A stretch of DNA of 64,000 nucleotides, taken from assembly GCF_009931435.1 (NCBI RefSeq), contig NZ_CP043414.1. The stretch is one strand, 5' to 3'. Made by a program: the position numbers and the translations under genes. How positions within the stretch are numbered: position 1 is the stretch's first letter; the number at the start of each line of letters is the position of its first letter. The notes below the pieces were generated by a model, which was not told the DNA's origin, ran no database searches, and saw only the letters and a list, made by a program, of their open reading frames with translations. Shown piece by piece: positions 1 through 64,000 of this stretch. The stretch comes from Escherichia coli (GTDB lineage: Bacteria; Pseudomonadota; Gammaproteobacteria; Enterobacterales; Enterobacteriaceae).

Positions 1-799
1 CCAGCACCGCCAGTACCGCCGAGGCGCGAGCCAGCTGCTGGTTAAGCATTTTTTGCAGATGCGGTTGCCCGGCTTCATTTGGCCCAGGGGTATCCAGTAA
101 CGTCAACTGACCGGGATAACTCTCCAGCCCCGCCAGATGGACAAACTCCACTTCAATCACGGGAATATGCTCAATGGCGGCGTAAGCAGAAAAAGGAAAA
201 TCGACGTCCAGCGCCTTCGCCAGTCGCACCAAATCATTCAAACTTTTCAGACAATGAAAAATAGGCTGGGCACCCAGATAATATTTTTCGAAAGCGACGC
301 CATTTTCGATCCGCTGCATAAGCGCACGCATATCTTTATCTATTTCCAGCACATCGGTCAGATGCTTAATATCGCAGTCACGCAGGCGCTGTTGTAATTG
401 TTGAATTAAACAGTCGATTGGCGCGACATGTGAAAAATGCAGTACCGGTTCTTTTTGCCCGGGCGTATGACGAATAAGCGTCGGCAGCGCAGTCATTGGG
501 CGATTGCGATTAGGCAGAACCTCCGTACCAACAATGGCATTAATGGTGGTTGATTTCCCTGCTTTCATAGTACCGACAATCGCCAGCACCATTTCCAGTC
601 GGGAAATTTTACGCAACTCATTATTCAGCATCGCGTGACGTTCGGCGATATTAGGCTGACTCCAGGGTAAAGCCAGTTGTGGCGCATCGTCTCCGGGTAC
701 AGAGAGAGGCATTTTTTCCAGTAACTGCAACTGTTGGCGAGAAAGCTGTAACAGGCGTTCAGCCTCCTGACTTAACTCATACAGGGTCTGTGTGTACAT
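1..799 (-). CDS. crfC: Dynamin-like GTPase CrfC (YjdA), N-terminal part; the gene continues beyond the window start
   Basis: Uninterrupted minus-strand frame from ATG (complement of 797-799) to position 1. My translation begins MYTQTLYELSQEAERLLQLSRQQLQ and contains the P-loop GTMKAGKSTT. Absent from the ORF track because no stop lies in the window. Divergent from phnA. Confidence 0.75.
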   Translation of the reverse strand, partial: MYTQTLYELSQEAERLLQLSRQQLQLLEKMPLSVPGDDAPQLALPWSQPNIAERHAMLNNELRKISRLEMVLAIVGTMKAGKSTTINAIVGTEVLPNRNRPMTALPTLIRHTPGQKEPVLHFSHVAPIDCLIQQLQQRLRDCDIKHLTDVLEIDKDMRALMQRIENGVAFEKYYLGAQPIFHCLKSLNDLVRLAKALDVDFPFSAYAAIEHIPVIEVEFVHLAGLESYPGQLTLLDTPGPNEAGQPHLQKMLNQQLARASAVLAVL

Positions 800-1200
800 A
801 GAAAATTTTTCCTTAAAGCAAATTTTATTACTTTTATTTAGCCAGATTGTTTTTGAGTTCTGTTTTCGGCTTTTATAATTACTGCAAGAAATAATTTTAT
901 ATTTAGAGTGTTGTTTTTTATTAGAATAAATAACGTCTTCCGATACGTTTAAAACGTCAGAAAGATAAAAATATCATTTGAATTAAAAAAAGAACAAGTA
1001 GAGCATTAACCTTATCTTAAATAATAAATGGAGGCAAAAAGATTATTTTCTTTTTGCGTTTCCTTTCAAATGAAAACGATCGTCGTCTAAAATCAGCAGT
1101 ACCCCCGACAAACTCAGGGATTTTGTGTATAATTGCGGCCTTTTTCGGCAATCTGCCGTTTTTTGGCGCTTTTGCCCTGCTGACTTTTGAGGAAATCCAC

Positions 1201-1536
1201 ATGTCATTACCACACTGCCCAAAATGCAACTCCGAATACACCTACGAAGATAACGGCATGTACATCTGCCCGGAATGTGCCTACGAATGGAACGACGTAG
1301 AACCTGCACAGGAAAGCGACGAGCTGATCGTTAAAGATGCTAACGGCAATCTGCTGGCTGACGGCGACAGCGTTACCATCATTAAAGATCTGAAGGTGAA
1401 AGGTAGCTCTTCGATGCTGAAGATCGGTACCAAAGTGAAAAACATTCGCCTGGTTGAAGGCGACCACAACATCGATTGCAAAATCGACGGTTTTGGTCCG
1501 ATGAAACTGAAATCTGAGTTTGTGAAAAAGAACTGA
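1201..1536 (+). CDS. phnA: PhnA (YjdM), zinc-ribbon protein, 111 aa
   Basis: ORF track 1054..1536; first ATG at 1201 gives [30 protein letters not shown] with two CxxC pairs, matching the PhnA family. Confidence 0.9.
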
Positions 1537-1564
1537 TTGTATTGCTCAATGTAATATTGGCACA

Positions 1565-1712
1565 TGATCGGTAGGCCGGATAAGGCGCTCGCGCCGCATC
1601 CGGCTACGGTGCCGACTGCCTGATGCGACGCTCGCGCGTCTTATCAGGCCTACAAATTCTCGCACCATCCGGCAACGGTGCCTAATGCGACGCTTACCGA
1701 GTCTTATCAGCC
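1565..1712. repeat. REP/BIME cluster (about three REP units) between phnA and phnB
   Basis: Repeated GCCGGATAAGGCGC / GCCTGATGCGACGC palindromic units in alternating orientation. Confidence 0.8.
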
Positions 1713-1775
1713 CCCGCTCATCTGTATAATTTTCGAACTACACTTAACTGGCTTCTCTTAACTGAGGTCACCATC

Positions 1776-2219
1776 ATGCCGTTAAGTCCCTACCTCTCTT
1801 TTGCTGGTAACTGTTCCGATGCGATTGCCTATTATCAACGCACGTTGGGCGCGGAACTGCTTTATAAAATCAGCTTCGGCGAAATGCCGAAATCAGCGCA
1901 GGACAGCGCCGAGAACTGCCCTTCCGGAATGCAATTTCCCGATACCGCCATCGCTCATGCCAACGTGCGCATTGCCGGAAGCGACATCATGATGAGCGAT
2001 GCCATACCGTCAGGAAAAGCCAGCTACTCCGGCTTTACGCTGGTACTCGATTCGCAACAGGTCGAAGAAGGAAAACGCTGGTTTGACAACCTTGCCGCTA
2101 ACGGAAAAATCGAAATGGCCTGGCAGGAAACTTTCTGGGCGCATGGCTTCGGCAAAGTCACCGATAAATTTGGCGTACCGTGGATGATTAATGTCGTCAA
2201 ACAACAACCAACGCACTAA
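1776..2219 (+). CDS. phnB: PhnB (YjdN), glyoxalase/bleomycin-resistance fold protein, 147 aa
   Basis: ORF track 1776..2219; translation matches the PhnB family. Confidence 0.85.
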   Translation: MPLSPYLSFAGNCSDAIAYYQRTLGAELLYKISFGEMPKSAQDSAENCPSGMQFPDTAIAHANVRIAGSDIMMSDAIPSGKASYSGFTLVLDSQQVEEGKRWFDNLAANGKIEMAWQETFWAHGFGKVTDKFGVPWMINVVKQQPTH

Positions 2220-2245
2220 CCCGCCGGGAGGCCCGCCCTCCCGCA

Positions 2246-2307
2246 CTGTCATCGAATTCCCGTTAACTCTTCATCTGTTAGTCACTTTTAGTTAACAAAA
2301 TCGTCAC
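2246..2307 (+). promoter_or_regulatory. Putative Pho box / PhoB-dependent promoter region of the phnC operon
   Basis: CTGTCAT at 2246-2252 and CTGTTAG-TCAC-TTTTAGT-TAAC-AAAATCG-TCAC at 2275-2307 resemble 7-bp PhoB half-sites with 4-bp spacers, 45-100 bp upstream of the phnC ATG. Exact site boundaries uncertain. Confidence 0.45.
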
Positions 2308-2351
2308 GATAATCCGCCACGATGGAGCCACTTTTTTAGGGAGGCTGCATC

Positions 2352-3140
2352 ATGCAAACGATTATCCGCGTCGAACAACTGAGCAAAACCTTCAATCAGC
2401 ATCAGGCGCTGCACGCGGTTGATCTGAACATTCATCACGGTGAAATGGTGGCTCTGCTTGGGCCGTCGGGTTCCGGCAAATCCACCCTTTTACGTCACTT
2501 AAGCGGCCTGATTGTCGGCGATAAAAAGCCAGAATGCCGCGTCGAACTGCTGGGCCGCACCGTCCAGCAAAATGGCCGCCTGGCCCGCGATATCCGCAAA
2601 AGCCGCGCCAACACCGGCTACATCTTCCAACAATTCAACCTGGTGAATCGCCTGAGCGTACTGGAGAACGTGCTGATTGGCGCGCTCGGCAGCACGCCGT
2701 TCTGGCGTACCTGTTTTAGCTGGTTCACCCGCGAGCAGAAACAGCGTGCGTTACAGGCACTGACTCGCGTTGGGATGGTGCACTTTGCCCATCAGCGCGT
2801 TTCCACGCTCTCCGGCGGCCAGCAGCAGCGTGTGGCGATAGCCCGTGCGCTGATGCAGCAGGCGAAGGTGATTCTGGCCGATGAACCCATCGCCTCGCTG
2901 GACCCGGAATCGGCCCGCATCGTGATGGATACCCTGCGCGACATCAACCAGAACGACGGCATCACCGTGGTGGTGACGCTGCATCAGGTGGATTACGCCC
3001 TGCGCTACTGCGAACGCATCGTCGCCCTGCGCCAGGGGCACGTCTTCTACGACGGCAGCAGCCAACAGTTTGATAACGAACGTTTTGACCATCTCTACCG
3101 CAGCATTAACCGCGTCGAAGAGAACGCGAAAGCTGCCTGA
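2352..3140 (+). CDS. phnC: Phosphonate ABC transporter ATP-binding protein, 262 aa
   Basis: ORF track; Walker [10 protein letters not shown] and ABC signature LSGGQQQR. Confidence 0.95.
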
Positions 3141-3164
3141 CATCCCCATCATTGAGGAAAACGA

Positions 3165-4181
3165 ATGAACGCTAAGATAATTGCCTCGCTGGCCTTCACC
3201 AGCATGTTCAGCCTCAGCACCCTGTTCAGCCCGGCACACGCCGAAGAGCAGGAAAAGGCGCTGAATTTCGGCATTATTTCAACGGAATCACAGCAAAACC
3301 TGAAACCGCAATGGACGCCTTTCCTGCAAGATATGGAGAAGAAACTGGGCGTAAAGGTCAACGCCTTCTTTGCTCCGGACTACGCGGGCATTATCCAGGG
3401 GATGCGCTTCAATAAAGTGGATATCGCCTGGTACGGCAATCTGTCGGCGATGGAAGCGGTGGATCGCGCCAACGGTCAGGTCTTCGCCCAGACGGTCGCG
3501 GCGGATGGATCGCCGGGTTACTGGAGCGTGTTGATCGTCAACAAAGACAGTCCGATCAACAACCTGAACGATCTGCTGGCGAAGCGTAAAGATCTCACCT
3601 TTGGCAATGGCGATCCTAACTCCACCTCTGGCTTCCTCGTCCCCGGCTACTACGTCTTCGCCAAAAACAATATCTCCGCCAGCGACTTCAAGCGCACCGT
3701 CAACGCCGGGCATGAAACCAACGCGCTGGCCGTCGCCAACAAGCAGGTGGATGTGGCGACCAACAACACCGAGAACCTCGACAAGCTGAAAACCTCCGCA
3801 CCGGAGAAGCTCAAAGAACTGAAGGTGATCTGGAAATCGCCGCTGATCCCAGGCGATCCGATCGTCTGGCGCAAAAATCTTTCCGAAACCACCAAAGACA
3901 AGATCTACGACTTCTTTATGAACTACGGCAAAACGCCGGAAGAGAAAGCGGTGCTGGAGCGCCTGGGCTGGGCCCCGTTCCGCGCCTCCAGCGACCTGCA
4001 ACTGGTGCCAATTCGCCAGCTCGCGCTGTTTAAAGAGATGCAGGGCGTGAAAGGCAATAAGGGACTGAATGAGCAGGACAAGCTGGCAAAAACCACCGCC
4101 ATTCAGGCGCAACTGGATGATTTGGACCGCCTGAACAACGCGTTAAGCGCAATGAGTTCGGTGAGTAAAGCGGTGCAGTAA
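3165..4181 (+). CDS. phnD: Periplasmic phosphonate-binding protein, 338 aa
   Basis: ORF track; signal-peptide-like N-terminus ending AHA; fits the PhnD family and operon position. Confidence 0.95.
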   Translation: MNAKIIASLAFTSMFSLSTLFSPAHAEEQEKALNFGIISTESQQNLKPQWTPFLQDMEKKLGVKVNAFFAPDYAGIIQGMRFNKVDIAWYGNLSAMEAVDRANGQVFAQTVAADGSPGYWSVLIVNKDSPINNLNDLLAKRKDLTFGNGDPNSTSGFLVPGYYVFAKNNISASDFKRTVNAGHETNALAVANKQVDVATNNTENLDKLKTSAPEKLKELKVIWKSPLIPGDPIVWRKNLSETTKDKIYDFFMNYGKTPEEKAVLERLGWAPFRASSDLQLVPIRQLALFKEMQGVKGNKGLNEQDKLAKTTAIQAQLDDLDRLNNALSAMSSVSKAVQ

Positions 4182-4195
4182 TGTGCTCGATCGGT

Positions 4196-4294
4196 CCCCT
4201 CTCCCTTGAGGGAGAGGGTTAGGGTGAGGGGGGAAATACGCACGCTGATGCCCTCACCCCGGCCCTCTCCTACAGGGAGAGGGAGAAAACATTA
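4196..4294. repeat. GC-rich inverted pair of boxC-like palindromic units in the phnD-phnE spacer
   Basis: CCCTCTCCC-TTGA-GGGAGAGGG-TTAGGGTGAGGGG followed by its near reverse complement GCCCTCACCCCGGCCCTCTCC-TACA-GGGAGAGGG. Confidence 0.7.
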
Positions 4295-4307
4295 AACGGA
4301 GCCAAAC

Positions 4308-5087
4308 ATGCAAACCATCACCATCGCCCCACCCAAGCGCAGCTGGTTCTCGATCTTCAGCTGGGCCGTTGTTCTCGCCGTACTGGTCGTCTCGTGGCAG
4401 GGCGCGGAAATGGCCCCGCTCACGCTGATTAAAGACGGCGGCAACATGGCGACGTTCGCCGCCGACTTCTTCCCGCCCGATTTCAGCCAGTGGCAGGATT
4501 ACCTCACCGAAATGGCCGTCACGCTGCAAATCGCCGTCTGGGGCACTGCGCTGGCAGTCGTTCTCTCCATCCCCTTCGGCCTGATGAGCGCCGAAAACCT
4601 GGTGCCGTGGTGGGTTTACCAGCCCGTTCGCCGCCTGATGGACGCCTGCCGCGCCATTAACGAGATGGTCTTCGCCATGCTGTTCGTGGTCGCCGTCGGT
4701 CTCGGTCCGTTCGCTGGCGTACTGGCGCTGTTTATCCACACCACCGGCGTGCTCTCCAAACTGCTTTCCGAAGCGGTAGAAGCAATTGAACCCGGCCCGG
4801 TGGAAGGTATTCGCGCCACTGGTGCCAACAAGCTCGAAGAGATCCTCTATGGCGTGCTGCCGCAGGTGATGCCGCTGCTGATCTCCTACTCCCTCTATCG
4901 CTTCGAATCCAACGTCCGTTCGGCCACCGTTGTTGGCATGGTCGGCGCTGGCGGGATCGGCGTCACGCTGTGGGAAGCGATTCGCGGTTTCCAGTTCCAG
5001 CAAACCTGCGCCCTGATGGTGCTGATTATCGTCACGGTCAGCCTGCTGGATTTCCTCTCTCAACGGTTGCGTAAGCACTTTATCTGA
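4308..5087 (+). CDS. phnE: Phosphonate ABC transporter permease, intact 259-aa frame
   Basis: Single uninterrupted ORF in the track (4308..5087); binding-protein-dependent permease features. Confidence 0.9.
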
Positions 5088-5107
5088 TAAGCGAGGCATT
5101 GATAGCT

Positions 5108-5833
5108 ATGCACTTGTCTACACATCCGACCAGCTACCCAACACGCTATCAGGAGATAGCCGCAAAACTTGAGCAGGAGCTTCGTCAACACTACCGCTGC
5201 GGCGACTATCTTCCCGCCGAGCATCAACTGGCGGCACGCTTTGAGGTGAATCGCCACACCCTGCGCCGCGCCATCGACCAACTGGTGGAAAAAGGCTGGG
5301 TACAGCGCCGTCAGGGCGTCGGCGTGCTGGTGCTGATGCGCCCGTTCGATTACCCGCTCAACGCCCAGGCGCGTTTTAGCCAGAACCTGCTGGATCAGGG
5401 TAGCCATCCCACCAGCGAAAAACTGCTGTCGGTGCTGCGCCCGGCCTCCGGCCACGTCGCTGACGCGCTGGGGATAACCGAGGGCGAGAACGTTATCCAC
5501 CTGCGCACCCTGCGTCGGGTCAACGGCGTCGCACTCTGTTTAATCGACCACTACTTTGCGGACCTCACTCTCTGGCCGACGCTGCAACGCTTCGACAGCG
5601 GCTCGCTGCACGATTTTTTGCACGAGCAAACGGGAATTGCGCTGCGCCGCAGCCAGACGCGGATCAGCGCCCGCCGCGCCCAGGCCAAAGAGTGCCAGCG
5701 TCTTGAAATTCCGAATATGTCGCCGCTGCTGTGCGTGCGCACCCTTAACCACCGTGACGGTGAAAGCAGCCCGGCGGAGTACTCCGTCAGCCTGACGCGC
5801 GCCGACATGATTGAATTCACCATGGAGCACTGA
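5108..5833 (+). CDS. phnF: GntR-family transcriptional regulator of the phn operon, 241 aa
   Basis: ORF track 5099..5833 starts at TTG; first ATG at 5108 gives MHLSTHPTSYPTRYQEIAAKLEQELR with a GntR-type HTH. Confidence 0.9.
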   Translation: MHLSTHPTSYPTRYQEIAAKLEQELRQHYRCGDYLPAEHQLAARFEVNRHTLRRAIDQLVEKGWVQRRQGVGVLVLMRPFDYPLNAQARFSQNLLDQGSHPTSEKLLSVLRPASGHVADALGITEGENVIHLRTLRRVNGVALCLIDHYFADLTLWPTLQRFDSGSLHDFLHEQTGIALRRSQTRISARRAQAKECQRLEIPNMSPLLCVRTLNHRDGESSPAEYSVSLTRADMIEFTMEH

Positions 5834-6286
5834 ATGCACGCAGATACCGCGACCCGCCAGCACTGGATGTCCGTGCTGGCGCACAGCCAACCGGCTGAAC
5901 TGGCTAACCGCCTTAAAGCGCTAAACATCACCGCCGACTATGACATGATCCGCGCCGCCGAAACCGGCCTGGTACAGATTCAGGCGCGAATGGGTGGCAC
6001 CGGCGAACGCTTTTTTGCTGGCGACGCTACGCTCACCCGCGCCGCTGTACGCCTTACTGACGGCACGCTCGGCTACAGCTGGGTGCTGGGGCGCGACAAA
6101 CAGCACGCCGAACGCTGCGCGCTGATTGACGCGCTGATGCAGCAATCTCGCCACTTTCAAAACTTATCAGAAACCCTTATTGCCCCGCTGGACGCTGACC
6201 GTATGGCACGCATTGCCGCACGCCAGGCCGAAGTGAACGCCAGTCGGGTCGACTTCTTTACGATGGTTCGCGGAGACAACGCATGA
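5834..6286 (+). CDS. phnG: C-P lyase core complex subunit PhnG, 150 aa
   Basis: ORF track; operon position; start immediately after the phnF stop. Confidence 0.9.
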
Positions 6287-6867
6287 CCCTGGAAACCGCT
6301 TTTATGCTTCCCGTGCAGGATGCCCAGCACAGTTTTCGTCGCCTGTTAAAGGCCATGAGCGAGCCGGGCGTGATTGTCGCCCTGCATCAACTCAAACGCG
6401 GCTGGCAGCCGCTGAATATCGCCACCACCAGCGTGCTGCTGACGCTGGCCGATAACGACACGCCGGTGTGGCTTTCTGCGCCATTAAGTAACGATATCGT
6501 CAGCCAGAGCCTGCGTTTTCATACCAACGCGCCGCTGGTCAATCAGCCGGAACAGGCGACCTTCGCAGTGACGGATGAGGCGATTGCCAGCGAGCAGCTC
6601 AACGCCCTTTCCATCGGCACCGCCGTTGCGCCGGAAGCCGGTGCGACGTTGATTTTACAGGTCACCAGCCTGAGCGGCGGACGCATGCTGCGCCTCACCG
6701 GCGCGGGTATTGCCGAAGAACGGATGATCGCCCCGCAACTGCCGGAGTGCATTCTGCACGAACTCACCGAGCGCCCGCACCCGTTCCCGCTCGGCATCGA
6801 CCTGATCCTGACCTGCGGCGAGCGCCTGCTGGCTATCCCGCGAACCACTCATGTGGAGGTGTGCTGA
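6283..6867 (+). CDS. phnH: C-P lyase core complex subunit PhnH, 194 aa
   Basis: ORF track; ATGA overlap with the phnG stop. Confidence 0.9.
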
Positions 6868-7931
6868 TGTACGTTGCCGTGAAAGGGGGCGAAAAGGCGA
6901 TCGACGCCGCCCACGCCCTGCAAGAGAGCCGACGCCGGGGCGATACTGATTTGCCTGAACTGAGCGTCGCCCAGATTGAACAGCAGCTTAATCTCGCGGT
7001 GGATCGCGTGATGACCGAAGGCGGCATTGCCGACCGTGAACTGGCGGCACTAGCGCTGAAACAGGCCAGCGGCGATAACGTTGAAGCGATTTTCCTGTTG
7101 CGCGCCTACCGCACGACGCTGGCAAAGCTGGCGGTGAGCGAGCCGCTCGACACCACCGAGATGCGGCTCGAACGCCGTATTTCGGCGGTTTATAAAGACA
7201 TTCCCGGCGGCCAGTTGCTTGGCCCGACCTACGACTACACCCATCGCCTGCTCGATTTCACCCTGCTGGCGAATGGCGAAGCGCCGACGCTGACCACCGC
7301 CGACAGCGAGCAAGCCCCATCGCCGCACGTTTTCAGCCTGCTGGCGCGTCAGGGGCTGGCGAAGTTTGAAGAGGATAGCGGCGCACAGCCGGACGACATC
7401 ACCCGCACGCCGCCGGTTTACCCCTGCTCACGTTCTTCCCGTTTGCAGCAGCTCATGCGCGGAGACGAAGGCTATTTGCTGGCGCTGGCCTACTCCACCC
7501 AGCGTGGTTACGGACGCAATCACCCGTTCGCAGGCGAAATCCGCAGTGGCTATATCGACGTGTCTATTGTGCCGGAAGAGCTGGGATTTGCGGTGAACAT
7601 CGGCGAACTGCTGATGACCGAGTGTGAAATGGTCAACGGTTTTATCGACCCGCCGGATGAGCCGCCGCACTTCACGCGCGGCTACGGGCTGGTGTTCGGC
7701 ATGAGCGAGCGCAAAGCGATGGCAATGGCGCTGGTTGACCGCGCTCTACAAGCCCCGGAGTACGGCGAGCACGCGACAGGCCCGGCGCAGGATGAAGAGT
7801 TCGTGCTGGCGCATGCCGACAACGTCGAAGCCGCAGGCTTTGTCTCGCACCTCAAACTCCCGCACTACGTCGATTTCCAGGCCGAACTGGAGCTACTCAA
7901 ACGTCTGCAACAGGAGCAGAACCATGGCTAA
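6867..7931 (+). CDS. phnI: C-P lyase core complex subunit PhnI, 354 aa
   Basis: ORF track frame 6747..7931; I place the start at ATG 6867 ([18 protein letters not shown]), overlapping the phnH stop by one base (TGATG). Confidence 0.9.
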   Translation: MYVAVKGGEKAIDAAHALQESRRRGDTDLPELSVAQIEQQLNLAVDRVMTEGGIADRELAALALKQASGDNVEAIFLLRAYRTTLAKLAVSEPLDTTEMRLERRISAVYKDIPGGQLLGPTYDYTHRLLDFTLLANGEAPTLTTADSEQAPSPHVFSLLARQGLAKFEEDSGAQPDDITRTPPVYPCSRSSRLQQLMRGDEGYLLALAYSTQRGYGRNHPFAGEIRSGYIDVSIVPEELGFAVNIGELLMTECEMVNGFIDPPDEPPHFTRGYGLVFGMSERKAMAMALVDRALQAPEYGEHATGPAQDEEFVLAHADNVEAAGFVSHLKLPHYVDFQAELELLKRLQQEQNHG

Positions 7932-8769
7932 TCTGAGCGGCTACAACTTTGCCTACCTCGACGAGCAGACCAAACGTATGATCCGCCGCGCCATCTTAAA
8001 AGCGGTGGCGATCCCCGGTTATCAGGTGCCGTTTGGCGGGCGCGAGATGCCGATGCCATACGGCTGGGGAACTGGTGGTATCCAGCTTACCGCCAGCGTG
8101 ATTGGCGAAAGCGACGTGTTGAAGGTGATTGACCAGGGCGCGGATGACACCACCAACGCCGTATCAATTCGCAACTTTTTCAAGCGCGTGACCGGGGTAA
8201 ACACCACTGAACGTACGGATGATGCGACGCTTATCCAGACGCGCCACCGCATCCCCGAAACGCCGCTGACCGAAGATCAGATCATTATTTTCCAGGTGCC
8301 GATCCCCGAACCGCTGCGCTTTATCGAGCCGCGCGAAACGGAGACCCGCACTATGCACGCGCTGGAGGAGTACGGCGTGATGCAGGTGAAACTGTATGAA
8401 GATATCGCCCGCTTCGGTCATATCGCCACCACCTACGCCTATCCGGTGAAGGTGAACGGACGCTACGTAATGGACCCATCGCCGATCCCGAAATTTGATA
8501 ACCCGAAAATGGACATGATGCCCGCCCTGCAACTGTTTGGCGCGGGGCGCGAGAAGCGTATTTATGCGGTGCCGCCGTTTACCCGCGTGGAAAGCCTCGA
8601 TTTCGACGATCATCCGTTCACCGTTCAGCAGTGGGATGAACCCTGCGCCATCTGCGGATCGACCCACAGCTATCTCGATGAAGTGGTGCTGGATGACGCC
8701 GGAAACCGCATGTTTGTCTGTTCCGATACCGATTATTGCCGCCAACAGAGCGAGGCGAAAAGCCAATGA
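7924..8769 (+). CDS. phnJ: C-P bond-cleaving enzyme PhnJ, 281 aa
   Basis: ORF track frame 7735..8769; start at ATG 7924 (MANLSGYNFAYLDEQTKRMIRRAILKAV); C-terminal cysteine cluster CAICGS..C..C. Confidence 0.9.
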   Translation: MANLSGYNFAYLDEQTKRMIRRAILKAVAIPGYQVPFGGREMPMPYGWGTGGIQLTASVIGESDVLKVIDQGADDTTNAVSIRNFFKRVTGVNTTERTDDATLIQTRHRIPETPLTEDQIIIFQVPIPEPLRFIEPRETETRTMHALEEYGVMQVKLYEDIARFGHIATTYAYPVKVNGRYVMDPSPIPKFDNPKMDMMPALQLFGAGREKRIYAVPPFTRVESLDFDDHPFTVQQWDEPCAICGSTHSYLDEVVLDDAGNRMFVCSDTDYCRQQSEAKSQ

Positions 8770-9524
8770 ATCAACCGTTACTTTCGGTCAATAACCTGAC
8801 CCACCTCTACGCACCGGGCAAAGGCTTCAGCGACGTTTCTTTTGATTTATGGCCGGGGGAAGTGCTGGGCATCGTCGGGGAATCCGGTTCCGGGAAGACC
8901 ACGCTGCTGAAATCAATCTCCGCGCGCCTGACGCCGCAGCAGGGGGAGATTCGCTATGAAAACCGTTCCCTCTATGGCATGAGCGAAGCCGACCGCCGCC
9001 GTTTACTGCGCACCGAATGGGGCGTGGTACATCAGCATCCGCTCGACGGCCTGCGTCGCCAGGTCTCGGCAGGCGGCAATATCGGCGAACGGCTGATGGC
9101 GACCGGGGCGCGTCATTACGGCGATATTCGCGCCACCGCGCAGAAGTGGCTGGAAGAGGTGGAGATTCCCGCCAACCGGATCGACGACCTGCCGACCACT
9201 TTTTCCGGCGGTATGCAGCAGCGTTTGCAGATTGCCCGCAACCTGGTGACGCATCCGAAGCTGGTGTTTATGGATGAACCGACCGGCGGGCTGGATGTAT
9301 CAGTGCAAGCGCGCCTGCTCGATCTGCTGCGCGGTCTGGTGGTGGAGCTGAACCTGGCGGTGGTGATTGTCACCCACGATCTGGGCGTCGCCCGCCTGCT
9401 GGCGGACCGTTTGCTGGTGATGAAGCAAGGGCAAGTGGTGGAGAGTGGGTTAACCGACCGCGTGCTCGACGACCCGCATCACCCGTATACCCAGCTGCTG
9501 GTGTCATCGGTTTTGCAGAATTGA
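8766..9524 (+). CDS. phnK: ABC-type ATPase PhnK, 252 aa
   Basis: ORF track frame 8736..9524; start at ATG 8766 (MNQPLLSVNNLTHLY); Walker A GESGSGKTT. Confidence 0.9.
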   Translation: MNQPLLSVNNLTHLYAPGKGFSDVSFDLWPGEVLGIVGESGSGKTTLLKSISARLTPQQGEIRYENRSLYGMSEADRRRLLRTEWGVVHQHPLDGLRRQVSAGGNIGERLMATGARHYGDIRATAQKWLEEVEIPANRIDDLPTTFSGGMQQRLQIARNLVTHPKLVFMDEPTGGLDVSVQARLLDLLRGLVVELNLAVVIVTHDLGVARLLADRLLVMKQGQVVESGLTDRVLDDPHHPYTQLLVSSVLQN

Positions 9525-9529
9525 GCCTT

Positions 9530-9690
9530 GCTTGTGTCGGGTGGCGCTGCGCTTACCCGACCTACGGTACATGTAGGCCGGATAAGGCGTAGCCGCCATC
9601 CGGCTTATCAGGCCTACAAAACCATCGTAATACATTGATATTGATTCATTTGTAGGCCGGATAAGGCGCAGCCGCCATCCGGCAAAAACA
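9530..9690. repeat. REP/BIME cluster inside the phn operon, between phnK and phnL
   Basis: GTAGGCCGGATAAGGCG(T/C)AGCCGCCATCCGGC units in inverted orientation. Confidence 0.8.
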
Positions 9691-9703
9691 CGAAGAGGCC
9701 AAA

Positions 9704-10384
9704 ATGATCCGCGTCGAAAACGTCAGTAAAACCTTCATCCTGCACCAACAAAACGGCGTGCGCCTGCCCGTCTTACAACGCGCCTCGCTCACCGTCAACG
9801 CGGGCGAATGCGTGGTGCTCCACGGCCATTCCGGCAGCGGCAAATCAACCCTGCTGCGCTCGCTGTACGCTAACTATCTGCCCGACGAAGGGCAAATTCA
9901 GATCAAACATGGTGACGAGTGGGTAGACCTGGTCACCGCGCCAGCGCGCAAAGTGGTGGAAATCCGCAAAACCACCGTCGGCTGGGTGAGCCAGTTTCTG
10001 CGGGTCATCCCGCGTATTTCGGCGCTGGAAGTGGTAATGCAGCCGCTGCTCGATACCGGCGTTCCGCGTGAAGCCTGCGCCGCTAAAGCCGCCCGTCTGC
10101 TCACCCGCCTGAACGTGCCGGAACGTCTGTGGCACCTGGCGCCATCGACCTTCTCCGGCGGCGAACAGCAGCGCGTCAACATCGCGCGCGGCTTTATCGT
10201 CGATTACCCCATTCTGCTGCTCGACGAACCTACTGCCTCGCTGGACGCCAAAAACAGCGCCGCGGTGGTGGAACTGATCCGCGAAGCTAAAACCCGCGGC
10301 GCAGCCATCGTCGGCATCTTCCACGACGAAGCCGTACGCAATGACGTCGCCGACCGCCTCCACCCAATGGGAGCCTCTGCATGA
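9704..10384 (+). CDS. phnL: ABC-type ATPase PhnL, 226 aa
   Basis: ORF track; Walker [10 protein letters not shown]. Confidence 0.9.
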
Positions 10385-11517
10385 TTATCAATAACGTCAA
10401 ACTGGTGCTGGAAAACGAAGTGGTACACGGTTCGCTGGAGGTGCAGGACGGCGAAATTCGCGCCTTTGCCGAAAGCCAGAGCCGCCTGCCAGAAGCGATG
10501 GACGGCGAAGGTGGCTGGCTGCTGCCGGGGCTGATTGAGCTGCATACCGACAACCTCGATAAATTCTTCACTCCGCGCCCGAAAGTGGACTGGCCTGCCC
10601 ACTCAGCGATGAGCAGCCACGACGCGCTGATGGTGGCGAGCGGCATCACCACGGTGCTGGATGCCGTGGCGATTGGCGACGTGCGCGACGGCGGCGATCG
10701 GCTGGAGAATCTGGAGAAGATGATCAACGCCATCGAAGAGACGCAGAAACGCGGGGTCAACCGCGCCGAGCACCGTCTGCACCTGCGCTGTGAACTGCCG
10801 CATCACACTACGCTGCCGCTGTTTGAAAAACTGGTGCAGCGCGAGCCGGTCACGCTGGTGTCGCTGATGGACCACTCGCCGGGCCAGCGCCAGTTCGCCA
10901 ATCGCGAGAAGTATCGCGAATATTACCAGGGCAAATACTCGCTCACCGATGCGCAGATGCAGCAGTACGAAGAGGAACAACTGGCGCTTGCCGCACGCTG
11001 GTCGCAGCCGAATCGCGAAACCATCGCCGCAATATGCCGCGCGCGACAAATTGCCCTCGCCAGCCACGATGATGCTACGCACGAGCACGTTGCCGAATCC
11101 CACCAGCTTGGCAGCGTAATCGCCGAATTTCCCACCACGTTCGAAGCGGCGGAAGCTTCGCGCAAGCATGGCATGAATGTATTGATGGGCGCGCCGAATA
11201 TTGTGCGCGGCGGTTCGCACTCCGGCAACGTGGCGGCAAGCGAACTGGCACAGCTTGGCCTGCTGGATATCCTCTCTTCCGACTACTACCCCGCCAGCCT
11301 GCTCGATGCGGCATTTCGCGTCGCCGATGACGAGAGCAACCGCTTTACGCTGCCGCAGGCGGTGAAGCTGGTGACTAAAAATCCGGCGCAGGCGCTTAAT
11401 CTTCAGGATCGCGGGGTGATTGGCGAGGGCAAACGCGCCGACCTGGTGCTGGCGCATCGCAAGGGCAACCACATTCATATCGATCACGTCTGGCGTCAGG
11501 GTAAAAGGGTGTTCTGA
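10381..11517 (+). CDS. phnM: Amidohydrolase-family phosphonate metabolism enzyme PhnM, 378 aa
   Basis: ORF track; ATGA overlap with phnL; metal-dependent hydrolase family. Confidence 0.9.
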
Positions 11518-12074
11518 TGACGGGAAAACTGATTTGGTTAATGGGGGCCTCTGGCTCCGGAAAAGACAGTCTGTTGACGGAACTCCGCCAGCGGGAACAA
11601 ACTCAGCTACTGGTAGCGCATCGCTACATCACGCGCGCCGCCAGCGCCGGAAGTGAAAACCATATCGCCCTGAGCGAGCAGGAGTTTTTTACCCGCGCGG
11701 GGCAGAACCTTCTGGCCTTAAGCTGGCACGCCAACGGCCTGTATTATGGCATCGGCGTCGAGATTGACCTCTGGCTACACGCCGGATTCGACGTGGTGGT
11801 CAACGGCTCACGCGCGCATTTGCCGCAGGCGCGGGCGCGCTATCAATCGGCTCTGCTGCCTATCTGTTTACAGGTGTCACCGGAGATCCTGCGCCAGCGT
11901 CTGGAAAACCGTGGTCGTGAAAATGCCAGTGAAATTAACGCCCGGCTGGCGCGCGCTGCCCGCTATACTCCTCAGGATTGTCTTACGCTCAATAATGACG
12001 GCAGCCTGCGCCAGTCGGTCGACAAGCTGCTGACGCTGATTCATCAGAAGGAGAAACACCATGCCTGCTTGTGA
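11517..12074 (+). CDS. phnN: Ribose 1,5-bisphosphate phosphokinase PhnN, 185 aa
   Basis: ORF track; P-loop [14 protein letters not shown] overlap with phnM. Confidence 0.9.
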
Positions 12075-12495
12075 GCTTCGTCCGGCCACGCAGTACGACA
12101 CCGACGCGGTTTACGCGCTGATTTGTGAGCTAAAACAGGCGGAGTTTGACCACCATGCGTTTCGCGTGGGCTTTAACGCCAACCTGCGCGACCCGAACAT
12201 GCGCTACCATCTGGCGCTGCTGGAAGGCGAAGTTGTCGGCATGATCGGCCTGCATTTGCAGTTTCATCTGCATCATGTCAACTGGATCGGCGAAATTCAG
12301 GAACTGGTGGTGATGCCGCAGGCGCGCGGTCTGAACGTCGGCAGTAAATTACTGGCATGGGCCGAAGAAGAAGCCCGCCAGGCCGGGGCCGAAATGACCG
12401 AGCTTTCCACCAACGTCAAGCGCCACGACGCGCACCGTTTCTATCTGCGCGAAGGCTACGAGCAGAGCCACTTCCGCTTCACCAAGGCGCTGTAA
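12061..12495 (+). CDS. phnO: Aminoalkylphosphonate N-acetyltransferase PhnO (GNAT family), 144 aa
   Basis: ORF track; 14-nt overlap with the phnN 3' end. Confidence 0.9.
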
Positions 12496-12496
12496 C

Positions 12497-13255
12497 ATGA
12501 GCCTGACCCTCACACTTACTGGCACTGGCGGCGCACAGGGTGTTCCCGCATGGGGCTGTGAGTGCGCGGCCTGCGCCAGAGCGCGGCGCTCACCGCAGTA
12601 TCGCCGCCAGCCATGCAGCGGCGTCGTGAAGTTTAACGACGCGATCACCCTGATCGACGCCGGACTGCACGATCTCGCCGATCGCTGGTCGCCCGGATCG
12701 TTCCAGCAGTTTTTGCTGACGCACTACCATATGGATCACGTGCAGGGGCTGTTTCCGCTGCGCTGGGGCGTGGGCGATTCGATCCCGGTCTACGGCCCGC
12801 CGGATGAACAGGGCTGCGACGATCTGTTTAAACATCCGGGCCTGCTTGATTTCAGCCACACGGTGGAGCCATTTGTGATGTTTGATTTGCAGGGATTACA
12901 GGTCACGCCGCTGCCGCTCAACCATTCGAAACTCACTTTCGGCTATCTACTGGAAACGGCACATAGCCGGGTGGCGTGGCTGTCTGACACCGCAGGCCTG
13001 CCGGAAAAAACGGTGAAATTTTTATGCAATAATCAGCCACAGGTAATGGTGATTGATTGCTGCCACCCACCGCGCGCGAATTCGCCACGCAATCACTGTG
13101 ATTTAAACACCGTGCTGGCGCTGAATGAAGTTATCCGCTCGCCGTGCGTGGTTCTGACACATATCAGCCATCAGTTTGATGCGTGGCTGATGGAGAACAT
13201 ACTGCCGTCAGGGTTTGAGGCGGGGTTTGATGGGATGGAGATTGGGGTGGAGTGA
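12497..13255 (+). CDS. phnP: Metallo-beta-lactamase-fold phosphodiesterase PhnP, 252 aa
   Basis: ORF track; HxHxDH motif (HYHMDH). Confidence 0.9.
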
Positions 13256-13289
13256 TGGGTGAGGGGCGATGCCTGCTCTAAACTCAACA

Positions 13290-13598
13290 TCACCGCCCAT
13301 ACTCATCTTCCATTCTCCGCTCTTCATCTTCTAGCTGCCGACGCTCCTGATCCAGCTGGCGCTGGCGATCGTCCAGCTGCCTGCGGCGATCTTCATATTG
13401 TCTGCGCCGATCGTCGTTCACTTCACGCTGCCAGCCGTCGTCGCGCCAATCTTCATAGTCTCGCCCACGGTCAGGGTTATAAGCATCGTTAATCGCCTGC
13501 TGAATATTGCCAATGGTGTCGTCGATAATATCGGCCTGGGCCGGAACGGTGGACAGCGTGAGCAGGGTGAATAAAAGAAATAGCGGAAAACGTTTCAT
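13290..13598 (-). CDS. yjdP: Small secreted protein YjdP, 102 aa, with a highly charged R/D/E/Q-rich C-terminal half
   Basis: ORF track; signal-peptide-like N-terminus MKRFPLFLLFTLLTLSTVPAQA, then low-complexity RRRQ/DDRQR repeats. Confidence 0.7.
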   Translation of the reverse strand: MKRFPLFLLFTLLTLSTVPAQADIIDDTIGNIQQAINDAYNPDRGRDYEDWRDDGWQREVNDDRRRQYEDRRRQLDDRQRQLDQERRQLEDEERRMEDEYGR

Positions 13599-13666
13599 TA
13601 GCCAACCTCAAAAAGAAACTCTATCCACATTAGTCATTACTCATCCATGCAAGTAGTGGATGAATC

Positions 13667-13984
13667 TCAATTTTTCCGCTGCTCTATTGCCGTAATCGCC
13701 TCCACGCGTTGTTGATGACGACCGCCTTCGTACTGCGCGCCCAGCCACGCATCCACAATCATTTTTGCCAGTTCGAGGCCAACCACTCGTGAACCAAAAG
13801 CCAGTGCAACTTCACTGGCGTAATGCGGATAATCAGTGCGCTCTGACGACCTGGTTTCTTTATCAATCCCCTCACTCATTGACCATGAATAAAAGGCTGG
13901 CACAGCAACGCAGAATCCTGCGGTGCCAGCGACATGACCGCCCATTGCTCCGGTACGTTTTTTAATAAGAAACACCGGTTGCAT
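13667..13984 (-). pseudogene. rpiB: rpiB-derived remnant: chimeric 105-codon ORF whose C-terminal part matches ribose-5-phosphate isomerase B but which lacks the central third of the protein
   Basis: Translation contains SSERTDYPHYASEVALA joined directly to FGSRVVGLELAKMIVDAWLGAQYEGGRHQQRVEAITAIEQRKN (RpiB-like), preceded by ~40 residues that do not resemble the RpiB N-terminus as I recall it. Confidence 0.6.
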
Positions 13985-14236
13985 TGATTAATTGTGCTCA
14001 GTATTTGCCGAAGTACAATATATATAATAAATATATAAAACACCTCATATTATTTACAGAGATAATAAATTCGCGTACTTTTCCCTCTTCAGCACAAATG
14101 CCTAATAAAATGGCTCGTTCCGCTCACACTTCCACTTATTAAAATCGCAATTTCCCAATTATGATAACGCCAGCTTTAAATGACGTATTTTGCATGGATT
14201 ACATATTTACGACACAAATGATAAATGGAGATTTAT

Positions 14237-16222
14237 ATGAATAACTCTCGGTTATTCCGTTTGAGCAGGATTGTTATTGCGTTAACTGCCGCCAGCGGCA
14301 TGATGGTAAATACCGCTCACGCAACAGATGAAGCGAAAGCCGCCACTCAATATACCCAACAGGTTAATCAGAATTACGCCAAATCATTACCGTTTAGCGA
14401 TCGTCAGGATTTTGACGATGCCCAGCGCGGATTTATCGCCCCGCTGCTGGATGAAGGTATTCTGCGCGATGCGAATGGCAAAGTTTACTACCGCGCGAAT
14501 GATTACAAATTTGATATTAATGCCGCTGCGCCGGAAACCGTAAACCCCAGCCTGTGGCGTCAGTCGCAGATCAACGGCATTTCTGGTCTGTTCAAAGTCA
14601 CCGATAAAATGTATCAGGTGCGCGGCCAGGATATCTCTAACATTACATTCGTTGAGGGCGAGAAAGGCATTATTGTTATCGACCCACTGGTGACGCCGCC
14701 TGCCGCAAAAGCCGCACTTGACCTTTACTTCCAGCATCGTCCGCAAAAACCGATTGTTGCTGTTATTTACACCCACAGCCACGCCGACCATTATGGCGGT
14801 GTGAAAGGCATTATCTCTGAAGCGGATGTTAAATCTGGCAAAGTGCAGGTGATCGCTCCGGCAGGCTTTATGGACGAAGCCATCAGCGAAAACGTGCTGG
14901 CGGGTAACATCATGAGCCGCCGTGCGCTCTACTCTTACGGTCTGTTACTGCCGCACAACGCGCAAGGCAACGTGGGCAACGGCCTGGGCGTGACGCTGGC
15001 AACGGGCGACCCGAGCATTATTGCGCCAACCAAAACGATTGTCAGAACTGGCGAGAAGATGATTATCGACGGCCTGGAGTTTGACTTCCTGATGACTCCG
15101 GGTAGCGAAGCGCCAGCCGAAATGCACTTCTATATTCCGGCCCTGAAAGCCCTGTGTACCGCCGAAAACGCCACGCATACCCTGCACAACTTCTACACCC
15201 TGCGCGGCGCGAAAACCCGCGATACCAGCAAGTGGACAGAGTATCTGAACGAAACGCTGGATATGTGGGGTAACGACGCGGAAGTACTGTTTATGCCGCA
15301 CACCTGGCCGGTCTGGGGCAATAAGCATATCAATGATTATATTGGTAAATATCGCGATACTATCAAATACATTCACGACCAGACCCTGCACCTGGCGAAC
15401 CAGGGTTACACCATGAATGAAATTGGCGACATGATTAAGCTGCCACCTGCGCTTGCCAATAACTGGGCCAGCCGCGGCTATTACGGTTCTGTTAGCCACA
15501 ACGCCCGTGCAGTGTATAACTTCTATCTCGGCTATTATGACGGCAATCCAGCTAACCTACATCCGTACGGTCAGGTGGAGATGGGCAAACGTTACGTGAA
15601 AGCGCTGGGCGGTTCCGCCCGTGTCATCAACCTGGCGCAAGAAGCGAACAAGCAAGGGGATTACCGCTGGTCAGCAGAGTTGCTGAAACAGGTGATTGCC
15701 GCCAATCCGGGTGACCAGGTGGCGAAGAATCTGCAAGCGAATAACTTTGAACAGCTGGGCTATCAGGCCGAGTCCGCCACCTGGCGCGGTTTCTACCTGA
15801 CCGGCGCAAAAGAGCTGCGCGAAGGGGTGCATAAGTTCAGCCACGGCACCACGGGTTCTCCGGACACCCTTCGCGGGATGTCGGTCGAAATGCTGTTCGA
15901 CTTTATGGCCGTTCGCCTCGATAGCGCGAAAGCCGCAGGTAAGAATATCAGCCTGAACTTCAATATGAGCAACGGCGATAACCTCAACCTGACGCTGAAC
16001 GATAGCGTGCTTAACTACCGTAAAACGCTGCAACCTGAAGCCAACGCCTCTTTCTACATCAGCCGTGAAGATCTTCACGCCGTGCTGACCGGACAAGCCA
16101 AAATGGCGGATCTGGTAAAAGCGAAGAAAGCCAAAATTATTGGCAATGGCGCGAAACTGGAAGAAATTATTGCCTGTCTGGATAATTTCGATTTGTGGGT
16201 GAATATCGTAACCCCAAATTAA
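14237..16222 (+). CDS. yjcS: Metallo-beta-lactamase-fold alkyl/aryl-sulfatase family protein YjcS, 661 aa
   Basis: ORF track 14225..16222; start placed at ATG 14237 ([21 protein letters not shown], signal peptide); HSHADH motif. Confidence 0.85.
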
Positions 16223-16231
16223 TGCCACTCA

Positions 16232-16268
16232 CTTTTGGGGGCGCTTAAGCCCCCAAAAGTATTTATTT
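16232..16268 (+). terminator. Rho-independent terminator downstream of yjcS
   Basis: CTTTTGGGGGC-GCTTAA-GCCCCCAAAAG hairpin followed by a T-rich run. Confidence 0.7.
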
Positions 16269-16430
16269 TAAAAATACATACAACCAATTAATACATAAAA
16301 TATATAAGTTATGAATGCGGTGGCTGAATAAAGCTATTTTTATTCATCGAGAAAATAGCCATACTGACGCCTTCAATGGATATTGATATTCACTACAGAT
16401 ATTGTTCGCAGCAGACAGGATGTATTTAAT

Positions 16431-16706
16431 ATGCCAACAGTTCTCTCTCGCATGGCGATGCAACTCAAAAAAACAGCCTGGATAATTCCCGTCTTCATGG
16501 TTTCGGGATGCTCATTATCTCCGGCAATCCCGGTGATCGGCGCTTATTATCCCAGCTGGTTTTTCTGCGCCATTGCCAGCCTTATTTTGACGCTCATCAC
16601 GAGGCGAATTATTCAGCGGGCAAATATCAATCTGGCATTTGTCGGAATTATTTATACCGCCCTTTTTGCTCTCTACGCCATGCTGTTCTGGCTGGCATTT
16701 TTCTAA
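16431..16706 (+). CDS. ytcA: Small membrane lipoprotein YtcA, 91 aa
   Basis: ORF track frame 16383..16706; start at ATG 16431 (MPTVLSRMAMQLKKTAWIIPVFMVSGCS, lipobox). Confidence 0.75.
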   Translation: MPTVLSRMAMQLKKTAWIIPVFMVSGCSLSPAIPVIGAYYPSWFFCAIASLILTLITRRIIQRANINLAFVGIIYTALFALYAMLFWLAFF

Positions 16707-16724
16707 TCTATTTGAGACGCGCTC

Positions 16725-17756
16725 ATGGAAAGTACGCCGAAAAAAGCTCCTCGCAGTAAATTCCCTGCTCTGTTAGTGGTTGCGTTGGCGCTGGTTGCCC
16801 TTGTTTTCGTTATCTGGCGCGTAGACAGTGCGCCATCAACTAATGACGCCTACGCGTCAGCAGATACCATTGATGTGGTGCCGGAAGTCAGCGGTCGCAT
16901 TGTAGAACTGGCGGTCACCGACAACCAGGCGGTGAAACAGGGCGATTTGCTGTTCCGCATCGACTCGCGCCCGTACGAAGCCAATCTGGCGAAAGCCGAA
17001 GCCTCCCTCGCGGCGCTGGATAAGCAAATTATGCTCACCCAGCGTAGCGTTGACGCACAACAGTTTGGTGCCGACTCGGTTAATGCCACGGTAGAAAAAG
17101 CCCGTGCCGCCGCGAAACAGGCCAGTGATACATTACGCCGCACCGAGCCATTACTGAAAGAAGGTTTCGTCTCAGCGGAAGACGTTGACCGTGCAAGAAC
17201 GGCGCAGCGCGCCGCAGAAGCAGATCTTAATGCCGTATTGTTGCAGGCGCAGTCAGCCGCCAGCGCCGTCAGCGGCGTGGATGCGCTGGTGGCGCAACGT
17301 GCGGCAGTGGAAGCGGATATTGCGTTGACGAAACTGCATCTGGAAATGGCGACCGTTCGCGCGCCGTTTGATGGCCGAGTCATTTCCCTCAAAACCTCGG
17401 TTGGGCAATTTGCTTCTGCCATGCGCCCTATTTTCACCCTAATCGACACTCGTCACTGGTACGTGATCGCCAACTTCCGCGAAACCGATCTGAAAAATAT
17501 TCGCTCGGGTACACCCGCAACGATTCGCCTGATGAGCGACAGCGGCAAAACCTTCGAGGGTAAAGTGGATTCGATTGGCTACGGCGTGCTACCGGATGAC
17601 GGCGGTCTGGTGCTGGGCGGCCTGCCGAAAGTGTCTCGTTCTATTAACTGGGTCCGCGTTGCCCAGCGTTTTCCGGTCAAAATCATGGTTGAAAAACCTG
17701 ACCCGGAAATGTTCCGCATCGGCGCTTCGGCAGTCGCTAATCTTGAGCCGCAATAA
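16725..17756 (+). CDS. mdtN: Multidrug efflux membrane-fusion protein MdtN, 343 aa
   Basis: ORF track; HlyD/EmrA-type periplasmic adaptor features. Confidence 0.9.
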   Translation: MESTPKKAPRSKFPALLVVALALVALVFVIWRVDSAPSTNDAYASADTIDVVPEVSGRIVELAVTDNQAVKQGDLLFRIDSRPYEANLAKAEASLAALDKQIMLTQRSVDAQQFGADSVNATVEKARAAAKQASDTLRRTEPLLKEGFVSAEDVDRARTAQRAAEADLNAVLLQAQSAASAVSGVDALVAQRAAVEADIALTKLHLEMATVRAPFDGRVISLKTSVGQFASAMRPIFTLIDTRHWYVIANFRETDLKNIRSGTPATIRLMSDSGKTFEGKVDSIGYGVLPDDGGLVLGGLPKVSRSINWVRVAQRFPVKIMVEKPDPEMFRIGASAVANLEPQ

Positions 17757-19807
17757 TGAGCGCGCTCAACTCCCTGCCATTACCGGTGGTCAGGCTGCTG
17801 GCGTTCTTTCATGAAGAGTTAAGCGAGCGGCGACCAGGCCGCGTGCCGCAGACTATGCAACTCTGGGTAGGCTGCTTGCTGGTGATTCTGATCTCGATGA
17901 CTTTTGAGATCCCTTTTGTGGCGTTATCACTGGCAGTGCTGTTTTACGGTATTCAGTCGAACGCGTTTTACACCAAATTTGTCGCGATCTTGTTTGTGGT
18001 CGCCACGATGCTGGAAATCGCCAGCCTGTTTTTGATCTACAAATGGTCATATGGCGAACCGTTGATCCGATTGATCATTGCCGGACCGATCCTGATGGGC
18101 TGTATGTTTTTGATGCGCACCCATCGGTTGGGGCTGGTCTTTTTCGCCGTCGCCATTGTCGCTATTTACGGGCAAACCTTCCCCGCCATGCTCGACTATC
18201 CGGAAGTGGTCGTGCGCTTAACGCTGTGGTGTATCGTTGTCGGCCTCTACCCGACGTTATTGATGACGTTAATCGGCGTGCTGTGGTTTCCCAGCCGTGC
18301 TATCACGCAGATGCATCAGGTGCTTAATGATCGGCTTGATGATGCCATTAGCCACCTGACGGACAGCCTCGCACCGCTACCCGAAACGCGGATTGAAAGA
18401 GAGGCGCTGGCGCTGCAAAAACTCAATGTCTTTTGCCTCGCGGACGATGCCAACTGGCGAACTCAGAGCGCATGGTGGCAAAGCTGCGTGGCAACGGTAA
18501 CCTACATTTACTCGACGCTGAATCGCTACGATCCCACCTCTTTTGCTGATTCTCAGGCAATTATTGAATTTCGGCAAAAATTAGCCTCAGAAATCAACAA
18601 ACTGCAGCATGCCATTGCCGAAGGTCAGCGCTGGCAAAGCGACTGGCGGATCACTGAAAGTGAAGCGATGGCGGCACGGGAATGTAACCTGGAGAATATC
18701 TGCCAGACATTGTTGCAACTGGGTCAGATGGACCCAAATACGCCGCCAACGCCCGCCGCCAAACCGCCATCAATGGTCGCCGATGCTTTTACCAATCCAG
18801 ACTATATGCGCTACGCGGTAAAAACGCTGCTCGCCTGTTTGATCTGTTACACCTTCTACAGCGGCGTGGACTGGGAAGGCATTCACACCTGTATGCTGAC
18901 CTGCGTGATCGTCGCTAACCCCAATGTCGGTTCGTCGTACCAGAAGATGGTGTTGCGTTTTGGCGGGGCTTTTTCCGGCGCAATTCTGGCGCTGTTATTC
19001 ACGCTACTGGTCATGCCCTGGCTGGACAATATTGTCGAATTGCTATTTGTGCTGGCACCGATTTTCCTGTTAGGCGCATGGATTGCCACCAGCTCTGAAC
19101 GCTCTTCTTATATCGGCACACAGATGGTGGTCACCTTCGCGCTCGCCACGCTCGAAAACGTTTTTGGCCCGGTGTACGACCTGGTGGAAATTCGCGATCG
19201 CGCCCTGGGTATCATCATTGGTACCGTGGTGTCCGCGGTGATTTACACCTTTGTCTGGCCTGAAAGTGAAGCGCGCACACTGCCGCAAAAACTGGCTGGC
19301 GCGCTGGGTATGTTGAGTAAAGTAATGCGGATCCCACGCCAGCAGGAAGTCACGGCTCTGCGCACTTATCTGCAAATTCGTATAGGTCTGCATGCGGCGT
19401 TTAATGCCTGTGAAGAGATGTGCCAACGCGTGGCGCTGGAGCGTCAACTGGACAGCGAAGAACGCGCGTTACTGATTGAACGTTCGCAAACGGTTATTCG
19501 TCAGGGCCGCGATATTCTTCACGCCTGGGATGCAACCTGGAACTCGGCGCAGGCGCTGGATAACGCACTACAGCCGGACAGAGCAGGCCTGTTTGCCGAC
19601 GCACTGGAGAAATACGCCGCCGGCCTGGCAAGCGCATTCAGTCGTTCTCCTCAAATAACGCTTGAAGAAACACCCGCCTCGCAGGCCATTCTGCCGACCT
19701 TATTAAAACAGGAGCAACACGTCTGCCAGCTTTTCGCCCGCTTGCCAGACTGGACAGCCCCGGCATTAACGCCCGCCACGGAACAGGCACAAGGAGCCAC
19801 GCAATGA
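17756..19807 (+). CDS. mdtO: Multidrug efflux inner-membrane protein MdtO (aromatic acid exporter family), 683 aa
   Basis: ORF track; overlaps the mdtN stop. Confidence 0.9.
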   Translation: MSALNSLPLPVVRLLAFFHEELSERRPGRVPQTMQLWVGCLLVILISMTFEIPFVALSLAVLFYGIQSNAFYTKFVAILFVVATMLEIASLFLIYKWSYGEPLIRLIIAGPILMGCMFLMRTHRLGLVFFAVAIVAIYGQTFPAMLDYPEVVVRLTLWCIVVGLYPTLLMTLIGVLWFPSRAITQMHQVLNDRLDDAISHLTDSLAPLPETRIEREALALQKLNVFCLADDANWRTQSAWWQSCVATVTYIYSTLNRYDPTSFADSQAIIEFRQKLASEINKLQHAIAEGQRWQSDWRITESEAMAARECNLENICQTLLQLGQMDPNTPPTPAAKPPSMVADAFTNPDYMRYAVKTLLACLICYTFYSGVDWEGIHTCMLTCVIVANPNVGSSYQKMVLRFGGAFSGAILALLFTLLVMPWLDNIVELLFVLAPIFLLGAWIATSSERSSYIGTQMVVTFALATLENVFGPVYDLVEIRDRALGIIIGTVVSAVIYTFVWPESEARTLPQKLAGALGMLSKVMRIPRQQEVTALRTYLQIRIGLHAAFNACEEMCQRVALERQLDSEERALLIERSQTVIRQGRDILHAWDATWNSAQALDNALQPDRAGLFADALEKYAAGLASAFSRSPQITLEETPASQAILPTLLKQEQHVCQLFARLPDWTAPALTPATEQAQGATQ

Positions 19808-21270
19808 TCAATCGTCAACTTTCACGCCTGCTGTTGTGCAGCATTCTCGGCAGCACGACGCTGATTTCCGGCTGTGCCCTGGTACGTAAGGATTCTGCGC
19901 CTCATCAACAGCTCAAACCGGAACAAATCAAACTGGCCGATGATATTCATCTTGCCAGCTCCGGTTGGCCGCAGGCGCAGTGGTGGAAACAACTCAATGA
20001 CCCGCAGTTGGATGCTTTGATCCAACGGACGCTAAGTGGTTCACACACCCTCGCCGAAGCGAAACTGCGGGAAGAAAAAGCGCAGTCGCAGGCCGATTTG
20101 TTAGATGCCGGTTCACAATTACAGGTCGCAGCGTTAGGGATGCTCAACCGCCAACGTGTCTCGGCGAACGGCTTTTTAAGCCCTTATGCTATGGATGCGC
20201 CAGCACTGGGTATGGACGGGCCGTACTATACGGAAGCCACAGTCGGTTTGTTTGCCGGACTGGATCTTGATTTGTGGGGTGTGCATCGCTCAGCGGTTGC
20301 CGCCGCCATTGGCGCGCATAATGCAGCGCTGGCAGAAACCGCAGCAGTAGAGCTATCGCTGACCACGGGCGTAGCGCAGCTTTATTACAGTATGCAGGCC
20401 AGCTATCAGATGCTCGATCTGTTAGAACAAACTCGCGATGTGATTGATTACGCGGTGAAAGCGCACCAGAGCAAAGTGGCGCACGGCCTGGAAGCGCAAG
20501 TGCCTTTCCACGGCGCGCGGGCGCAGATTCTGGCGGTCGATAAACAAATTGCTGCCGTTAAAGGGCAAATCACCGAAACGCGAGAATCTCTGCGTGCATT
20601 GATTGGCGCAGGAGCCAGCGATATGCCGGAGATCAAAGCGGTGGCATTACCGCAAGTCCAGACCGGTATTCCGGCGACACTCTCTTATGAGTTGCTCGCC
20701 AGACGCCCGGATCTGCAAGCCATGCGTTGGTATGTTCAGGCGTCATTAGATCAGGTGGATTCCGCGCGGGCGCTGTTCTACCCGAGCTTTGATATCAAAG
20801 CATTTTTCGGCCTTGATGCCATCCACCTGGATACCTTATTCAAAAAAACCAGTCGCCAGTTCAATTTCATTCCTGGTCTGAAATTACCGCTGTTTGATGG
20901 TGGACGGTTGAATGCCAATCTCGAAGGCACGCGCGCCGCCAGCAACATGATGATTGAACGTTACAACCAGTCAGTACTGAATGCGGTGCGCGACGTTGCA
21001 GTCAACGGCACGCGTCTGCAAACGCTCAACGACGAGCGGGAGATGCAGGCAGAACGCGTAGAAGCAACGCGCTTCACCCAGCGCGCTGCCGACGCCGCCT
21101 ACCAACGAGGCTTAACCAGTCGCTTACAGGCCACCGAAGCCCAGTTGCCGGTGCTTGCCGAAGAGATGTCATTACTGATGCTGGACAGCCGCCGGGTGAT
21201 CCAAAGCATTCAGTTGATGAAATCGCTGGGTGGCGGGTATCAGGCGGCTCCCGTCGTCGAGAAAAAATAA
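19804..21270 (+). CDS. mdtP: Outer-membrane efflux factor MdtP (TolC/OprM family lipoprotein), 488 aa
   Basis: ORF track; lipobox LISGCA; 4-bp overlap with mdtO. Confidence 0.9.
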   Translation: MINRQLSRLLLCSILGSTTLISGCALVRKDSAPHQQLKPEQIKLADDIHLASSGWPQAQWWKQLNDPQLDALIQRTLSGSHTLAEAKLREEKAQSQADLLDAGSQLQVAALGMLNRQRVSANGFLSPYAMDAPALGMDGPYYTEATVGLFAGLDLDLWGVHRSAVAAAIGAHNAALAETAAVELSLTTGVAQLYYSMQASYQMLDLLEQTRDVIDYAVKAHQSKVAHGLEAQVPFHGARAQILAVDKQIAAVKGQITETRESLRALIGAGASDMPEIKAVALPQVQTGIPATLSYELLARRPDLQAMRWYVQASLDQVDSARALFYPSFDIKAFFGLDAIHLDTLFKKTSRQFNFIPGLKLPLFDGGRLNANLEGTRAASNMMIERYNQSVLNAVRDVAVNGTRLQTLNDEREMQAERVEATRFTQRAADAAYQRGLTSRLQATEAQLPVLAEEMSLLMLDSRRVIQSIQLMKSLGGGYQAAPVVEKK

Positions 21271-21299
21271 AATGTCAGCCGCGTGATGGCTGTCACGCG

Positions 21300-21345
21300 G
21301 TATTTCGTTTCGTCACGTCAAAACTGACGACAGCCTGTTTTTCGT
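21300..21345 (+). promoter_or_regulatory. Putative FhlA upstream activating sequence for fdhF
   Basis: Inverted repeats TCGTCACGTCAAAAC-TGACGACAG about 80-110 bp upstream of the sigma54 promoter; assigned by position and symmetry only. Confidence 0.35.
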
Positions 21346-21399
21346 CAGAGTTTTGAACAAATAGTGCCCGTAATATCAGGGAATGACCCCAAATAAAAT

Positions 21400-21416
21400 G
21401 TGGCATAAAAGATGCA
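21400..21416 (+). promoter_or_regulatory. Sigma54 (-24/-12) promoter of fdhF
   Basis: TGGCAT-N5-ATGCA at 21401-21416 matches TGGCAC-N5-TTGCA with exact GG-N10-GC spacing, about 50 bp upstream of the fdhF ATG. Confidence 0.75.
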
Positions 21417-21467
21417 TACTGTAGTCGAGAGCGCGTATGCGTGATTTGATTAACTGGAGCGAGACCG

Positions 21468-23615
21468 ATGAAAAAAGTCGTCACGGTTTGCCCCTATTGC
21501 GCATCAGGTTGCAAAATCAACCTGGTCGTCGATAACGGCAAAATCGTCCGGGCGGAGGCAGCGCAGGGCAAAACCAACCAGGGTACCCTGTGTCTGAAGG
21601 GGTATTATGGCTGGGATTTCATTAACGATACCCAGATCCTGACCCCGCGCCTGAAAACCCCCATGATTCGTCGCCAGCGTGGCGGCAAACTCGAACCTGT
21701 TTCCTGGGATGAGGCACTGAATTACGTTGCCGAGCGCCTGAGCGCCATCAAAGAGAAGTACGGTCCGGATGCCATCCAGACGACCGGCTCCTCGCGTGGT
21801 ACGGGTAACGAAACCAACTATGTAATGCAAAAATTTGCGCGCGCCGTTATTGGTACCAATAACGTTGATTGCTGCGCTCGTGTCTGACACGGCCCATCGG
21901 TTGCAGGTCTGCACCAATCGGTCGGTAATGGCGCAATGAGCAATGCTATTAACGAAATTGATAATACCGATTTAGTGTTCGTTTTCGGGTACAACCCGGC
22001 GGATTCCCACCCTATCGTGGCGAATCACGTAATTAACGCTAAACGTAACGGGGCGAAAATTATCGTCTGCGATCCGCGCAAAATTGAAACCGCGCGCATT
22101 GCTGACATGCACATTGCACTGAAAAACGGCTCGAATATCGCGCTGTTGAATGCAATGGGCCATGTCATTATTGAAGAAAATCTGTACGACAAAGCGTTCG
22201 TCGCTTCCCGTACAGAAGGCTTTGAAGAGTATCGTAAAATCGTTGAAGGCTACACGCCAGAGTCGGTTGAAGATATCACCGGCGTCAGCGCCAGTGAGAT
22301 TCGTCAGGCGGCGCGGATGTATGCCCAGGCGAAAAGCGCCGCCATCCTGTGGGGCATGGGTGTAACCCAGTTCTACCAGGGCGTGGAAACCGTGCGTTCT
22401 CTGACCAGCCTCGCGATGCTGACCGGTAACCTCGGTAAGCCGCATGCGGGTGTAAACCCGGTTCGTGGGCAAAACAACGTGCAGGGTGCCTGCGATATGG
22501 GCGCGCTGCCAGATACTTACCCTGGCTACCAGTACGTGAAAGATCCGGCTAACCGCGAGAAATTCGCCAAAGCCTGGGGTGTAGAGAGTCTGCCAGCACA
22601 TACCGGTTATCGCATCAGCGAGCTACCGCATCGCGCAGCGCATGGTGAAGTGCGTGCCGCGTACATTATGGGCGAAGATCCGCTACAAACTGACGCGGAG
22701 CTGTCGGCAGTACGTAAAGCCTTTGAAGATCTGGAACTGGTCATCGTTCAGGACATCTTTATGACCAAAACCGCGTCGGCGGCGGATGTCATTTTACCGT
22801 CAACGTCGTGGGGCGAGCATGAAGGCGTGTTTACTGCGGCTGACCGTGGCTTCCAGCGTTTCTTCAAAGCAGTTGAACCGAAATGGGATCTGAAAACGGA
22901 CTGGCAGATTATCAGTGAAATCGCCACCCGTATGGGTTATCCGATGCACTACAACAACACCCAGGAGATCTGGGATGAGTTGCGTCATCTGTGCCCGGAT
23001 TTCTACGGTGCGACTTACGAGAAAATGGGCGAACTGGGCTTCATTCAGTGGCCTTGTCGCGATACTTCAGATGCCGATCAGGGGACTTCTTATCTGTTTA
23101 AAGAGAAGTTTGATACTCCGAACGGTCTGGCGCAGTTCTTCACCTGCGACTGGGTAGCGCCAATCGACAAACTCACCGACGAGTATCCGATGGTACTGTC
23201 AACGGTGCGTGAAGTCGGTCACTACTCTTGCCGTTCGATGACCGGTAACTGTGCGGCACTGGCGGCGCTGGCTGATGAACCTGGCTACGCACAAATCAAT
23301 ACCGAAGACGCCAAACGTCTGGGTATTGAAGATGAGGCATTGGTTTGGGTGCACTCGCGTAAAGGCAAAATTATCACCCGTGCGCAGGTCAGCGATCGTC
23401 CGAACAAAGGGGCGATTTACATGACCTACCAGTGGTGGATTGGTGCCTGTAACGAGCTGGTTACCGAAAACTTAAGCCCGATTACGAAAACGCCGGAATA
23501 CAAATACTGCGCCGTGCGCGTCGAGCCGATCGCCGATCAGCGCGCCGCCGAGCAGTACGTGATTGACGAGTACAACAAGTTGAAAACTCGCCTGCGCGAA
23601 GCGGCACTGGCGTAA
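21468..23615 (+). CDS. fdhF: Formate dehydrogenase H (selenocysteine-containing molybdoenzyme), 715 aa including Sec at the in-frame TGA 21885-21887
   Basis: ORF track entries 21468..21887 and 21936..23615 are in the same frame, separated only by TGA and a short stretch; N-terminal CxxCxxGC motif; readthrough translation is continuous. Confidence 0.9.
21885..21930 (+). other. UGA-Sec codon plus SECIS hairpin (SelB-binding element) of fdhF
   Basis: TGA immediately followed by CACGGCCCATCGGTTGCAGGTCTGCACCAATCGGTCGGTAATGGCG, which can form the stem-loop expected for a bacterial SECIS. Confidence 0.8.
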
Positions 23616-23630
23616 TACAGTCCTTTCTAC

Positions 23631-23657
23631 AGCCTCCTTTCGGAGGCTGTTTTTTTA
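23631..23657 (+). terminator. Rho-independent terminator of fdhF
   Basis: AGCCTCC-TTTCG-GGAGGCT followed by TTTTTTT. Confidence 0.85.
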
Positions 23658-23708
23658 TCCATTCGAACTCTTTATACTGGTTACTCCCTACCCAATCGTA
23701 TTATCAAA

Positions 23709-24398
23709 ATGAAAAAAATTATCGCATTGATGTTGTTTTTGACATTCTTTGCCCACGCGAACGGCTCCGAGCCTGGCAGTCAGTATCTCAAGGCTGCAGA
23801 GGCTGGAGACCGACGCGCACAATATTTTCTTGCCGACAGCTGGTTTAGCTCCGGCGATTTGAGCAAAGCCGAATATTGGGCACAGAAAGCCGCCGACAGC
23901 GGTGATGCTGATGCCTGCGCGCTGTTGGCGCAGATCAAAATCACCAATCCGGTCAGTCTGGACTATCCACAAGCAAAAGTTCTTGCAGAGAAAGCGGCGC
24001 AAGCGGGCAGTAAAGAAGGTGAAGTAACGCTGGCGCATATTCTGGTAAATACGCAAGCGGGTAAACCGGATTATCCAAAGGCGATTTCGCTGTTAGAAAA
24101 CGCCTCGGAAGATCTGGAGAACGACTCTGCCGTCGATGCCCAAATGCTGCTTGGTTTGATTTACGCCAACGGCGTGGGCATTAAGGCCGACGATGACAAG
24201 GCAACCTGGTATTTCAAACGCAGCTCTGCGATTTCCCGAACCGGTTATTCCGAGTACTGGGCGGGAATGATGTTCTTAAATGGTGAAGAAGGTTTTATCG
24301 AGAAGAACAAACAGAAGGCGCTGCACTGGCTGAACCTGAGCTGTATGGAAGGGTTTGATACCGGGTGTGAAGAGTTTGAAAAATTAACTAACGGTTAA
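23709..24398 (+). CDS. yjcO: Sel1-repeat (TPR-like) periplasmic protein YjcO, 229 aa
   Basis: ORF track; signal peptide; repeated Sel1-like AxxWxxKAAxxG segments. Confidence 0.85.
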   Translation: MKKIIALMLFLTFFAHANGSEPGSQYLKAAEAGDRRAQYFLADSWFSSGDLSKAEYWAQKAADSGDADACALLAQIKITNPVSLDYPQAKVLAEKAAQAGSKEGEVTLAHILVNTQAGKPDYPKAISLLENASEDLENDSAVDAQMLLGLIYANGVGIKADDDKATWYFKRSSAISRTGYSEYWAGMMFLNGEEGFIEKNKQKALHWLNLSCMEGFDTGCEEFEKLTNG

Positions 24399-24450
24399 TG
24401 TAGGCCTGATAAGACGCGGCAAGCGTCGCATCAGGCATCCACACATTGCC
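24399..24450. repeat. REP element between yjcO and gltP
   Basis: TGTAGGCCTGATAAGACGCG...CGTCGCATCAGGC palindromic unit. Confidence 0.75.
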
Positions 24451-24476
24451 GGGTGTATGTCCCCGGCAATCCTCAA

Positions 24477-25790
24477 TTATTGATCCGCAGTTTTATCAAA
24501 TTTGCCCAGCACTTCGCGCTCATAAGCCAGCGCTTTCTTACGGTCAAATTTGTGTTCCCACTTGGCAATCACCAGCACCGCCAGCGCATTACCCACCACG
24601 TTCAGCGCAGTACGCGCCATGTCGAGGATACGGTCAACACCGGCAATAAACGCCAGACCTTCCAGCGGGATCCCTACGCTGCCCAGCGTTGCCAGCAACA
24701 CCACAAACGACACGCCCGGCACGCCAGCAATCCCTTTCGAGGTCACCATCAGCGTCAGCACCAGAATGATTTCCTGCCAGATGGACAGGTCAATGCCATA
24801 CAACTGCGCGATGAAAATAGCGGCAATACTTTGATACAGCGTCGAACCATCAAGGTTAAAAGAGTAACCGGTCGGCACCACGAAACTGGTGATCGACGCC
24901 GGTGCACCATAGGCTTCCATCTTCTCAATAATTCGCGGCAGCACGCTTTCAGAGCTGGCAGTGGAGTACGCCAGAATCAGCTCATCTTTCAGAATACGAA
25001 TCAGGATCCAGACGCTTAACCCACACAGGCGCGCCACAATTCCCAATACCACCAGCGCGAAGAACAGAATGGCGAAATGCACCAGCAGCACCAGTTTCGC
25101 CAGTGGCCACAGAGACGAGAAACCAAAGTTAGCCACCGTCACCGCAATCAGCGCAAACACACCCACCGGCGCATAACGCATCACCATATGAGTCACTTTA
25201 AACATGGTTTCAGAGATGGAGCGGAACACGGTCACCAGCGGTTCACGATGCGTCGCGGGCAGGGAGGAAAGCCCCAGACCAAACAGTACCGAGAAGAAGA
25301 TGATCGGTAACATTTCGCCTTTCGCCATCGACGCCACAATGTTCGTCGGCACCAGAGACAAAATCGTGCCCATAATACCGTGGGAACTGCTCTGTACCGC
25401 TTCTGTAGTGCTCTGATATTTCGAGATATCGACGGTTGCCAGCTGCGACATATCCACCCCGGCACCGGGCTGGAAGACGTTCGCCAGGGTGATCCCCAGA
25501 ATGATGGCGACAGTGGTGATCACCTCGAAATAGATAATGGTTTTCGCGCCAATACGCCCGAGCTGTTTGGCATCACCAACACCCGCAATACCCACCACCA
25601 GCGTGGAAATAACAATCGGCACAACAATCATTTTGATCAGATGGATGAAGATATCACCCGCCGGAGAGAGCAAATTGACGACCAGCCATTCGCGACTGTC
25701 GCTATGGTAGTGCAGGTAGCTTCCCAGGAGAATGCCCAGCACCATAGCAAACAGAATCTGCCAGGCCAGGCTGAATTTTATATTTTTCAT
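24477..25790 (-). CDS. gltP: Proton/glutamate-aspartate symporter GltP, 437 aa
   Basis: ORF track 24477..25913; start placed at ATG (complement 25788-25790) giving MKNIKFSLAWQILFAMVLGILLG. Confidence 0.9.
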   Translation of the reverse strand: MKNIKFSLAWQILFAMVLGILLGSYLHYHSDSREWLVVNLLSPAGDIFIHLIKMIVVPIVISTLVVGIAGVGDAKQLGRIGAKTIIYFEVITTVAIILGITLANVFQPGAGVDMSQLATVDISKYQSTTEAVQSSSHGIMGTILSLVPTNIVASMAKGEMLPIIFFSVLFGLGLSSLPATHREPLVTVFRSISETMFKVTHMVMRYAPVGVFALIAVTVANFGFSSLWPLAKLVLLVHFAILFFALVVLGIVARLCGLSVWILIRILKDELILAYSTASSESVLPRIIEKMEAYGAPASITSFVVPTGYSFNLDGSTLYQSIAAIFIAQLYGIDLSIWQEIILVLTLMVTSKGIAGVPGVSFVVLLATLGSVGIPLEGLAFIAGVDRILDMARTALNVVGNALAVLVIAKWEHKFDRKKALAYEREVLGKFDKTADQ

Positions 25791-26130
25791 CAGAATAACT
25801 TCCTCAATGGAGCGCCGTTCCCGTTCAGAAACGCGAGAACGTGACATACTGCCAGGGCATGAATTGTGTTGCGTTGGTTTGTAGATTTTTTTAACGCTTA
25901 TAATCAGTATCATTTGCGCGGTATGTTGCGCAACCCTTTAACAACAGAGCTTTTCGCTGCATTAATGCATAATAACGCGAGTTTATGGTAGGATTAATGA
26001 ATAACCATTTGTTATGGAAAGATTTTTATTTGTTTAATCTGCAATAATACTGATTGGTGATTATTTTTGGTATATGTTCATTCGATTGTTTTTTATGCAG
26101 CTCAATAACATAATCTTCATCACCAAATGA

Positions 26131-26727
26131 TTAATCTGATCTCCGCTGCAACAGTTTCGCCAAATTAATCGACTCGACCAGCTGTGTCCGGTTGATCCGG
26201 GGTGAGTTGAGATCCATCACTTTTTGCCATAGTTCGATGGCTTGCGCGTAATTCGCCTGCATAAACGCATCGGAAGCCAGCAGCATCAGAGCGGTGATTT
26301 CGTTAGAGTCCAGCGCGAGGGCTTTGTCGATCATTGCGCGAGTCTGGGCGGTCATATGCTGGCTGGCCTGGTAATAAAGCACCGTCGCCAGCGCCGCATA
26401 CAGTTCAGCGTTCTCACCACGTAATTGCAACGCCTGACGGTACGCCAGCAGCGAATTGCTGTAATCGTTTTGCCACAGATAATACTCGCCCAGTAACGCC
26501 CATTGTTCGCTGTTTTGTGGATTAGCGCGGATTTTATCCTGCAATGCCTGAAGCTGCGCTTCCGGGGTTTGCTGGCTGGCAAACTGATGTAGCGGATCGC
26601 GCTGACGCTGATACTCCGCACGCACCGCCTGCCATTTCTGGCTTAACAGATAACTGCCAACACAGAGAAATACCATCAATATCGTGAGTGTTGTCAGCAT
26701 CTTCACCGGTATTTGAGGCTGTTTCAT
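26131..26727 (-). CDS. nrfG: TPR-repeat heme lyase accessory protein NrfG, 198 aa
   Basis: ORF track 26131..26793; start at internal ATG ([10 protein letters not shown]) abutting the nrfF stop. Confidence 0.85.
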
Positions 26728-27107
26728 CGCTTCGCCCTTACCCGCCAGAGGATCAAGGCCATCGCCAGTAACAACACCACTGGCAGCGCCCACAACACGA
26801 GCGTCTGACCGGTTAACGGTGGGTTATAGCGAACAAAATCTCCGTAACGTTCGGTCATCCAGCCAATGATTTCGACTTCACTTTTCCCCTCCGCCACCAT
26901 GCTGTAAACCTGATGGCGCATACTGACTGCCACCGGCGCATTGGATTCCAGTAAGTTCTGATTCTGGCACTGCGGGCAGCGTAACTGGCTGGCAATAGTT
27001 AACGCCTGTTCCTGTTGTTGCGGATTGGCGAATTGCCATGTGTCTACGACCTGAGCGCGCGCAAAACAGGTAAATAACAGCAGTAGCGTGAGAAGACCTT
27101 TATTCAT
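26724..27107 (-). CDS. nrfF: Cytochrome c-type biogenesis protein NrfF (CcmH-like), 127 aa
   Basis: ORF track; CxxC motif (LRCPQCQNQ). Confidence 0.9.
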
Positions 27108-28758
27108 CGCGCTTCCTTCCCCGCCATCCGCTTAACAATGCGCCCGCAATCATCAACAATCCTCCCCCCCAGATCCAGCGCACACCGCTTTGTACATACA
27201 AACGAAAAGCGTAACGATCCGCTCCGGTTTTCTCGCCCATGACCGCATACCAGTCATGGATGCCGTTCCAGCGAATTGCCGGTTCCATCATTTGCTGACG
27301 ACGTGCTTCGTAAAAACGCCGCTCCGGCGTCAGTTCACCAATGCGTTGCTGATGGTCAAACAGCGCCACTATCGCTTTTTCGCTGGTGTAATTACCTTTG
27401 GCTTGCAGATCGAGGCGCTCAAAACGGAAGGTATATCCTGCCAGAGTCACCTGCTGACCCGGCTGTAAATTCAGGCTGATCTCCTGACGGCTGACGCTTG
27501 AAACCACGATCCCCGCGGCAAATAACAGCACACCCGCATGCGCCAGCAGCGCCGGAAGCTGCACGCGTTTGCCAGAGACAAACGTCGTCAGCACAATCAC
27601 CACCAGCATCAACAGACCAAACGGTAACGTTGCGCGGTTAAAATATGGCGCACCAACGGAGAGGCGTCCCCAGCCCAGCAGGCCGTAAATCATCGGATAA
27701 AGCGTTCCCACCAGCACGATCAGTAGCACTGCGCAAAACAGCAACAGCGTAGCGAGGATTAACATTTCCCGCGATAACCCCGATAAACGCACCGCCGGGC
27801 CACCGTCCCGCGCTCGCCAGCCATACAGAGCCAGAGACGCAAGGCTAATCAACGCAAACAGGCTGAACAACGGCACGGCGCGGACGTTATCCAGTGCGAA
27901 CGCATGAACCGAAACCAGAATGCCAGAACGGACAATTAAGGTGCCCAGCAGCGACAGCATCAGAGTAACTATCGCCAGTAACAGCGACCAGTGGCGGAAA
28001 ATCCCCCGCTGGCGTGTCAGGGACAAACTGTGCAGCAGCGCAGTGGCAGAAAGCCAGGGTAATAAAGAGGCGTTTTCCACCGGATCCCAGAACCACCAAC
28101 CGCCCCAGCCCAGTTCGCAATAGGCCCACCAGGAACCAAGGATGATCCCCGCAGTTAATGCGCTCCAGCCAGGTAGTGCCCAATGCCAGCAAATTCGGGC
28201 GCTGACACAATCAAACTCGCCGCGCAGTAGACTCGCCAGCGCCACGCTCGCCGCTACCATCAAACCGCCATAGCCAAGGTAAAGCAGCGGTGGATGAAAG
28301 ATAAGACCGGGATGTTGCAGCATCGGATTGAGATCTCGGCCTTCGATTGCTGGCGGAAATATCCGCGCAAACGGATCGGACCACAGCACCACAAACAGCA
28401 ACAGTGCGGCGAGCATGAGAGATAAAACGGCTAATGTCAGCGGAAATAGCGGATCGGTTTGCTGCCGATAATGCCAGGCAAACAGCGCACTCCACGCGGA
28501 AAGGAGTAGCACCCAAAGTAGCAACGAACCTTCATGCCCTCCCCACACTGCCGCCAGTTTGAGTTCCCACGACAGCAGGCTGTAGCTATGTTGGGCGACA
28601 TAAATGACCGAGAAATCGCTGATGAGAAAACAATACGACAGTACGCCAAAAGCGATCAGCAGGAGCGCGAACTGTGCCAGAGTGCCGATGCAAGTGAGTC
28701 GCATCATGGCAGGCCAGCGCAACCGCACTCCCGCAAAGGTTGTCAACGGGGTCAACAC
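27100..28758 (-). CDS. nrfE: Heme lyase NrfE (CcmF-like), about 552 aa, probable GTG start
   Basis: ORF track 27100..28782 begins at a TTG; the GTG eight codons downstream (complement 28756-28758) gives VLTPLTTFAGVRLRW and the expected length. Start choice uncertain. Confidence 0.85.
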   Translation of the reverse strand: MLTPLTTFAGVRLRWPAMMRLTCIGTLAQFALLLIAFGVLSYCFLISDFSVIYVAQHSYSLLSWELKLAAVWGGHEGSLLLWVLLLSAWSALFAWHYRQQTDPLFPLTLAVLSLMLAALLLFVVLWSDPFARIFPPAIEGRDLNPMLQHPGLIFHPPLLYLGYGGLMVAASVALASLLRGEFDCVSARICWHWALPGWSALTAGIILGSWWAYCELGWGGWWFWDPVENASLLPWLSATALLHSLSLTRQRGIFRHWSLLLAIVTLMLSLLGTLIVRSGILVSVHAFALDNVRAVPLFSLFALISLASLALYGWRARDGGPAVRLSGLSREMLILATLLLFCAVLLIVLVGTLYPMIYGLLGWGRLSVGAPYFNRATLPFGLLMLVVIVLTTFVSGKRVQLPALLAHAGVLLFAAGIVVSSVSRQEISLNLQPGQQVTLAGYTFRFERLDLQAKGNYTSEKAIVALFDHQQRIGELTPERRFYEARRQQMMEPAIRWNGIHDWYAVMGEKTGADRYAFRLYVQSGVRWIWGGGLLMIAGALLSGWRGRKRDE

Positions 28759-28837
28759 GTTGACCCCAAGACTTAACAACAACGCCAGAAAACCGACTTC
28801 AGGAAGGAATACGTCCAGAAACCACCTCTTTTCTGGC

Positions 28838-29794
28838 TTACGCCACCGTTAACTGCCCGGCGTAGAGAATGAAAAAGCGCAGCATCAACACGCCGACCAG
28901 GCTGGCTCCACACGCCGCCAGCACGGCAGGAATGCCGGAACTACGATTCACCCACGGTTTGAGCAACATTGGCACAATCAGCCCCAGCCCGGCGACACCA
29001 AGCCAGAACCACCACGTCCAGAAACCACCGCCCAATGCTGCCACCAGCGCACGCACTTTGCCGTCATCGCCCAGCGCCAGTCCAACAAAAAACGCCACCA
29101 GCAGGAAGATTTCGCCCCATACCACAGGGATCTCCATACGGTGTACAAAGTGCGCTTCCGTGGAGTGCGGATTACTGCGCTGGCGTATCGCCATAGCGAT
29201 CAACGCCACCGCCGCACCGGACGAAATGCCGGAGAAGAGGAACAGCACCGGTAAAATCGGATTATTGAGGAACGGATATGATTTCAGCGCCGACAGCAGA
29301 AAGCCGGTATAAGCCCCCAGCAACACCGCCAGCACCAGCATTAGCGTTTCCAGTCCGCGGTGAACGGGCGTCAGCAGACTCAGAACCTTTTGTACGATCC
29401 CCAGCTTCGGCAACCAGCGTTGTTGCAGGGCAAGCAAATCATGTTCAAAGATTTTCGCCAGCCACAGCACCAGCACCACCATGTAGAGCTGAAACAGCAT
29501 CACCCCCATCGACATCACCGAGGTAAAACTGTAATGGAACATCAGCTTCCAGAAGGTCCACGGTCTTGTCAGGTGGAAGACGAGAATCAACAGACCGAGG
29601 ATCACCGCGCCAGGCCCGACAATCAGCGTGGTGCGCAACAACGTACTGTCTGCACCGCCCGCCTGCGGGTAGAAGCGACGTAACAGCACGGCCAGCGTCA
29701 CCAGACCGGCAGAAATACCAATCAAAAACAGGTAGATGGCAATCGGCCAGTCCCACACCAGCGATTCAAAATGAAATGCGGAAGTCTGCGTCAT
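28838..29794 (-). CDS. nrfD: Nitrite reductase membrane subunit NrfD, 318 aa
   Basis: ORF track; polytopic membrane protein; operon position. Confidence 0.9.
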   Translation of the reverse strand: MTQTSAFHFESLVWDWPIAIYLFLIGISAGLVTLAVLLRRFYPQAGGADSTLLRTTLIVGPGAVILGLLILVFHLTRPWTFWKLMFHYSFTSVMSMGVMLFQLYMVVLVLWLAKIFEHDLLALQQRWLPKLGIVQKVLSLLTPVHRGLETLMLVLAVLLGAYTGFLLSALKSYPFLNNPILPVLFLFSGISSGAAVALIAMAIRQRSNPHSTEAHFVHRMEIPVVWGEIFLLVAFFVGLALGDDGKVRALVAALGGGFWTWWFWLGVAGLGLIVPMLLKPWVNRSSGIPAVLAACGASLVGVLMLRFFILYAGQLTVA

Positions 29795-30462
29795 TGGCTC
29801 ACCTCCCCGTATTTAAACGGTACGCGGTACAGCTTCGGTTTGGTTCCCAGCGCCAGCTTGTAGCGGTAAGTGGGCTTCTGGCGTAGCAGTTGCGAAATCT
29901 CACTGTTGGGATCGTCCAGATTGCCAAACGTCAGCGCCTTCGTCGGGCAAGCCTCAACGCACGCAGGCAGCTTACCGGCCTGCAAATTGGTCTTACGGCA
30001 GAAATCGCATTTGTCCGCCGTCTTCGTGACCGGATGGATAAAGCGCACGCGGTACGGACAGGCGGCGATGCAGTACTGACAACCGACGCAGAGATCTGGG
30101 TTAACATCGACAATCCCGCTGGCAGCATCGCGAAAAGACGCACCCGTTGGGCAGACGTCAACGCACGGTGCATGGTCGCAGTGCTGGCAAGACTTACGAA
30201 AGAAGCGATATTTCACATCAGGAAATTCGCCCTGCGGCTCGCTACGAATAATTGTCAGGCGCGAGACGCCTTCCGGCACCTTGTTCACTTCCCGACAAGC
30301 ATCCATACAGGCAGTACAGCCGATGCATAACGACTCGTCATGCACCATGCCGTAACGCACCCCATTGATATTCAACGTTTTCGCCACCACGCGTCCTGCG
30401 GTGCCGCTGACGGCTGCCAGCACGCCGACGCCGGTGAGAAACTGGCGACGAGACCAGGTCAT
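29791..30462 (-). CDS. nrfC: Fe-S subunit NrfC (4Fe-4S ferredoxin-type), 223 aa
   Basis: ORF track; multiple CxxCxxCxxxCP motifs; Tat-like N-terminus (RRQFLTG). Confidence 0.9.
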
Positions 30463-31025
30463 GGCTGCTCCTTAAGCAACGGAACAGACGCCGGGTTAAA
30501 GTTCGGATTGGTGCGCTGATCGCTGTGGCAATCGACGCAAATCTTAATCCGTCCTTTGTCACTTAACGTCTGCATCGTATCTTGCTGTGGATGCAGGGAA
30601 TGGCAGCTGGCGCACGCCACTTTGGTTACGTGGACATCGTGCGGCCAGAACGCTTTTTGCAACTGTTCCGGCAGATGGCAGGACATACAGACGCTGTTCT
30701 GCTCTCCAACCTTGTACATCGGCTCGTTAAAGCGCATCACATCTTTCACCCCTTCGCGGTGTTGCGGTGATGGCTGGCCGTGACAGTTGGTGCAGGTGAC
30801 CGGCAGTTTGTTATTCGGGTTGATAACGGAAGCATGTTTGCCATGCATACCTTCGGTATCTGGTTTATGACAGTCCAGACAGGCGGCATCCGGGTTACGC
30901 TGCTGGGTAACTTCGTAGCGATCACCAGATGCCTGCGACGCAGGGGTAGCGGTAATTCCGTTCAGGCTCCACAACAGGCCCGACGCCAGCACCCCGGCAG
31001 TTAATAACGAACGTAATACGCTCAT
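30459..31025 (-). CDS. nrfB: Pentaheme cytochrome c NrfB, 188 aa
   Basis: ORF track 30459..31031 starts at GTG; ATG two codons in gives [16 protein letters not shown]; five CxxCH motifs. Confidence 0.9.
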
Positions 31026-31070
31026 ATTCACTCCATTGTGTTTTCCGCCCCTTGCGAGGCGGAACGGGGG

Positions 31071-34858
<3,788 letters not shown>

Positions 34859-34865
34859 CTCTCAA

Positions 34866-34990
34866 TTACCGGATGCGATCCGGGCAACAAGTCGGAAACG
34901 ATTTGTAGGCCTGATAAGACGCGACAGCGTCGCATCAGGCATTGATTGCCGGATGCGGCGTATAACGCCTTATCCAGCCTACATTCGGCG
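34866..34990. repeat. REP/BIME cluster between acs and yjcH
   Basis: CCGGATGCGATCCGGGC and TGTAGGCCTGATAAGACGCG...CGTCGCATCAGGC units. Confidence 0.75.
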
Positions 34991-35070
34991 AGGGTTACCT
35001 GGGCGTTAACCCGCTCCCATAAGGGCGCGGGAATTAAAACAATCCCTACATTACCTCTGGAGAATCTGTG

Positions 35071-37031
<1,961 letters not shown>

Positions 37032-37209
37032 TCTCTCCCCTTCCCCGGTCGTCTGACCGGGGAATACTCTTCCTCTCCAATATGCATCATCTTTTCCCAT
37101 AATATTAAACAAATAAACTCATTAAAAAAATGAGCGATTTTTGACAGTCGTAGAAAATGATAATGCAGAGAATATGCCTTTTCTTTCTTGTTAATTATAA
37201 GGATATTTT

Positions 37210-38502
37210 ATGCGCTATAATGGTTTAAATAATATGTTTTTCCCTCTTTGCCTGATTAACGATAACCACCCTGTCACAAGTCCATCACATACAAAGAAAA
37301 CAGAATCAGATAATTATAGCAAACATCATAAAGACACGTTAATTGACAATAAAGCCCTCTCTCTTTTCAAAATGGATGATCATGAAAAAGTGATAGGCTT
37401 GATTCAGAAAATGAAAAGAACTTATGATACTTTACCATCAGGAAAAATCACTAAAGAAACGGACAGGAAAATTCATAAATATTTTATAGATATAGCTTTA
37501 TACGCAAGTAATAAATATGACGATAGAATTACGAGAAGAGTTTACCTTAATAAAGATAAGGAAGTGTCAATTAAGGTAGTGTATTTTATAAATAATGTCA
37601 CTGTCCATAATAATACTATCGAAATCCCACAGACAGTAAATGGTGGTTACGATTTTTCACACCTTAGCCTGAAAGGTATCAGGATTAAAGATGAAGATTT
37701 ATCCAATTCGGATTTTGCAGGTTGCAGACTACAAAATGCTATTTTCCAGGGCTGTAATATGTATCAAACGAATTTTAATTTTGCCATAATGGAAAAAATA
37801 ATTTTTGATAATTGTATTCTCGATGACTCAAATTTCGCTCAGATAAAAATGACTGACGGAACTCTAAATGCATGCTCCGCTATGCATGTTGAATTCTTCA
37901 ATGCAACAATGATTAGAGCTAAAATTAAAAATACCTTCCTTGACTATTCAAATTTTTATATGGCGTACATGGCTGAGGTGAATCTTTATAAAGTAATAGC
38001 GCCATATGTTAATTTATTTAGAGCCGACCTTAGTTTCTCTAAACTCGATTTAATTAACTTTGAACATGCTAATCTTTCTCGCGTCAACCTGAACAAAGCA
38101 ACCCTCCAGAATATAAACTTAATTAATAGCAAACTCTTTTTTACGCGGCTGACAAATACGTTCCTCGAAATGGTTATATGTACCGATTCTAATATGGCTA
38201 ATGCTAATTTTAATAATGCCAATTTAAGCAATTGCCATTTCAACTGTTCTATTTTAACAAAAGCCTGGATGTTTAATACCCGTTTCTATCGGGTTAATTT
38301 CGATGAGGCTATCGTCCAGGGAATGGGCATATCCATTCTCCGTGGGGAGGATAATATTCCCATTAATAGTGATATCCTGATAACACTACAGCAACTCTTT
38401 GAAGAGGATTGTGCCACTCATACTGGCATGTCACAAACTGAGCATAATATTCAGGAAGTGTCTATGAATACCACTGAAGATACTATGCAATACGCAGATT
38501 GA
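37210..38502 (+). CDS. yjcF: Pentapeptide-repeat protein YjcF, 430 aa, markedly AT-rich gene
   Basis: ORF track; translation rich in N/I/K/F with tandem pentapeptide-like repeats (ANLSRVNLNKATLQNINLINSKLFF, ANANFNNANLSNCHFN). Confidence 0.8.
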   Translation: MRYNGLNNMFFPLCLINDNHPVTSPSHTKKTESDNYSKHHKDTLIDNKALSLFKMDDHEKVIGLIQKMKRTYDTLPSGKITKETDRKIHKYFIDIALYASNKYDDRITRRVYLNKDKEVSIKVVYFINNVTVHNNTIEIPQTVNGGYDFSHLSLKGIRIKDEDLSNSDFAGCRLQNAIFQGCNMYQTNFNFAIMEKIIFDNCILDDSNFAQIKMTDGTLNACSAMHVEFFNATMIRAKIKNTFLDYSNFYMAYMAEVNLYKVIAPYVNLFRADLSFSKLDLINFEHANLSRVNLNKATLQNINLINSKLFFTRLTNTFLEMVICTDSNMANANFNNANLSNCHFNCSILTKAWMFNTRFYRVNFDEAIVQGMGISILRGEDNIPINSDILITLQQLFEEDCATHTGMSQTEHNIQEVSMNTTEDTMQYAD

Positions 38503-38591
38503 GATTAAGCCGAAGAATAGCCAATGAATTGACTTTAAAAGAGAGATACTCACGGACTTCTGACTTATTTATTTTAGAATCATGAATGTTA

Positions 38592-48885: not shown

Positions 48886-49914
48886 ATGAGCCTGGAAAGC
48901 GAAGAAAAAGACCAAACAGAAAAAAAGCTGATCACCATGCGTGACGTGGCGAATGCTGCCGGGGTGAGTATTTCTACCGTTTCGCGTATCCTGGATGAAA
49001 GATTACCGCCATCTAAAAGCGCTTCTGCCGAAAAAGTACGCCAGGTCGCACGCGAATTGGGCTATCGTCGGGATTATGTTGCCTCCAGTCTCCGTCGCGG
49101 CGGCACCGGGACACTTGGTGTATTAGTTCCACGCCTGACTGATGCAGTTACTGCAATGTTGTTTGAAGAAATCGCTAAAGCAGCGTCGCATCGTGGTTAC
49201 TTCGCAGTGGTCGCGACTTGTGGAGACGATCCCCAGCAAGAGCGAGAATCTGTAGAATCACTTCTCGACAGGCGGGTCGACGGCTTGATTATGTCAACCT
49301 GTCGCCTCGGCGATCCCCTACCGCAAACTTTGCGTGAAAGGGATATTCCCCATGTGCTCGCCCTGCGTACTGATGGTGTTAGCCCATCATCCATCGGCGA
49401 TGATGAACTGGGTGGTTACCTTGCTACTCGCCATCTTATTGATTTAGGACATAAAAACATCGGTTTGATAGGTGGCCCGGATTTTGCCTCAAATGCGCTT
49501 AATCGCCGTAAAGGTTTTGAAAAGGCAATGCGCGAAGCCGGACTAACTATACAGCCGCAATGGTGCTGTTCATCAGACTTTAACATCCAGTCGGGAGAAG
49601 AAGCAGGGATGAAACTCCTCAGAACGACTCCTGCTCCAACCGCTATTTTTGCGGTAAATGACGAAATAGCGATTGGTGTGGTTGCTGCCGCTCACCATTT
49701 GGGGATAACAATCGGCCAAGAGTTGTCGTTAGTGGGTTATAACGACATTCCTCTGGTCAGCCGACTTCCTGTGGCGCTCACTTCCGTAAGAACGCCGCTA
49801 GAGCATATCGCCAGTAATGCTGTGGACATGTTGATTAATGCCGACAGTGGCCGCTCTTTGCGTACAACCATACCGACTTTAATACCAAGAAAATCAACGA
49901 GTTCACCCAAGTAA
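48886..49914 (+). CDS. LacI-family transcriptional regulator (accessory locus gene 3), 342 aa
   Basis: ORF track; N-terminal HTH ITMRDVANAAGVSISTVSRIL; periplasmic-binding-protein-like effector domain; GGGAG ribosome-binding site 6 nt upstream. Confidence 0.85.
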   Translation: MSLESEEKDQTEKKLITMRDVANAAGVSISTVSRILDERLPPSKSASAEKVRQVARELGYRRDYVASSLRRGGTGTLGVLVPRLTDAVTAMLFEEIAKAASHRGYFAVVATCGDDPQQERESVESLLDRRVDGLIMSTCRLGDPLPQTLRERDIPHVLALRTDGVSPSSIGDDELGGYLATRHLIDLGHKNIGLIGGPDFASNALNRRKGFEKAMREAGLTIQPQWCCSSDFNIQSGEEAGMKLLRTTPAPTAIFAVNDEIAIGVVAAAHHLGITIGQELSLVGYNDIPLVSRLPVALTSVRTPLEHIASNAVDMLINADSGRSLRTTIPTLIPRKSTSSPK

Positions 49915-49923
49915 AGCCTGTCT

Positions 49924-49962
49924 TTCATTTGCTGCAAAACCCGGGGTTTTGCAGCAAATGAA
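49924..49962. terminator. Near-perfect 19-bp palindrome 10 bp downstream of the LacI-family gene stop (terminator-like hairpin, no clear T-tract)
   Basis: TTCATTTGCTGCAAAACCC-g-GGGTTTTGCAGCAAATGAA. Confidence 0.45.
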
Positions 49963-50067
49963 GAACATTAAAATTCTTATATTCCTTCCCTGATTTTGTG
50001 ATCCCTGCTGCATTTTTCAACAACTGTTGATTGACAACCTCATTCATCAGGTTCAAATTCAATCTTG

Positions 50068-50093
50068 TGAAAACGATTGCAAGAACGTTTTCA
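50068..50093. promoter_or_regulatory. Second copy of candidate operator TGAAAACG-N10-CGTTTTCA, 58 bp upstream of the DapA-family gene
   Basis: Exact 8-bp inverted repeats with a 10-bp spacer, identical in arms and spacing to 48567-48592. Confidence 0.5.
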
Positions 50094-50150
50094 TTTCGTT
50101 TCTTGCATTGTCCACATAATAAAAAAGACTAAATTATTAAGGAGATAGTC

Positions 50151-51080
50151 ATGATCAATATAGATCTCAGAGGTTTGACCCCGGCACCGGTTACCCCTTT
50201 CAATCGTGATGGTAGTATTGATTTTGATGCTATCCAGCGTCTGGGAAGCTGGCTGGGTAGTATTGACGGCGTTAAAGGGTTAGTTGTACTTGGTCATGCT
50301 GGTGAAGGTACTTTCCTGACACAAGATGAACAGGCCGCTGTGATCCGTGCTTTCGTAAAATCCGTAGATGGCAAGCTGCCTATCATTGCCGGTATCACCG
50401 GTGAAGGGACTGACGTCGCTGCTAAAGAAGCCAAACGTGCCGTGGAAGCTGGTGCTTCAGCAGGCCTGTTATATCCTTCTCATGGATGGTTGCGTTTCGG
50501 CTACCAGGACGGCGCACCACAAGATCGCTACCGCGTTGTCTATGAAGAAAGCGGCCTGCCCTTGATCCTGTTTCAGTATCCTGATGTGACTAAAGCAACC
50601 TATAATCTGCAAACACTGCTGGATATTTCCGCACAACCCGGTGTTTTTGCTATGAAAAATGGTGTACGCAATATGCGTCGTTGGGATACAGAGATCCCGG
50701 TTATCCGCCGCGAGCGTCCGGAATTACAGATCCTCAGTTGCCATGATGAATATCTGGTACACACTGCTTTTGACGTAGATGGTTTCCTTGTCGGCTATGG
50801 CAATATTGCGCCAGAACCGCTCATCGAGATGATCAAAGCAGGTAAAGCTGGCGATTATAAAAAAGCACGCGCGATACATGACCGTCTGCTGCCAGTAACG
50901 AAGTGCGTATATCATCGCGGTTCCCATATGGAAGGAACCGTCGCCCTGAAACACGCGCTGGTTGCTCGCGGTATTCTCGAACATGCTACTGTTCGTTCAC
51001 CGCTATTACCGCTGGAGCATGGTGCCGAAGAAGAAATTCATGCTGCTATGCGTGCAGCTGACCTGCCGCGCGTTAAATAA
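50151..51080 (+). CDS. DapA/NAL-family class I aldolase or dehydratase (dihydrodipicolinate synthase-like) (accessory locus gene 4), 309 aa
   Basis: ORF track; strong AAGGAG ribosome-binding site; family-typical Tyr (LFQYPDVT) and Schiff-base Lys context (FAMKNG). Confidence 0.75.
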   Translation: MINIDLRGLTPAPVTPFNRDGSIDFDAIQRLGSWLGSIDGVKGLVVLGHAGEGTFLTQDEQAAVIRAFVKSVDGKLPIIAGITGEGTDVAAKEAKRAVEAGASAGLLYPSHGWLRFGYQDGAPQDRYRVVYEESGLPLILFQYPDVTKATYNLQTLLDISAQPGVFAMKNGVRNMRRWDTEIPVIRRERPELQILSCHDEYLVHTAFDVDGFLVGYGNIAPEPLIEMIKAGKAGDYKKARAIHDRLLPVTKCVYHRGSHMEGTVALKHALVARGILEHATVRSPLLPLEHGAEEEIHAAMRAADLPRVK

Positions 51081-51351
51081 CTCCGGCAACAGAAAAGAAA
51101 GCAGTATTCTAAATCACTACTCCTGATGGTTATTGCTTTCTTTCACTTAATGCCACATTAACGACGACAGCCACCTTTACATACAATCATAAGGTGGCTC
51201 ATTCTCTTCATCAGCCTATTGTCGCGCCGGGCTATTTTGAATAACTCAGATGTAATAATGATGAGATTGTTAGAATCCAGGCCATAGTACAACGTCTCAG
51301 AAGCCAGAAGGTAAGTAATGCCCTGATCATGGCATGAATTGAAGGAACATC

Positions 51352-52233
51352 ATGAAACTGCTCAGTTTTTCTGTAGATAACGAAGAAAAGTATGGTGCCA
51401 TCGTATCCGATGGAATTATTGACTTGCATAAATTATTTCCCGAACTTCCCGACCTGAAATCATACGTTGCCAGTCAACATTCATTAGACATCGCTTTGTT
51501 TGCAGGTAAAAAAGCCGATTACCATCAGGGCGAAGTGACTTTTCTGCCCGTAATTACTCGACCAAATAAAATCATCTGCGCAGGTATGAACTACCGGGAA
51601 AAATGTGCAGAATTTAATGAAAAAGGTGGCGATCCGACGCTATTTATCCGTTTTGCTGATACTCAGACGGGCCACCGTTGTGGGTTAATAAAACCGACCC
51701 TGAGTAATGAATTTGATTATGAAGGCGAACTGGCGGTAATTATAGGTCGCCAGGGTTCTCACATTCCTGCTGATGAAGCATTTAACTATATTGCCGGGTA
51801 TAGCTGTTATATGGATGGTTCCGTTCGTGACTGGCAGCACAGCTGGTTTACTGCCGGTAAAAATTGGCCTGCAACAGGTGGATTCGGGCCATGGATGGTT
51901 ACGCCAGATGAAATTCCTGACCCTCAAAATCTGAATATTATCACCCGTCTTAACGGCAAGGAAGTGCAGAATGATAATACACATAGCATGCTGCACTCTA
52001 TTAAGGATTTGATTGCCTATATCAGTACTTTCACCACCTTATCGCCCGGTGACGTGATATTAACAGGCTCTCCGGGTGGGGTCGGTAAAAAACGCTCTCC
52101 ACCGCTCTTCTTGTGGCCTGGTGATATTGTTGAAGTTGAGATTTCAAGAATTGGTTGCCTGATAAATCACATTATAAGCGACAACGAAGAGTATCCGGTC
52201 ACTTTACAATCAGAACTCGATAACGCCTGCTGA
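51352..52233 (+). CDS. Fumarylacetoacetate hydrolase (FAH)-family enzyme (hydratase/hydrolase/decarboxylase type) (accessory locus gene 5), 293 aa
   Basis: ORF track; FAH-fold motifs DYEGELAVIIG and ITRLNGKEVQ...GDVILTGSPGG. Confidence 0.75.
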   Translation: MKLLSFSVDNEEKYGAIVSDGIIDLHKLFPELPDLKSYVASQHSLDIALFAGKKADYHQGEVTFLPVITRPNKIICAGMNYREKCAEFNEKGGDPTLFIRFADTQTGHRCGLIKPTLSNEFDYEGELAVIIGRQGSHIPADEAFNYIAGYSCYMDGSVRDWQHSWFTAGKNWPATGGFGPWMVTPDEIPDPQNLNIITRLNGKEVQNDNTHSMLHSIKDLIAYISTFTTLSPGDVILTGSPGGVGKKRSPPLFLWPGDIVEVEISRIGCLINHIISDNEEYPVTLQSELDNAC

Positions 52234-52323
52234 TTATAAAGTTAACGAAAAATTCGGATAGATAGCCTGGCACTTTAGAAATTAACATTAAGTGGTAGGC
52301 AATCCTTTCAAGGAGTATGCGTG

Positions 52324-53610
52324 ATGATCATGCTGCAATTTATTATCGTTTTATTTTTCCTGTTTTTAGGAATGCGTATTGGCGGCATTGGTGTCGGATT
52401 TGCTGGTGGGGCAGGTGTCATCGCCTTGTGCGCCCTTGGTGCAACACCCGGCGATTTACCGATGCTGGTGATCGTTTTTATTATGGTTGTCATCATTGCA
52501 ATTGCTGCAATGCAAGAAGCGGGTGGGATTGACTATCTGGTTGGTTTAACCGAAAAAATGCTTCGCCGCTACCCTCGCCTGCTGGTAATAACTGCACCTC
52601 TGTCTACATGGCTATTAACCATGATGGCCAGTACCGGTCAGGTGTCATTTGCCTGTATGCCGGTTATTGTGGGTGTCGCGAAGGAAAATCAACTTCGTCC
52701 CACCCGGGCGTTGGCGCTTTCGGTTACCGCTTCATTGTTAGGTATTGTTGCCTCGCCTATCTCTGCCGCCGTTATTTTCTTTTCAGGCATCCTGGAAAAA
52801 AATCACCAGGGATGGGGATATTTGCAACTCATTGCCGTTTCTATACCGGCTACTTTATTAGCGTTGATTTGTACTTCGCTTTTTTACCTGTTCTGGGACA
52901 AACTTCGCCAGAATGATCAATTACCCGTACATATGGCTGTAACGAAAAAATCTCTGTCTGCGCCTGTGGTACAGGGAGCTCGTCGCTCAGTACTAATATT
53001 TATTTTTGGCCTAGTTGTAGTACTTTTTTACGCCCTCATTGCCAGTCCGAAAACAGGCGTTATCATACATCCCGTTTTAAATAGTGGACAGGTCCGTATT
53101 TCAGTAATGATGGCTGTAGCACTCGCCATTGTTATGTTTTGCCGGGTAAATGTGAATAACATTCCTGCGACATCAGTTTTTAAAACAGGGATGACGTCAT
53201 GCATCTGTATTTTAGGTGTCGCCTGGCTCGGTTCTACATTCATGGATAGTAACCAGGTGTGGTTTCAAAGCATGATTTCCGGATATTTATTAGATTCACC
53301 ATTGTTGCTGGCAATTATTATTATGCTGGCGTCATGTTTTCTATATTCTCAGGCGGCCTCCACCAAAATACTTTTTCCTATTGCATTAAGTATGGGTATC
53401 GCCCCTGCCACTCTGGTCGCCTGCTTTCCAGCAACGGCTTCTCTTTTTATTTTACCTAACTACCCCACATTATTAGCCGCCGTGACTCTTGATGATACGG
53501 GGTCAACGAAATTAGGAAATCGAATAATCGATCATCCGTTTATTGTTCCTGGTTTAATGGCAACCGTGTTATCGATACTCTTCGCCGCGGGATTCGCATT
53601 GTTTATTTAA
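52324..53610 (+). CDS. DcuA/DcuB-family anaerobic C4-dicarboxylate transporter paralog (accessory locus gene 6), about 428 aa
   Basis: ORF track 52321..53610 (GTG); ATG at 52324; blocks resembling DcuA throughout (GGIGVGFAGG, ASPISAAVIF, KTGMTSCICILGVAWLG, LLYSQAASTK, FILPNYPTLLAAVTLDDTGSTKLGNRIIDHPFIVPG). Confidence 0.8.
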   Translation: MIMLQFIIVLFFLFLGMRIGGIGVGFAGGAGVIALCALGATPGDLPMLVIVFIMVVIIAIAAMQEAGGIDYLVGLTEKMLRRYPRLLVITAPLSTWLLTMMASTGQVSFACMPVIVGVAKENQLRPTRALALSVTASLLGIVASPISAAVIFFSGILEKNHQGWGYLQLIAVSIPATLLALICTSLFYLFWDKLRQNDQLPVHMAVTKKSLSAPVVQGARRSVLIFIFGLVVVLFYALIASPKTGVIIHPVLNSGQVRISVMMAVALAIVMFCRVNVNNIPATSVFKTGMTSCICILGVAWLGSTFMDSNQVWFQSMISGYLLDSPLLLAIIIMLASCFLYSQAASTKILFPIALSMGIAPATLVACFPATASLFILPNYPTLLAAVTLDDTGSTKLGNRIIDHPFIVPGLMATVLSILFAAGFALFI

Positions 53611-53691
53611 AATGTATATGGCAGGAGTCAATATCATCAGACTCATAGTTCACATAAAACAAACTGCAGCATCATCAACATCACTCAGGTA

Positions 53692-53736
53692 TTAAAAATC
53701 CCCAACCAGCCTGTTGGGGATAAATATGTATTTTTC
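53692..53736. terminator. Bidirectional terminator between the convergent Dcu-like gene and ssb
   Basis: TCCCCAAC-cagcct-GTTGGGGA hairpin flanked by A-run (upstream) and T-run (downstream). Confidence 0.65.
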
Positions 53737-53822
53737 AATGTCCCGAGTAGCTACCGGGCAGATATCAATCTGAGGCTGTGGCTAACGCACACTGGCGGTA
53801 ACCACCTGAACCAAAAGAAATC

Positions 53823-54359
53823 TTAGAACGGAATGTCGTCATCAAAATCCATCGGCGGCTCATTAGACGGTGCTGCCGGAGCAGACTGCTGCGGGCGAGA
53901 CTGCGCGCCGCCGCTGAACTGATTGCCGCCCTGCGGCTGCTGAGGCTGACCCCAACCGCCCTGCGGCTGACCACCACCGATATTGCCACCTGCAGGAGCG
54001 CCACCACCCTGACGACCACCCAGCATCTGCATGGTGCCGCCAACGTTTACCACAACTTCAGTGGTGTAGCGATCTTGACCGGATTGATCGGTCCATTTGC
54101 GGGTACGCAGCTGACCTTCGATATAAACCTGAGAACCTTTACGCAGATATTCGCTGGCCACTTCTGCCAGTTTGCCGAACAGCACAACGCGGTGCCATTC
54201 AGTCTGCTCTTTCATCTCGCCGGTCGCTTTATCACGCCAGGATTCGGAAGTAGCCAGCGTAATGTTGGCAACTGCGCCACCATTTGGCATGTAGCGTACT
54301 TCCGGGTCCTGACCCAGATTACCAACGAGAATAACCTTGTTTACGCCTCTGCTGGCCAT
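53823..54359 (-). CDS. ssb: Single-stranded DNA-binding protein, 178 aa
   Basis: ORF track; OB-fold N-terminus; Gly/Gln-rich linker; acidic tail DFDDDIPF. Confidence 0.95.
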
Positions 54360-54510
54360 GTTCGTGTCTCCTGAAAAAAAATCGTTCTGAATAAGTGTAA
54401 ACGCGCGATTGTACCATTACCAATAGCGCTTTTACTATGTTGTGACCTCGGTTCAGGGAAACAAACCTGGCCAGACATTGTTACACAACACTCCGGGTAA
54501 TGCATTCCAA

Positions 54511-54530
54511 TACTGTATATTCATTCAGGT
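54511..54530. promoter_or_regulatory. LexA (SOS) box shared by divergent ssb and uvrA promoters
   Basis: TACTGTATATTCATTCAGGT fits CTGT-N8-ACAG-like SOS box in the ssb-uvrA spacer. Confidence 0.8.
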
Positions 54531-54613
54531 CAATTTGTGTCATAATTAACCGTTTGTGATCGCCGGTAGCACCATGCCACCGGGCAAAAAAGCGTTTAAT
54601 CCGGGAAAGGTGA

Positions 54614-57436
54614 ATGGATAAGATCGAAGTTCGGGGCGCCCGCACCCATAATCTCAAAAACATCAACCTCGTTATCCCCCGCGACAAGCTCATTGTCGTG
54701 ACCGGGCTTTCGGGTTCTGGCAAATCCTCGCTCGCTTTCGACACCTTATATGCCGAAGGGCAGCGCCGTTACGTTGAATCCCTTTCCGCCTACGCGCGGC
54801 AGTTTCTGTCACTGATGGAAAAGCCGGACGTCGATCATATTGAAGGGCTTTCTCCTGCCATCTCGATTGAGCAGAAATCGACGTCTCATAACCCGCGTTC
54901 TACGGTGGGGACAATCACCGAAATCCACGACTATTTGCGTTTGTTGTTCGCCCGCGTCGGTGAGCCGCGCTGCCCGGACCACGATGTACCGCTGGCGGCG
55001 CAAACCGTCAGCCAGATGGTGGATAACGTGCTGTCGCAGCCGGAAGGCAAGCGTCTGATGCTGCTCGCGCCAATCATTAAAGAGCGCAAAGGCGAACACA
55101 CCAAAACGCTGGAGAACCTGGCAAGCCAGGGTTACATCCGTGCTCGTATTGATGGCGAAGTCTGCGATCTTTCCGATCCGCCGAAACTGGAACTGCAAAA
55201 GAAACATACCATTGAAGTGGTGGTTGATCGCTTCAAGGTGCGTGACGATCTCACCCAACGTCTGGCAGAGTCGTTTGAAACCGCGCTGGAGCTTTCCGGT
55301 GGTACCGCGGTAGTTGCCGATATGGACGATCCAAAAGCGGAAGAGCTGCTATTTTCCGCCAACTTCGCCTGCCCAATTTGCGGCTACAGTATGCGTGAAC
55401 TGGAACCACGCCTGTTTTCGTTTAACAACCCGGCGGGTGCCTGCCCGACCTGTGACGGCCTTGGCGTACAGCAATATTTCGATCCTGATCGCGTGATCCA
55501 AAACCCGGAACTGTCGCTGGCTGGCGGTGCGATCCGAGGCTGGGATCGCCGCAACTTCTATTATTTCCAGATGCTGAAATCGCTGGCAGATCACTATAAG
55601 TTCGACGTCGAAGCGCCGTGGGGCAGCCTTAGCGCGAACGTGCATAAAGTGGTGCTGTACGGTTCAGGCAAAGAAAACATTGAATTCAAATACATGAACG
55701 ATCGCGGCGATACCTCCATTCGTCGTCATCCGTTTGAAGGCGTGCTGCACAATATGGAGCGCCGTTATAAAGAGACGGAATCCAGTGCGGTACGCGAAGA
55801 ATTAGCCAAGTTTATCAGCAATCGCCCGTGCGCCAGCTGCGAAGGAACGCGTCTGCGTCGGGAAGCGCGCCATGTGTATGTCGAGAATACGCCGCTGCCT
55901 GCTATCTCCGACATGAGCATCGGTCATGCGATGGAATTCTTCAACAATCTCAAACTCGCAGGTCAACGAGCGAAGATTGCGGAAAAAATTCTTAAGGAGA
56001 TTGGCGATCGCCTGAAATTCCTCGTTAACGTCGGCCTGAATTACCTGACACTTTCCCGCTCGGCAGAAACGCTTTCTGGCGGTGAAGCCCAGCGTATCCG
56101 TCTGGCGAGCCAGATTGGTGCGGGCCTGGTTGGCGTGATGTACGTGCTGGATGAGCCGTCTATCGGCCTGCACCAGCGCGATAACGAGCGCCTGCTGGGT
56201 ACGCTTATCCATCTGCGCGATCTCGGTAATACCGTGATTGTGGTGGAGCACGACGAAGACGCGATTCGCGCCGCTGACCATGTGATCGACATTGGCCCGG
56301 GCGCAGGTGTACACGGCGGTGAAGTAGTCGCGGAAGGTCCCCTGGAAGCGATTATGGCGGTGCCTGAGTCGTTAACCGGGCAGTACATGAGCGGCAAACG
56401 CAAGATTGAAGTGCCGAAGAAACGCGTTCCGGCGAATCCGGAAAAAGTGCTGAAGCTGACAGGCGCACGTGGTAATAACCTGAAAGACGTGACGCTGACG
56501 CTGCCAGTCGGTCTGTTTACCTGCATCACAGGGGTTTCAGGTTCCGGTAAATCGACGCTGATTAACGACACACTGTTCCCGATTGCCCAACGCCAGTTGA
56601 ATGGTGCGACCATCGCCGAACCGGCACCTTATCGCGATATTCAGGGGCTGGAGCATTTCGATAAAGTGATCGATATCGACCAAAGCCCAATTGGTCGTAC
56701 TCCGCGTTCTAACCCGGCGACTTATACTGGCGTGTTTACGCCTGTACGTGAACTGTTTGCGGGCGTACCGGAATCCCGTGCGCGTGGTTATACGCCAGGA
56801 CGTTTCAGCTTTAACGTCCGTGGCGGACGCTGCGAAGCCTGTCAGGGCGACGGCGTGATCAAAGTGGAGATGCACTTCCTGCCGGACATTTACGTACCGT
56901 GCGACCAGTGCAAAGGTAAACGCTATAACCGTGAAACGCTGGAGATTAAGTACAAAGGCAAAACCATCCACGAAGTGCTGGATATGACCATCGAAGAGGC
57001 GCGTGAGTTCTTTGATGCGGTGCCAGCTCTGGCGCGTAAGCTGCAAACGTTGATGGACGTTGGCCTGACGTACATTCGCCTCGGGCAGTCCGCAACCACG
57101 CTTTCTGGTGGTGAAGCCCAGCGCGTGAAGCTGGCGCGTGAGCTGTCAAAACGCGGCACCGGGCAGACACTGTATATTCTCGACGAGCCGACCACCGGTC
57201 TGCACTTCGCCGATATTCAGCAACTGCTCGACGTACTGCATAAACTGCGCGATCAGGGCAATACCATCGTGGTGATTGAGCACAATCTCGACGTGATCAA
57301 AACCGCTGACTGGATTGTCGACCTGGGACCGGAAGGCGGCAGTGGCGGCGGCGAGATCCTCGTCTCCGGTACACCAGAAACCGTCGCGGAGTGCGCAGCA
57401 TCACACACGGCACGCTTCCTTAAGCCGATGCTGTAA
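54614..57436 (+). CDS. uvrA: Excinuclease ABC subunit A, 940 aa
   Basis: ORF track; two ABC ATPase modules ([18 protein letters not shown]) and zinc-finger cysteine pairs. Confidence 0.95.
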
Positions 57437-57440
57437 TCGC

Positions 57441-57470
57441 AAAGGCCGCTTTCTGAGCGGCCTTTTCCTT
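57441..57470. terminator. Bidirectional terminator between convergent uvrA and yjbR
   Basis: AAAGGCCGCT-TTCTGA-GCGGCCTTTT hairpin with T-rich tail. Confidence 0.75.
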
Positions 57471-57827
57471 TCAGAGTTGCACCAGCAATTTACGTTTTTC
57501 TTCCGGCAGTAAATTCACCGCCTGCTGATAAGACGCATCCACCAGATAATAGATTTGCGAATCTGGCAGCGAACCGTCGAGATACACGGTGCTCCAGTGC
57601 GCTTTATTCAGATGGCGGCTTGGACGCACATCGCTGTGCTGCTGACGTAGCAGCTCCGCCAGCTCCGGGCTGGTTTTCAGCGAAACAGCTGGGCGATTTT
57701 CTACTTCTTTCACCATCGCAAACAGTACATCTTCCACTTTGATCTGCGTCGCTTTCCAGTCGTTATGCACGCTCTGTTCTGCGCCTGGTTTTGCCATGCA
57801 ATATTGTAGCAACTCCGAAATGGTCAT
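57471..57827 (-). CDS. yjbR: YjbR (MmcQ/YjbR family, DNA-mimic-like protein), 118 aa
   Basis: ORF track. Confidence 0.8.
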   Translation of the reverse strand: MTISELLQYCMAKPGAEQSVHNDWKATQIKVEDVLFAMVKEVENRPAVSLKTSPELAELLRQQHSDVRPSRHLNKAHWSTVYLDGSLPDSQIYYLVDASYQQAVNLLPEEKRKLLVQL

Positions 57828-57830
57828 TTT

Positions 57831-58247
57831 TTACTCCCCTTGTAGTGTCGCGATGATGCGACGCGATCCGCCGTGGATGCGATGTTCCCCCAGCCAGATG
57901 CCTTGCCAGGTGCCGGTCTGAATACGCCCTTTATGCACCGGCAATACAAGCGATGTTCCCAGCATTGAGGATTTGATATGAGAAGGCATATCGTCTGCTC
58001 CCTCATAGTCATGCTCATAATTTCCGTTATCGGGAACGGTGCGGAGGAAAAAACGCTCCATGTCGTGGCGTACGGTGGGATCGCAGTTCTCATTAAGTGT
58101 CAGAGAGGCGGAGGTATGTTGCAGCAACAGATGCAGTAAACCGATGTTAACGCGCGGCATATCAGCCAGCTGATGCAGTATTTCATCCGTTACCAGATGA
58201 AATCCACGAGATTTGGCGCTAAGCGTGAGCGTCTTTTGATACCACAT
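57831..58247 (-). CDS. yjbQ: YjbQ (UPF0047 family), 138 aa
   Basis: ORF track. Confidence 0.8.
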
Positions 58248-58357
58248 GTGCTGCTCCTTGATAAAACTCTCTTAATCAGTTTGCAGCAAGACAGCGAAAG
58301 GATAAAGGTGTGATTAAAAAAACAGCATTCGGGAGAGTGTCACGCTCTCCCGCTCTG

Positions 58358-59092
<735 letters not shown>

Positions 59093-59117
59093 CTATTGAA
59101 ACGTTTTATTATGAGAT

Positions 59118-64000: not shown

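What the first reader, a model, noticed from the sequence alone, without database searches (positions are those of the whole stretch)
4196..4294. Inverted pair of GC-rich boxC-like palindromic units in the phnD-phnE spacer
Two ~45-bp units in opposite orientation, each containing the internal hairpin CCCTCTCCC-N4-GGGAGAGGG plus a GGGTGAGGGG tail, fill the phnD-phnE spacer inside an operon. Such elements can form strong RNA structures that affect mRNA stability or polarity between the binding-protein gene and the permease gene.
Basis: seen in the sequence. Interest (0 to 1): 0.3.

Follow-up and report, generated by a model that had tools for sequence, protein, structure and literature searches.

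The report
BoxC repeat pair between phnD and phnE
The two GC-rich units are a real copy of the already catalogued BoxC (also called PIT or TMECO) palindromic repeat of enterobacteria, sitting in the one long gap of the phosphonate operon where nearly every related species carries some strong hairpin; it is an ordinary, known element whose function remains unproven.

Summary
Window 4197-4230 (+) and 4251-4283 (-) are two BoxC/PIT/TMECO units, type A and type B, in the published inverted-pair arrangement. They lie between the phnD stop (4181) and the phnE start (4308).

The repeat unit is the whole 109-bp composite, 4182-4290. It matches the K-12 hrpB-mrcB composite at 101 of 109 positions. The same locus in E. 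coli E24377A is listed in Holder et al. 2015 as TMECO 106/107. Both the family and the locus are therefore already known.

The sense RNA folds into one stem-loop of about 40 bp (-67.9 kcal/mol, z = -6). No U-tract follows it, so it is not an intrinsic terminator.

Among 5426 complete E. coli genomes:
- 354 carry the full pair.
- About 1150 carry collapsed or inverted BoxC derivatives.
- 3874 carry a REP pair in the same spacer.

In 72 of 74 other Enterobacteriaceae species the spacer also holds a strong hairpin: BoxC 37, REP-like 23, other 12.

My best reading is a selfish palindromic repeat that acts as a REP-like barrier to mRNA decay. This role is inferred, not shown. A neutral insertion hot spot remains a serious rival. 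Interest is low.

The parts
3165..4181 (+). phnD, the phosphonate ABC transporter substrate-binding protein (338 aa); stop codon TAA at 4179-4181. This is the gene immediately upstream of the element.
   Evidence: ORF list. NCBIfam TIGR03431 PhnD, E = 9e-113. Annotated as phnD in matching E. coli records.
4182..4290 (.). The complete composite BoxC element, 109 bp: left flank, type A unit, centre, inverted type B unit, right flank. This whole stretch is the repeated unit.
   Evidence: Full-length alignment to the K-12 hrpB-mrcB composite, 101/109 identical. 105/109 identical to the phnD-phnE copy of E24377A. A blastn search finds a median of 12 related places per E. coli genome.
4182..4196 (+). 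Left flank TGTGCTCGATCGGTC, which belongs to the repeat. It starts directly after the phnD stop codon. In the predicted fold, 4182-4188 pair with 4299-4304, which overlaps the phnE Shine-Dalgarno sequence.
   Evidence: The flank is shared with the K-12 hrpB-mrcB copy and with copies elsewhere in E. coli genomes (H20, H72). It is inverted together with the hairpin in strain CE-O153H30. The outer helix comes from the minimum-free-energy fold.
4197..4230 (+). BoxC/TMECO unit of type A: CCCTCTCCC-TTGA-GGGAGAGGG-TTA-GGGTGAGGG.
   Evidence: Exact match to the published consensus CCCTCNCCC-N3-6-GGGNGAGGG-N3-GGGNGAGGG. Identical to MG1655 TMECO no. 2 up to the base that follows the last block.
4231..4250 (.). 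Centre of the composite, GGGAAATACGCACGCTGATG, which forms the apical loop of the long hairpin.
   Evidence: Fold. The centre is conserved in the K-12 hrpB-mrcB copy and in copies in other genera.
4251..4283 (-). BoxC/TMECO unit of type B, read on the minus strand: CCCTCTCCC-TGT-AGGAGAGGG-CCG-GGGTGAGGG. It has one mismatch to the consensus, an A where G is expected, caused by a T at 4271 on the + strand.
   Evidence: Regex scan. Compared with MG1655 TMECO no. 1 and with E24377A TMECO no. 106, both of which have G at that position.
4284..4290 (+). Right flank AGAAAAC, part of the repeat.
   Evidence: Shared with the K-12 hrpB-mrcB and alx-sstT composites. Appears as TTTTCT on the left side of inverted copies in other genera.
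4195..4285 (+). Predicted stem-loop in the phn operon mRNA, about 40 imperfect pairs. It begins 13 nt after the phnD stop codon and is not followed by a U-run.
   Evidence: RNA fold of 4182-4310: -67.9 kcal/mol, z = -5.98, with 0 of 200 shuffles as stable. No terminator-like site at this position.
4298..4301 (+). GGAG, the likely Shine-Dalgarno sequence of phnE, 6 nt before the ATG. The ACGGAGC context is conserved across genera and lies outside the repeat.
   Evidence: Sequence. Conserved right flank in alignment A1 and in the spacers of other species.
4308..5087 (+). phnE, the phosphonate ABC transporter permease (259 aa). It is intact here, whereas it is frameshifted in K-12.
   Evidence: ORF list. 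NCBIfam TIGR01097 PhnE, E = 4e-93. The K-12 copy is annotated as frameshifted.

Best explanation
Identity (near certain). The feature is one copy of the composite BoxC repeat, also published as the PIT element and as TMECO. The composite is a 109-bp non-coding palindromic element: a type A unit and a type B unit in inverted orientation around a short conserved centre. BoxC is dispersed in E. coli and many other Enterobacteriaceae.

Position. It fills the only long intercistronic gap of the Pho-regulated phnCDEFGHIJKLMNOP operon. It starts at the base after the phnD stop codon and ends 7 nt before the phnE ribosome-binding site.

Mechanism (inferred, not shown).
- The element is transcribed as part of the operon mRNA.
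- It folds into an imperfect GC-rich stem-loop of about 40 bp with no U-tract, so transcription reads through.
- The stem-loop acts as REP/BIME stem-loops do at the junction between binding-protein and permease genes in other ABC operons such as malE-malF. It blocks 3'-to-5' exonucleases, so the phnCD part of the message outlives the distal part.
- This favours an excess of the periplasmic binding protein over the permease.

DNA level (shown by the allele series). The palindrome is unstable. Deletions between its internal direct repeats produce shorter alleles that keep a single 9-10-bp hairpin.
For: Identity:
- Unit 1 matches the published TMECO consensus exactly, and unit 2 matches with one mismatch. 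The A+B inverted arrangement is the published one.
- The composite matches the K-12 hrpB-mrcB composite at 101/109 positions over its full length.
- The same locus in E24377A is TMECO 106/107 in Supplementary Table S8 of PMC4666352. Its coordinates match locus L009.
- E. coli genomes hold a median of 12 related places each, almost all chromosomal.

Operon context:
- phnC to phnP lie on one strand with short or overlapping junctions, apart from this 126-nt gap.
- A Pho-box-like sequence lies upstream of phnC.

Structure:
- The fold is -67.9 kcal/mol with z = -6.
- No terminator-like site is present.

Functional inference:
- 3874 of 5426 E. coli genomes carry a REP-like inverted pair in the same spacer, with a fold of -50.5 kcal/mol.
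- 72 of 74 other Enterobacteriaceae species have a strong hairpin here, of varying family: 37 BoxC, 23 REP-like, 12 other. The median z is -4.8.
- The only two species without a hairpin have 22-23-nt spacers.
- All collapsed E. coli alleles keep a perfect hairpin.
- REP stem-loops are established mRNA stabilisers (Newbury et al. 1987, reference 15 in PMC12306157; and general knowledge).
Against: - No expression data were available, so the RNA role is inference only.
- As summarised in PMC4666352, Maher's functional study of PIT elements found no promoter or terminator activity and no effect on RNA polymerase. Holder et al. found no positional trend of TMECOs relative to genes.
- The wobble test gave no sense-strand signature. 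The antisense strand folds better in 47 of 72 species, with 282 G-U pairs against 146. This test is confounded by the A-rich sense flanks.
- Collapsed alleles would keep a hairpin for purely mechanical reasons, because a deletion between the internal direct repeats of a palindrome leaves one arm pair behind.
- Palindromic repeats may simply prefer to insert at existing palindromes.
Confidence: 0.6

Rival explanations
1. A neutral or selfish repeat in a permissive hot spot. The BoxC composite is a non-autonomous mobile or gene-converting element with no role in phn expression. The phnD-phnE gap tolerates insertions, and palindromic elements (REP, BoxC) land preferentially at or replace earlier palindromes. 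That alone would explain why the spacer nearly always holds one.
For: - The same composite occurs in both orientations at this site in different genera, and its flank moves with it. This points to repeated insertion.
- An independently derived inverted allele exists within E. coli.
- Two tandem composites occur in one species.
- The element is 93-96% conserved while the adjoining genes are 80-85% identical, as expected for a homogenised repeat family.
- No functional effect has been published.
- The wobble test was negative.
Against: - Species whose hairpins match neither family's short words also keep a strong stem-loop at the same place: Atlantibacter, Enterobacillus and Enterobacteriaceae B14.
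- Only 2 of 74 species have a hairpin-free spacer.
- None of the E. coli spacer alleles read had lost the hairpin completely. About 50 of the 5426 genomes matched neither query and were not examined.
Confidence: 0.35
2. A DNA-level element. The G-rich strand forms an intrastrand purine-motif triplex, or the palindrome extrudes as a cruciform, during replication or transcription. Its main biological consequence would be local genetic instability, as Holder et al. proposed, rather than any RNA role.
For: - Triplex formation by TMECO oligonucleotides has been shown in vitro, and TMECO loci are more variable between strains, including a 'palindrome effect' of deletions that leave a hairpin (PMC4666352).
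- This locus shows that pattern: at least five spacer alleles derived from BoxC within E. coli, three of them deletions between internal direct repeats. About 1150 genomes carry collapsed or variant forms, against 354 with the full pair.
Against: - In vivo DMS footprinting did not support stable triplex formation, and the duplex competes with the triplex.
- Instability explains how the element decays, not why a hairpin is kept at this junction in nearly all genera.
- Purine-motif triplexes do not form in RNA.
Confidence: 0.15
3. Control of translation at the junction. One route is a hairpin that starts within 15 nt of the phnD stop codon, stalls the terminating ribosome and lowers PhnD output, as reported for REPs close to stop codons. 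The other route is the outer helix (4182-4188 pairing with 4299-4304) masking the phnE Shine-Dalgarno sequence and lowering permease synthesis.
For: - The main stem starts 13 nt after the stop codon.
- In most other species the first predicted pairing in the spacer begins 0-12 nt after the stop codon.
- REPs fewer than 16 nt from a stop codon reduce translation (Liang, Rudd and Deutscher 2015, as described in PMC12306157).
- The predicted outer helix covers GAG of the GGAG sequence.
Against: - The Liang paper could not be read here, and its results concern REP, not BoxC.
- Lowering PhnD output is the opposite of what is expected for a binding protein.
- The outer helix is only 6 pairs and appears only in the minimum-free-energy prediction. 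The REP allele does not form it.
Confidence: 0.15
4. An RNase III processing site. The near-perfect RNA duplex of about 40 bp is long enough to be cut by RNase III. Cleavage would split the operon transcript into phnCD and phnE-P halves with different fates.
For: The predicted duplex has about 40 pairs with few interruptions. That is longer than the roughly 20 bp RNase III needs (general knowledge). Composite BoxC and REP pairs at this site in other species also form stems of about 30-46 pairs.
Against: Collapsed alleles with stems of only 9-11 bp are carried by roughly 1000 E. coli genomes and several species. Stems that short are too small for RNase III, so a long duplex is not required at this junction. 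There is no experimental evidence.
Confidence: 0.1
5. A partial transcription terminator or attenuator that creates polarity between phnD and phnE.
For: It is a strong GC-rich hairpin placed between two cistrons.
Against: - No U-run follows the hairpin on either strand, and the consensus scan finds no terminator-like site at the element.
- phnE to phnP have no other evident promoter and need read-through from phnC.
- PIT elements showed no terminator activity in the published test.
Confidence: 0.04

Closest known systems
BoxC repeat of E. coli, also called the PIT element (Hoyne and Maher) and TMECO (Holder et al. 2015, PMC4666352)
   Same: - The same motif blocks and loop types, TTA for type A and CCG for type B.
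- The same inverted A+B pairing.
- Intergenic location.
- 101/109 identity to the K-12 hrpB-mrcB composite.
- The orthologous copy in E24377A is listed as TMECO 106/107.
   Different: - There is one point difference in unit B, a T at 4271, which gives a G-U pair in the sense RNA.
- The published descriptions treat the units of about 35 nt. Here the conserved, movable unit is the whole 109-bp composite, including the flanks TGTGCTCGATCGGTC and AGAAAAC and the centre.
REP / BIME (repetitive extragenic palindromes), including the REP-like pair that occupies the phnD-phnE spacer in K-12 and most E. coli
   Same: - The same position, directly after the phnD stop codon.
- The same inverted-pair architecture.
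- A strong RNA hairpin without a U-tract.
- REPs at junctions between binding-protein and permease genes are the model for the proposed decay-barrier role.
   Different: - The sequence family is unrelated, and there are no REP consensus words in the window spacer.
- REPs have a known associated transposase (RAYT/TnpA-REP); BoxC has none known.
- The REP allele at this locus is not annotated as a repeat in NC_000913.3.
Intercistronic mRNA-stabilising stem-loops in ABC transporter operons, such as malE-malF (Newbury et al. 1987)
   Same: A stable stem-loop lies just downstream of the periplasmic binding-protein gene inside a polycistronic operon, with no terminator tail.
   Different: The function has been shown experimentally for malE-malF. 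Nothing has been measured for phnD-phnE or for any BoxC element.
REPIN/MITE-type non-autonomous palindromic mobile elements
   Same: - A short composite of two inverted units.
- Many dispersed copies.
- Found in either orientation at the same site.
- More conserved than the flanking genes.
   Different: No target-site duplication is evident, and no cognate transposase is known. Mobility is inferred only from comparing loci.

Membership tests
BoxC / PIT / TMECO | The motif CCCTCNCCC-N3-6-GGGNGAGGG-N3-GGGNGAGGG, with one mismatched pair allowed. | tested here: met
   Unit 4197-4230 (+) matches exactly. Unit 4251-4283 (-) matches with one mismatch, AGGAGAGGG. The consensus is taken from PMC4666352.
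BoxC / PIT / TMECO | Where units are paired, a type A unit (loop TTA) is combined with a type B unit (loop CCG) on opposite strands. | tested here: met
   Unit 1 has TTA and unit 2 has CCG, and they lie on opposite strands. The published rule appears.
BoxC / PIT / TMECO | Full-length similarity to catalogued copies. | tested here: met
   101/109 identity to the K-12 hrpB-mrcB composite and 105/109 to the E24377A phnD-phnE copy. The E24377A copy is listed as TMECO 106/107.
BoxC / PIT / TMECO | A dispersed, multi-copy, intergenic repeat within a genome. | tested here: met
   55,762 places were found in 5332 E. coli genomes: a median of 12 per genome, 43 on plasmids, and no annotated gene under any of the 25 hits listed. 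The 64-kb window holds only this one copy. The rest of the source genome could not be scanned.
BoxC / PIT / TMECO | The G-rich strand forms an intrastrand purine-motif DNA triplex in vitro. | not testable with these tools
   This has been shown by CD and NMR for type A and type B oligonucleotides in PMC4666352. No tool here predicts triplexes.
REP / BIME | REP consensus words such as GCC[G/T]GATG and CTTATCCGGCCTAC. | tested here: not met
   There are no REP-like words in the window spacer, although 36 occur elsewhere in the window. The K-12 allele of the same spacer does carry them.
Intrinsic (Rho-independent) terminator | A GC-rich hairpin followed directly by a U-run. | tested here: not met
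   The hairpin is followed by AGAAAACAUUAAAC. The consensus scan reports no site at 4182-4307 on either strand.
Any curated Rfam RNA family | A score at or above the family's gathering threshold. | tested here: not met
   Only sub-threshold matches to eukaryotic microRNA precursor models were found, 19-26 bits against thresholds of 55-168 bits.
REP-like intercistronic mRNA decay barrier (a functional class) | Upstream mRNA stabilised, with 3' ends accumulating at the stem-loop. | not testable with these tools
   Only indirect evidence exists: a strong predicted stem and a hairpin of some family in 72 of 74 species at this junction. The wobble test was unsupportive.

The most novel reading that the evidence does not exclude
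The phnD-phnE junction is under selection for a strong stem-loop whatever its origin. BoxC composites would then be functional equivalents of REP pairs, which would give BoxC its first physiological role. In addition, the 109-bp composite would be a true mobile unit. It is kept at about 94% identity across genera and re-inserted in either orientation, which implies an as yet unidentified trans-acting enzyme or a gene-conversion system that maintains it.
Probability: 0.25. Interest if true: 0.5.

Novelty: already known. Interest (0 to 1): 0.2.

Why it matters
As it stands, this is a correct sighting of a catalogued repeat at a catalogued locus, so it adds little. It has some value as a natural allelic series: one intercistronic gap holds a BoxC pair, collapsed BoxC hairpins, an inverted BoxC hairpin or a REP pair in different E. 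coli strains, and hairpins of at least three kinds across genera. That makes phnD-phnE a convenient place to test whether BoxC has any RNA-level function, which has been open since the 1990s. It also offers a way to ask what keeps the composite more conserved than the genes around it.

Tried and rejected
- **Rfam scan of 3000-6000 at E <= 10.** It returned only sub-threshold matches to eukaryotic microRNA models, which I take as chance hits on a GC-rich hairpin.
- **Promoter and terminator scan.** Nothing was found at the element, so I rejected the terminator reading.
- **Strand-specific wobble test.** I folded the sense and antisense strands of 72 species' spacers, expecting more G-U pairs and greater stability on the sense strand if RNA pairing were under selection. 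The antisense strand was more stable in 47 of 72 (Wilcoxon p = 1e-4), with 282 G-U pairs against 146. This gives no support, and the A-rich sense flanks confound it.
- **Liang, Rudd and Deutscher 2015.** I could not obtain it by DOI or PMC id. I used only the summary given in PMC12306157.
- **Paper searches.** Searches for phnD/phnE together with hairpin, REP or mRNA stability found nothing specific. A search for 'box C' with BIME and ERIC found nothing.
- **REP membership.** Rejected, because the spacer has no REP words.
- **In-situ inversion as the cause of orientation changes.** I considered recombination between the arms but rejected it as the sole cause, because the asymmetric flank AGAAAAC/TTTTCT moves with the element.
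- **Citrobacter koseri and Kluyvera intermedia.** My script reported apparent phnD-phnE 'spacers' of 907 and 755 nt for these two loci. I set them aside as probable early in-frame stops or frameshifts in phnD and did not analyse them.

Full report
**Observation**

The window sequence at 4182-4307 reads:

TGTGCTCGATCGGTC CCCTCTCCC TTGA GGGAGAGGG TTA GGGTGAGGG GGGAAATACGCACGCTGATG CCCTCACCC CGG CCCTCTCCT ACA GGGAGAGGG AGAAAAC ATTAAACGGAGCCAAAC

- It lies between the phnD stop codon (TAA, 4179-4181) and the phnE ATG (4308).
- NCBIfam equivalog models identify phnC, phnD, phnE and phnF with E-values of 1e-93 or better.
- The two diagnostic patterns each occur exactly twice in the 64-kb window, both times here. 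None of 100 shuffles gave a match.
The units are about 35 nt each rather than about 45 bp.
- The second unit's internal hairpin has 8 pairs rather than 9, because of a T at 4271.

**Structure**

- As sense RNA, the spacer folds into a single long stem-loop spanning 4195-4285, with about 40 imperfect pairs. The energy is -67.9 kcal/mol, z = -5.98, and 0 of 200 shuffles were as stable.
- In this fold the G-blocks of unit 1 pair with the C-blocks of unit 2.
- A short outer helix pairs 4182-4188 with 4299-4304, which overlaps the phnE GGAG sequence.
- No U-run follows the hairpin, and the consensus scan finds no terminator-like site at the element.
- Rfam gives only sub-threshold matches to microRNA models.

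**What it is**

The literature search led to Holder et al. 2015 (PMC4666352). That paper equates BoxC (1990s), the PIT elements of Maher's group, and its own TMECO. It gives the consensus CCCTCNCCC-N3-6-GGGNGAGGG-N3-GGGNGAGGG, with type A units (second loop TTA) and type B units (second loop CCG). Where MG1655 has inverted pairs, they always combine A with B.

- Unit 1 here is an exact type A unit. It is identical to MG1655 TMECO no. 2 up to the base after the last block.
- Unit 2 is type B with one mismatch.
- I fetched the five MG1655 pairs by their published coordinates and aligned them. The window element aligns over its full length to the hrpB-mrcB composite at 101/109 identity. The match includes the flanks TGTGCTCGATCGGTC and AGAAAAC and the centre GCGC(A/G)CGCTGATG.
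- The repeated unit is therefore the 109-bp composite at 4182-4290, not merely two motifs of about 35 nt.
- The orthologous phnD-phnE copy in E. coli E24377A (L009) appears in the paper's Supplementary Table S8 as TMECO 106 (4655133-4655166) and TMECO 107 (4655217-4655183).
- A blastn search with the composite finds 55,762 places in 5332 of 5426 complete E. coli genomes. The median is 12 per genome, almost all on chromosomes, and none of the 25 hits listed lies under an annotated gene.
- Both the family and this particular locus are already known.

**Allele series within E. coli**

The same spacer has several states.

| Allele | Example strain | Genomes | Source |
|---|---|---|---|
| REP-like inverted pair | K-12 | 3874 | |
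| Full BoxC pair | window type, E24377A | 354 | |
| Collapsed, variant or inverted BoxC forms | see below | about 1150 |, 1502 genomes minus the 354 full pairs |

- The collapsed forms are CCCCTCTCCC-ACA-GGGAGAGGG (22AH104), CCCCTCTCCC-TTGA-GGGAGAGGG (SCU-152), and a form that keeps TTAGGG (YZLc23-1).
- Each collapsed form is explained by a deletion between direct repeats inside the palindrome. This is the 'palindrome effect' that Holder et al. describe.
- Strain CE-O153H30 carries a hairpin of the CCCTCGCCCC type with the whole element, flanks included, in the opposite orientation. I read this as an independent insertion. From the 60-80% identity band I estimate it occurs in about 170 genomes.

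**Across genera**

One scan of species-representative genomes with PhnD returned 80 loci. I extracted 74 usable phnD-phnE spacers.

- 37 carry BoxC units. These include 13 of 15 Enterobacter, plus Leclercia, Lelliottia, Kluyvera, Huaxiibacter, Silvania, Yokenella and 6 of 9 Buttiauxella.
- 23 carry REP-like pairs. These include 16 of 17 Citrobacter, Salmonella enterica arizonae, Cedecea and Dryocola.
- 12 match neither motif set in my word classifier. Some look unrelated to both families (Atlantibacter, Enterobacillus, Enterobacteriaceae B14), while others look like degenerate BoxC or REP copies (for example Kluyvera cryocrescens).
- Only 2 have a short hairpin-free spacer of 22-23 nt.
- The median fold z is -4.8, and 63 of 74 have z below -3.
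- None of the spacers read shows a U-run directly after its hairpin; this was judged by eye, and part of that output was cut off.
- The 91-bp core of the composite is 93-96% identical between the window and ten of these genomes. It has the same orientation in three and the opposite orientation in seven.
- The adjoining 300 nt of phnD and phnE are only 80-85% identical.
- In inverted copies the asymmetric flank moves with the element (TTTTCT on the left). Recombination between the arms therefore cannot be the only cause of the orientation changes.

**How it most likely works**

Shown:
- Identity, boundaries, predicted structure and the absence of a terminator tail.
- Position inside a single-strand operon with a Pho-box-like sequence upstream of phnC.
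- Deletion-prone behaviour of the palindrome.

Inferred:
- The element is transcribed with the operon and acts as a REP-like stem-loop that blocks 3'-to-5' exonucleases, stabilising the phnCD part of the message relative to phnE-P.
- The main support is the interchangeable but nearly universal hairpin at this junction, together with the established behaviour of REP stem-loops at junctions between binding-protein and permease genes (general knowledge; Newbury et al. 1987 is cited in PMC12306157).

Evidence against:
- Published tests found no promoter or terminator activity and no effect on polymerases for PIT elements.
- Holder et al. saw no positional trend of TMECOs relative to genes.
- My wobble test showed no sense-strand signature.
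- Collapsed alleles would keep a hairpin for mechanical reasons alone.

I put identity at about 0.97 and the decay-barrier role at about 0.4. A neutral insertion hot spot is the main rival, at about 0.35.

Lesser possibilities:
- Translational effects. The stem begins 13 nt after the stop codon, inside the 15-nt range reported for REP-mediated ribosome stalling. The outer helix may also mask the phnE ribosome-binding site.
- RNase III cleavage of the long duplex.
- The DNA triplex or instability role proposed by Holder et al.

**Verdict**

The functional suggestion is plausible but untested. The element is already known, and interest is low. The modest new points are these:
- The movable, conserved unit is the whole 109-bp composite.
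- The composite is more conserved than the flanking genes and occurs in both orientations at this site.
- The phnD-phnE junction carries a strong hairpin of some family in almost all Enterobacteriaceae examined.

Noticed in passing
window 4308-5087: phnE is intact here (259 aa). The K-12 copy is annotated as frameshifted.
   Followed up: partly
L008 51-114 (E. coli CE-O153H30, NZ_CP172336.1): The phnD-phnE spacer holds a single hairpin of the CCCTCGCCCC type. The whole element, with the flanks TGTGCTCGATCGGT and AGAAAAC, is inverted relative to the window. This looks like an independent insertion. From the identity band I estimate about 170 E. coli genomes carry it.
   Followed up: partly
L015 2518-2768 (Pseudocitrobacter faecalis DSM 27453): The spacer is 251 nt and holds two complete BoxC composites in tandem.
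   Followed up: no
L034 2576-2738; L082 2538-2695; L059 2540-2695: In Pseudenterobacter timonensis, Buttiauxella izardii and Leclercia adecarboxylata NCTC13032, the spacer contains tandem arrays nested between BoxC halves. The periods are 36-46 nt, with about 4 copies.
   Followed up: partly
L015, L016 (Pseudocitrobacter type strains): Their phn loci are 90-98% identical in DNA to this Escherichia-like window, whereas other genera are about 80-84% identical. No Escherichia representative appeared among the 80 loci that the PhnD scan returned. This could reflect horizontal transfer, a taxonomic or assembly issue, or a quirk of the tool.
   Followed up: no
window 30000-34000 (acs-nrfABC): Only 1 of 5426 complete E. 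coli genomes is at least 99% identical here, and nearly all others fall at 95-99%. The window therefore comes from an uncommon, divergent E. coli lineage. The closest strains are N96 and Z0117EC0005.
   Followed up: partly
L039, L044, L046, L049, L050, L053, L054, L056, L061 (phnD-phnE spacers): The non-coding BoxC composite is 93-96% identical to the window copy, in either orientation, while the adjoining coding DNA is 80-85% identical. The apical 'loop' sequence is also conserved. No factor that would maintain this is known.
   Followed up: partly
L095 2783-2836 (NC_000913.3 4323282-4323335): MG1655's annotation carries no repeat feature in the phnD-phnE spacer, although the sequence is REP-like. 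The phnE1 pseudogene start is drawn into the spacer.
   Followed up: no
L079, L080, L083 (Atlantibacter) spacers: A hairpin unrelated to BoxC or REP, GTCCTC(A/G)CGGG-TTCG-CCCGTGAGGAC, sits at the same junction. In A. hermannii an A-to-G change turns an A-U pair into a G-U pair in the sense RNA. This is a single case.
   Followed up: no
L064 (Kluyvera intermedia), L089 (Citrobacter koseri): An in-frame stop appears early in phnD, so my script gave apparent gaps of 755 and 907 nt. These could be pseudogenes or assembly frameshifts, and I did not examine them.
   Followed up: no

Follow-up and report, generated by a model that had tools for sequence, protein, structure and literature searches.

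As listed below, a complete phnCDEFGHIJKLMNOP operon lies on the plus strand of the window, the 64,000-nucleotide stretch of Escherichia coli DNA analysed in this study. All 14 genes from phnC to phnP are present and ordered as in annotated E. coli genomes, and none of them has a frameshift or an early stop. The phnE gene stands beside phnC and phnD, whose products both pass the cutoffs of their equivalog families. The features needed in the following are these.

2246-2252 (CTGTCAT) and 2275-2296 (CTGTTAGTCACTTTTAGTTAAC), plus strand: Pho-box-like words upstream of phnC, found in the sequence
2352-3140, plus strand: phnC, ATPase; NF007438 at 595.9 bits (above the cutoff); 95.1% amino acid identity to K-12, equal length
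3165-4181, plus strand: phnD, periplasmic binding protein; TIGR03431 at 376.4 bits (above the cutoff); 99.1% amino acid identity to K-12, equal length
4195-4286, plus strand: GC-rich palindromic element of about 90 nucleotides in the phnD-phnE spacer, located by alignment
4298-4301, plus strand: GGAG, ribosome-binding site of phnE, 6 bases 5′ of the ATG; kept in K-12, E. coli B and strain Z0117EC0005
4308-5087, plus strand: phnE, permease of the PhnCDE phosphonate ABC importer; ATG start, 259 codons and TGA
4713-4720 and 4721-4728, plus strand: two octamers, GCTGGCGT and ACTGGCGC, forming the 8-bp repeat site; located by alignment to K-12
4721, plus strand: synonymous G-to-A change (Val, GTG to GTA) at the first base of the second unit, found by alignment
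4803-4862, plus strand: EAA-type cytoplasmic loop of PhnE (codons 166-185), found by a regular-expression motif search
5108-5833, plus strand: phnF, regulator; start, stop, no internal stop, K-12 length
5834-13255, plus strand: phnGHIJKLMNOP, C-P lyase pathway; starts, stops, no internal stops, K-12 lengths

The translation of phnE runs without an internal stop to the TGA codon. Its product scores 311.4 bits against the NCBIfam equivalog TIGR01097 (PhnE), whose cutoff is 216.7, and the match runs nearly end to end (protein residues 15-258 on model positions 7-251 of 252). Thus, the sequence-only reading, which had been made from the letters of the window, was right to describe 4308-5087 as a single continuous ORF of 259 codons. 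PF00528 (BPD_transp_1) is matched at 91.8 bits by residues 88-258. The EAA loop of ABC permeases touches the ATPase and couples the permease to it. With both the PF00528 domain and the EAA-type loop found, the product belongs to the inner-membrane components of binding-protein-dependent transport. An identical protein is encoded on 757 contigs in public collections, where it is named PhnE and assigned to E. coli or to 'MULTISPECIES Enterobacteriaceae', and RefSeq places phnE at matching coordinates in the closest genome (locus L005, CDS 4308..5087). The window phnE is a known gene in its common, intact form. No Rfam match was found within or beside phnE.

The length of the ORF alone is weak evidence, because the opposite strand has an even longer ORF of 281 codons (4254-5099). 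Could this be the real gene? Its length is the point in its favor, but it has no Pfam match, while the plus strand matches both PhnE and BPD_transp_1. Moreover, phnE is called on the plus strand in every annotated E. coli genome examined, and no conserved homologues of the antisense protein were found. GC-rich genes commonly carry long antisense ORFs. It is thus extremely improbable that the antisense ORF is the gene, and it was rejected as a candidate.

In a four-way alignment, the window phnE was compared with those of K-12 MG1655, of E. coli B and of Z0117EC0005, the E. coli genome closest to the window. The sole indel is the 8 bp that K-12 has in excess, at gene position 406, and the window and E. 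coli B sequences align without a gap. Thus, the 8-bp insertion of K-12 is absent from the window phnE, as the sequence-only reading had supposed, and it had overlooked no frameshift. The octamer, which it had been unable to pinpoint and for which it proposed an alignment to K-12, is GCTGGCGT. The repeat site reads CGTTC GCTGGCGT GCTGGCGT GCTGGCGC TG in K-12, which has three units, and CGTTC GCTGGCGT GCTGGCGC TG in E. coli B, which has two. In the window it reads CGTTC GCTGGCGT ACTGGCGC TG; there are two units, the second of which is imperfect, as counted in an assembled sequence, where collapse of a repeat is possible. The window phnE is thus distinct from the K-12-type cryptic allele with its three tandem GCTGGCGT units and +8 frameshift. 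The location agrees with a report on a K-12 revertant which lacks 5′-GCTGGCGT at ORF positions 407-414 and in which the deletion restores PhnCDE function (PMC6469041). The K-12 frameshift has likewise been ascribed to three instead of two copies of the octamer (PMC7566553).

Tandem Repeats Finder reported a perfect 8-bp array of 2.9 copies in the K-12 phnE (locus L004, 4380-4402). In the window phnE, neither this program nor a seed-6 repeat search found a period-8 array, and what Tandem Repeats Finder did report there is an unrelated 12-bp row of 2.1 copies at 4858-4882. The repeat site of the window was thus pinpointed by the alignment to K-12 only, not by the repeat finders, and the window phnE lacks the perfect slippable tandem tract by which a phase-variable locus is recognized. 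Two stretches had been guessed to hold the switch in the sequence-only reading. One of them (4715-4740) falls on the site at 4713-4728, while the other (4930-4945) has no indel; the latter was rejected as a second switch, the alignment showing only a synonymous GCT/GCA/GCG polymorphism. GCTGGCG words were also rejected as a switch signal: this word is generic and over-represented, and the window contains 83 copies versus about 15 expected.

The window phnE owes its open frame to the two octamers, not the three of K-12, at 4713-4728. The first 140 residues of the K-12 product are normal; from residue 141 on, its sequence departs from that of PhnE, and it ends after 189 codons. The distal membrane segments are absent from it, as is the EAA loop, both being encoded downstream of the repeat site. 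The third octamer shifts the frame at codon 141 and so yields the 189-residue product; devoid of its C-terminal membrane helices as well as of the EAA loop, this product would not allow the transporter to assemble. The window allele, on the other hand, encodes the full permease of 259 residues.

Is the intact form common in E. coli? A phnE gene was found in 5,394 of 5,426 complete E. coli genomes. A 77-nt probe for the three-unit site of K-12 matched 1,015 records at an identity of at least 99%. With an 85-nt three-unit probe, 1,001 records were matched ungapped and 3,389 with an 8-bp gap, which corresponds to two units. In an evenly spaced sample of full-gene matches, phnE is 788 bp long in 6 of 39 cases and 780 bp long in the rest. 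In summary, the two-unit form is found in about 81% of the 5,394 genomes bearing phnE and the frameshift in about one in five. These proportions agree with a report of a functional phnE in most strains (PMC6469041). The intact phnE is thus the majority state and not a notable exception. K-12 does carry a frameshifted, three-unit phnE, as was stated in the sequence-only reading, but the frameshift is not specific to K-12; it occurs in about 1,000 complete genomes, including those of farm-animal isolates. A Korean chicken isolate and a Vietnamese pig isolate (loci L020 and L021) have a 788-bp phnE annotated as 'frameshifted', and each of these alleles differs from that of K-12 at one of 788 positions. 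A record labelled MG1655 (NZ_CP032679.1, hit H146) has a two-unit version of the K-12 haplotype, which is consistent with a laboratory revertant. All in all, the observation on phnE was confirmed and its interpretation is supported, with corrections on the site and on the rarity of the intact form. By itself, the finding is of little consequence, as E. coli commonly has an intact phnE and databases already list the identical protein.

The phnE gene of E. coli B (WP_001193500.1; locus L002, 1001-1780) resembles that of the window in having 780 bp, 259 codons and two octamers at the same position, and the phnD-phnE-phnF context is the same. The two proteins are identical at 257 of 259 residues without gaps, the window protein having the changes L16I and L17F, and the genes differ at 30 nucleotides. 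At the position of 4721, E. coli B has G where the window has A, so that it retains an exact 7-nt repeat (GCTGGCG T GCTGGCG). I take E. coli B to be a functional, naturally Phn+ reference strain. K-12 MG1655 has the same gene at the same position in the same operon, with 94.5% nucleotide identity to the window phnE, but its three octamers make it a 788-bp 'frameshifted' pseudogene in a cryptic phn operon.

The repeat site with A at 4721, hereafter the A variant, is shared by Z0117EC0005 and 2020CK-00188, the closest complete genomes, and by Pseudocitrobacter vendiensis. A 77-mer of the A variant was found in 394-399 E. coli records among the 5,426 complete genomes. Z0117EC0005 and 2020CK-00188 also share with the window the palindromic spacer, the operon and a downstream region without the als genes. 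Their phnE genes differ from that of the window at 7-17 nucleotides (99.1% identity for Z0117EC0005), while their wider region is only about 97.4-97.7% identical, with the differences in patches. P. vendiensis CPO20170097T (locus L013), which belongs to another genus, has a phnE of 259 codons. Its phnE-phnF sequence is 98.0% identical to that of the window, while its phnC-phnD sequence is only 91.7% and its upstream flank 88% identical. A 60-mer of phnC that is private to the window (2496-2555) has an exact match only in P. vendiensis among 100,044 species-representative genomes. These comparisons of sequences point to an exchange of phn alleles between genera. The P. vendiensis comparison covers 2352-5898 of the window and 7661-11780 of L013. 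The cluster of PhnE proteins at 90% identity includes proteins whose names assign them to Pseudocitrobacter faecalis and to Salmonella enterica subsp. indica.

The spacers of the operon also vary. The GC-rich palindromic element in the phnD-phnE spacer of the window has a REP-like element as its counterpart in K-12 and E. coli B, while P. vendiensis is devoid of the inner 65 bp, which a AGGGAGAGGG word flanks on either side. The predicted RNA fold of 4182-4307, which is the phnD-phnE spacer of the window, has an energy of -67.9 kcal/mol (z = -6.24). The palindromic element may have a stabilising or an attenuating effect on the mRNA in this spacer. The phnK-phnL spacer (9525-9703) is 179 bp long in the window versus 110 bp in K-12. 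It consists mostly of 21-mers that are missing from the 12 E. coli loci compared (private run 9508-9736), and BLAST alignments to other genomes are interrupted there.

One reading that was considered takes the window phnE for the ON state of a slipped-strand switch that can reverse, in which a third unit would be gained often and the population would include Phn- cells. The window site is homologous to the K-12 switch, and Iqbal et al. are said to have found in 2004 that the unit is re-inserted once selection is removed. K-12 drops one unit at high frequency through replication slippage (PMC4759930, PMC6469041), and the two-unit form of the one MG1655-labelled RefSeq record is in line with such a switch. 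However, the window has only two units, of which the second is imperfect, its exact direct repeat is 6 nt long, and there is no Tandem Repeats Finder array. None of the 399 A-variant records has three units. A three-unit version of the A variant was found in 0 of the 5,426 genomes, the best match (96.5%) being a K-12-type sequence. In addition, the sampled three-unit alleles amount to about one haplotype, with 1,015 records corresponding to the K-12 77-mer and the two farm isolates lying a single nucleotide from K-12, and this fits inheritance better than repeated switching. As arguments against switching, these observations are suggestive only, since related genomes are not independent of one another. 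A frequently reversing switch in the source strain of the window is thus unlikely.

Another reading assigns a role to the A variant itself. The G-to-A change at 4721 leaves an exact direct repeat of 6 nt (CTGGCG) in place of one of 7 nt (GCTGGCG), and it is conceivable, though I put it forward only tentatively, that this synonymous change breaks the repeat and locks phnE ON in the A-variant allele family. The lack of three-unit A-variant records would suit an allele that gains a unit less readily. However, the comparison of A-variant with three-unit alleles is not one between independent events, because the latter seem to represent a single haplotype passed on by descent. If phnE is indeed locked ON in this way, the phnE switch would be confined to the K-12-like haplotype, and phnE would represent a lineage-specific and largely inherited loss-of-function polymorphism, not a general contingency locus. 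For those who use phnE in studies of phase variation, these results have a modest value: the frameshift allele is widespread in nature, it belongs to one haplotype, and none was found on the A variant.

The favored account is that of an ordinary gene in a complete operon. The rest of the phn operon is intact, as the sequence-only reading had expected; all 14 genes lack internal stops, and 13 of them have the K-12 length. In the 13 genes compared with K-12 (phnE was set against E. coli B), the amino acid identity is 94.5-99.3%. The nucleotide identity to K-12 across the phn genes is 92-97%, which makes them unusually polymorphic. In the 146 nt upstream of phnC, 142 positions match K-12. A Pho-box-like word is hit by one of the four substitutions, a variant that the closest E. 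coli genome shares. Judging from the PhoB consensus, the words at 2246-2252 and 2275-2296 are putative Pho boxes. PhnE, PhnC and PhnD are intact, the 14 genes have K-12 lengths (phnE that of E. coli B), and the upstream region is nearly that of K-12; therefore, a functional pathway is predicted. Phosphate starvation would cause PhoB-dependent transcription from the phnC promoter, and PhnCDE would then import phosphonates for cleavage through the C-P lyase pathway. PhoB/PhoR and other factors are encoded outside the 64-kb window. I consider it very probable that the window has a normal in-frame phnE in a complete phnCDEFGHIJKLMNOP operon and that phosphonate import and C-P lyase work; the window phnE is expected to be expressed and active in transport.

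A few observations were counted against this account, namely the L16I and L17F changes relative to the PhnE of E. coli B and the 12 residues at which PhnC differs from K-12 PhnC. It was also asked whether the ORF is intact while the system is silent or defective, owing to a missense change or a fault in regulation, either in phnE itself or in another part of the operon. The divergence of the phn genes from K-12, the four substitutions in the promoter region, with one of them in a Pho-box-like word, and the reading of the phenotype from sequence would leave room for such a defect. In contrast, the proteins remain close to those of K-12 and their lengths are unchanged. PhnE and PhnC are both products of common natural alleles; proteins identical to them recur in hundreds of assemblies, as purifying selection predicts, and the promoter variant is identical in the closest E. 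coli genome. A silent or defective system is thus very unlikely, and the account of a working operon is retained. Accepting it, the source strain is predicted to use phosphonates such as methylphosphonate and 2-aminoethylphosphonate. Following the findings of PMC6469041, it is also predicted to import phosphate via PhnCDE without the need for a reversion event.

The wider surroundings of the operon were also compared. The window is a segment of an E. coli-like chromosome and runs from crfC/yjdM through phn, yjcS, mdtNOP and fdhF on to uvrA and dnaB. The E. coli contigs found by their exact PhnE or PhnC protein are 95-97.7% identical to the window. Over 25 kb at either end of the window, the best identity among the 5,426 complete E. 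coli genomes is 98.0%, and no match of at least 99% was found among them; the lineage is not closely represented in this set. Relative to the closest genome, the window has 0-32 differences per 500 bp, distributed in patches. An artificial, uniform divergence of 2% was considered and rejected, as the patchiness fits a natural recombination mosaic.

Downstream of phnP, the als operon is missing at 13290-16222, and the closest E. coli genomes share this arrangement. The minus-strand yjdP (13290-13598) is followed by a truncated rpiB (13667-13984; 105 amino acids versus 149 in K-12) and then directly by yjcS (14225-16222). Farther downstream, between yjcB and ssb, an accessory block at about 45600-53600 encodes a carbohydrate porin, an MFS transporter, a LacI-family regulator and a C4-dicarboxylate transporter, together with enzymes of the DHDPS and fumarylacetoacetate hydrolase families. 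The part of the window from 39001 to 64000 is matched in one continuous place by only 12 of the 5,426 genomes. Elsewhere in the window, Rfam matched naRNA4 (CssrE, REP-derived) twice, at 1574-1650 on the plus strand and at 34908-34979 on the minus strand. It also matched the small RNA sraL at 42233-42373 on the plus strand and the fdhF SECIS element at 21880-21934, likewise on the plus strand, just 5′ of an ORF at 21936-23615.

Follow-up and report, generated by a model that had tools for sequence, protein, structure and literature searches.

Do the overlapping stop and start codons of the E. coli phn genes couple the translation of neighbouring cistrons, and is the stoichiometry of the C-P lyase complex the reason for this packing? 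The question is raised by a stretch of 64,000 nt of the E. coli contig NZ_CP043414.1, here called the window. Its initial annotation proposed that overlaps from phnG to phnP serve stoichiometric co-translation of the complex, with a REP spacer between phnK and phnL as the only break.

Gene Order and Junctions

A script run on the window located 14 intact ORFs, phnCDEFGHIJKLMNOP, at 2352-13255 on the plus strand of this Escherichia coli strain. They are fourteen co-directional homologues of the K-12 genes phnC to phnP, as in a canonical E. coli-type C-P lyase (phn) operon. The nucleotide identity to K-12 is 92-97% per gene, and PhnJ and PhnL are near-identical to chains of PDB 7z15. Positions 5000-14000 are matched in 5409 of 5426 E. 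coli genomes, and the genes annotated beneath this match are phnF to phnP. The genes and the junctions, with overlaps as negative distances, are as follows.

phnC, 2352-3140, + strand: transporter gene; spacer to phnD +24 nt
phnD, 3165-4181, + strand: transporter gene; spacer to phnE +126 nt
phnE, 4308-5087, + strand: transporter gene, intact, 259 aa; spacer to phnF +20 nt
phnF, 5108-5833, + strand: regulator; stop codon TGA directly against the ATG of phnG (gap 0 nt, TGAATG)
phnG, 5834-6286, + strand: 150 aa; C-P lyase core subunit
phnH, 6283-6867, + strand: 194 aa; 4-nt overlap with phnG (-4, ATGA, 6283-6286); SD motif GGAG within phnG, -6.6 kcal/mol
phnI, 6867-7931, + strand: 354 aa; 1-nt overlap with phnH (-1, TGATG, 6865-6869); SD motif GGAGG, -10.6 kcal/mol
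phnJ, 7924-8769, + strand: 281 aa; 8-nt overlap with phnI (-8, ATGGCTAA, 7924-7931)
phnK, 8766-9524, + strand: 252 aa; 4-nt overlap with phnJ (-4, ATGA, 8766-8769)
phnK-phnL spacer, 9525-9703, + strand: 179 nt (+179); REP array
phnL, 9704-10384, + strand: 226 aa; behind the spacer; own SD motif (GAGG)
phnM, 10381-11517, + strand: 378 aa; 4-nt overlap with phnL (-4, ATGA, 10381-10384)
phnN, 11517-12074, + strand: 185 aa; 1-nt overlap with phnM (-1, TGATG, 11515-11519)
phnO, 12061-12495, + strand: 144 aa; 14-nt overlap with phnN (-14, ATGCCTGCTTGTGA, 12061-12074)
phnP, 12497-13255, + strand: 252 aa; 1 nt past the phnO stop codon (+1, TAA C ATG)

The eight tight junctions named in the initial annotation, from G/H to O/P, are all exact. 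The zero-gap F/G junction was absent from that list, and the tight run reaches one gene further upstream. The transporter genes phnC, phnD, and phnE have spacers and no overlaps.

For coupled gene pairs, a stop-to-start distance of about -8 to +6 nt is expected. Eight of the ten junctions from F/G to O/P fall in this range, and the two outside it are N/O and K/L. Among E. coli co-directional pairs, 24% are found at -8 to +6 (PMC10666635). At this genome-wide rate, the binomial probability of at least eight in ten is P = 3e-4; if 40% is assumed for pairs within operons, it rises to P = 0.012. The packing of the phn junctions is tight beyond chance.

The junctions are already known: they stand in the reference annotation of an operon that ranks among the best studied in E. 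coli. The phn operon of K-12 MG1655 (b4106-b4092) shows the same gene order and gene lengths as the window, the same junctions from F/G to O/P (0, -4, -1, -8, -4, gap, -4, -1, -14, +1), and nearly identical junction sequences. The junction architecture is also identical in the closest genome, RMDEC465. Three differences from K-12 are seen. The K-L spacer is 110 nt in K-12 and 179 nt in the window, with a different REP arrangement; phnE is a pseudogene in K-12 and intact in the window; and phnN begins with ATGATG in K-12 and ATGACG in the window.

Shine-Dalgarno Motifs and Initiation Regions

At every tight junction, an SD motif lying within the upstream gene precedes the downstream start. The spacing is 5-9 nt at each of these nine starts. 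Eight of them have anti-SD duplex energies ranging from -5.5 to -10.6 kcal/mol, and the SD of the ninth, phnP, is the weakest in the series at -3.2 kcal/mol. Averaged over the ten starts from phnG to phnP (phnL included), the energy is -6.7 kcal/mol, compared with -2.8 kcal/mol for the 109 ATG triplets in the stretch, and none of 100,000 permutations was as low.

The initiation regions behind the tight junctions are folded as strongly as random coding sequence (9.3 versus 10.0 kcal/mol), and those of phnD, phnE, and phnL are open (3-5 kcal/mol). The opening energy for phnL is 4.7 kcal/mol in a context of -70 to +40 and 6.9 kcal/mol with the whole spacer, against a background of about 10 kcal/mol. 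The contrast between the tight-junction genes and phnD, phnE, and phnL has the expected direction and is not significant for so few genes (Mann-Whitney P = 0.12). As a trend only, structured initiation regions were set aside as a signature of coupling.

Two Putative Coupled Trains

We consider it likely that the catabolic phn genes form two coupled trains, F-G-H-I-J-K and L-M-N-O-P, with phnL initiating independently. One mRNA from a promoter upstream of phnC would carry the region. A single 14-gene phn transcript is seen in RNA-seq of K-12 under phosphate starvation (PMC3734233). In the window, a search of 5000-13600 for sigma-70-like promoters found none (2.9 expected), and a candidate internal promoter is rejected both for the K-L spacer and for the rest of this range. 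Terminator-like sites are no more frequent there than expected by chance.

On this mRNA, each start from phnF to phnK and from phnL to phnP would be reached by way of the preceding stop codon, which it overlaps or abuts, with the SD inside the last codons of the previous gene. A ribosome ending one cistron could re-initiate at the adjacent start. Alternatively, the terminating ribosome might open a structured initiation region to a new ribosome. The REP-filled gap of 179 nt would be too long for re-initiation, and therefore phnL would begin from its own accessible ribosome-binding site.

The phn spacings of -8 to +1 are within the range for which experiments on native E. coli pairs demonstrated termination-reinitiation (PMC6728339, PMC10666635). 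In these pairs, coupling is seen at -4 and mostly lost by about +38 nt, and pairs that overlap or lie in the coupled range are 4.5-fold enriched for subunits of heteromeric complexes (PMC6728339, PMC10666635). The coupled pairs of these 2019 and 2023 studies share with phn the -4 and -1 stop/start overlaps, the SD within the upstream gene, and the enrichment among heteromeric-complex subunits. Their coupling was measured by reporters, whereas phn is known here from junction sequences. Besides, phn adds a -14 overlap, and half its tight junctions join non-complex enzymes. Overlap is no guarantee of coupling, because, of five native pairs with overlaps tested in E. coli, bioBF was uncoupled (PMC6728339). 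A literature search for coupling, ribosome profiling or N-terminal data on phn returned nothing relevant; as it gave no coupling test for these genes, we infer both the coupling itself and proportional synthesis as its benefit.

Translational coupling in phn is thus a plausible part of the original proposal, given the spacings, the embedded SD motifs, and the conserved tightness from phnG to phnK. When C-P lyase expression is re-engineered, for instance to degrade glyphosate or for structural studies, the native junctions should be preserved and phnL handled as a separately initiated gene.

Complex Stoichiometry and Ribosome Cover

The other part of the proposal, the stoichiometry of the complex as the reason for the overlaps, fails for L/M, M/N, N/O, O/P, and K/L. 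PhnM, PhnN, PhnO, and PhnP act as separate enzymes, and the junctions L/M, M/N, N/O, and O/P, which join them, are equally tight; the overlaps are not complex-specific. None of these four proteins occurs in any C-P lyase complex that has been purified or solved. The complex is Phn(GHIJKL)2, a 1:1 hetero-dodecamer (PMC9947105). Since PhnL is a 1:1 subunit of it, the K-L spacer parts two subunits that bind each other, and the stoichiometry argument would not predict a break between PhnK and PhnL. With non-complex enzymes equally overlapped and the subunit PhnL left outside, the benefit is not complex stoichiometry alone, and the plain reading is too narrow.

The junctions were also compared in 12 annotated loci, each from a different taxon, covering seven classes and including a haloarchaeon. 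Junctions at or below +6 nt make up 45 of 48 (94%) in the core from phnG to phnK and 16 of 19 after phnL, against 33 of 77 (43%) among other co-directional pairs of the same loci (Fisher P = 3e-9 for the core, P = 0.002 after phnL; both values are approximate, as the taxa are not phylogenetically independent and the starts come from automatic annotation).

The tightness after phnL, among genes whose products are outside the complex, would also suit another explanation, in which the overlaps mainly maintain ribosome cover on a Pho-regulated mRNA that is long (about 11 kb) and weakly expressed. Rho-dependent termination and endonucleolytic decay would be avoided, and subunit matching would be a side effect. 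The lone long gap, K-L, is occupied by very stable hairpins, and structured RNA is a poor loading site for Rho. Insertions are polar on downstream genes, as the kan replacement of phnO is on phnP (PMC3463581), and read coverage in K-12 falls along the operon (PMC3734233). However, phnC, phnD, and phnE lie on the same mRNA with spacers of 20-126 nt, so full cover is not enforced, and tightness is most consistent at the junctions of the core complex, pointing to an extra complex-related pressure. Ribosome cover as the main role is possible but doubtful.

Conservation and Divergence of the Junctions

The overlaps could also be a neutral by-product of deletion bias and the easy origin of ATGA and TGATG, kept by descent with no role in expression. 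Across 1,695 prokaryotic species, co-directional genes are most often spaced by -4 or -1 nt (PMC10666635), and 30% of unrelated co-directional pairs in the 12 loci overlap too. Short overlaps with an embedded SD are the commonest layout of co-directional prokaryotic genes, and the importance of the phn case beyond confirmation is small.

Nevertheless, the difference between core junctions and neighbouring pairs of the same loci stands against a neutral origin, as does the SD motif embedded upstream of each start. The tight G-H-I-J-K junctions are kept in Proteobacteria, Actinobacteria, Deinococcota, Bacillota, and the haloarchaeon. The exact type of junction switches between taxa (ATGA, GTGA, TAATG, TGATG, ATGACTGA), and the tightness is retained. 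Between the window and K-12, 2.4% of sites differ in the junction windows (-24 to +17) and 5.5% elsewhere, a 2.3-fold lower divergence than in the remainder of the operon (P = 0.007, permutation 0.011). The neutral explanation is already disfavoured and distinctly unlikely.

Choice of Start Codons

The start codons used here equal those of K-12 MG1655 and those assigned by PGAP to RMDEC465, and in each gene the annotated codon outranks the other in-frame candidates in SD match. The initial choices of start codons are reliable. That the overlaps are annotation artefacts, with real initiation at downstream in-frame codons that leave ordinary spacers, is very improbable: phnG, phnH, phnI, phnJ, phnM, and phnN do have downstream candidates, such as ATG 6304 for phnH and ATG 11541 for phnN, but in the window the SD match of each is poorer than that of the annotated codon, and for phnK, phnO, and phnP no other start lies within 30 codons.

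Downstream starts would also remove N-terminal motifs kept across seven classes, YVAVKGGE at residue 2 of PhnI, YNFAYLDE of PhnJ, and PLL of PhnK. The N-terminus MYVAVKGGE of PhnI is conserved across phyla. The proteins are present at full length in PDB chains: PhnJ is identical in length and N-terminus to 4xb6_D and 7z15_D, and PhnL matches 7z15_K in both. Residues 7-14 of PhnL correspond to a resolved functional hairpin (PMC9947105). His-tagged PhnO was expressed from the same ATGCCTGCTTGTGAG start in the study that characterised it as an acetyltransferase (PMC3463581).

Two exceptions are seen in the PGAP annotation, where phnJ of a Citrobacter plasmid and phnK of Martelella are set at downstream codons, leaving gaps of +46 nt at I/J and +52 nt at J/K, respectively. 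Both have an upstream GTG with a good SD, which restores the conserved N-termini and overlaps of -11 and -8, respectively. Based on these sequences, the two gaps are probably start miscalls.

The phnK-phnL Spacer

The spacer contains two 33-nt direct copies at 9572-9604 and 9651-9683 with 97% identity, and six inverted pairs, the features of REP/BIME elements; agreement with the REP consensus was assessed visually. Like REP/BIME elements in enterobacterial operons, it consists of clustered imperfect palindromes in alternating orientation between two cistrons, forms stable hairpins, and is hypervariable in content between strains. Its RNA has an MFE of -87.1 kcal/mol (z = -7.2). Among E. coli, the spacer measures 110 nt in most genomes, K-12 included, and otherwise 167 nt, about 176 nt, or, in the window, 179 nt. 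A scan of 1-16000 at the Rfam gathering threshold gave no match within the spacer. The only Rfam match in that range is naRNA4 at 1574-1650, outside the phn junction stretch.

When the window's spacer is folded at minimum free energy, the 5 nt just past the phnK stop codon are predicted to pair with the phnL SD. When the phnK stop region is held single-stranded, the opening energy of phnL falls by only 2.5 kcal/mol in the window variant and by -0.4 to -1.1 kcal/mol in K-12, RMDEC465, and Citrobacter. The closing helix between the phnK stop region and the phnL SD is predicted solely in the window's variant. Long-range coupling across the REP spacer was rejected as a general mechanism, the change in accessibility being small in all variants folded.

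The spacer is indeed the sole gap from phnG to phnP, as the initial annotation had it. The break is not a matter of REP insertion alone, since other phyla, too, have their loosest junction at K/L: it is at or below +6 nt in 6 of 11 cases, compared with 45 of 48 for the core. It is usually non-overlapped (+3, +4, +8, +11, +33), which is unique in the block from phnG to phnM across phyla; Variovorax and Arthrobacter have a -4 overlap at K/L. K/L might be a conserved module boundary rather than a REP accident, with a pre-existing gap that was colonised by REP elements in enterobacteria. Such a boundary would free PhnL and the enzymes after it from coupling to the core train, and might set a strain-specific ratio of the core to PhnL and the accessory proteins, with the REP elements acting on mRNA decay or phnK termination; this scenario is rather unlikely. 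By a reading of sequences and folds, each of the four enterobacterial variants examined has a REP array that begins about 8-14 nt past the phnK stop codon.

Junctions of the phn operon

The C-P lyase operon was located by homology and by the annotation of matched genomes:

2352–13255, + strand, whole phn operon (phnCDEFGHIJKLMNOP)

A megablast search with the region 5000–14000 gave matches in 5409 of the 5426 complete genomes of E. coli; the matched features are annotated as phnF to phnP. The closest genome is RMDEC465 (97.1%). The gene order phnC-D-E-F-G-H-I-J-K-L-M-N-O-P is annotated in both RMDEC465 and K-12 MG1655. Scripted extraction of reading frames and junctions gave 14 intact frames, and 5834–13255 corresponds exactly to the phnG start through the phnP stop.

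Table. Junctions of the phn operon (negative, overlap in nt; positive, spacer in nt)
C/D: +24
D/E: +126
E/F: +20
F/G: 0, TGAATG
G/H: -4, ATGA
H/I: -1, TGATG
I/J: -8, ATGGCTAA
J/K: -4, ATGA
K/L: +179
L/M: -4, ATGA
M/N: -1, TGATG
N/O: -14, ATGCCTGCTTGTGA
O/P: +1, TAA C ATG

The tight junctions are confirmed. All eight junctions named in the initial annotation were recovered exactly, and the phnK-phnL spacer is, as it claimed, the sole break, with no other gap within phnG–phnP. The F/G junction was absent from its list. Because phnF abuts phnG without a spacer, the tight run begins one gene earlier. The feature is already known, being the E. coli phn operon with reference-annotated junctions, and nothing is new in kind; short overlap is the layout that co-directional genes in prokaryotes most often have. 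What the analysis adds is minor: the G–K junctions are deeply conserved, K/L is consistently loose, and two starts in public records are probably miscalled.

The phnD-phnE spacer (4182–4307, 126 nt) contains G-rich palindromic repeats, CCCTCTCCCTTGAGGGAGAGGG ... CCCTCTCCTACAGGGAGAGGG, of another type than the REPs of the phnK-phnL spacer. At the phnN start (11517–11522), the window has ATGACG and K-12 has ATGATG, which offers two possible starts. Citrobacter phnN is annotated at the second-codon position (11501 of the plasmid locus L013), giving a +2 spacer, not a -1 overlap. In the window, the overlapping ATG is the only one available.

Start codons

The starts agree with the curated annotation of K-12 MG1655, where gene lengths and all junction distances are as in the window except the K-L gap (110 nt), and with the PGAP annotation of RMDEC465 (K-L gap 167 nt). 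A Shine-Dalgarno (SD)-like motif lies 4–9 nt before every start from phnG to phnP, and inside the upstream gene for all of them except phnL. The duplex energy with the 16S tail averages -6.7 kcal/mol at these starts, versus -2.8 kcal/mol at all 109 ATG triplets of the stretch; in 100,000 permutations the energy was never as low. Among all in-frame ATG, GTG and TTG codons between the opening of the ORF and +30 codons, the strongest SD belonged to the annotated start in 10 of 10 genes (phnG–phnP); phnK, phnO and phnP had no downstream alternative within this range.

PhnG–M were aligned with those of six distant loci. Conserved motifs are seen at the extreme N-termini of PhnI (YVAVKGGE, residue 2), PhnJ (YNFAYLDE, residue 7) and PhnK (PLL, residue 4), and downstream starts would remove conserved residues. 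PDB chains of PhnJ (281 aa; 4xb6, 7z15-19) and PhnL (226 aa; 7z15-16) are equal to the window's proteins in length and N-terminus. Residues 7–14 of PhnL form a resolved hairpin in contact with PhnK (PMC9947105). When the acetyltransferase was characterised, His-tagged PhnO was expressed with this phnO start sequence, ATGCCTGCTTGTGAG (PMC3463581).

Tightness and its conservation

In the count of Huber et al., 24% of the co-directional pairs in E. coli (707 of 2,987) lie within -8 to +6 (PMC10666635). Eight of the ten junctions from F/G to O/P are within this range (binomial P = 3e-4); under an assumed, not measured, within-operon rate of 40%, P is 0.012.

Other phn loci were collected by tblastn with PhnJ against a plasmid and chromid collection, and junctions were taken from existing annotation. 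The loci are from Sinorhizobium, Variovorax, Mesobacillus, Thermus, Natronorubrum (a haloarchaeon), Arthrobacter, Paracoccus, a Proteus plasmid, Martelella, Ruegeria and Citrobacter, and the window was added. The core junctions (G/H, H/I, I/J and J/K, window included) overlap in 41 of 48 cases and are ≤ +6 nt in 45, versus 23 and 33 of the 77 other co-directional annotated pairs at the same loci (Fisher P = 3e-9, with non-independent taxa and automatically annotated starts). Post-L junctions are ≤ +6 in 16 of 19 cases. Within the block, K/L stands out as the loosest junction (6/11 ≤ +6; P = 0.004 vs core).

Three core junctions exceed +6, including Citrobacter I/J (+46) and Martelella J/K (+52). 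The PGAP starts of this phnJ (L013, 8049) and this phnK (Martelella plasmid locus L011, 8890) leave out conserved residues at the N-terminus. Starting instead at GTG codons further upstream, each with a GGAGG motif (L013, 7992; L011, 8830), restores these residues and gives overlaps of -11 and -8, respectively. Both public records, from the Citrobacter freundii and Martelella plasmids, probably carry start miscalls.

The junction type varies by taxon (ATGA, GTGA, TAATG, TGATG, ATGACTGA, and longer overlaps in Thermus), yet tightness persists, which argues for selection on tightness and not simple inheritance. Compared with K-12, 42-nt windows at nine tight junctions differ at 2.4% of sites and the remainder of phnF–P at 5.5% (Fisher P = 0.007; permutation 0.011).

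Probable coupling and the stoichiometry reading

Termination-reinitiation coupling was shown for native E. coli pairs at spacings of -4, -1 and -8 (PMC6728339, PMC10666635; reviewed in PMC12548453). In tested pairs, spacing the genes by +14 nt cut it by 40–80%, and by +38 nt most or all of it was gone (PMC6728339, PMC10666635). By analogy, F-G-H-I-J-K should be translated as one coupled train and L-M-N-O-P as a second. Since our literature search found no study testing coupling in phn, we infer it from these pairs. Under phosphate starvation, K-12 produces a single 14-gene transcript with coverage falling along its length (RNA-seq, PMC3734233). No promoter-like sites were found in 5000–13600.

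The predicted cost of opening positions -15 to +6 averages 9.3 kcal/mol for tight-junction genes, like random coding positions (10.0), and is 4.4, 3.1 and 4.7 kcal/mol for the spaced phnD, phnE and phnL (P = 0.12, few genes). Such a pattern is expected if tight-junction genes depend on the ribosome arriving from upstream and the spaced ones initiate by themselves, although it is only a trend.

The initial annotation interpreted the tight junctions as stoichiometric co-translation of the C-P lyase complex, a plausible reading that is in part too specific. PhnG, PhnH, PhnI, PhnJ and PhnK do occur at 1:1 in the complex, and their genes meet at tight junctions. PhnM, PhnN, PhnO and PhnP are separate enzymes, yet the junctions of their genes are as tight as those of the core. 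None of these four is present in PhnGHIJ, Phn(GHIJ)2K or Phn(GHIJKL)2, the complexes purified or solved in one study (PMC9947105). The last of these, a hetero-dodecamer of 327 kDa that includes a double ABC dimer (PhnK2/PhnL2), is the functional form (PMC9947105). PhnL also takes part at 1:1 and contacts PhnK directly, yet it is encoded behind the 179-nt break. The stoichiometry reading is thus only partly right, and a benefit broader than complex stoichiometry alone fits better. Candidates are proportional synthesis of the whole pathway and unbroken ribosome cover of the long mRNA, countering polarity.

The phnK-phnL spacer

The REP-filled spacer (9525–9703) contains two 33-nt direct repeats (9572–9604 and 9651–9683, 97% identity) and six inverted pairs, and folds at -87.1 kcal/mol (z = -7.2). 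Among the window, RMDEC465 and K-12, the coding flanks align and the spacer interior is rearranged. Its length varies in E. coli: most genomes of a spread sample share the 110 nt of K-12, RMDEC465 has 167, a few have about 176 and the window has 179; only RMDEC465, among 5,426 genomes, covers at least 80% of the window's version. The Citrobacter spacer is 89 nt long and also REP-bearing. In sequences and folds of all four variants, the first visible REP stem begins about 8–14 nt past the phnK stop. REPs can stabilise upstream mRNA, and those near a stop codon are reported to lower upstream translation.

In the window's MFE fold, the bases directly after the phnK stop pair with the phnL SD, and long-range coupling was therefore tested. 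With the phnK stop region held single-stranded, phnL accessibility shifts by 2.5 kcal/mol in the window; for the remaining three variants the shift is -0.4 to -1.1. This coupling was rejected.

Divergence of the allele and flanking sequences

The phn genes are 92–97% identical to those of K-12. Against 5,426 E. coli genomes, the best match of the phn segment is 97%, with the majority in the 90–95% band; the adjacent 24 kb (14000–38000) shows 95–99% identity to 5,424 records (best match 98.5%). Given this lower identity relative to the flank, the phn allele of this strain is unusually divergent, and is possibly a recombinant segment. phnE is intact (259 aa) in the window and annotated as a pseudogene in K-12.

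Flanking features are as follows:

13667–13984, - strand, rpiB homologue (105-aa ORF; 149 aa in K-12)
14225–16222, + strand, yjcS, almost directly beyond the rpiB homologue
1574–1650, + strand, naRNA4/CssrE (RF02564; Rfam, full length, 99.2 bits vs gathering score 59.5)

The alignment with K-12 stops within the rpiB homologue, at 13804, and the K-12 sequence beyond rpiB, the als genes, appears to be absent from the window. In RMDEC465, IS621 (IS110 family) lies between yjdM and yjdN (565–1545 of its locus, L001); the window (about 1650) is without the insertion. The naRNA4 match, an RNA derived from a REP element, is located in the same yjdM-yjdN intergenic region.

Follow-up and report, generated by a model that had tools for sequence, protein, structure and literature searches.

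An atypical BIME at an apparent site of repeat turnover between phnK and phnL of an Escherichia coli phn operon

Why should a long, repeat-filled spacer interrupt the phn operon between phnK and phnL, and does it set different doses of the genes on its two sides? The window analyzed here, a stretch of 64,000 nucleotides of E. coli DNA, encodes a complete phnCDEFGHIJKLMNOP operon for phosphonate degradation on the plus strand at 2352-13255, the products of which share 95-99% identity with their K-12 counterparts. Both genes that border the spacer encode ABC ATPases of C-P lyase and score above the NCBIfam equivalog cut-offs, namely phnK (8766-9524, plus strand; TIGR02323, 410 bits; 99.2% amino-acid identity to K-12 PhnK) and phnL (9704-10384, plus strand; TIGR02324, 369 bits). 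The phnK stop codon, TGA, occupies 9522-9524 on the plus strand. The intercistronic spacer that follows (9525-9703, plus strand) measures 179 bp, not the roughly 160 bp of an initial sequence-only reading, although the repeats themselves (9536-9683) fall inside the interval of 9530-9690 which that reading had assigned to them. Reading the sequence locates a Shine-Dalgarno element, AGAGG (9694-9698, plus strand), 5 nt upstream of the phnL ATG, and phnL thus possesses a translation start of its own.

The surrounding operon is tightly packed. The initial description of most neighboring phn genes as overlapping by 1-14 nt holds for seven of the 13 junctions (G/H, -4; H/I, -1; I/J, -8; J/K, -4; L/M, -4; M/N, -1; N/O, -14 nt), and two more abut (F/G, 0; O/P, +1 nt). 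It does not extend to the transporter part, where C/D, D/E and E/F are also gaps, of 24, 126 and 20 nt, respectively. The D/E gap, which contains another repeat, had been overlooked. The recognition of a REP/BIME cluster in the phnK-phnL gap was nonetheless right, and where at least two inverted REP units had been claimed, the spacer in fact holds three full units and one truncated unit.

These units are arranged in the order iREP-a, a 7-nt linker, REP-b, an iREP-c remnant, a 34-nt linker and REP-d. The inverse unit iREP-a (9536-9565, minus strand), recognized by alignment after reverse-complementing, reads ...CCCGACCTAC on the plus strand and ends in CTAC; its hairpin (-16.3 kcal/mol) begins 11 nt past the phnK stop codon, which ends at 9524, with the first paired base at 9536. 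The 7 nt read between this CTAC and the GTAG of REP-b (9566-9572) form the first linker. REP-b (9573-9604, plus strand), a y-type unit of sequence GTAGGCCGGATAAGGCGTAGCCGCCATCCGGC that begins with GTAGG and matches the REP 17-mer exactly, was assigned to direct-repeat family D1 and folds with -19.5 kcal/mol. Fused to its 3' arm is iREP-c (9601-9617, minus strand), a truncated z1-type unit found as a 17-mer match with two mismatches, of which the 3' arm, CTTATCAGGCCTAC, is the sole part present; strain RMDEC465 and the E. coli BIME-1 copies carry a full-length z1 iREP at this place. An L-type linker of BIME-1 follows (9618-9651, 34 nt); its counterparts in the fdhE-yiiF and exbD-yghA copies align with it. 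The cluster ends with a second y-type unit, REP-d (9652-9683, plus strand; -18.2 kcal/mol), which lies 79 bp downstream of REP-b and is 97% identical to it.

Each full unit has the hallmarks of a REP, namely a foldable imperfect palindrome of 30-40 nt, a GTAG foot and multiple extragenic copies; the conserved GTAG tetranucleotide is the foot of the REP palindrome (PMC3333891). In an alignment of all four spacer units with the other REPs of the window and with K-12 y and z2 units, GTAGG is invariant and a GATAAG..CG core is common to all. A search of the 64-kb window with the REP 17-mer GTAGGCCGGATAAGGCG, permitting up to three mismatches, returned eight matches against 0.11 expected, a count reached in no shuffle, and all eight are intergenic. 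The minimum free energy of the spacer RNA, -86 to -88 kcal/mol, corresponds to a z-score of -6.36, and no sequence among 200 shuffles equaled it. Within it, iREP-a and REP-b fold jointly into one 73-nt hairpin of -46.2 kcal/mol.

Since the spacer REPs alternate in orientation, they constitute a BIME, and the class of that BIME follows from its 3' half. The definitions of BIME-1, BIME-2 and atypical BIMEs are those of PMC3333891, in which BIME-1 (RIB/RIP) comprises a z1 and a y REP around a conserved L linker, often with an IHF site. We used a 75-nt query of arm, linker and arm and counted matches covering at least 80% of it, linker included; such BIME-1-type matches occur in 4944 of 5426 complete E. 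coli genomes, with a median of seven places per genome. The fdhE-yiiF and exbD-yghA copies align with the window along the z1 iREP, the L linker and the y REP, and the 3' half of the spacer (9601-9683), with its z1 arm, L linker of about 34 nt carrying an IHF-type motif, and y REP, is homologous to these genome-wide BIME-1 elements. The window unit departs from them in three ways. Its z1 unit lacks the 5' arm, it is fused to a further iREP/REP pair, and the corresponding 79-bp unit is tandemly duplicated in the related sequence CP087880.1, so that the cluster falls outside the single, non-tandem copies that typify BIME-1. For these reasons the cluster is an atypical (chimeric) BIME, in which a convergent iREP/REP pair precedes a BIME-1-type unit built from the z1 remnant, the L linker with its IHF consensus and the y-type REP-d.

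The L linker raises the question of a role at the level of DNA, in which it would bind IHF, and BIMEs maybe gyrase, so as to serve as a nucleoid or supercoiling element in a long, strongly induced operon. An IHF consensus, TATCAATGTATTA, lies in the linker at 9628-9640 on the minus strand and matches WATCAANNNNTTR perfectly, RMDEC465 and both CP087880 copies retain the motif as TATCAACGTATTA, and the L linker of BIME-1 is often accompanied by an IHF site (PMC3333891). This is a consensus match alone, though, and the window holds nine such matches against 2.4 expected. The K-12-type and BoxC-type alleles described below, moreover, have no L linker, so the linker is not required for phn function. 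We regard a role of this kind as unlikely.

From its size alone, the gap might be suspected of housing an internal promoter that drives phnL-P, or else a classical intrinsic terminator at which a phnC-K transcript ends. A scan of both strands of 9300-9900 found neither a sigma-70-like promoter (-35 and -10 hexamers at 16-18 nt spacing) nor an intrinsic terminator (a G+C-rich hairpin followed by a U tract); the sequences directly 3' of the REPs are CTACGG, CTACAAAA and CAAAAAC. Under phosphate starvation, furthermore, the K-12 operon is one 14-gene unit (PMC3734233), and we give either signal next to no credence. Rfam returned noise matches only for the spacer apart from naRNA4 (RF02564), the REP325-derived nucleoid RNA, whose best score of 26.7 bits lies below the gathering threshold of 59.5; that resemblance is shared REP sequence only. 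No relevant report linking REP with phnK or phnL emerged from a literature search, and phnK has no entry in the supplementary material of PMC3734233, PMC12306157 or PMC3333891.

The sequence-only reading had proposed comparing the spacer among strains. A census of 5426 complete E. coli genomes assigns 4841 to a K-12-type spacer of 110 bp, made up of a y iREP, a 13-nt linker and a z2-like REP, and 546 to a BoxC-type spacer of about 176 bp, made up of an inverted BoxC/PIT/TMECO pair. RMDEC465 is the sole genome of the 5426 with a window-like spacer, the likeness there being in the 3' half. The K-12 MG1655 BIME resembles that of the window in its junction, its repeat family, a first unit that is an iREP soon past the phnK stop, and strong RNA folding. 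It differs in being BIME-2-like, with neither an L linker nor an IHF consensus, in having two REPs against the three and a remnant of the window, and in its 3' flank and the first 13 nt of phnL. With the K-12 spacer as query, the median number of matching places in an E. coli genome is 27.

The BoxC-type spacer belongs to another class of element altogether. BoxC, PIT and TMECO are names for intrastrand-triplex repeats (PMC4666352) whose sequence family, CCCTCTCCC..GGGAGAGGG..GGGTGAGGGG, is unrelated to REP; the inverted pair fills the same phnK-phnL gap and is equally structured as RNA. In the window, elements of this family occur in the phnD-phnE gap and not between phnK and phnL. That gap (4182-4307, 126 bp) contains an inverted BoxC/PIT/TMECO pair, CCCCTCTCCCTTGAGGGAGAGGGTTAGGGTGAGGGG and its partner; the K-12 phnD-phnE gap is only 54 nt long. 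K-12 also has a BoxC (TMECO no. 22) at 4314285-4314320, just past the 3' end of phnP (PMC4666352), and several repeat families therefore flank and interrupt phn across strains. In 2020CK-00188, the E. coli strain whose phn haplotype is closest, the coordinates agree with those of the window up to the phnK stop, and a BoxC pair then takes the place of the BIME.

An exact-protein look-up found one public record with an identical PhnL, CP087880.1, which is about 95% identical to the window at the nucleotide level and carries the window cluster with the 79-bp unit of iREP-c, L linker and REP-d in two copies. The start of phnL co-varies with the spacer allele: its first 13 nt encode MIRVE... in the window versus MINVQ... 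in K-12-type and BoxC-type alleles, with mismatches to both at positions 6, 7, 8, 12 and 13. The boundary of the allele consequently extends into phnL, and the allele, phnL start included, may have been imported. The corresponding 9704-9716 of the window matches RMDEC465, CP087880.1 and other Enterobacteriaceae. All of the spacer alleles are similarly structured as RNA (-0.41 to -0.55 kcal/mol per nt). The content of the spacer is thus not conserved, a result that weakens the idea of a dedicated function, and from these alignments the phnK-phnL junction appears to be a site of repeat turnover.

The operon that surrounds the junction is itself heterogeneous. Identity to K-12 ranges from 89% to 99% per 300 nt of the phn operon; the closest E. 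coli haplotypes are 97.4-97.7% identical overall, and identity to the closest varies between 93% and 100% per 500 nt. The flanks of the operon show 98-99.6% identity, and 13300-38000 of the window, the yjcS-fdhF-acs-nrfE region, matches E. coli chromosomes at 98.3-98.5% identity. Judged by these profiles, the phn operon of the window (2352-13255) is a recombination mosaic and a divergent allele. A phnK-phnL query gives low identity to E. coli, and the best PhnL match among the matches listed comes from Pseudocitrobacter. An origin of the window outside Escherichia was considered and rejected, given flanking DNA that is 98.3-98.5% identical to E. coli and a divergence restricted to the phn allele. 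The phn operon of Pseudocitrobacter faecalis shares 92-93% DNA identity with that of the window, far above what is usual between genera; this value and the approximately 95% of CP087880.1 suggest horizontal exchange of phn between these lineages.

We next consider the junction beyond E. coli, among 80 species representatives in the matches listed, none of which is another Escherichia species. Among the species listed, the distance from phnK to phnL lies between -4 and 298 nt. Unstructured junctions of 7-9 nt occur in Leclercia, Citrobacter sp. FP75 and an Enterobacter metagenome-assembled genome (the bare 9-nt junction reads TAAGAGGCGAACATG), and many other species listed have 8-25 nt. Others of those listed carry one REP (E. 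cloacae, strain RIT691, Kluyvera), two REPs (C. werkmanii, Pluralibacter, Cedecea) or three REPs (E. asburiae), two Pseudomonas loci carry Pseudomonas-type REP pairs, and several Rhizobiales carry GC-rich palindromes. The upper extreme of the range belongs to P. faecalis DSM 27453, where a tandemly amplified BoxC-like array of 298 bp fills the junction (1203-1500 of locus L037). A metagenome scan with a lineage-specific 23-mer of the junction returned one unrelated chance match only.

In the 72 listed species with all junctions placeable, for which the J-K estimates are approximate, phnK and phnL overlap or abut (0 nt or less) in just one; the median distance is 26.5 nt, and 22 species have at least 50 nt. 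For phnL and phnM the corresponding figures are 35 of 72 and a median of 1 nt. Because K-L is almost never overlapping, unlike L-M, the K-L gap is best taken as ancestral, and we infer that lineage-specific palindromic repeats have repeatedly colonized it. By this comparison, K-L would be the sole junction of phnG-P that was ancestrally a gap and not an overlap.

Repeats that recur at one junction invite an explanation by selection. A stable RNA structure at K/L could have been selected to set phnC-K above phnL-P through decay or partial termination, with any palindromic family sufficing, which would explain the convergent filling of the gap. A structured repeat is present at K/L in 5388 of the 5388 E. 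coli genomes typed; independent lineage-specific palindromes occupy the junction in Enterobacteriaceae, Pseudomonas and Rhizobiales among the species listed; and in K-12 the coverage of the operon falls along its length, with a phnGHIJK sub-transcript in one heat-shock sample (PMC3734233). Yet the bare junctions of Leclercia, Citrobacter sp. FP75 and the Enterobacter genome, and the 8-25 nt of many species, speak against such selection. PhnK and PhnL, moreover, are both present as dimers in the mature complex, Phn(GHIJKL)2 (PMC9947105), and no stoichiometric step is therefore obviously needed between them. REPs, finally, populate intergenic gaps generally, so that the filling of the sole available gap is expected without selection. 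We consider a selected decoupling structure improbable. The fuller version of the idea, in which the junction is selected for some structured RNA or DNA element, REP/BIME, BoxC, Pseudomonas REPs and Rhizobiales palindromes are interchangeable in uncoupling PhnG-K from PhnL-P, and the alleles, with boundaries reaching to phnL codon 5, are recombining expression variants, has in our judgment a slim chance of being correct.

We favor instead, as the probable though by no means assured account, a turnover-prone passenger REP cluster in a permissive K-L gap, with generic and modest effects on RNA. REP-type repeats would settle, amplify and be swapped at this junction with no harm to coding sequence or translational coupling, and their toleration and exchange there make the cluster look like a passenger rather than a dedicated component of the operon. 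This is the most economical interpretation, given that unrelated families exchange at K-L within a single species and that some relatives have none. The point that weighs against a passenger is the presence of a structured repeat in all typed E. coli together with palindromes in unrelated phyla, which could reflect selection.

What might a passenger cluster do to the transcript? As part of the phnC-P mRNA, with which it would be co-transcribed, the cluster would block 3'-to-5' exonucleases through its hairpins (single units, -16 to -20 kcal/mol; a/b pair, -46) and stabilize upstream decay intermediates; those ending past phnK would persist longer than the phnL-P segment. Rho-dependent attenuation may also occur to some extent at the cluster, and phnL would be translated from its own Shine-Dalgarno sequence. 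The net outcome would be a modest polarity step at K/L at most. The intercistronic REPs of malE-malF and hisJ-hisQ are classical mRNA stabilizers with experimental support for differential stability. The phnK-phnL cluster, a putative stabilizer, resembles them in placing REP hairpins between cistrons of a polycistronic mRNA, downstream of genes expected to be more abundant.

The suggestion of the sequence-only reading, that the cluster acts as an mRNA stabilizer or partial terminator setting different doses of phnG-K and phnL-P, is accordingly plausible as a legitimate textbook inference, and the roles of REPs, among them mRNA stabilizer and attenuator, are summarized in PMC3333891 and PMC12306157. 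A stabilizer or attenuator role of this cluster is plausible as a generic property, not a conserved one; since related strains carry other repeats or none at K-L, any effect on expression is probably generic. K-12 RNA-seq under phosphate starvation describes one 14-gene transcript with coverage falling along the operon and no step at K/L, a pattern compatible with a modest effect there (PMC3734233).

The passenger account can also accommodate an effect on translation. The first hairpin, 11 nt past the phnK stop, lies within the 15 nt at which a REP may interfere with translation termination, and it may slow termination of PhnK translation. A stronger version of this effect, compatible with the favored reading, is a translational brake in which the hairpin would stall the ribosome, with mRNA cleavage, tmRNA tagging and reduced PhnK output as the consequences. 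PMC12306157 cites Liang, Rudd and Deutscher (2015) for the down-regulation of translation by REPs that lie fewer than 16 nt away from the stop codon, and in every REP-bearing member of the Enterobacteriaceae examined the first stem begins 4-13 nt past the phnK stop. The same source gives 260 of 496 E. coli REPs, about half, as this close to a stop codon in that earlier study, which makes the position at phnK typical, not special. We hold the brake to be possible but rather doubtful. Stabilization and stalling would oppose each other on PhnK, and the net effect is therefore unpredictable.

Enterobacterial operons have long been known to contain intercistronic REP/BIME clusters, and the phnK-phnL junction of K-12 provides one example; the window cluster is a known kind of element and of little importance alone. 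The junction is of wider interest as a natural allelic series, running from a BIME-1-like cluster through a BIME-2-like pair and a BoxC pair to a bare junction of 7-9 nt. It thereby offers a ready-made system for asking whether intercistronic repeats alter operon polarity, and it illustrates repeat turnover and recombination mosaicism within a catabolic operon.

The window contains further REPs outside the phn operon. A second BIME, composed of a y REP, a z2 iREP and a degenerate third unit, lies between yjdM and yjdN at 1571-1710, where K-12 has a far longer array with a 100-bp period and RMDEC465 has an IS621 insertion. A single z2-type REP is found at 24400-24436, and a head-to-head z2/y REP pair at 34905-34982, both intergenic.

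What the first reader, a model, noticed from the sequence alone, without database searches (positions are those of the whole stretch)
13290..13598. YjdP: secreted small protein with an extreme charged low-complexity repeat region
After a signal peptide the protein is dominated by R, D, E and Q in short repeats (RRRQYEDRRRQLDDRQRQLDQERRQLEDEERRMEDEY). Such polyampholyte segments are unusual for periplasmic proteins and may be intrinsically disordered; function is unknown.
Basis: seen in the sequence. Interest (0 to 1): 0.2.

Follow-up and report, generated by a model that had tools for sequence, protein, structure and literature searches.

The report
YjdP: exported heptad-repeat helix protein
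This is the already-annotated E. coli gene yjdP, a small exported protein of unknown function whose charged tail is an exact seven-residue repeat, predicted to be a rigid helix rather than a disordered one, and whose promoter looks like a target of the Rcs envelope-stress regulator.

Summary
Window 13290..13598 (-) encodes a 102-aa protein containing the quoted peptide at residues 64-100. It is E. coli YjdP: NCBIfam NF041443 "DDRRRQL repeat protein YjdP", 128 bits against a cutoff of 90. The locus matched in 5404 of 5426 complete E. coli genomes, and every row shown annotates yjdP.

It is a real gene. dN/dS against Citrobacter is 0.06 for the mature protein and 0.04 for the repeat.

The tail is not loose low complexity. 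It is an exact heptad, a=L/Y/M/F, b,c=D/E, d-g=R/Q/E. Opposite charges at i/i+3 and i/i+4 are enriched (p about 2e-4). AlphaFold2 predicts one long helix with pLDDT above 90. Most alleles differ by whole heptads (88 to 123 aa); the window allele lacks one unit compared with K-12.

New here is a conserved upstream site. TGAGATTCATCCAC, exactly 23 nt, then TAnnnT occurs in all 16 loci from seven genera. It fits the RcsB box in 7 of 8 specified positions and has the same inferred geometry as the rprA site. Published RNA-seq shows roughly 10-fold induction by a LolCDE inhibitor.

Best reading: an Rcs-induced periplasmic protein with a charged helical rod. Its biochemical role remains unknown. The family is already known, so interest is low to moderate.

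The parts
13290..13598 (-). yjdP coding sequence (102 codons plus stop)
   Evidence: ORF. NCBIfam NF041443 equivalog, 128.2 bits against cutoff 90. Identical protein P0001 from E. coli. dN/dS 0.06-0.07 against Citrobacter for the mature part.
13533..13598 (-). Signal peptide, residues 1-22 (MKR, hydrophobic core, AQA, then cleavage before D23)
   Evidence: Read directly from the sequence. Hydrophobic core mean hydropathy +2.06. The sequence drifts (dN/dS about 0.3) while the hydrophobic pattern and an A-x-A-D junction are kept in most orthologues. No SignalP run was possible.
13479..13532 (-). Conserved N-terminal amphipathic helix, residues 23-40 (DIIDDTIGNIQQAINDAY)
   Evidence: Invariant or nearly invariant columns D23 to Y40 in alignment A1. 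Helical hydrophobic moment 1.91 against 0.74 +/- 0.37 in shuffles. Helical in the AF2 model at moderate pLDDT, but low-confidence when modelled without the signal peptide.
13449..13478 (-). Acidic and aromatic linker, residues 41-50 (NPDRGRDYED)
   Evidence: Non-helical in the AF2 model, block pLDDT about 56.
13296..13448 (-). Predicted long charged helix ('rod'), residues 51-101, about 7.6 nm if fully helical
   Evidence: AF2 helix H51-101 with pLDDT 91-95 over residues 61-90. Salt-bridge pattern enrichment. Length computed.
13293..13415 (-). Heptad array, residues 62-102: DDRRRQY / EDRRRQL / DDRQRQL / DQERRQL / EDEERRM / EDEYGR
   Evidence: Register printed. Family-wide heptad profile a=L63/Y16/M13/F6 %, b=D/E 95 %, f=R 74 %, g=Q/R 98 %.
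13374..13415 (-). Copy-number-variable block: two [DE]DRRRQ[YLF] units here, 0-5 in other alleles
   Evidence: Alleles of 88, 95, 102, 109, 116 and 123 aa differ by whole units in this block. The window lacks the unit DDRRRQF that K-12-like strains carry.
13606..13609 (-). Shine-Dalgarno GAGG, 7 nt before the ATG
   Evidence: Read. GAGG or a close variant is present in most of the nine aligned upstream regions.
13627..13632 (-). Inferred -10 hexamer TAATGT (TAnnnT in all orthologues)
   Evidence: Found exactly 23 nt after the box in all 16 loci. The consensus sigma-70 scan found no promoter, as expected for an activator-dependent promoter with a poor -35. The transcription start site is not mapped here.
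13656..13669 (-). RcsB-box-like operator TGAGATTCATCCAC, which overlaps the TGA stop codon of the rpiB remnant
   Evidence: Core T.RGA....TCY.C is invariant across seven genera while the flanks are diverged. It matches the published box TN(G/A)GAN4TC(T/C)NA in 7 of 8 specified positions. It shares ATTGAGA...ATC with the crystallised rprA site. A pattern match alone is not significant in the window: 3 found against 4.9 expected.

Best explanation
The ORF is yjdP, a stand-alone gene with its own promoter.

Shown or strongly supported: it encodes a real, conserved protein with a Sec-type signal peptide. Cleavage after A22 would leave an 80-aa acidic periplasmic protein of about 10 kDa. That protein has a conserved amphipathic N-terminal helix, a short acidic and aromatic linker, and a C-terminal array of exact heptads (L-[DE]-[DE]-R-[RQ]-R-Q).

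Inferred: the array folds into one long alpha-helix. Dense i/i+3 and i/i+4 Asp/Glu-Arg salt bridges would stabilise it, and it would carry a single Leu/Tyr/Met stripe flanked by arginines. This makes it a stiff charged rod of about 7-8 nm. Replication slippage or unequal recombination between 21-bp units changes its length by whole heptads (about 1 nm each) without changing the helix face.

Inferred: transcription is activated directly by phosphorylated RcsB bound to a conserved box centred near -42.5, the same geometry as at rprA. YjdP would therefore be made when the Rcs envelope-stress phosphorelay fires, for example on lipoprotein mis-sorting or outer-membrane and peptidoglycan damage.

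Speculative: YjdP acts as a non-enzymatic envelope-stress factor. The conserved N-terminal helix would be the binding end, for a partner or a membrane surface. The rod would be a spacer or an electrostatic surface for charged envelope polymers or cationic agents.

My confidence is about 0.95 for identity as a real exported protein, about 0.7 for a helical rod rather than a disordered tail, about 0.75 for direct RcsB control, and 0.25 or less for any specific biochemical role. The overall figure of 0.6 summarises these tiers.
For: Identity: NF041443, 128 bits against cutoff 90. Precomputed Pfam PF28054 'YjdP' on all listed homologues. The locus matched in 5404 of 5426 complete E. coli genomes, and yjdP is annotated in every row shown, lying next to phnP.

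Real protein: dN/dS against Citrobacter is 0.06-0.07 for the mature part, 0.04 for the repeat and about 0.3 for the signal peptide, with dS about 1.4-1.5. Of 110 clusters in the top 120 that start with M[KR], 84 have lengths equal to 102 modulo 7.

Helix: the heptad profile has only position 'a' hydrophobic. Salt-bridge pairs number 31 against 18.8 +/- 3.2. AF2 gives helix 51-101 with pLDDT 91-95.

Stand-alone unit: the upstream neighbour differs between lineages (rpiB, rpiB remnant, hybrid histidine kinase, molybdopterin oxidoreductase). E. fergusonii lacks phn beside it.

Rcs control: all 16 loci from seven genera have exactly one box, then exactly 23 nt, then TAnnnT, with 56-59 nt from box end to ATG. 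The box fits the published RcsB box. The rprA site CCTATTGAGACGAATCTGATCGG spans -53 to -33, which places its box at the position inferred for yjdP. yjdP was induced 9.5- and 10.6-fold by a LolCDE inhibitor together with rcsA, the wca genes, yjbE/G and osmC.
Against: No experiment links RcsB to yjdP. The LolCDE inhibitor also induces Cpx genes (cpxP, degP). The box has C instead of the consensus A at its last position, and the pattern alone is not enriched. The transcription start site is inferred, not mapped, and no sigma-70 consensus promoter was found. The gene was absent from the Rcs and iModulon supplements that I could search.

Asp is a weaker helix former than Glu. AF2 confidence in the rod fell to about 74 in the signal-less tethered-dimer model. 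No structural or sequence relative of known function exists. The functional role is therefore a guess based on localisation, regulation and chemistry.
Confidence: 0.6

Rival explanations
1. The heptad array is a leucine-zipper-like coiled coil. YjdP would then work as a dimer or trimer, a soluble periplasmic coiled-coil rod comparable in principle to Lpp.
For: A hydrophobic residue occurs exactly every 7th position over 5-7 heptads in all family members. The rod has a significant hydrophobic moment, 0.86 against 0.32 +/- 0.16. Sources auto-name some members 'Skp family chaperone' or 'colicin uptake', names apparently prompted by their coiled-coil-like composition.
Against: Position d is E or R, never hydrophobic, so half of a canonical a/d core is missing. 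An AF2 model of two mature copies joined by a 40-residue Gly-Ser linker did not gain confidence: rod pLDDT about 74 against above 90 for the monomer, pTM 0.37. That test is weak, because it used an artificial tether and a shallow alignment.
Confidence: 0.2
2. The tail is an intrinsically disordered polyampholyte, a hydrophilin or LEA-like protectant that acts through bulk hydration or charge.
For: Charged-residue fraction 0.67, GRAVY -2.25. Stress-induced expression. No fold match. Copy number is tolerated over a wide range.
Against: The heptad register is exact and the residues in the fixed heptads are nearly invariant at dN/dS 0.04. A composition-only function would not need that. AF2 gives a helix with pLDDT above 90. 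Charge placement is non-random in the i/i+3, i/i+4 sense. Glycine is 5 %, below the 6 % hydrophilin criterion that I recall from memory.
Confidence: 0.15
3. Induction runs through Cpx, sigma-E or another regulator rather than RcsB, and the conserved upstream block is a site for a different factor.
For: The LolCDE-inhibitor response includes Cpx targets. yjdP is also listed with a genic ChIP peak and about 3.5-fold lower expression for one regulator in an acid-resistance study; I did not resolve which regulator. The box deviates at one consensus position.
Against: On reading the upstream region I saw no CpxR (GTAAA-N5-GTAAA), sigma-E or Pho box conserved there. The only conserved block is the RcsB-like one, and it varies only at positions where the RcsB consensus is degenerate. 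Its geometry matches rprA.
Confidence: 0.15
4. The ORF is not a gene. The signal would then be a DNA repeat, an antisense ORF (13259..13492 +, 77 aa) or an RNA element between phnP and rpiB.
For: The region contains 21-bp tandem repeats and long ORFs on both strands.
Against: Strong purifying selection acts in the minus-strand frame with saturated synonymous sites. Most indels are in-frame whole heptads. The Shine-Dalgarno sequence and ATG are conserved. There is no Rfam hit at E<=1. Transcript counts of 478-672 appear in a published RNA-seq table.
Confidence: 0.02
5. YjdP is an accessory of phosphonate (phn) or allose (als/rpiB) metabolism because of where it sits.
For: It lies between phnP and rpiB in most E. 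coli and near phn genes in Citrobacter, Buttiauxella, Cronobacter and Klebsiella.
Against: It is convergent with phnP and has its own promoter. It is kept when als/rpiB is deleted (this window), replaced by the OI167 island or replaced by other genes. It is also kept when phn is not adjacent, in E. fergusonii and Entomohabitans.
Confidence: 0.03

Closest known systems
YjdP family (NCBIfam NF041443 'DDRRRQL repeat protein YjdP'; Pfam PF28054)
   Same: This is a full-length member. It scores above the equivalog cutoff, has the same synteny as K-12 yjdP, and is 100 % identical to an E. coli database protein.
   Different: This allele has 102 aa, one heptad fewer than the K-12-like 109-aa form and two fewer than its closest DNA relative at 116 aa. 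It carries W51 where the other aligned members have S, A or N. The family has no assigned function.
Charged single alpha-helix (SAH, 'ER/K') domains, e.g. in myosin VI/X and caldesmon (from my own knowledge)
   Same: Very high density of alternating acidic and basic residues placed for i/i+4 salt bridges. Predicted as one long isolated helix. Such segments are readily mistaken for coiled coil or disorder.
   Different: YjdP uses Asp/Arg/Gln rather than Glu/Lys/Arg. It has a strictly conserved hydrophobic residue once per heptad. It is a bacterial periplasmic protein rather than a spacer within a eukaryotic motor. Monomeric helicity has not been tested.
Braun's lipoprotein Lpp (from my own knowledge)
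   Same: A small, exported, heptad-repeat alpha-helical envelope protein. Lpp length in whole heptads matters physiologically, and lengthening Lpp alters periplasm width and Rcs signalling.
   Different: Lpp has a full a/d hydrophobic core and forms a trimer. It has a lipobox Cys and a C-terminal Lys linked to peptidoglycan. YjdP has none of these.
RcsB-activated promoters with a box next to the -35 region, notably rprA
   Same: Shared sequence ATTGAGA-N3-ATC. The box would occupy -49 to -36 if TAATGT is the -10 hexamer, which is where the rprA 23-mer (-53 to -33) places its box. yjdP is co-induced with the Rcs genes rcsA, wca and osmC.
   Different: The last box position is C, not A. No binding or genetic data exist for yjdP.
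Small envelope-stress-induced periplasmic proteins (Spy/CpxP/ZraP chaperones; YbgS, YncJ and OsmB of unknown function)
   Same: Small size, Sec export and strong induction by envelope damage. YbgS, YncJ and CpxP appear in the same induced gene list.
   Different: No sequence or profile similarity to these families. No LTXXQ motifs. YjdP is acidic, whereas Spy and CpxP have basic concave surfaces (from my own knowledge).

Membership tests
YjdP (NCBIfam NF041443 equivalog / Pfam PF28054) | Whole-protein HMM score above the curated cutoff | tested here: met
   128.2 bits against cutoff 90, E=1.2e-37, covering profile positions 1-101 of 101. PF28054 is precomputed on all listed homologues. My local Pfam copy lacks that model.
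YjdP (NCBIfam NF041443 equivalog / Pfam PF28054) | Orthologous position in Escherichia (convergent with phnP, downstream of rpiB) | tested here: met
   Same order phnM-N-O-P / yjdP / rpiB (remnant) as in annotated E. coli genomes.
YjdP (NCBIfam NF041443 equivalog / Pfam PF28054) | DDRRRQL-type heptad repeats after a signal peptide and a conserved N-terminal segment | tested here: met
   Units DDRRRQY / EDRRRQL / DDRQRQL / DQERRQL / EDEERRM. Alignment A1.
Sec/SPase I-exported periplasmic protein | n-region with positive charge, 10-15-residue hydrophobic core, A-x-A at -3/-1, no lipobox Cys | tested here: met
   MKR / FPLFLLFTLLTLSTV (hydropathy +2.06) / PAQA before D. The pattern is conserved while the sequence drifts. 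This was judged by reading only; no SignalP run and no experiment.
Canonical coiled coil | Hydrophobic residues at both a and d positions of the heptad | tested here: not met
   Position a is 100 % L/Y/M/F, but d is 42 % E, 42 % R and 11 % D across 120 members.
Canonical coiled coil | Self-association into a dimer or trimer | tested here: inconclusive
   The tethered-dimer AF2 model has pTM 0.37 and lower rod pLDDT than the monomer. This is a weak in-silico proxy; solution data are needed.
Charged single alpha-helix (SAH) domain | Dense opposite charges spaced i/i+3 and i/i+4 along a long predicted helix | tested here: met
   31 pairs against 18.8 +/- 3.2 in shuffles. Helix 51-101 with pLDDT above 90.
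Charged single alpha-helix (SAH) domain | Absence of a hydrophobic seam | tested here: not met
   One strictly conserved hydrophobic residue per heptad.
Charged single alpha-helix (SAH) domain | Stable monomeric helix in solution with non-cooperative melting | not testable with these tools
   Needs CD, AUC or SAXS on the purified mature protein.
RcsB regulon (direct target) | RcsB box TN(G/A)GAN4TC(T/C)NA placed suitably for activation | tested here: inconclusive
   7 of 8 specified positions match (C for the final A). The box is invariant across seven genera with a fixed 23-nt spacing to TAnnnT. Its geometry equals rprA. The pattern alone is not significant.
RcsB regulon (direct target) | RcsB-dependent expression and RcsB~P binding | not testable with these tools
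   Only indirect evidence: 9.5- and 10.6-fold induction by a LolCDE inhibitor alongside Rcs genes.
Hydrophilin / LEA-like protein | Gly above 6 % and high hydrophilicity index (criteria recalled from memory) | tested here: not met
   Gly is 5.0 %. GRAVY -2.25 satisfies the hydrophilicity criterion only.
Lpp-like envelope tether | Lipobox cysteine and C-terminal Lys for peptidoglycan linkage | tested here: not met
   No Cys anywhere in the protein. The C-terminus is ...EYGR.

The most novel reading that the evidence does not exclude
YjdP would be a directly RcsB-activated periplasmic single alpha-helix rod, which to my knowledge would be the first SAH-type domain described in a bacterial periplasm. 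Its length would be tuned between strains in whole-heptad steps of about 1 nm. It would work as a molecular spacer, or as an electrostatic decoy for cationic antimicrobials or charged envelope polymers, during envelope stress.
Probability: 0.12. Interest if true: 0.55.

Novelty: already known. Interest (0 to 1): 0.25.

Why it matters
YjdP is one of the uncharacterised 'y-genes' of E. coli. The locus is found in nearly all complete genomes, and orthologues occur in at least seven enterobacterial genera. This work yields two directly testable hypotheses that I did not find in the searchable literature. The first is that yjdP is a direct RcsB target with rprA-like promoter geometry. The second is that its tail is an ordered, salt-bridged helical rod rather than disordered low complexity, with natural length variants (88-123 aa) that could serve as an allelic series. 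Confirmation would add a member to the Rcs envelope-stress regulon and provide a simple bacterial model for charged single helices. It would not overturn anything. The gene, the repeat and the family name are already in public annotation.

Tried and rejected
- Local Pfam scan: only sub-threshold noise (DUF7900 15.5 bits against 27). The family model PF28054 is newer than the local copy.
- PDB sequence search and Foldseek of the AF2 model against the PDB: no hits. This is uninformative for a lone helix.
- PADLOC defence models: noise only.
- Rfam at E<=1 over 12800-14400: nothing.
- Sigma-70 consensus and terminator scan over 13100-14300: no promoter. The only terminator-like hairpin lies inside the rpiB remnant.
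- RcsB-box pattern count in the window: 3 against 4.9 expected, so a pattern match alone carries no weight. The argument rests on the phylogenetic footprint.
- Literature: 'yjdP' occurs in 7 papers, none functional. 'b4487' gives only unrelated hits. Laubacher & Ades 2008 is not held. yjdP is absent from the held supplements of the colicin M, Bury-Mone and iModulon papers. An imipenem and plasmid RNA-seq supplement shows it is transcribed and changes 1.4-fold.
- AF2 tethered dimer as a test for coiled-coil pairing: no gain in confidence. I treat this as weak negative evidence.
- Linkage to phn or als function: rejected on synteny.
- CpxR, sigma-E and Pho boxes: looked for by eye in the aligned upstream regions. 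None was conserved.
- I did not resolve which regulator's ChIP table lists yjdP in PMC5217608.
Full report

Yes. The ORF listing reports an ATG-initiated ORF at exactly 13290..13598 on the minus strand, 102 aa long. The quoted peptide is residues 64-100.

The N-terminus is a textbook Sec/SPase I signal. It has MKR, a 15-residue hydrophobic core (mean hydropathy +2.06), then P-A-Q-A before D23. There is no cysteine, so the protein is not a lipoprotein.

The predicted mature protein is 80 aa and about 10.1 kDa, with pI about 4.5. It has 17 Arg, 17 Asp, 9 Glu and 9 Gln, and a net charge of -9. The charged-residue fraction is 0.54 overall and 0.67 in the last 45 residues. GRAVY is -2.25.

**2. What is it?**

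It is the E. coli gene yjdP. The protein scores 128.2 bits against NCBIfam NF041443, the equivalog 'DDRRRQL repeat protein YjdP', whose cutoff is 90. All database homologues listed carry the precomputed Pfam family PF28054 'YjdP'. My local Pfam copy predates that model and returned only noise.

A 601-bp query around the gene matched 5404 of 5426 complete E. coli genomes. All the rows shown annotate yjdP there. The flanking order phnM-N-O-P / yjdP / rpiB matches annotated genomes. An identical protein, P0001, exists in E. coli, but on only 4 contigs. The best DNA match is 97.4 %, so this is an uncommon allele.

**3. Is it a real protein?**

I aligned codons of the window gene with 15 orthologues and computed Nei-Gojobori dN/dS.

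| Comparison | Region | dN/dS |
|---|---|---|
| Two Citrobacter lineages (dS about 1.4-1.5) | mature protein | 0.06-0.07 |
| Two Citrobacter lineages | repeat region alone | 0.04 |
| Two Citrobacter lineages | signal peptide | about 0.3 |

The faster signal peptide is the usual pattern for a genuine exported protein. Most length differences are in frame. Of 110 clusters in the top 120 that start with M[KR], 84 have lengths equal to 102 modulo 7. Many of the rest look like draft-assembly frameshifts or run-ons.

The Shine-Dalgarno GAGG, 7 nt from the ATG, recurs as GAGG or a close variant in most of the aligned genera. A published RNA-seq supplement lists several hundred reads for the gene. No Rfam family matches the region. 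The antisense 77-aa ORF (13259..13492 +) has nothing in its favour.

**4. Anatomy of the tail**

The tail is not loose low complexity. In register it reads DDRRRQY / EDRRRQL / DDRQRQL / DQERRQL / EDEERRM / EDEYGR, with hydrophobic residues at 68, 75, 82, 89 and 96.

The heptad profile across 120 intact family members is as follows.

| Position | Residues |
|---|---|
| a | L 63 %, Y 16 %, M 13 %, F 6 % |
| b | D/E 95 % |
| c | D/E/Q |
| d | E 42 %, R 42 %, D 11 % |
| e | R/Q/E |
| f | R 74 % |
| g | Q 56 %, R 42 % |

Only one position per heptad is hydrophobic. The canonical coiled-coil 'd' position is charged. Opposite charges at i/i+3 and i/i+4 occur 31 times, against 18.8 +/- 3.2 in composition-preserving shuffles (p about 2e-4).

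AlphaFold2 with a 21-sequence alignment predicts a helix spanning the signal peptide and residues 23-40. It then predicts a loop at 41-50 and a continuous helix over 51-101. That helix has pLDDT 91-95 over residues 61-90. The pTM is 0.34, as expected for an extended object. A fully helical rod of 51 residues would be about 7.6 nm long, and each heptad adds about 1.05 nm.

I also modelled two mature copies joined by a 40-residue Gly-Ser linker, using a matched alignment. Confidence fell rather than rose: rod pLDDT was about 74 and pTM 0.37. There is therefore no in-silico support for a confident self-paired coiled coil, though this is a weak test.

My reading is a salt-bridge-stabilised single helix carrying a Leu stripe flanked by arginines. 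This resembles eukaryotic 'ER/K' single alpha-helices (from my own knowledge), but it fails their 'no hydrophobic seam' criterion. Full disorder is the less likely alternative, given the exact register and the very strong purifying selection.

**5. The rest of the protein**

Residues 23-40 (DIIDDTIGNIQQAINDAY) are the best-conserved segment of the family. They form a strongly amphipathic helix, with hydrophobic moment 1.91 against 0.74 +/- 0.37 in shuffles. Without the signal peptide AF2 gives this segment low confidence. It may fold only against a partner, a membrane or the rod's Leu stripe. I regard it as the likely binding end; this is inference.

**6. Repeat-number variation**

Alleles of 88, 95, 102, 109, 116 and 123 aa differ by 0-5 copies of the [DE]DRRRQ[YFL] unit. 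These units sit in front of an invariant block, DDRQRQL-DQERRQL-EDEERRM-EDEY.

The window allele (102 aa) lacks the unit DDRRRQF that is present in the K-12-like 109-aa form. Its closest DNA relative has 116 aa. Different 102-aa alleles have lost different units, for example P0004 compared with the window. These are recurrent slippage or recombination events rather than one ancestral state. At DNA level only two 21-bp copies are similar enough for Tandem Repeats Finder to report.

**7. Range and context**

An exhaustive HMMER search of 1.84 billion representatives found only 44 hits at E<=1e-3. All but one marginal hit (P0161, E=8e-4) are small proteins, and those I inspected share the same architecture. 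Named members come from Escherichia (coli, albertii, marmotae, fergusonii), Shigella, Citrobacter, Klebsiella sp., Buttiauxella, Entomohabitans and Cronobacter dublinensis.

The gene usually sits near phn genes, but its neighbours change. The upstream gene is variously rpiB, an rpiB remnant (this window), a hybrid histidine kinase (the OI167 island described in PMC10128022) or a molybdopterin oxidoreductase. In E. fergusonii and Entomohabitans no phn operon is adjacent. yjdP is therefore a self-contained unit, not part of the phosphonate or allose pathways.

**8. Regulation**

This is the most informative new result. I aligned the 110 nt upstream of the ATG from 9 loci and then 16 loci. One block stays conserved while its flanks diverge: TTGAGATTCATCCACT in E. 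coli.

In all 16 loci from seven genera there is exactly one match to T-N-R-G-A-N4-T-C-Y-N-N. It is followed after exactly 23 nt by a TAnnnT hexamer (TAATGT, TAACGT, TACCGT, TACCTT, TATCTT or TAGCGT). The distance from the end of the box to the ATG is 56-59 nt.

The divergent EHEC-type lineage has replaced the upstream region and the first codons, yet it keeps this arrangement. The positions that vary are the ones that are degenerate in the published RcsB box, TN(G/A)GAN4TC(T/C)NA (PMC7913699). The single departure is an invariant C where the consensus has A at the last position.

The RcsB site crystallised from the rprA promoter is CCTATTGAGACGAATCTGATCGG, spanning -53 to -33. It shares ATTGAGA-N3-ATC with yjdP, and its box lies at -49 to -36. 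If TAATGT (13632..13627) is the -10 hexamer at -12 to -7, the yjdP box (13669..13656) also lies at -49 to -36.

The sigma-70 consensus scan found no promoter. That fits an activator-dependent promoter with a poor -35. The pattern alone is not significant in the window, at 3 matches against 4.9 expected. The argument rests on conservation and geometry.

Independent expression evidence comes from a LolCDE inhibitor study (PMC5105897). In its RNA-seq, yjdP rose 9.5- and 10.6-fold. The same list contains rcsA, the wca genes, yjbE/G and osmC, which I recognise as Rcs targets. It also contains the Cpx genes cpxP and degP. From my own knowledge, mislocalised lipoproteins activate Rcs through RcsF.

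I put direct RcsB activation at about 0.75. I found no statement of this in the searchable literature. yjdP is also absent from the few Rcs-related supplements held as text.

**9. How it most likely works**

- Shown or strongly supported: yjdP encodes a conserved protein with a Sec-type signal peptide, an exact heptad tail and whole-heptad length polymorphism. It is a monocistronic unit with a conserved RcsB-like operator.
- Inferred: the signal is cleaved at A22/D23 and the protein is periplasmic. The tail is a stiff charged helix. Transcription is RcsB-dependent during envelope stress.
- Speculative (0.25 or less): YjdP is a non-enzymatic stress factor. Its conserved amphipathic N-helix docks on a partner or membrane. 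Its rod acts as a spacer or as an electrostatic surface for cationic antimicrobials, lysozyme or anionic polymers such as colanic acid, OPGs or LPS. Nothing here discriminates between these roles.

**10. Comparison with what is known, and verdict**

The gene, the repeat and the family name are already in public annotation, so the finding is 'already known' as an entity with unknown function. Its 'disordered low-complexity' gloss is probably wrong.

The added value is a pair of testable hypotheses, an RcsB target and a single-helix rod, plus a natural allelic series. Interest is low to moderate, 0.25.

**11. Dead ends**

The searches and tests that gave nothing are listed in the tried-and-rejected field.

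Noticed in passing
window 13667..13984 (-) and 14225..16222 (+): rpiB is reduced to a 105-aa remnant. Only its C-terminal part is RpiB-like (...FGSRVVGLELAKMIVDAWLGAQYEGGRHQQRVEAITAIEQRKN) and the N-terminal part is unrelated. The whole als operon is missing, so yjcS (alkyl sulfatase) follows directly. The same layout is annotated in E. coli 2017-02-2CC. K-12-like strains have intact rpiB-alsR-alsB-alsA, and EHEC-type strains carry the OI167 two-component island there. The yjcS to yjdP interval is a replacement hot spot whose right-hand edge lies at or beyond the RcsB-like box; the EHEC-type replacement extends into yjdP itself.
   Followed up: partly
L016 432..779 and L017 432..788 (E. coli EC-16-526 and AVS0193): There is a second, independent tandem-repeat polymorphism in the same small gene. 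A 9-bp (FTL)n expansion sits inside the hydrophobic core of the signal peptide (LFTLFTLFTLFTLFTVPAQA), giving 115- and 118-aa precursors. A longer hydrophobic core could change export efficiency.
   Followed up: no
window 13256..13289: The convergent stop codons of phnP and yjdP are only 34 bp apart, with no terminator-like hairpin detected. K-12-like strains have 146 bp there, containing the REP-like 'HPGQ' element listed in PMC5100583. The window lacks that element.
   Followed up: partly
window 13446..13448 (codon 51 of yjdP): The window allele has Trp at residue 51 (YEDWRDDGW). The other aligned family members have Ser, Ala or Asn there. This substitution is shared only with the identical database protein P0001.
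   Followed up: no
window 13667..13669: The TGA stop codon of the upstream gene (the rpiB remnant here) forms the first three bases of the RcsB-like box. In Citrobacter sp. the upstream histidine-kinase gene ends about 70 nt before the yjdP ATG, which would put its end at or next to the box as well; I did not read that sequence. Transcription reading out of the upstream gene would run straight through the operator.
   Followed up: no
PMC5217608 table (K-12 coordinate 4311501): yjdP is listed among the 'top 20 repressed genes'. It has a genic ChIP peak and about 3.5-fold lower expression for one of the regulators in an acid-resistance network study. I did not determine which regulator.
   Followed up: partly

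Follow-up and report, generated by a model that had tools for sequence, protein, structure and literature searches.

In Escherichia coli K-12 the genes yjdP and yjcS are separated by 7,270 bp, which hold rpiB on the minus strand and then alsR, alsB, alsA, alsC, alsE and alsK on the plus strand; a sequence-only reading of the DNA described here had assumed this order, and it agrees with the K-12 genome annotation. In E. coli RpiB, Cys66 is the catalytic base and His99 an active-site residue (PMC4783025, PMC11585597). The genome paper of enteroaggregative E. coli (EAEC) 042 reported that the als operon was absent and that D-allose use was defective in Biolog assays; it described a 'complete absence' of rpiB and did not mention a remnant (PMC2808357). 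E. coli W is reported to be without alsBACEK and unable to catabolise allose (PMC3032704). alsBACEK is also reported absent from strain PCN033, for which loss of allose use was predicted (PMC4578781). Loss of als is already known, both as annotation and as phenotype. Genomes of the O157:H7 type use the same yjdP-yjcS slot for a different cargo of 9.2 kb, which is without rpiB or als sequence and encodes a hybrid sensor kinase, a sugar ABC transporter, a D-lyxose/D-mannose isomerase, a ketose-bisphosphate aldolase, a kinase and a response regulator.

The window analysed here is a stretch of 64,000 nucleotides from E. coli. Its yjdP-yjcS interval lies at the same site as the K-12 rpiB/alsRBACEK locus, with phnP-yjdP on the left and yjcS-ytcA-mdtNOP on the right, and its remnant pieces line up, in the K-12 order, with rpiB codons 29-53, rpiB codons 107-149 and the stop and terminal hairpin of alsK. 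Unlike the K-12 locus, it is without about 6.55 kb plus a further 159 bp, contains 78 extra bp, and has no alsR, alsB, alsA, alsC, alsE or alsK and no RpiB catalytic core. Compared with the als-negative allele of EAEC 042, PCN033 and others, it is identical in its junctions, its 638 bp and its 105-codon open reading frame (ORF), and differs by point substitutions only. Against the O157:H7-type island, homology to the window breaks off where yjdP has its 5' end and starts again at 14017. The interval is very probably the deletion scar of a divergent rpiB/alsRBACEK cassette, made by two deletions, with an inactive remnant and with an old allele of single origin.

Layout of the interval and its K-12 counterpart

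In the window, phnM-N-O-P (plus strand) come first, and after them yjdP (minus strand), yjcS, ytcA and mdtN-O-P. The gap between the yjdP start (13598) and the yjcS ATG (14237) measured 638 bp (13599-14236), where about 640 bp had been estimated, and the 105-codon ORF noticed there was found at 13667-13984 on the minus strand as the sole sizeable ORF of the interval. The features, with window coordinates, were as follows.

13290-13598, minus strand: yjdP, DDRRRQL-repeat protein, left flank; ORF of 102 aa, annotated yjdP in matching genomes.
13599-13666, no strand: yjdP-rpiB spacer, kept as in als+ strains; colinear with K-12 locus 11364-11431, one mismatch.
13667-13984, minus strand: chimeric 105-codon ORF, the rpiB remnant; in the ORF list, and named by PGAP 'RpiB/LacA/LacB family sugar-phosphate isomerase', WP_001183291.1.
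13667-13804, minus strand: rpiB 3' fragment, codons 107-149 and stop (ORF codons 63-105), with the shared CTGGCT repeat; 98.6% nucleotide identity to K-12.
13795-13804, minus strand: junction of the internal 159-bp in-frame deletion (RpiB 54-106), in the imperfect direct repeat CTGGCT(G/T)TTG; both K-12 copies align here.
13805-13874, minus strand: rpiB middle fragment, codons ~29-51 (ORF codons ~38-60), codons 52-53 lying in the repeat at 13795-13804; 89% identity to K-12, 93% to a divergent als+ E. coli locus (L009).
13875-13882, no strand: junction of the large deletion (~6.55 kb), at which rpiB codon ~28 meets the final alsK codons; 8 bp of ambiguous origin or microhomology.
13883-13934, plus strand: alsK tail, comprising the last 3 coding bases, the TGA stop and a G+C-rich hairpin (CTGGCAC...GTGCCAG), with TTTTATT after it on the minus strand; 79% identity to K-12, E 1e-6.
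13935-14012, no strand: allele-specific 78-bp segment, giving the ATG and codons 1-17 of the ORF; absent from als+ loci and found in remnant-allele genomes only.
14013-14236, plus strand: yjcS upstream region, common to all allele classes; the als+, O157-island and phn-deleted loci become homologous again at 14013-14017.
14237-16222, plus strand: yjcS, alkyl sulfatase, right flank; 98.6% amino acid identity to K-12 YjcS.

When the window was aligned to K-12 with blastn, the region was resolved into four pieces. Window 13257-13804 matched yjdP and the 3' end of rpiB (98.6% in the rpiB part), 13795-13874 matched K-12 locus 11719-11798 in mid-rpiB (89%), 13883-13934 matched K-12 locus 18356-18407 at the alsK end and hairpin (79%, E 1e-6), and from 14013 onward the yjcS upstream region was matched at 94%. 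The corresponding offsets amounted to 159 bp lost within rpiB, a net 6,549 bp lost from rpiB to the tail of alsK, and 77 bp gained ahead of the yjcS upstream region. In tblastn searches with K-12 AlsR, AlsB, AlsA, AlsC, AlsE and AlsK, no als gene was found in the 64-kb window, where the sole matches were weak, generic ABC-ATPase likenesses in phn genes and uvrA; the full set of alsR, alsB, alsA, alsC, alsE and alsK expected of a D-allose regulon was not present within the window. In the left flank, yjdP had 93% nucleotide identity to K-12 yjdP, with a 21-bp gap that corresponds to one repeat unit. The YjdP repeat number differed by strain, and the protein length rose from 102 aa (window) through 109 aa (K-12, O157 and O26) and 116 aa (2017-02-2CC) to 118 aa (EC958).

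The chimeric reading frame

ORF codons 38-105 consisted of rpiB codons 29-53 fused in frame to codons 107-149. The sequence-only reading had assigned the C-terminal ~45 residues to RpiB, and ORF residues 63-105 indeed corresponded to RpiB 107-149; with the shared LA dipeptide the match covered 45 residues, of which 44 were identical. The short upstream block that it had also assigned to RpiB, SSERTDYPHYAS, turned out to belong to a longer match, in which remnant residues 38-62 correspond to RpiB 29-53. The missing central part of RpiB amounted to exactly 53 codons (159 bp, RpiB 54-106), lost in frame. K-12 rpiB carries the two repeat copies as CTG GCT GTT G (codons 52-55) and CTG GCT TTT G (codons 105-108), and when codons 54-106 were removed from K-12 rpiB in a reconstruction, the remnant frame was reproduced, with 10 of 207 nt differing over ORF codons 38-105. 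A PDB search aligned two separate stretches of the ORF to E. coli RpiB (1NN4/2VVR). The Pfam model PF02502 (~138 positions) was matched significantly solely at model positions 102-138 (E 6e-9), with a non-significant stretch at 27-49 (E 1.7); model positions 1-26 and 50-101 had no counterpart in the 105-codon ORF. Cys66 and His99 both fall inside the deleted codons 54-106, and in place of RpiB residues 1-28 the ORF has 37 residues of unrelated sequence. The remnant has neither a complete PF02502 domain, nor Cys66 and His99, nor the N-terminal strand with Asp9 and His10. With Cys66, His99 and residues 1-28 gone, the predicted product cannot isomerise either ribose-5-phosphate or allose-6-phosphate.

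The N-terminal ~40 residues had been described as unlike RpiB, and PDB and Pfam searches likewise gave no RpiB similarity for residues 1-37. A proposed comparison of these codons with alsK was borne out for the alsK 3' flank, which they match in antisense, and failed for the alsK coding sequence, of which the last 6 nt alone are included. ORF codons ~18-35 run antisense through the alsK stop and the downstream hairpin; when L009, the divergent als+ locus, is taken for comparison, the match to the alsK tail may reach further left, to ~13866. The 37 N-terminal codons were rejected as a piece of alsK or of another gene, since the match was limited to the alsK 3' flank and the final 6 nt of the gene, on the opposite strand, and the PDB and Pfam searches were blank. 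The 78-bp segment had no counterpart in four als+ loci (K-12, ST131 EC958, E. whittamii and L009) and was absent from the O157 island and from the Escherichia sp. MOD1-EC7003, Kluyvera, Salmonella arizonae and Pluralibacter loci. By sensitive blastn the segment was single-copy in every E. coli genome that had it, and all of these were remnant carriers.

The alsK hairpin folded in both alleles, at -22 to -24 kcal/mol. On the coding strand of the N-terminal region of the ORF this gave a stable hairpin (-24 kcal/mol, z -2.9) and then CCUUUUAUU. The outermost stem pair of the hairpin at 13897-13930 was changed on both sides, from T...A in K-12 to C...G here. Together with the minus-strand T-tract, this hairpin may serve as a terminator for leftward transcription from the yjcS upstream region. 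A promoter and terminator scan of 13500-14300 found no promoter-like site on either strand, the scan being insensitive and also missing the yjcS promoter; the one hairpin that it reported lay inside the rpiB fragment.

Distribution and origin of the allele

The survey covered 5,426 complete E. coli genomes. The remnant junction, probed with window 13780-14030 and counted when at least 80% of the probe was covered, was present in 1,569 (~29%). A K-12 als cassette probe had a match of any length in 3,405 genomes and at least 80% coverage in 3,368, and the O157:H7-type island occupied the slot in 411-422. These classes sum to ~5,385, within the total of 5,426, which is consistent with three mutually exclusive allele classes and a few tens of other states besides. 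The arrangement is a shared old allele and no peculiarity of a single genome. Of the ~1,570 matches to the remnant-specific sequence, one lay on a record with a plasmid label.

Seven carriers were compared: the window, 2017-02-2CC, O26:H11 FWSEC0001, D5, PCN033, 2013C-4282 and EAEC 042. Carriers here include O26:H11, O111:H8, EAEC 042 and PCN033. Each had exactly 638 bp and an intact 318-bp ORF, with 4-20 differing sites (up to 3.1%); relative to the window, 5-15 of the 638 bp were substituted (97-99% identity). EAEC 042 carries the order yjcS, 318-bp remnant (WP_001183290.1) and yjdP, and differs from the window at 13 of 638 positions. The loss of the als operon and of a functional rpiB that had been read from the sequence is upheld: both are absent in the window through deletion, and EAEC 042, with the same allele, is published as als-negative and allose-defective. 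The exact protein of the window, WP_001183291.1, was found on 521 contigs. E. coli 1919D3 has a full-length rpiB (L006, 8714-9163) in a K-12-like als+ locus, with a patch of ~60 bp that contains the remnant-type changes G34D, W36R and Q49E; judged by its sequence, the patch resembles a short gene-conversion tract whose donor had the remnant. Partial junction matches of the 1919D3 kind occurred in eight genomes.

Fragments from both ends of the cassette were colinear with K-12, in their original orientation and between conserved flanks. The ancestral deletion suggested from the sequence holds up, as what is left, two rpiB pieces and the tail and hairpin of alsK in the order of the K-12 cassette, implies an als+ ancestor. 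The ancestor would have had a divergent rpiB/alsRBACEK cassette between yjdP and yjcS in a K-12-like layout. One deletion of ~6.55 kb would have run from rpiB codon ~28 through alsR, alsB, alsA, alsC and alsE to the last alsK codons, and another would have removed 159 bp in rpiB (codons 54-106) between the CTGGCT(G/T)TTG copies, for which slippage or illegitimate recombination would be the simplest cause. The leftover rpiB pieces would by chance have come into frame with an upstream ATG in allele-specific DNA, giving the 105-codon ORF that pipelines call a gene. A carrier cell would neither take up nor catabolise D-allose, would be without RpiB, and would depend on RpiA to isomerise ribose-5-phosphate. 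We infer the order and mechanism of the two deletions, the ORF being without expression or function, and the reliance on RpiA. The junctions were identical in all seven carriers, without indels; the same 638 bp and junctions in such diverged carriers indicate that both deletions occurred once, long ago. This account at the level of the junctions, with its two deletions, its chimeric ORF kept in frame and its codons antisense to the alsK flank, may be new to the literature, but is routine.

A scan for YjcS in species-representative genomes showed phnP-(yjdP)-yjcS with nothing between in Kluyvera georgiana, Kluyvera genomosp. 3 and Salmonella enterica subsp. arizonae. The full rpiB-als cassette was present in E. 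whittamii and in one divergent E. coli (L009). Since the outgroup sites are empty, the cassette was gained at some point within the Escherichia lineage; since the window has ordered rpiB and alsK fragments, it is not an empty ancestral site, and its allele is a later internal deletion. Divergence from K-12 was uneven, with 89% identity in the rpiB middle fragment and 79% in the alsK tail vs 98.6% in the rpiB 3' fragment. That the inner fragments are far more diverged than the rpiB 3' end suggests either that the donor cassette was not K-12-like or that recombination later homogenised the yjdP end.

The empty outgroup sites could also be taken to mean that the short interval is ancestral and that the als cassette was inserted in K-12-type strains beside a pre-existing short gene. 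We regard this as extremely unlikely, because two non-contiguous rpiB pieces in the right order and frame, together with the stop and hairpin of alsK at the other extreme, form a deletion pattern, and the outgroup sites contain no rpiB-like sequence. Chance similarity is untenable, with E-values of 1e-24 for the rpiB-like segment, 1e-6 for the alsK-like segment and 8e-33 for the protein match. An assembly or sequencing artefact, such as a collapsed contig join, has practically no probability, being contradicted by the same 638-bp architecture in 1,569 independently finished genomes. More can be said for a real, expressed gene, in which the chimeric ORF would encode an RpiB-derived, non-catalytic small protein selected in lineages that lost als. 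The ORF was exactly 318 bp and free of stops and frameshifts in 7/7 carriers despite up to 3% divergence, the internal rpiB deletion is in frame, and PGAP annotates a CDS and not a pseudogene. The distinct changes were 6 non-synonymous to 5 synonymous, below the neutral ratio of ~3:1, but this count is not significant and has no power (11 distinct substitutions in seven carriers). However, the segment with Cys66 and His99 and the N-terminal 28 RpiB residues are lost, the 37 N-terminal codons are antisense to the alsK flank and carry a stable hairpin and then a T-tract on the coding strand, and no Shine-Dalgarno motif was evident before the ATG on inspection of the sequence. Substitution density in the ORF (2.2%) was close to that in adjacent non-coding DNA (2.4%), and the 90% cluster of WP_001183291.1 includes shorter versions without the first 13 or 35 codons, starting at Met14 (92 aa, 21 contigs) and Met36 (70 aa, 130 contigs). 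We therefore consider a working gene very unlikely and retain the inactive deletion scar.

The slot and its neighbourhood

At least four states of the slot were seen: the als/rpiB cassette, the remnant, the O157-type island with its lyxose, ABC transporter and two-component genes, and a deletion of phn, yjdP and als in Escherichia sp. MOD1-EC7003. In the last, yjdN adjoins yjcS, and the phn operon, yjdP and als are all missing. All four states resumed window homology within the same 5 bp (14013-14017), directly before GTACAATATATATAATAAA (loci L005, 514-9664, and L007, 9779). A Pluralibacter metagenome-assembled genome (L027, 942-9669) had, from yjdP to yjcS, an rpiB-like gene, a 1,478-aa autotransporter, a ketose-bisphosphate aldolase and a kinase; its aldolase and kinase resembled the distal genes of the O157-type island.

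Across phnL-phnP, yjcS and mdtN (~9650-17800), nucleotide identity was 92-97% among the window, K-12, O157:H7, 042 and 2017-02-2CC. Such values are below the usual within-species identity for E. coli. Around the slot itself the window was 92-96% identical to K-12, and K-12, 042, O157 and 2017-02-2CC were equally diverged from one another there. An origin of the window outside E. coli, which its low identity to K-12 had brought to mind, was rejected on this ground and because the 521 contigs with its exact remnant protein are from E. coli. Window 14237-36000 had a best match of 98.5% among the 5,426 complete genomes. The divergent phn-mdtN region suggests, on sequence comparison, old, recombining haplotypes around a variable site. 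The slot might further be a long-lived, multi-allelic exchange site for sugar cassettes, at which the scar allele is kept by selection and not by drift, a proposal that we consider improbable. If it were true, there would be selection against allose uptake or RpiB, or for the 105-aa chimeric product, and the raised divergence of phn-mdtN (92-97%) would reflect old linked haplotypes.

Read as a deletion scar, the allele accounts for a large minority of E. coli without D-allose use and without a second ribose-5-phosphate isomerase; it is otherwise ordinary pan-genome variation. The 105-aa proteins under WP_0011832xx named 'RpiB/LacA/LacB family sugar-phosphate isomerase' are non-catalytic remnants and should be given no isomerase role when pathways are inferred. 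The finding bears on metabolic models, on the essentiality of rpiA in carriers and on the metabolism of rare sugars (allose/allulose) by gut E. coli.

What the first reader, a model, noticed from the sequence alone, without database searches (positions are those of the whole stretch)
21300..21930. fdhF recoding unit: sigma54 promoter, in-frame UGA (Sec140) and SECIS hairpin
The two ORF-track fragments 21468..21887 and 21936..23615 are one gene interrupted by TGA, directly followed by a stem-loop consistent with the known fdhF SECIS. Upstream there is a canonical -24/-12 element (TGGCAT-N5-ATGCA) and inverted repeats that may be the FhlA UAS. Ordinary gene callers would split or truncate this gene.
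Basis: partly seen in the sequence, partly recalled or inferred. Interest (0 to 1): 0.3.

Follow-up and report, generated by a model that had tools for sequence, protein, structure and literature searches.

The report
E. coli fdhF selenocysteine recoding unit
This is the ordinary, textbook fdhF gene of Escherichia coli (formate dehydrogenase H): one gene whose in-frame UGA at codon 140 is read as selenocysteine with the help of an RNA hairpin right after it, transcribed from a sigma-54 promoter.

Summary
This is a known system.

- **One gene:** ORFs 21468..21887 and 21936..23615 share a frame. The only internal stop is TGA at 21885-21887, codon 140.
- **Protein:** The 715-aa read-through product is identical to crystallised E. 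coli FDH-H (1AA6/1FDO/2IV2), whose non-standard residue sits at position 140.
- **SECIS:** Rfam SECIS_2 matches 21880-21934 at 87.1 bits (gathering score 70). The MFE fold equals the Rfam consensus structure. The published rules are all met: 11-nt spacer, 17-nt mini-helix GGUUGCAGGUCUGCACC, U17/U18 bulge, GGUC loop.
- **RNA-level selection:** Across 106 distinct enterobacterial fdhF sequences, 75% of four-fold sites inside the SECIS are frozen, against 2% outside.
- **Promoter:** GTGGCATAAAAGATGCA (21400-21416) is the 17-mer bound by sigma-54 in K-12 ChIP-seq.
- **UAS:** A block at 21308-21356 carries TCGTCA/TGACGA hexamers, is conserved across genera, and resembles the hyc-hyp and hydN upstream regions. 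It is the probable FhlA UAS; binding was not shown here.

Caveats:
- Fold stability alone (z about -1) and the -24/-12 motif count alone (1 found, 0.51 expected) are not significant.
- The sel genes are not in the window.
- RefSeq already annotates fdhF as a single CDS.

The parts
21278..21301 (+). Intrinsic-terminator-like hairpin of the upstream gene mdtP (GCCGCGTGA-TGGC-TGTCACGCGGT followed by ATTTCGTTTC). It marks the 5' boundary of the fdhF unit and is not part of the UAS.
   Evidence: Terminator scan and inverted repeat I2. The mdtP ORF ends at 21270. The region shows no cross-genus conservation.
21308..21356 (+). Probable FhlA upstream activating sequence. It contains hexamers TCGTCA (21310), TGACGA (21325) and TCGTCA (21342), the core CGTCAAAACTGACG (21316-21329), and the inverted repeat TCAAAACT/AGTTTTGA. 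It lies about -118 to -70 from the inferred transcription start.
   Evidence: This is the only conserved block upstream of the -24 element in 82 distinct enterobacterial fdhF upstream regions. TGACGA sits at -76 in 59 of 82 and TCGTCA at -59 in 58 of 82. It is the only cluster of three or more TCGWCA hexamers in the 64-kb window. The same hexamer family is clustered upstream of the K-12 hycA, hypA and hydN sigma-54 promoters. It has a 3-mismatch match to a published FhlA consensus. It is identical to K-12.
21400..21416 (+). Sigma-54 (-24/-12) promoter GTGGCATAAAAGATGCA, with GG at 21402-21403 and GC at 21413-21414. The inferred transcription start is near 21426, giving a 5' UTR of about 42 nt.
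   Evidence: Pattern match. The 17-mer is identical to the K-12 sigma-54 ChIP-seq site OS41 for fdhF (PMC4591121). A gSELEX RpoN site lies in the mdtP-fdhF spacer (PMC8743547). The Salmonella orthologue TGGCATAAAACATGCATA was bound in ChIP-chip (PMC3844500). The strict motif is present in 81 of 105 fdhF loci, 51-87 nt before the ATG. No sigma-70-like site was found on the + strand.
21455..21458 (+). Shine-Dalgarno GGAG, with 9 nt between it and the ATG
   Evidence: Read directly from the sequence.
21468..23615 (+). fdhF coding sequence, 715 codons plus TAA. It encodes formate dehydrogenase H, a Mo-bis-MGD, [4Fe-4S], selenocysteine enzyme.
   Evidence: Translation. The product is identical over 715 residues to PDB 1aa6/1fdi/1fdo/2iv2/7z0t. 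Pfam finds Molybdop_Fe4S4, Molybdopterin and Molydop_binding. C8, C11, C15, C42, H141 and R333 are present. RefSeq annotates it as fdhF.
21885..21887 (+). In-frame UGA, codon 140, decoded as selenocysteine. The stop context is UGAC.
   Evidence: It aligns to the non-standard residue X140 of the PDB chain. The TGA lies exactly 417 nt after the ATG in nearly all of the 120 loci from other Enterobacterales.
21880..21934 (+). SECIS hairpin. The lower stem is 21880-21884 paired with 21930-21934, and it encloses the UGA. The SelB-binding apical mini-helix is 21899-21915 (GGUUGCAGGUCUGCACC), with bulged U at 21901/21902 and loop GGUC at 21906-21909.
   Evidence: Rfam RF01988 SECIS_2 scores 87.1 bits against a gathering score of 70, E=1e-18, full length. 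The MFE structure is identical to the Rfam consensus. The published rules are met: 11-nt spacer, nt 15-31, U17, G23/U24 (PMC8659212). Synonymous sites are frozen across 106 sequences. 95.3% of cells are paired against 20-47% in slid controls.
23629..23657 (+). fdhF intrinsic terminator: ACAGCCTCC-TTTC-GGAGGCTGT followed by TTTTTTT, starting 14 nt after the TAA.
   Evidence: Terminator scan and sequence.

Best explanation
The region is the monocistronic fdhF gene of an E. coli strain together with its control elements.

Transcription: it starts about 12 nt downstream of the GC of a sigma-54 -24/-12 promoter (21400-21416). RNA polymerase-sigma-54 sits there as a closed complex until the enhancer-binding protein FhlA, activated by formate, binds the repeated TCGTCA-type sites of the UAS (21308-21356) and drives open-complex formation by ATP hydrolysis and DNA looping.

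Translation: it begins at ATG 21468. When the ribosome reaches UGA 21885-21887, the apical 17-nt mini-helix of the SECIS hairpin lies 11 nt downstream. It tethers SelB-GTP-Sec-tRNA(Sec), which delivers selenocysteine to the A site in competition with RF2. Translation then continues to TAA 23613-23615.

Product: the 715-aa selenoprotein FDH-H carries Sec140 as a molybdenum ligand. It is the formate-oxidising subunit of the formate hydrogenlyase complex. A hairpin plus T-run terminator follows the stop.

Shown here: frame continuity, protein identity, SECIS model match and fold, RNA-level purifying selection, identity of the promoter 17-mer with an experimentally bound site, and conservation of the UAS block.

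Inferred from established knowledge of the K-12 system: SelB tethering, FhlA binding, formate induction and the exact transcription start.
For: - Frame and single internal TGA at codon 140.
- 715 of 715 identity to PDB FDH-H, with the non-standard residue at 140. Pfam architecture matches, and C8, C11, C15, C42, H141 and R333 are present.
- The locus is annotated fdhF between mdtP and yjcO in 5419 of 5426 complete E. coli genomes, as one 2148-nt CDS.
- Rfam SECIS_2 scores 87.1 bits, above the gathering score of 70. The MFE fold equals the consensus structure. The 55-nt element is identical to K-12. The published SECIS geometry is met.
- Four-fold synonymous sites in codons 141-157 have mean entropy 0.32 bit and 75% are frozen. 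In flanking fdhF codons the figures are 1.19 bit and 2%.
- The sigma-54 17-mer is identical to the ChIP-seq site OS41. There is a gSELEX RpoN site, the Salmonella orthologue is bound, and the motif is present in 81 of 105 loci.
- The UAS block is conserved with position-fixed hexamers and is shared with hyc-hyp and hydN.
- Terminators lie on both sides.
- selAB, selD and selC are present in at least 5424 of 5426 E. coli genomes.
Against: - Thermodynamic stability of the hairpin is not exceptional for its composition (z -1.0 and -1.2).
- There is no double-sided covariation in the SECIS (0 pairs), because the amino-acid sequence pins one side of every pair. Two Rfam pairs (8-47 and 17-39) are often unpaired in relatives.
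- The -24/-12 pattern alone is expected 0.51 times per 64 kb.
- The published degenerate FhlA consensus matches the UAS only at 3 mismatches and matches 119 places in the window at that stringency.
- selA, selB, selC, selD, fhlA and rpoN are not in the window, so the trans-acting machinery of this particular genome is not verified.
Confidence: 0.97

Rival explanations
1. The TGA is a genuine stop. Either fdhF is a pseudogene inactivated by a nonsense mutation, or the two ORFs are separate genes.
For: A mechanical ORF list shows two ORFs. The second begins with an ATG at 21936.
Against: - The TGA is at the same codon in 5419 E. coli genomes and in about 120 loci from other Enterobacterales.
- It aligns with the selenocysteine position of the crystal structures.
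- A SECIS above the Rfam gathering score follows it.
- Synonymous sites after it are frozen, which a pseudogene would not show.
- ATG 21936 is internal Met157 with no Shine-Dalgarno before it.
- The Pfam Molybdopterin domain spans residues 61-487, across the TGA.
Confidence: 0.01
2. The UGA is read through mainly by a mechanism not involving selenocysteine, such as near-cognate Trp/Cys-tRNA suppression favoured by the weak UGAC context. The hairpin would only slow the ribosome.
For: The context UGA-C is present. Hairpin stability is unremarkable. This window gives no view of the sel genes.
Against: - The apical mini-helix, its bulged U and its GGUC loop are invariant in 32 distinct SECIS sequences at positions free to change synonymously. 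That fits sequence-specific protein recognition, not mere stability.
- The solved structures contain a non-standard residue at position 140.
- The sel genes are near-universal in E. coli.
- Recoding efficiency of 30-40% by the Sec machinery is reported for the fdhF SECIS (PMC4513850).
Confidence: 0.01
3. This rival concerns one sub-claim only. The conserved block 21308-21356 would not be the FhlA binding site. It would instead be another conserved signal, such as a site for a different regulator (NarL/NarP, ModE, IHF) or a remnant of the mdtP 3' end, with the true UAS elsewhere.
For: - FhlA binding was not tested here.
- The published degenerate consensus fits only at 3 mismatches.
- The primary footprinting papers are not in the held library.
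- The hexamer cluster alone arises in 7.5% of simulations.
Against: - It is the only conserved block upstream of the promoter.
- It lies at -118 to -70, within the usual 70-150 bp window for bEBP enhancers (PMC3844500).
- The same TCG(A/T)CA hexamers cluster upstream of the three other FhlA-dependent sigma-54 promoters of K-12.
- The block contains the palindromic GTC-N6-GAC core of the published FhlA matrix.
Confidence: 0.12

Closest known systems
E. coli K-12 fdhF (b4079, formate dehydrogenase H; PDB 1AA6/1FDO/2IV2, and 7Z0T in the FHL complex)
   Same: The gene order mdtP-fdhF-yjcO is the same. The protein sequence is identical over 715 residues. The 55-nt SECIS, the sigma-54 17-mer and the UAS block are all identical.
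   Different: There are only neutral differences. The 2.5-kb region is 98.1% identical in nucleotides. There are three upstream SNPs, at 21277, 21358 and 21392, all outside the -24/-12 element and the hexamers. The coding changes seen are synonymous.
Salmonella enterica fdhF (STM4285) and other enterobacterial fdhF orthologues
   Same: They share Sec at codon 140, an invariant apical SECIS mini-helix, a sigma-54 promoter (Salmonella TGGCATAAAACATGCATA, bound in ChIP-chip and FhlA-assigned), and position-fixed TGACGA/TCGTCA hexamers upstream.
   Different: Nucleotide identity is about 87-89%. They differ in promoter spacer bases, promoter-to-ATG distance (51-87 nt) and the first hexamer (consensus TCGACA rather than TCGTCA).
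FhlA-dependent sigma-54 promoters of hycA, hypA and hydN (formate regulon)
   Same: Each has a -24/-12 element with clustered TCG(A/T)CA hexamers upstream of it (RpoN gSELEX sites).
   Different: They drive different genes, and the number and arrangement of hexamers differ. In hyc-hyp one UAS region serves two divergent promoters.
Hydrogen-dependent CO2 reductase FdhF (PDB 7QV7) and other Mo/W-bis-PGD formate dehydrogenases
   Same: The catalytic subunit is homologous (E=8e-198 for 7qv7_S).
   Different: These are relatives from other complexes, not orthologues. Their recoding signals and regulation were not examined.

Membership tests
Bacterial SECIS, fdhF type (Rfam RF01988 SECIS_2) | Covariance-model score at or above the curated gathering score, over the full model length | tested here: met
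   87.1 bits against a gathering score of 70, model positions 1-55 of 55, E=1e-18.
Bacterial SECIS, fdhF type (Rfam RF01988 SECIS_2) | In-frame UGA immediately 5' of the hairpin, inside a longer reading frame | tested here: met
   TGA at 21885-21887 is codon 140 of a 716-codon frame.
Bacterial SECIS, fdhF type (Rfam RF01988 SECIS_2) | 17-nt apical stem-loop at nt 15-31 from the U of UGA (11-nt spacer), bulged U17, and G23/U24 in the loop | tested here: met
   nt 15-31 read GGUUGCAGGUCUGCACC, the spacer is CACGGCCCAUC (11 nt), the loop is G22-G23-U24-C25, and U17 or U18 is bulged. The rule is quoted from PMC8659212.
Bacterial SECIS, fdhF type (Rfam RF01988 SECIS_2) | Selection on the RNA independent of the encoded protein | tested here: met
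   75% of four-fold sites are frozen inside the element against 2% outside, in 106 sequences. Compensatory covariation could not be tested because there were no double-sided changes.
Bacterial SECIS, fdhF type (Rfam RF01988 SECIS_2) | SelB binding and Sec insertion, with selA, selB, selC and selD in the same genome | not testable with these tools
   The window holds no tRNA and no sel gene. Population-level proxy: selAB in 5425, selD in 5425 and selC in 5424 of 5426 E. coli genomes. The element is identical to the experimentally studied K-12 element.
Formate dehydrogenase H (FdhF; Mo-bis-MGD oxidoreductase) | Domain architecture of Fe4S4, molybdopterin oxidoreductase and molybdopterin-dinucleotide-binding domains | tested here: met
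   PF04879 at 1-54, PF00384 at 61-487 and PF01568 at 576-682, all above their cut-offs.
Formate dehydrogenase H (FdhF; Mo-bis-MGD oxidoreductase) | Sequence identity to the solved enzyme, including cluster cysteines and catalytic Sec140, His141 and Arg333 | tested here: met
   The product is identical to 1aa6_A over residues 1-715. C8, C11, C15, C42, stop/Sec140, H141 and R333 were confirmed.
Sigma-54-dependent, enhancer-activated promoter (FhlA/formate regulon) | GG at -24 and GC at -12 with canonical spacing (TGGCAC-N5-TTGCW type) | tested here: met
   TGGCATAAAAGATGCA lies at 21401-21416. On its own this is not above chance in 64 kb (0.51 expected).
Sigma-54-dependent, enhancer-activated promoter (FhlA/formate regulon) | Sigma-54 holoenzyme occupancy of the site | not testable with these tools
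   The identical 17-mer is a ChIP-seq site in K-12 (PMC4591121), there is a gSELEX site (PMC8743547), and the Salmonella orthologue is bound (PMC3844500).
Sigma-54-dependent, enhancer-activated promoter (FhlA/formate regulon) | Conserved enhancer (UAS) about 70-150 bp upstream, carrying the activator's repeated sites | tested here: met
   A conserved block lies at -118 to -70 with position-fixed hexamers in 82 sequences. The same hexamers occur at hyc-hyp and hydN.
Sigma-54-dependent, enhancer-activated promoter (FhlA/formate regulon) | Match to the published FhlA site consensus, and FhlA binding | tested here: inconclusive
   CGTCAAAACTGACG matches TGWCRAWRATGWCA with 3 mismatches, but the consensus gives 119 hits in the window at that stringency. 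Binding cannot be tested here.
Sigma-54-dependent, enhancer-activated promoter (FhlA/formate regulon) | Absence of a competing sigma-70 promoter | tested here: met
   No sigma-70-like site was found on the + strand between 21150 and 23800 (simple consensus scan).

The most novel reading that the evidence does not exclude
The most novel reading not excluded concerns the extent of the constraint. Synonymous-site freezing is not confined to the 17-nt SelB-binding mini-helix, which published work defines as the minimal SECIS. It extends through the whole 55-nt hairpin, including the basal helix 21880-21884/21930-21934 that encloses the UGA itself: the third positions of codons 141, 142, 151, 152 and 155 are invariant or nearly so in 106 sequences. 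This could mean the lower stem has a selected function of its own, such as timing of SelB release or shielding the UGA from RF2. That would be a refinement of a known system rather than a new one, and part of it is already discussed in the SECIS literature.
Probability: 0.15. Interest if true: 0.2.

Novelty: already known. Interest (0 to 1): 0.04.

Why it matters
It matters only as quality control. The result shows that the first-stage reader can recognise a recoded selenoprotein gene and its sigma-54 promoter from raw sequence. It also shows that a stop-interrupted pair of ORFs here is a real single gene and should not be reported as a pseudogene or a split gene. Biologically this is the founding example of bacterial selenocysteine recoding and of the FhlA/formate regulon, both studied since the 1980s, and nothing in this copy departs from it. 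The synonymous-site test used here is a simple, reusable way to demonstrate an intragenic RNA element when covariation is impossible.

Tried and rejected
I repeated it with Cys.
- **Thermodynamic significance of the hairpin** was not significant: z -1.0 for 21882-21930 and -1.2 for 21880-21934. I therefore do not use stability as evidence.
- **Chance expectation of the -24/-12 pattern** was not significant alone: 1 found, 0.51 expected.
- **The published degenerate FhlA consensus** (from PMC7658346) is too unspecific, with 119 matches at up to 3 mismatches. I replaced it with a cross-species footprint and a comparison with other FhlA promoters.
- **Compensatory covariation in the SECIS** was uninformative. 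There were 0 double-sided changes, and shuffles equalled the observed value. I replaced it with the synonymous-site entropy test.
- **Primary papers on the fdhF UAS and FhlA footprints** could not be read. PMC180993 is not held. Two further searches found no text giving UAS coordinates. The exact published UAS limits are therefore not verified. My recollection that the UAS lies roughly 110 bp upstream of the start is memory only.
- **Looking for selC or other sel components in the window** found none.
- **Pseudogene, two-gene and non-Sec read-through readings** were considered and rejected (see rivals).
- **The inverted repeat at 21279-21300** was considered as a UAS candidate and rejected in favour of the mdtP terminator.
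Full report
**Observation.** The mechanical ORF list shows 21468..21887 (139 aa) and 21936..23615 (559 aa) on the + strand. Both starts and the TGA at 21885 are 0 mod 3. Translating 21468-23615 in one frame gives 716 codons with a single internal stop, TGA at codon 140, and a terminal TAA.

A stem-loop follows the TGA. Region 21882-21930 folds at -14.9 kcal/mol. The 55 nt at 21880-21934 fold at -19.7 kcal/mol into exactly the consensus structure of Rfam SECIS_2. These energies are not unusual for the composition: z is -1.0 and -1.2, and 34 and 25 of 200 shuffles fold as well. Stability alone therefore proves nothing.

**What the gene is.** The read-through product, with Cys substituted for the stop for searching, is identical over all 715 residues to PDB chain 1aa6_A, 'formate dehydrogenase H' (also 1fdi, 1fdo, 2iv2, 7z0t). 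The PDB sequence has its non-standard residue X at position 140. Pfam finds the Fe4S4, molybdopterin-oxidoreductase and molybdopterin-dinucleotide-binding domains, and the second of these spans the TGA. C8, C11, C15, C42, H141 and R333 are present.

Megablast finds the 2.5-kb region in 5419 of 5426 complete E. coli genomes. There it is annotated fdhF as a single 2148-nt CDS, lying between mdtP and yjcO as in K-12. The window is 98.1% identical to K-12 and 99.2% identical to strain RMDEC465 over this region.

**The SECIS.** Rfam RF01988 (SECIS_2) matches 21880-21934 full-length at 87.1 bits against a gathering score of 70 (E=1e-18). It is the only SECIS in the window. The 55 nt are identical to K-12.

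Counting from the U of UGA, nt 4-14 form an 11-nt spacer. Nt 15-31 are GGUUGCAGGUCUGCACC, with one of U17/U18 bulged and a G22-G23-U24-C25 loop. This is the geometry a review gives for the E. coli element: a 17-nt upper stem-loop at nt 15-31, 11 nt from UGA, with U17, G23 and U24 critical for SelB (PMC8659212).

**Independent SECIS test.** I scanned one genome per species with a codon-degenerate pattern that fixes only the peptide U-HGPSVAGLHQ. This gave 120 loci across Enterobacterales, and almost all have the ATG exactly 417 nt before the TGA.

In 106 distinct coding sequences, four-fold sites in codons 141-157 have mean third-position entropy of 0.32 bit, and 75% fall below 0.2 bit. In flanking fdhF codons the figures are 1.19 bit and 2%. 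The third positions of codons 142, 144-149, 151 and 155 never change. That is purifying selection on the RNA, not on the protein.

A pair count on the 32 distinct 55-mers gives 95.3% paired cells against 20-47% for slid controls. There are seven pairing-compatible one-sided changes and no double-sided covariation, which is expected because the protein fixes one side of each pair. Rfam pairs 8-47 and 17-39 are frequently broken, and the apical helix is invariant.

**The promoter.** TGGCATAAAAGATGCA lies at 21401-21416, with GG at 21402-3 and GC at 21413-4, 54 nt from the ATG. One such match in 64 kb is not above chance (0.51 expected). However, the 17-mer GTGGCATAAAAGATGCA is letter-for-letter the sigma-54 ChIP-seq motif OS41 assigned to fdhF in K-12 (PMC4591121). 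A gSELEX study places an RpoN holoenzyme site in the mdtP-fdhF spacer (PMC8743547). In Salmonella the orthologous TGGCATAAAACATGCATA is bound, and fdhF is listed as FhlA-dependent (PMC3844500).

The strict motif occurs 51-87 nt before the ATG in 81 of 105 fdhF loci, and several others carry a TGGCAT-N5-CGGCA variant. No sigma-70-like site is found on the + strand. From the -12 GC I infer a start near 21426 and a 5' UTR of about 42 nt. This seems to correspond to the 'distance 41' column of the ChIP-seq table, which is my interpretation.

**The UAS.** I aligned 82 distinct upstream regions on the -24 element without gaps. This shows one conserved block at -93 to -45 from the TGGCA, which is window 21308-21356, or about -118 to -70 from the inferred start. 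TGACGA sits at -76 in 59 sequences and TCGTCA at -59 in 58. At -91 there is a TCGTCA in 20 sequences, and the consensus there is TCGACA.

In the window these hexamers are at 21310, 21325 and 21342. This is the only place in 64 kb with three or more TCGWCA hexamers within 45 nt, although 15 of 200 Markov simulations give some such cluster. The K-12 hycA-hypA spacer and the hydN upstream region, which are the other FhlA-dependent sigma-54 promoters, carry the same TCG(A/T)CA hexamers clustered upstream of their -24/-12 elements.

A published FhlA matrix consensus (PMC7658346) matches CGTCAAAACTGACG (21316-21329) at 3 mismatches but is too degenerate to be decisive. I therefore regard 21308-21356 as the probable FhlA enhancer (about 0.85). 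Binding itself is inferred.

The stronger inverted repeat at 21279-21300 is followed by a T-rich tail, lies 8 nt after the mdtP stop and is not conserved. It is the mdtP terminator. A second terminator (23629-23650 plus T7) follows the fdhF stop, so the gene is monocistronic.

**Mechanism.** Formate-activated FhlA bound at the UAS remodels the sigma-54 closed complex at 21400-21416. The mRNA is translated from 21468. At UGA-140 the SECIS mini-helix tethers SelB-GTP-Sec-tRNA(Sec) and selenocysteine is inserted in competition with RF2. One study of the fdhF SECIS reports 30-40% efficiency (PMC4513850). The 715-aa FDH-H then joins hydrogenase 3 in formate hydrogenlyase. The trans-acting genes are not in the window, but selAB, selD and selC are present in at least 5424 of 5426 E. 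coli genomes.

**Rivals.** A pseudogene or two-gene reading is excluded by the conservation of the TGA, the frozen synonymous sites, the domain spanning the stop and the crystal structures. It is also excluded by the lack of a ribosome-binding site before ATG 21936, which encodes internal Met157. Read-through without Sec is not supported, because the sequence-specific features of the mini-helix are invariant. The only real uncertainty is whether the conserved upstream block is the FhlA site.

**Verdict.** The finding is correct and ordinary. It is the already-known fdhF recoding unit of E. coli, identical in protein and in all cis elements to the K-12 prototype. Novelty: already known. Interest is very low.

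Noticed in passing
window 1574-1650 (+), 34908-34979 (-), 24403-24468 (-): Three matches to Rfam naRNA4 (REP/BIME-type repeat). The first two are above gathering (99.2 and 73.5 bits against 59.5). The third is below it (46.4 bits) and sits in the yjcO-gltP spacer just downstream of the fdhF unit.
   Followed up: no
window 42233-42373 (+): Full-length match to the Hfq-binding sRNA sraL (RF01408, 153 bits against a gathering score of 39).
   Followed up: no
window 12000-36000: No complete E. coli genome in the collection exceeds 98.4% identity over these 24 kb. Only 4233 of 5426 genomes cover at least 80% of it in one place. The source is therefore an E. coli-group lineage not exactly represented there, with some variable content near fdhF.
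   Followed up: partly
L017, L025, L035, L043, L050, L051, L081, L119 (second fdhF-like copies in Pluralibacter, Cedecea, Serratia, Klebsiella and others): These are more divergent fdhF copies (N-terminal identity about 83-90%). They have the same invariant SECIS mini-helix but no -24/-12 element. Their ATG sits just after the stop codon of an upstream ORF (…CTGCTGTT(C/T)TAA), so they appear to be operonic rather than driven by their own sigma-54 promoter.
   Followed up: partly
L015, L031, L049, L068, L113: The fdhF upstream regions carry a variant -12 element, TGGCAT-N5-CGGCA instead of (A/T)TGCA. They keep the GC dinucleotide but lose the preceding T.
   Followed up: partly
L109 and L110: The frame upstream of the TGA is open for only 47 and 86 codons, and there is no ATG at -417. 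These are possibly disrupted fdhF pseudogenes or assembly errors in those genomes.
   Followed up: no
window 21265-21275 and 21391-21401: There is an exact 11-nt direct repeat, AAATAAAATGT. One copy overlaps the mdtP stop codon and the other abuts the -24 element. In K-12 the second copy reads ACATAAAATGT because of the SNP at 21392, so the exact repeat is lineage-specific and probably chance.
   Followed up: partly
window 21407-21419 / 21435-21447: There is an imperfect 13-nt inverted repeat (77% complementary), AAAAGATGCATAC / GTATGCGTGATTT. It spans the -12 element and the early 5' UTR. The 5' UTR side is not conserved across genera. Its significance is unknown.
   Followed up: no
window 21882-21940 (+): The same hairpin also gives a sub-threshold match to Rfam SECIS_3 (35.8 bits against a gathering score of 63), with several non-canonical pairs. 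This is a cross-match between related SECIS models, not a second element.
   Followed up: yes
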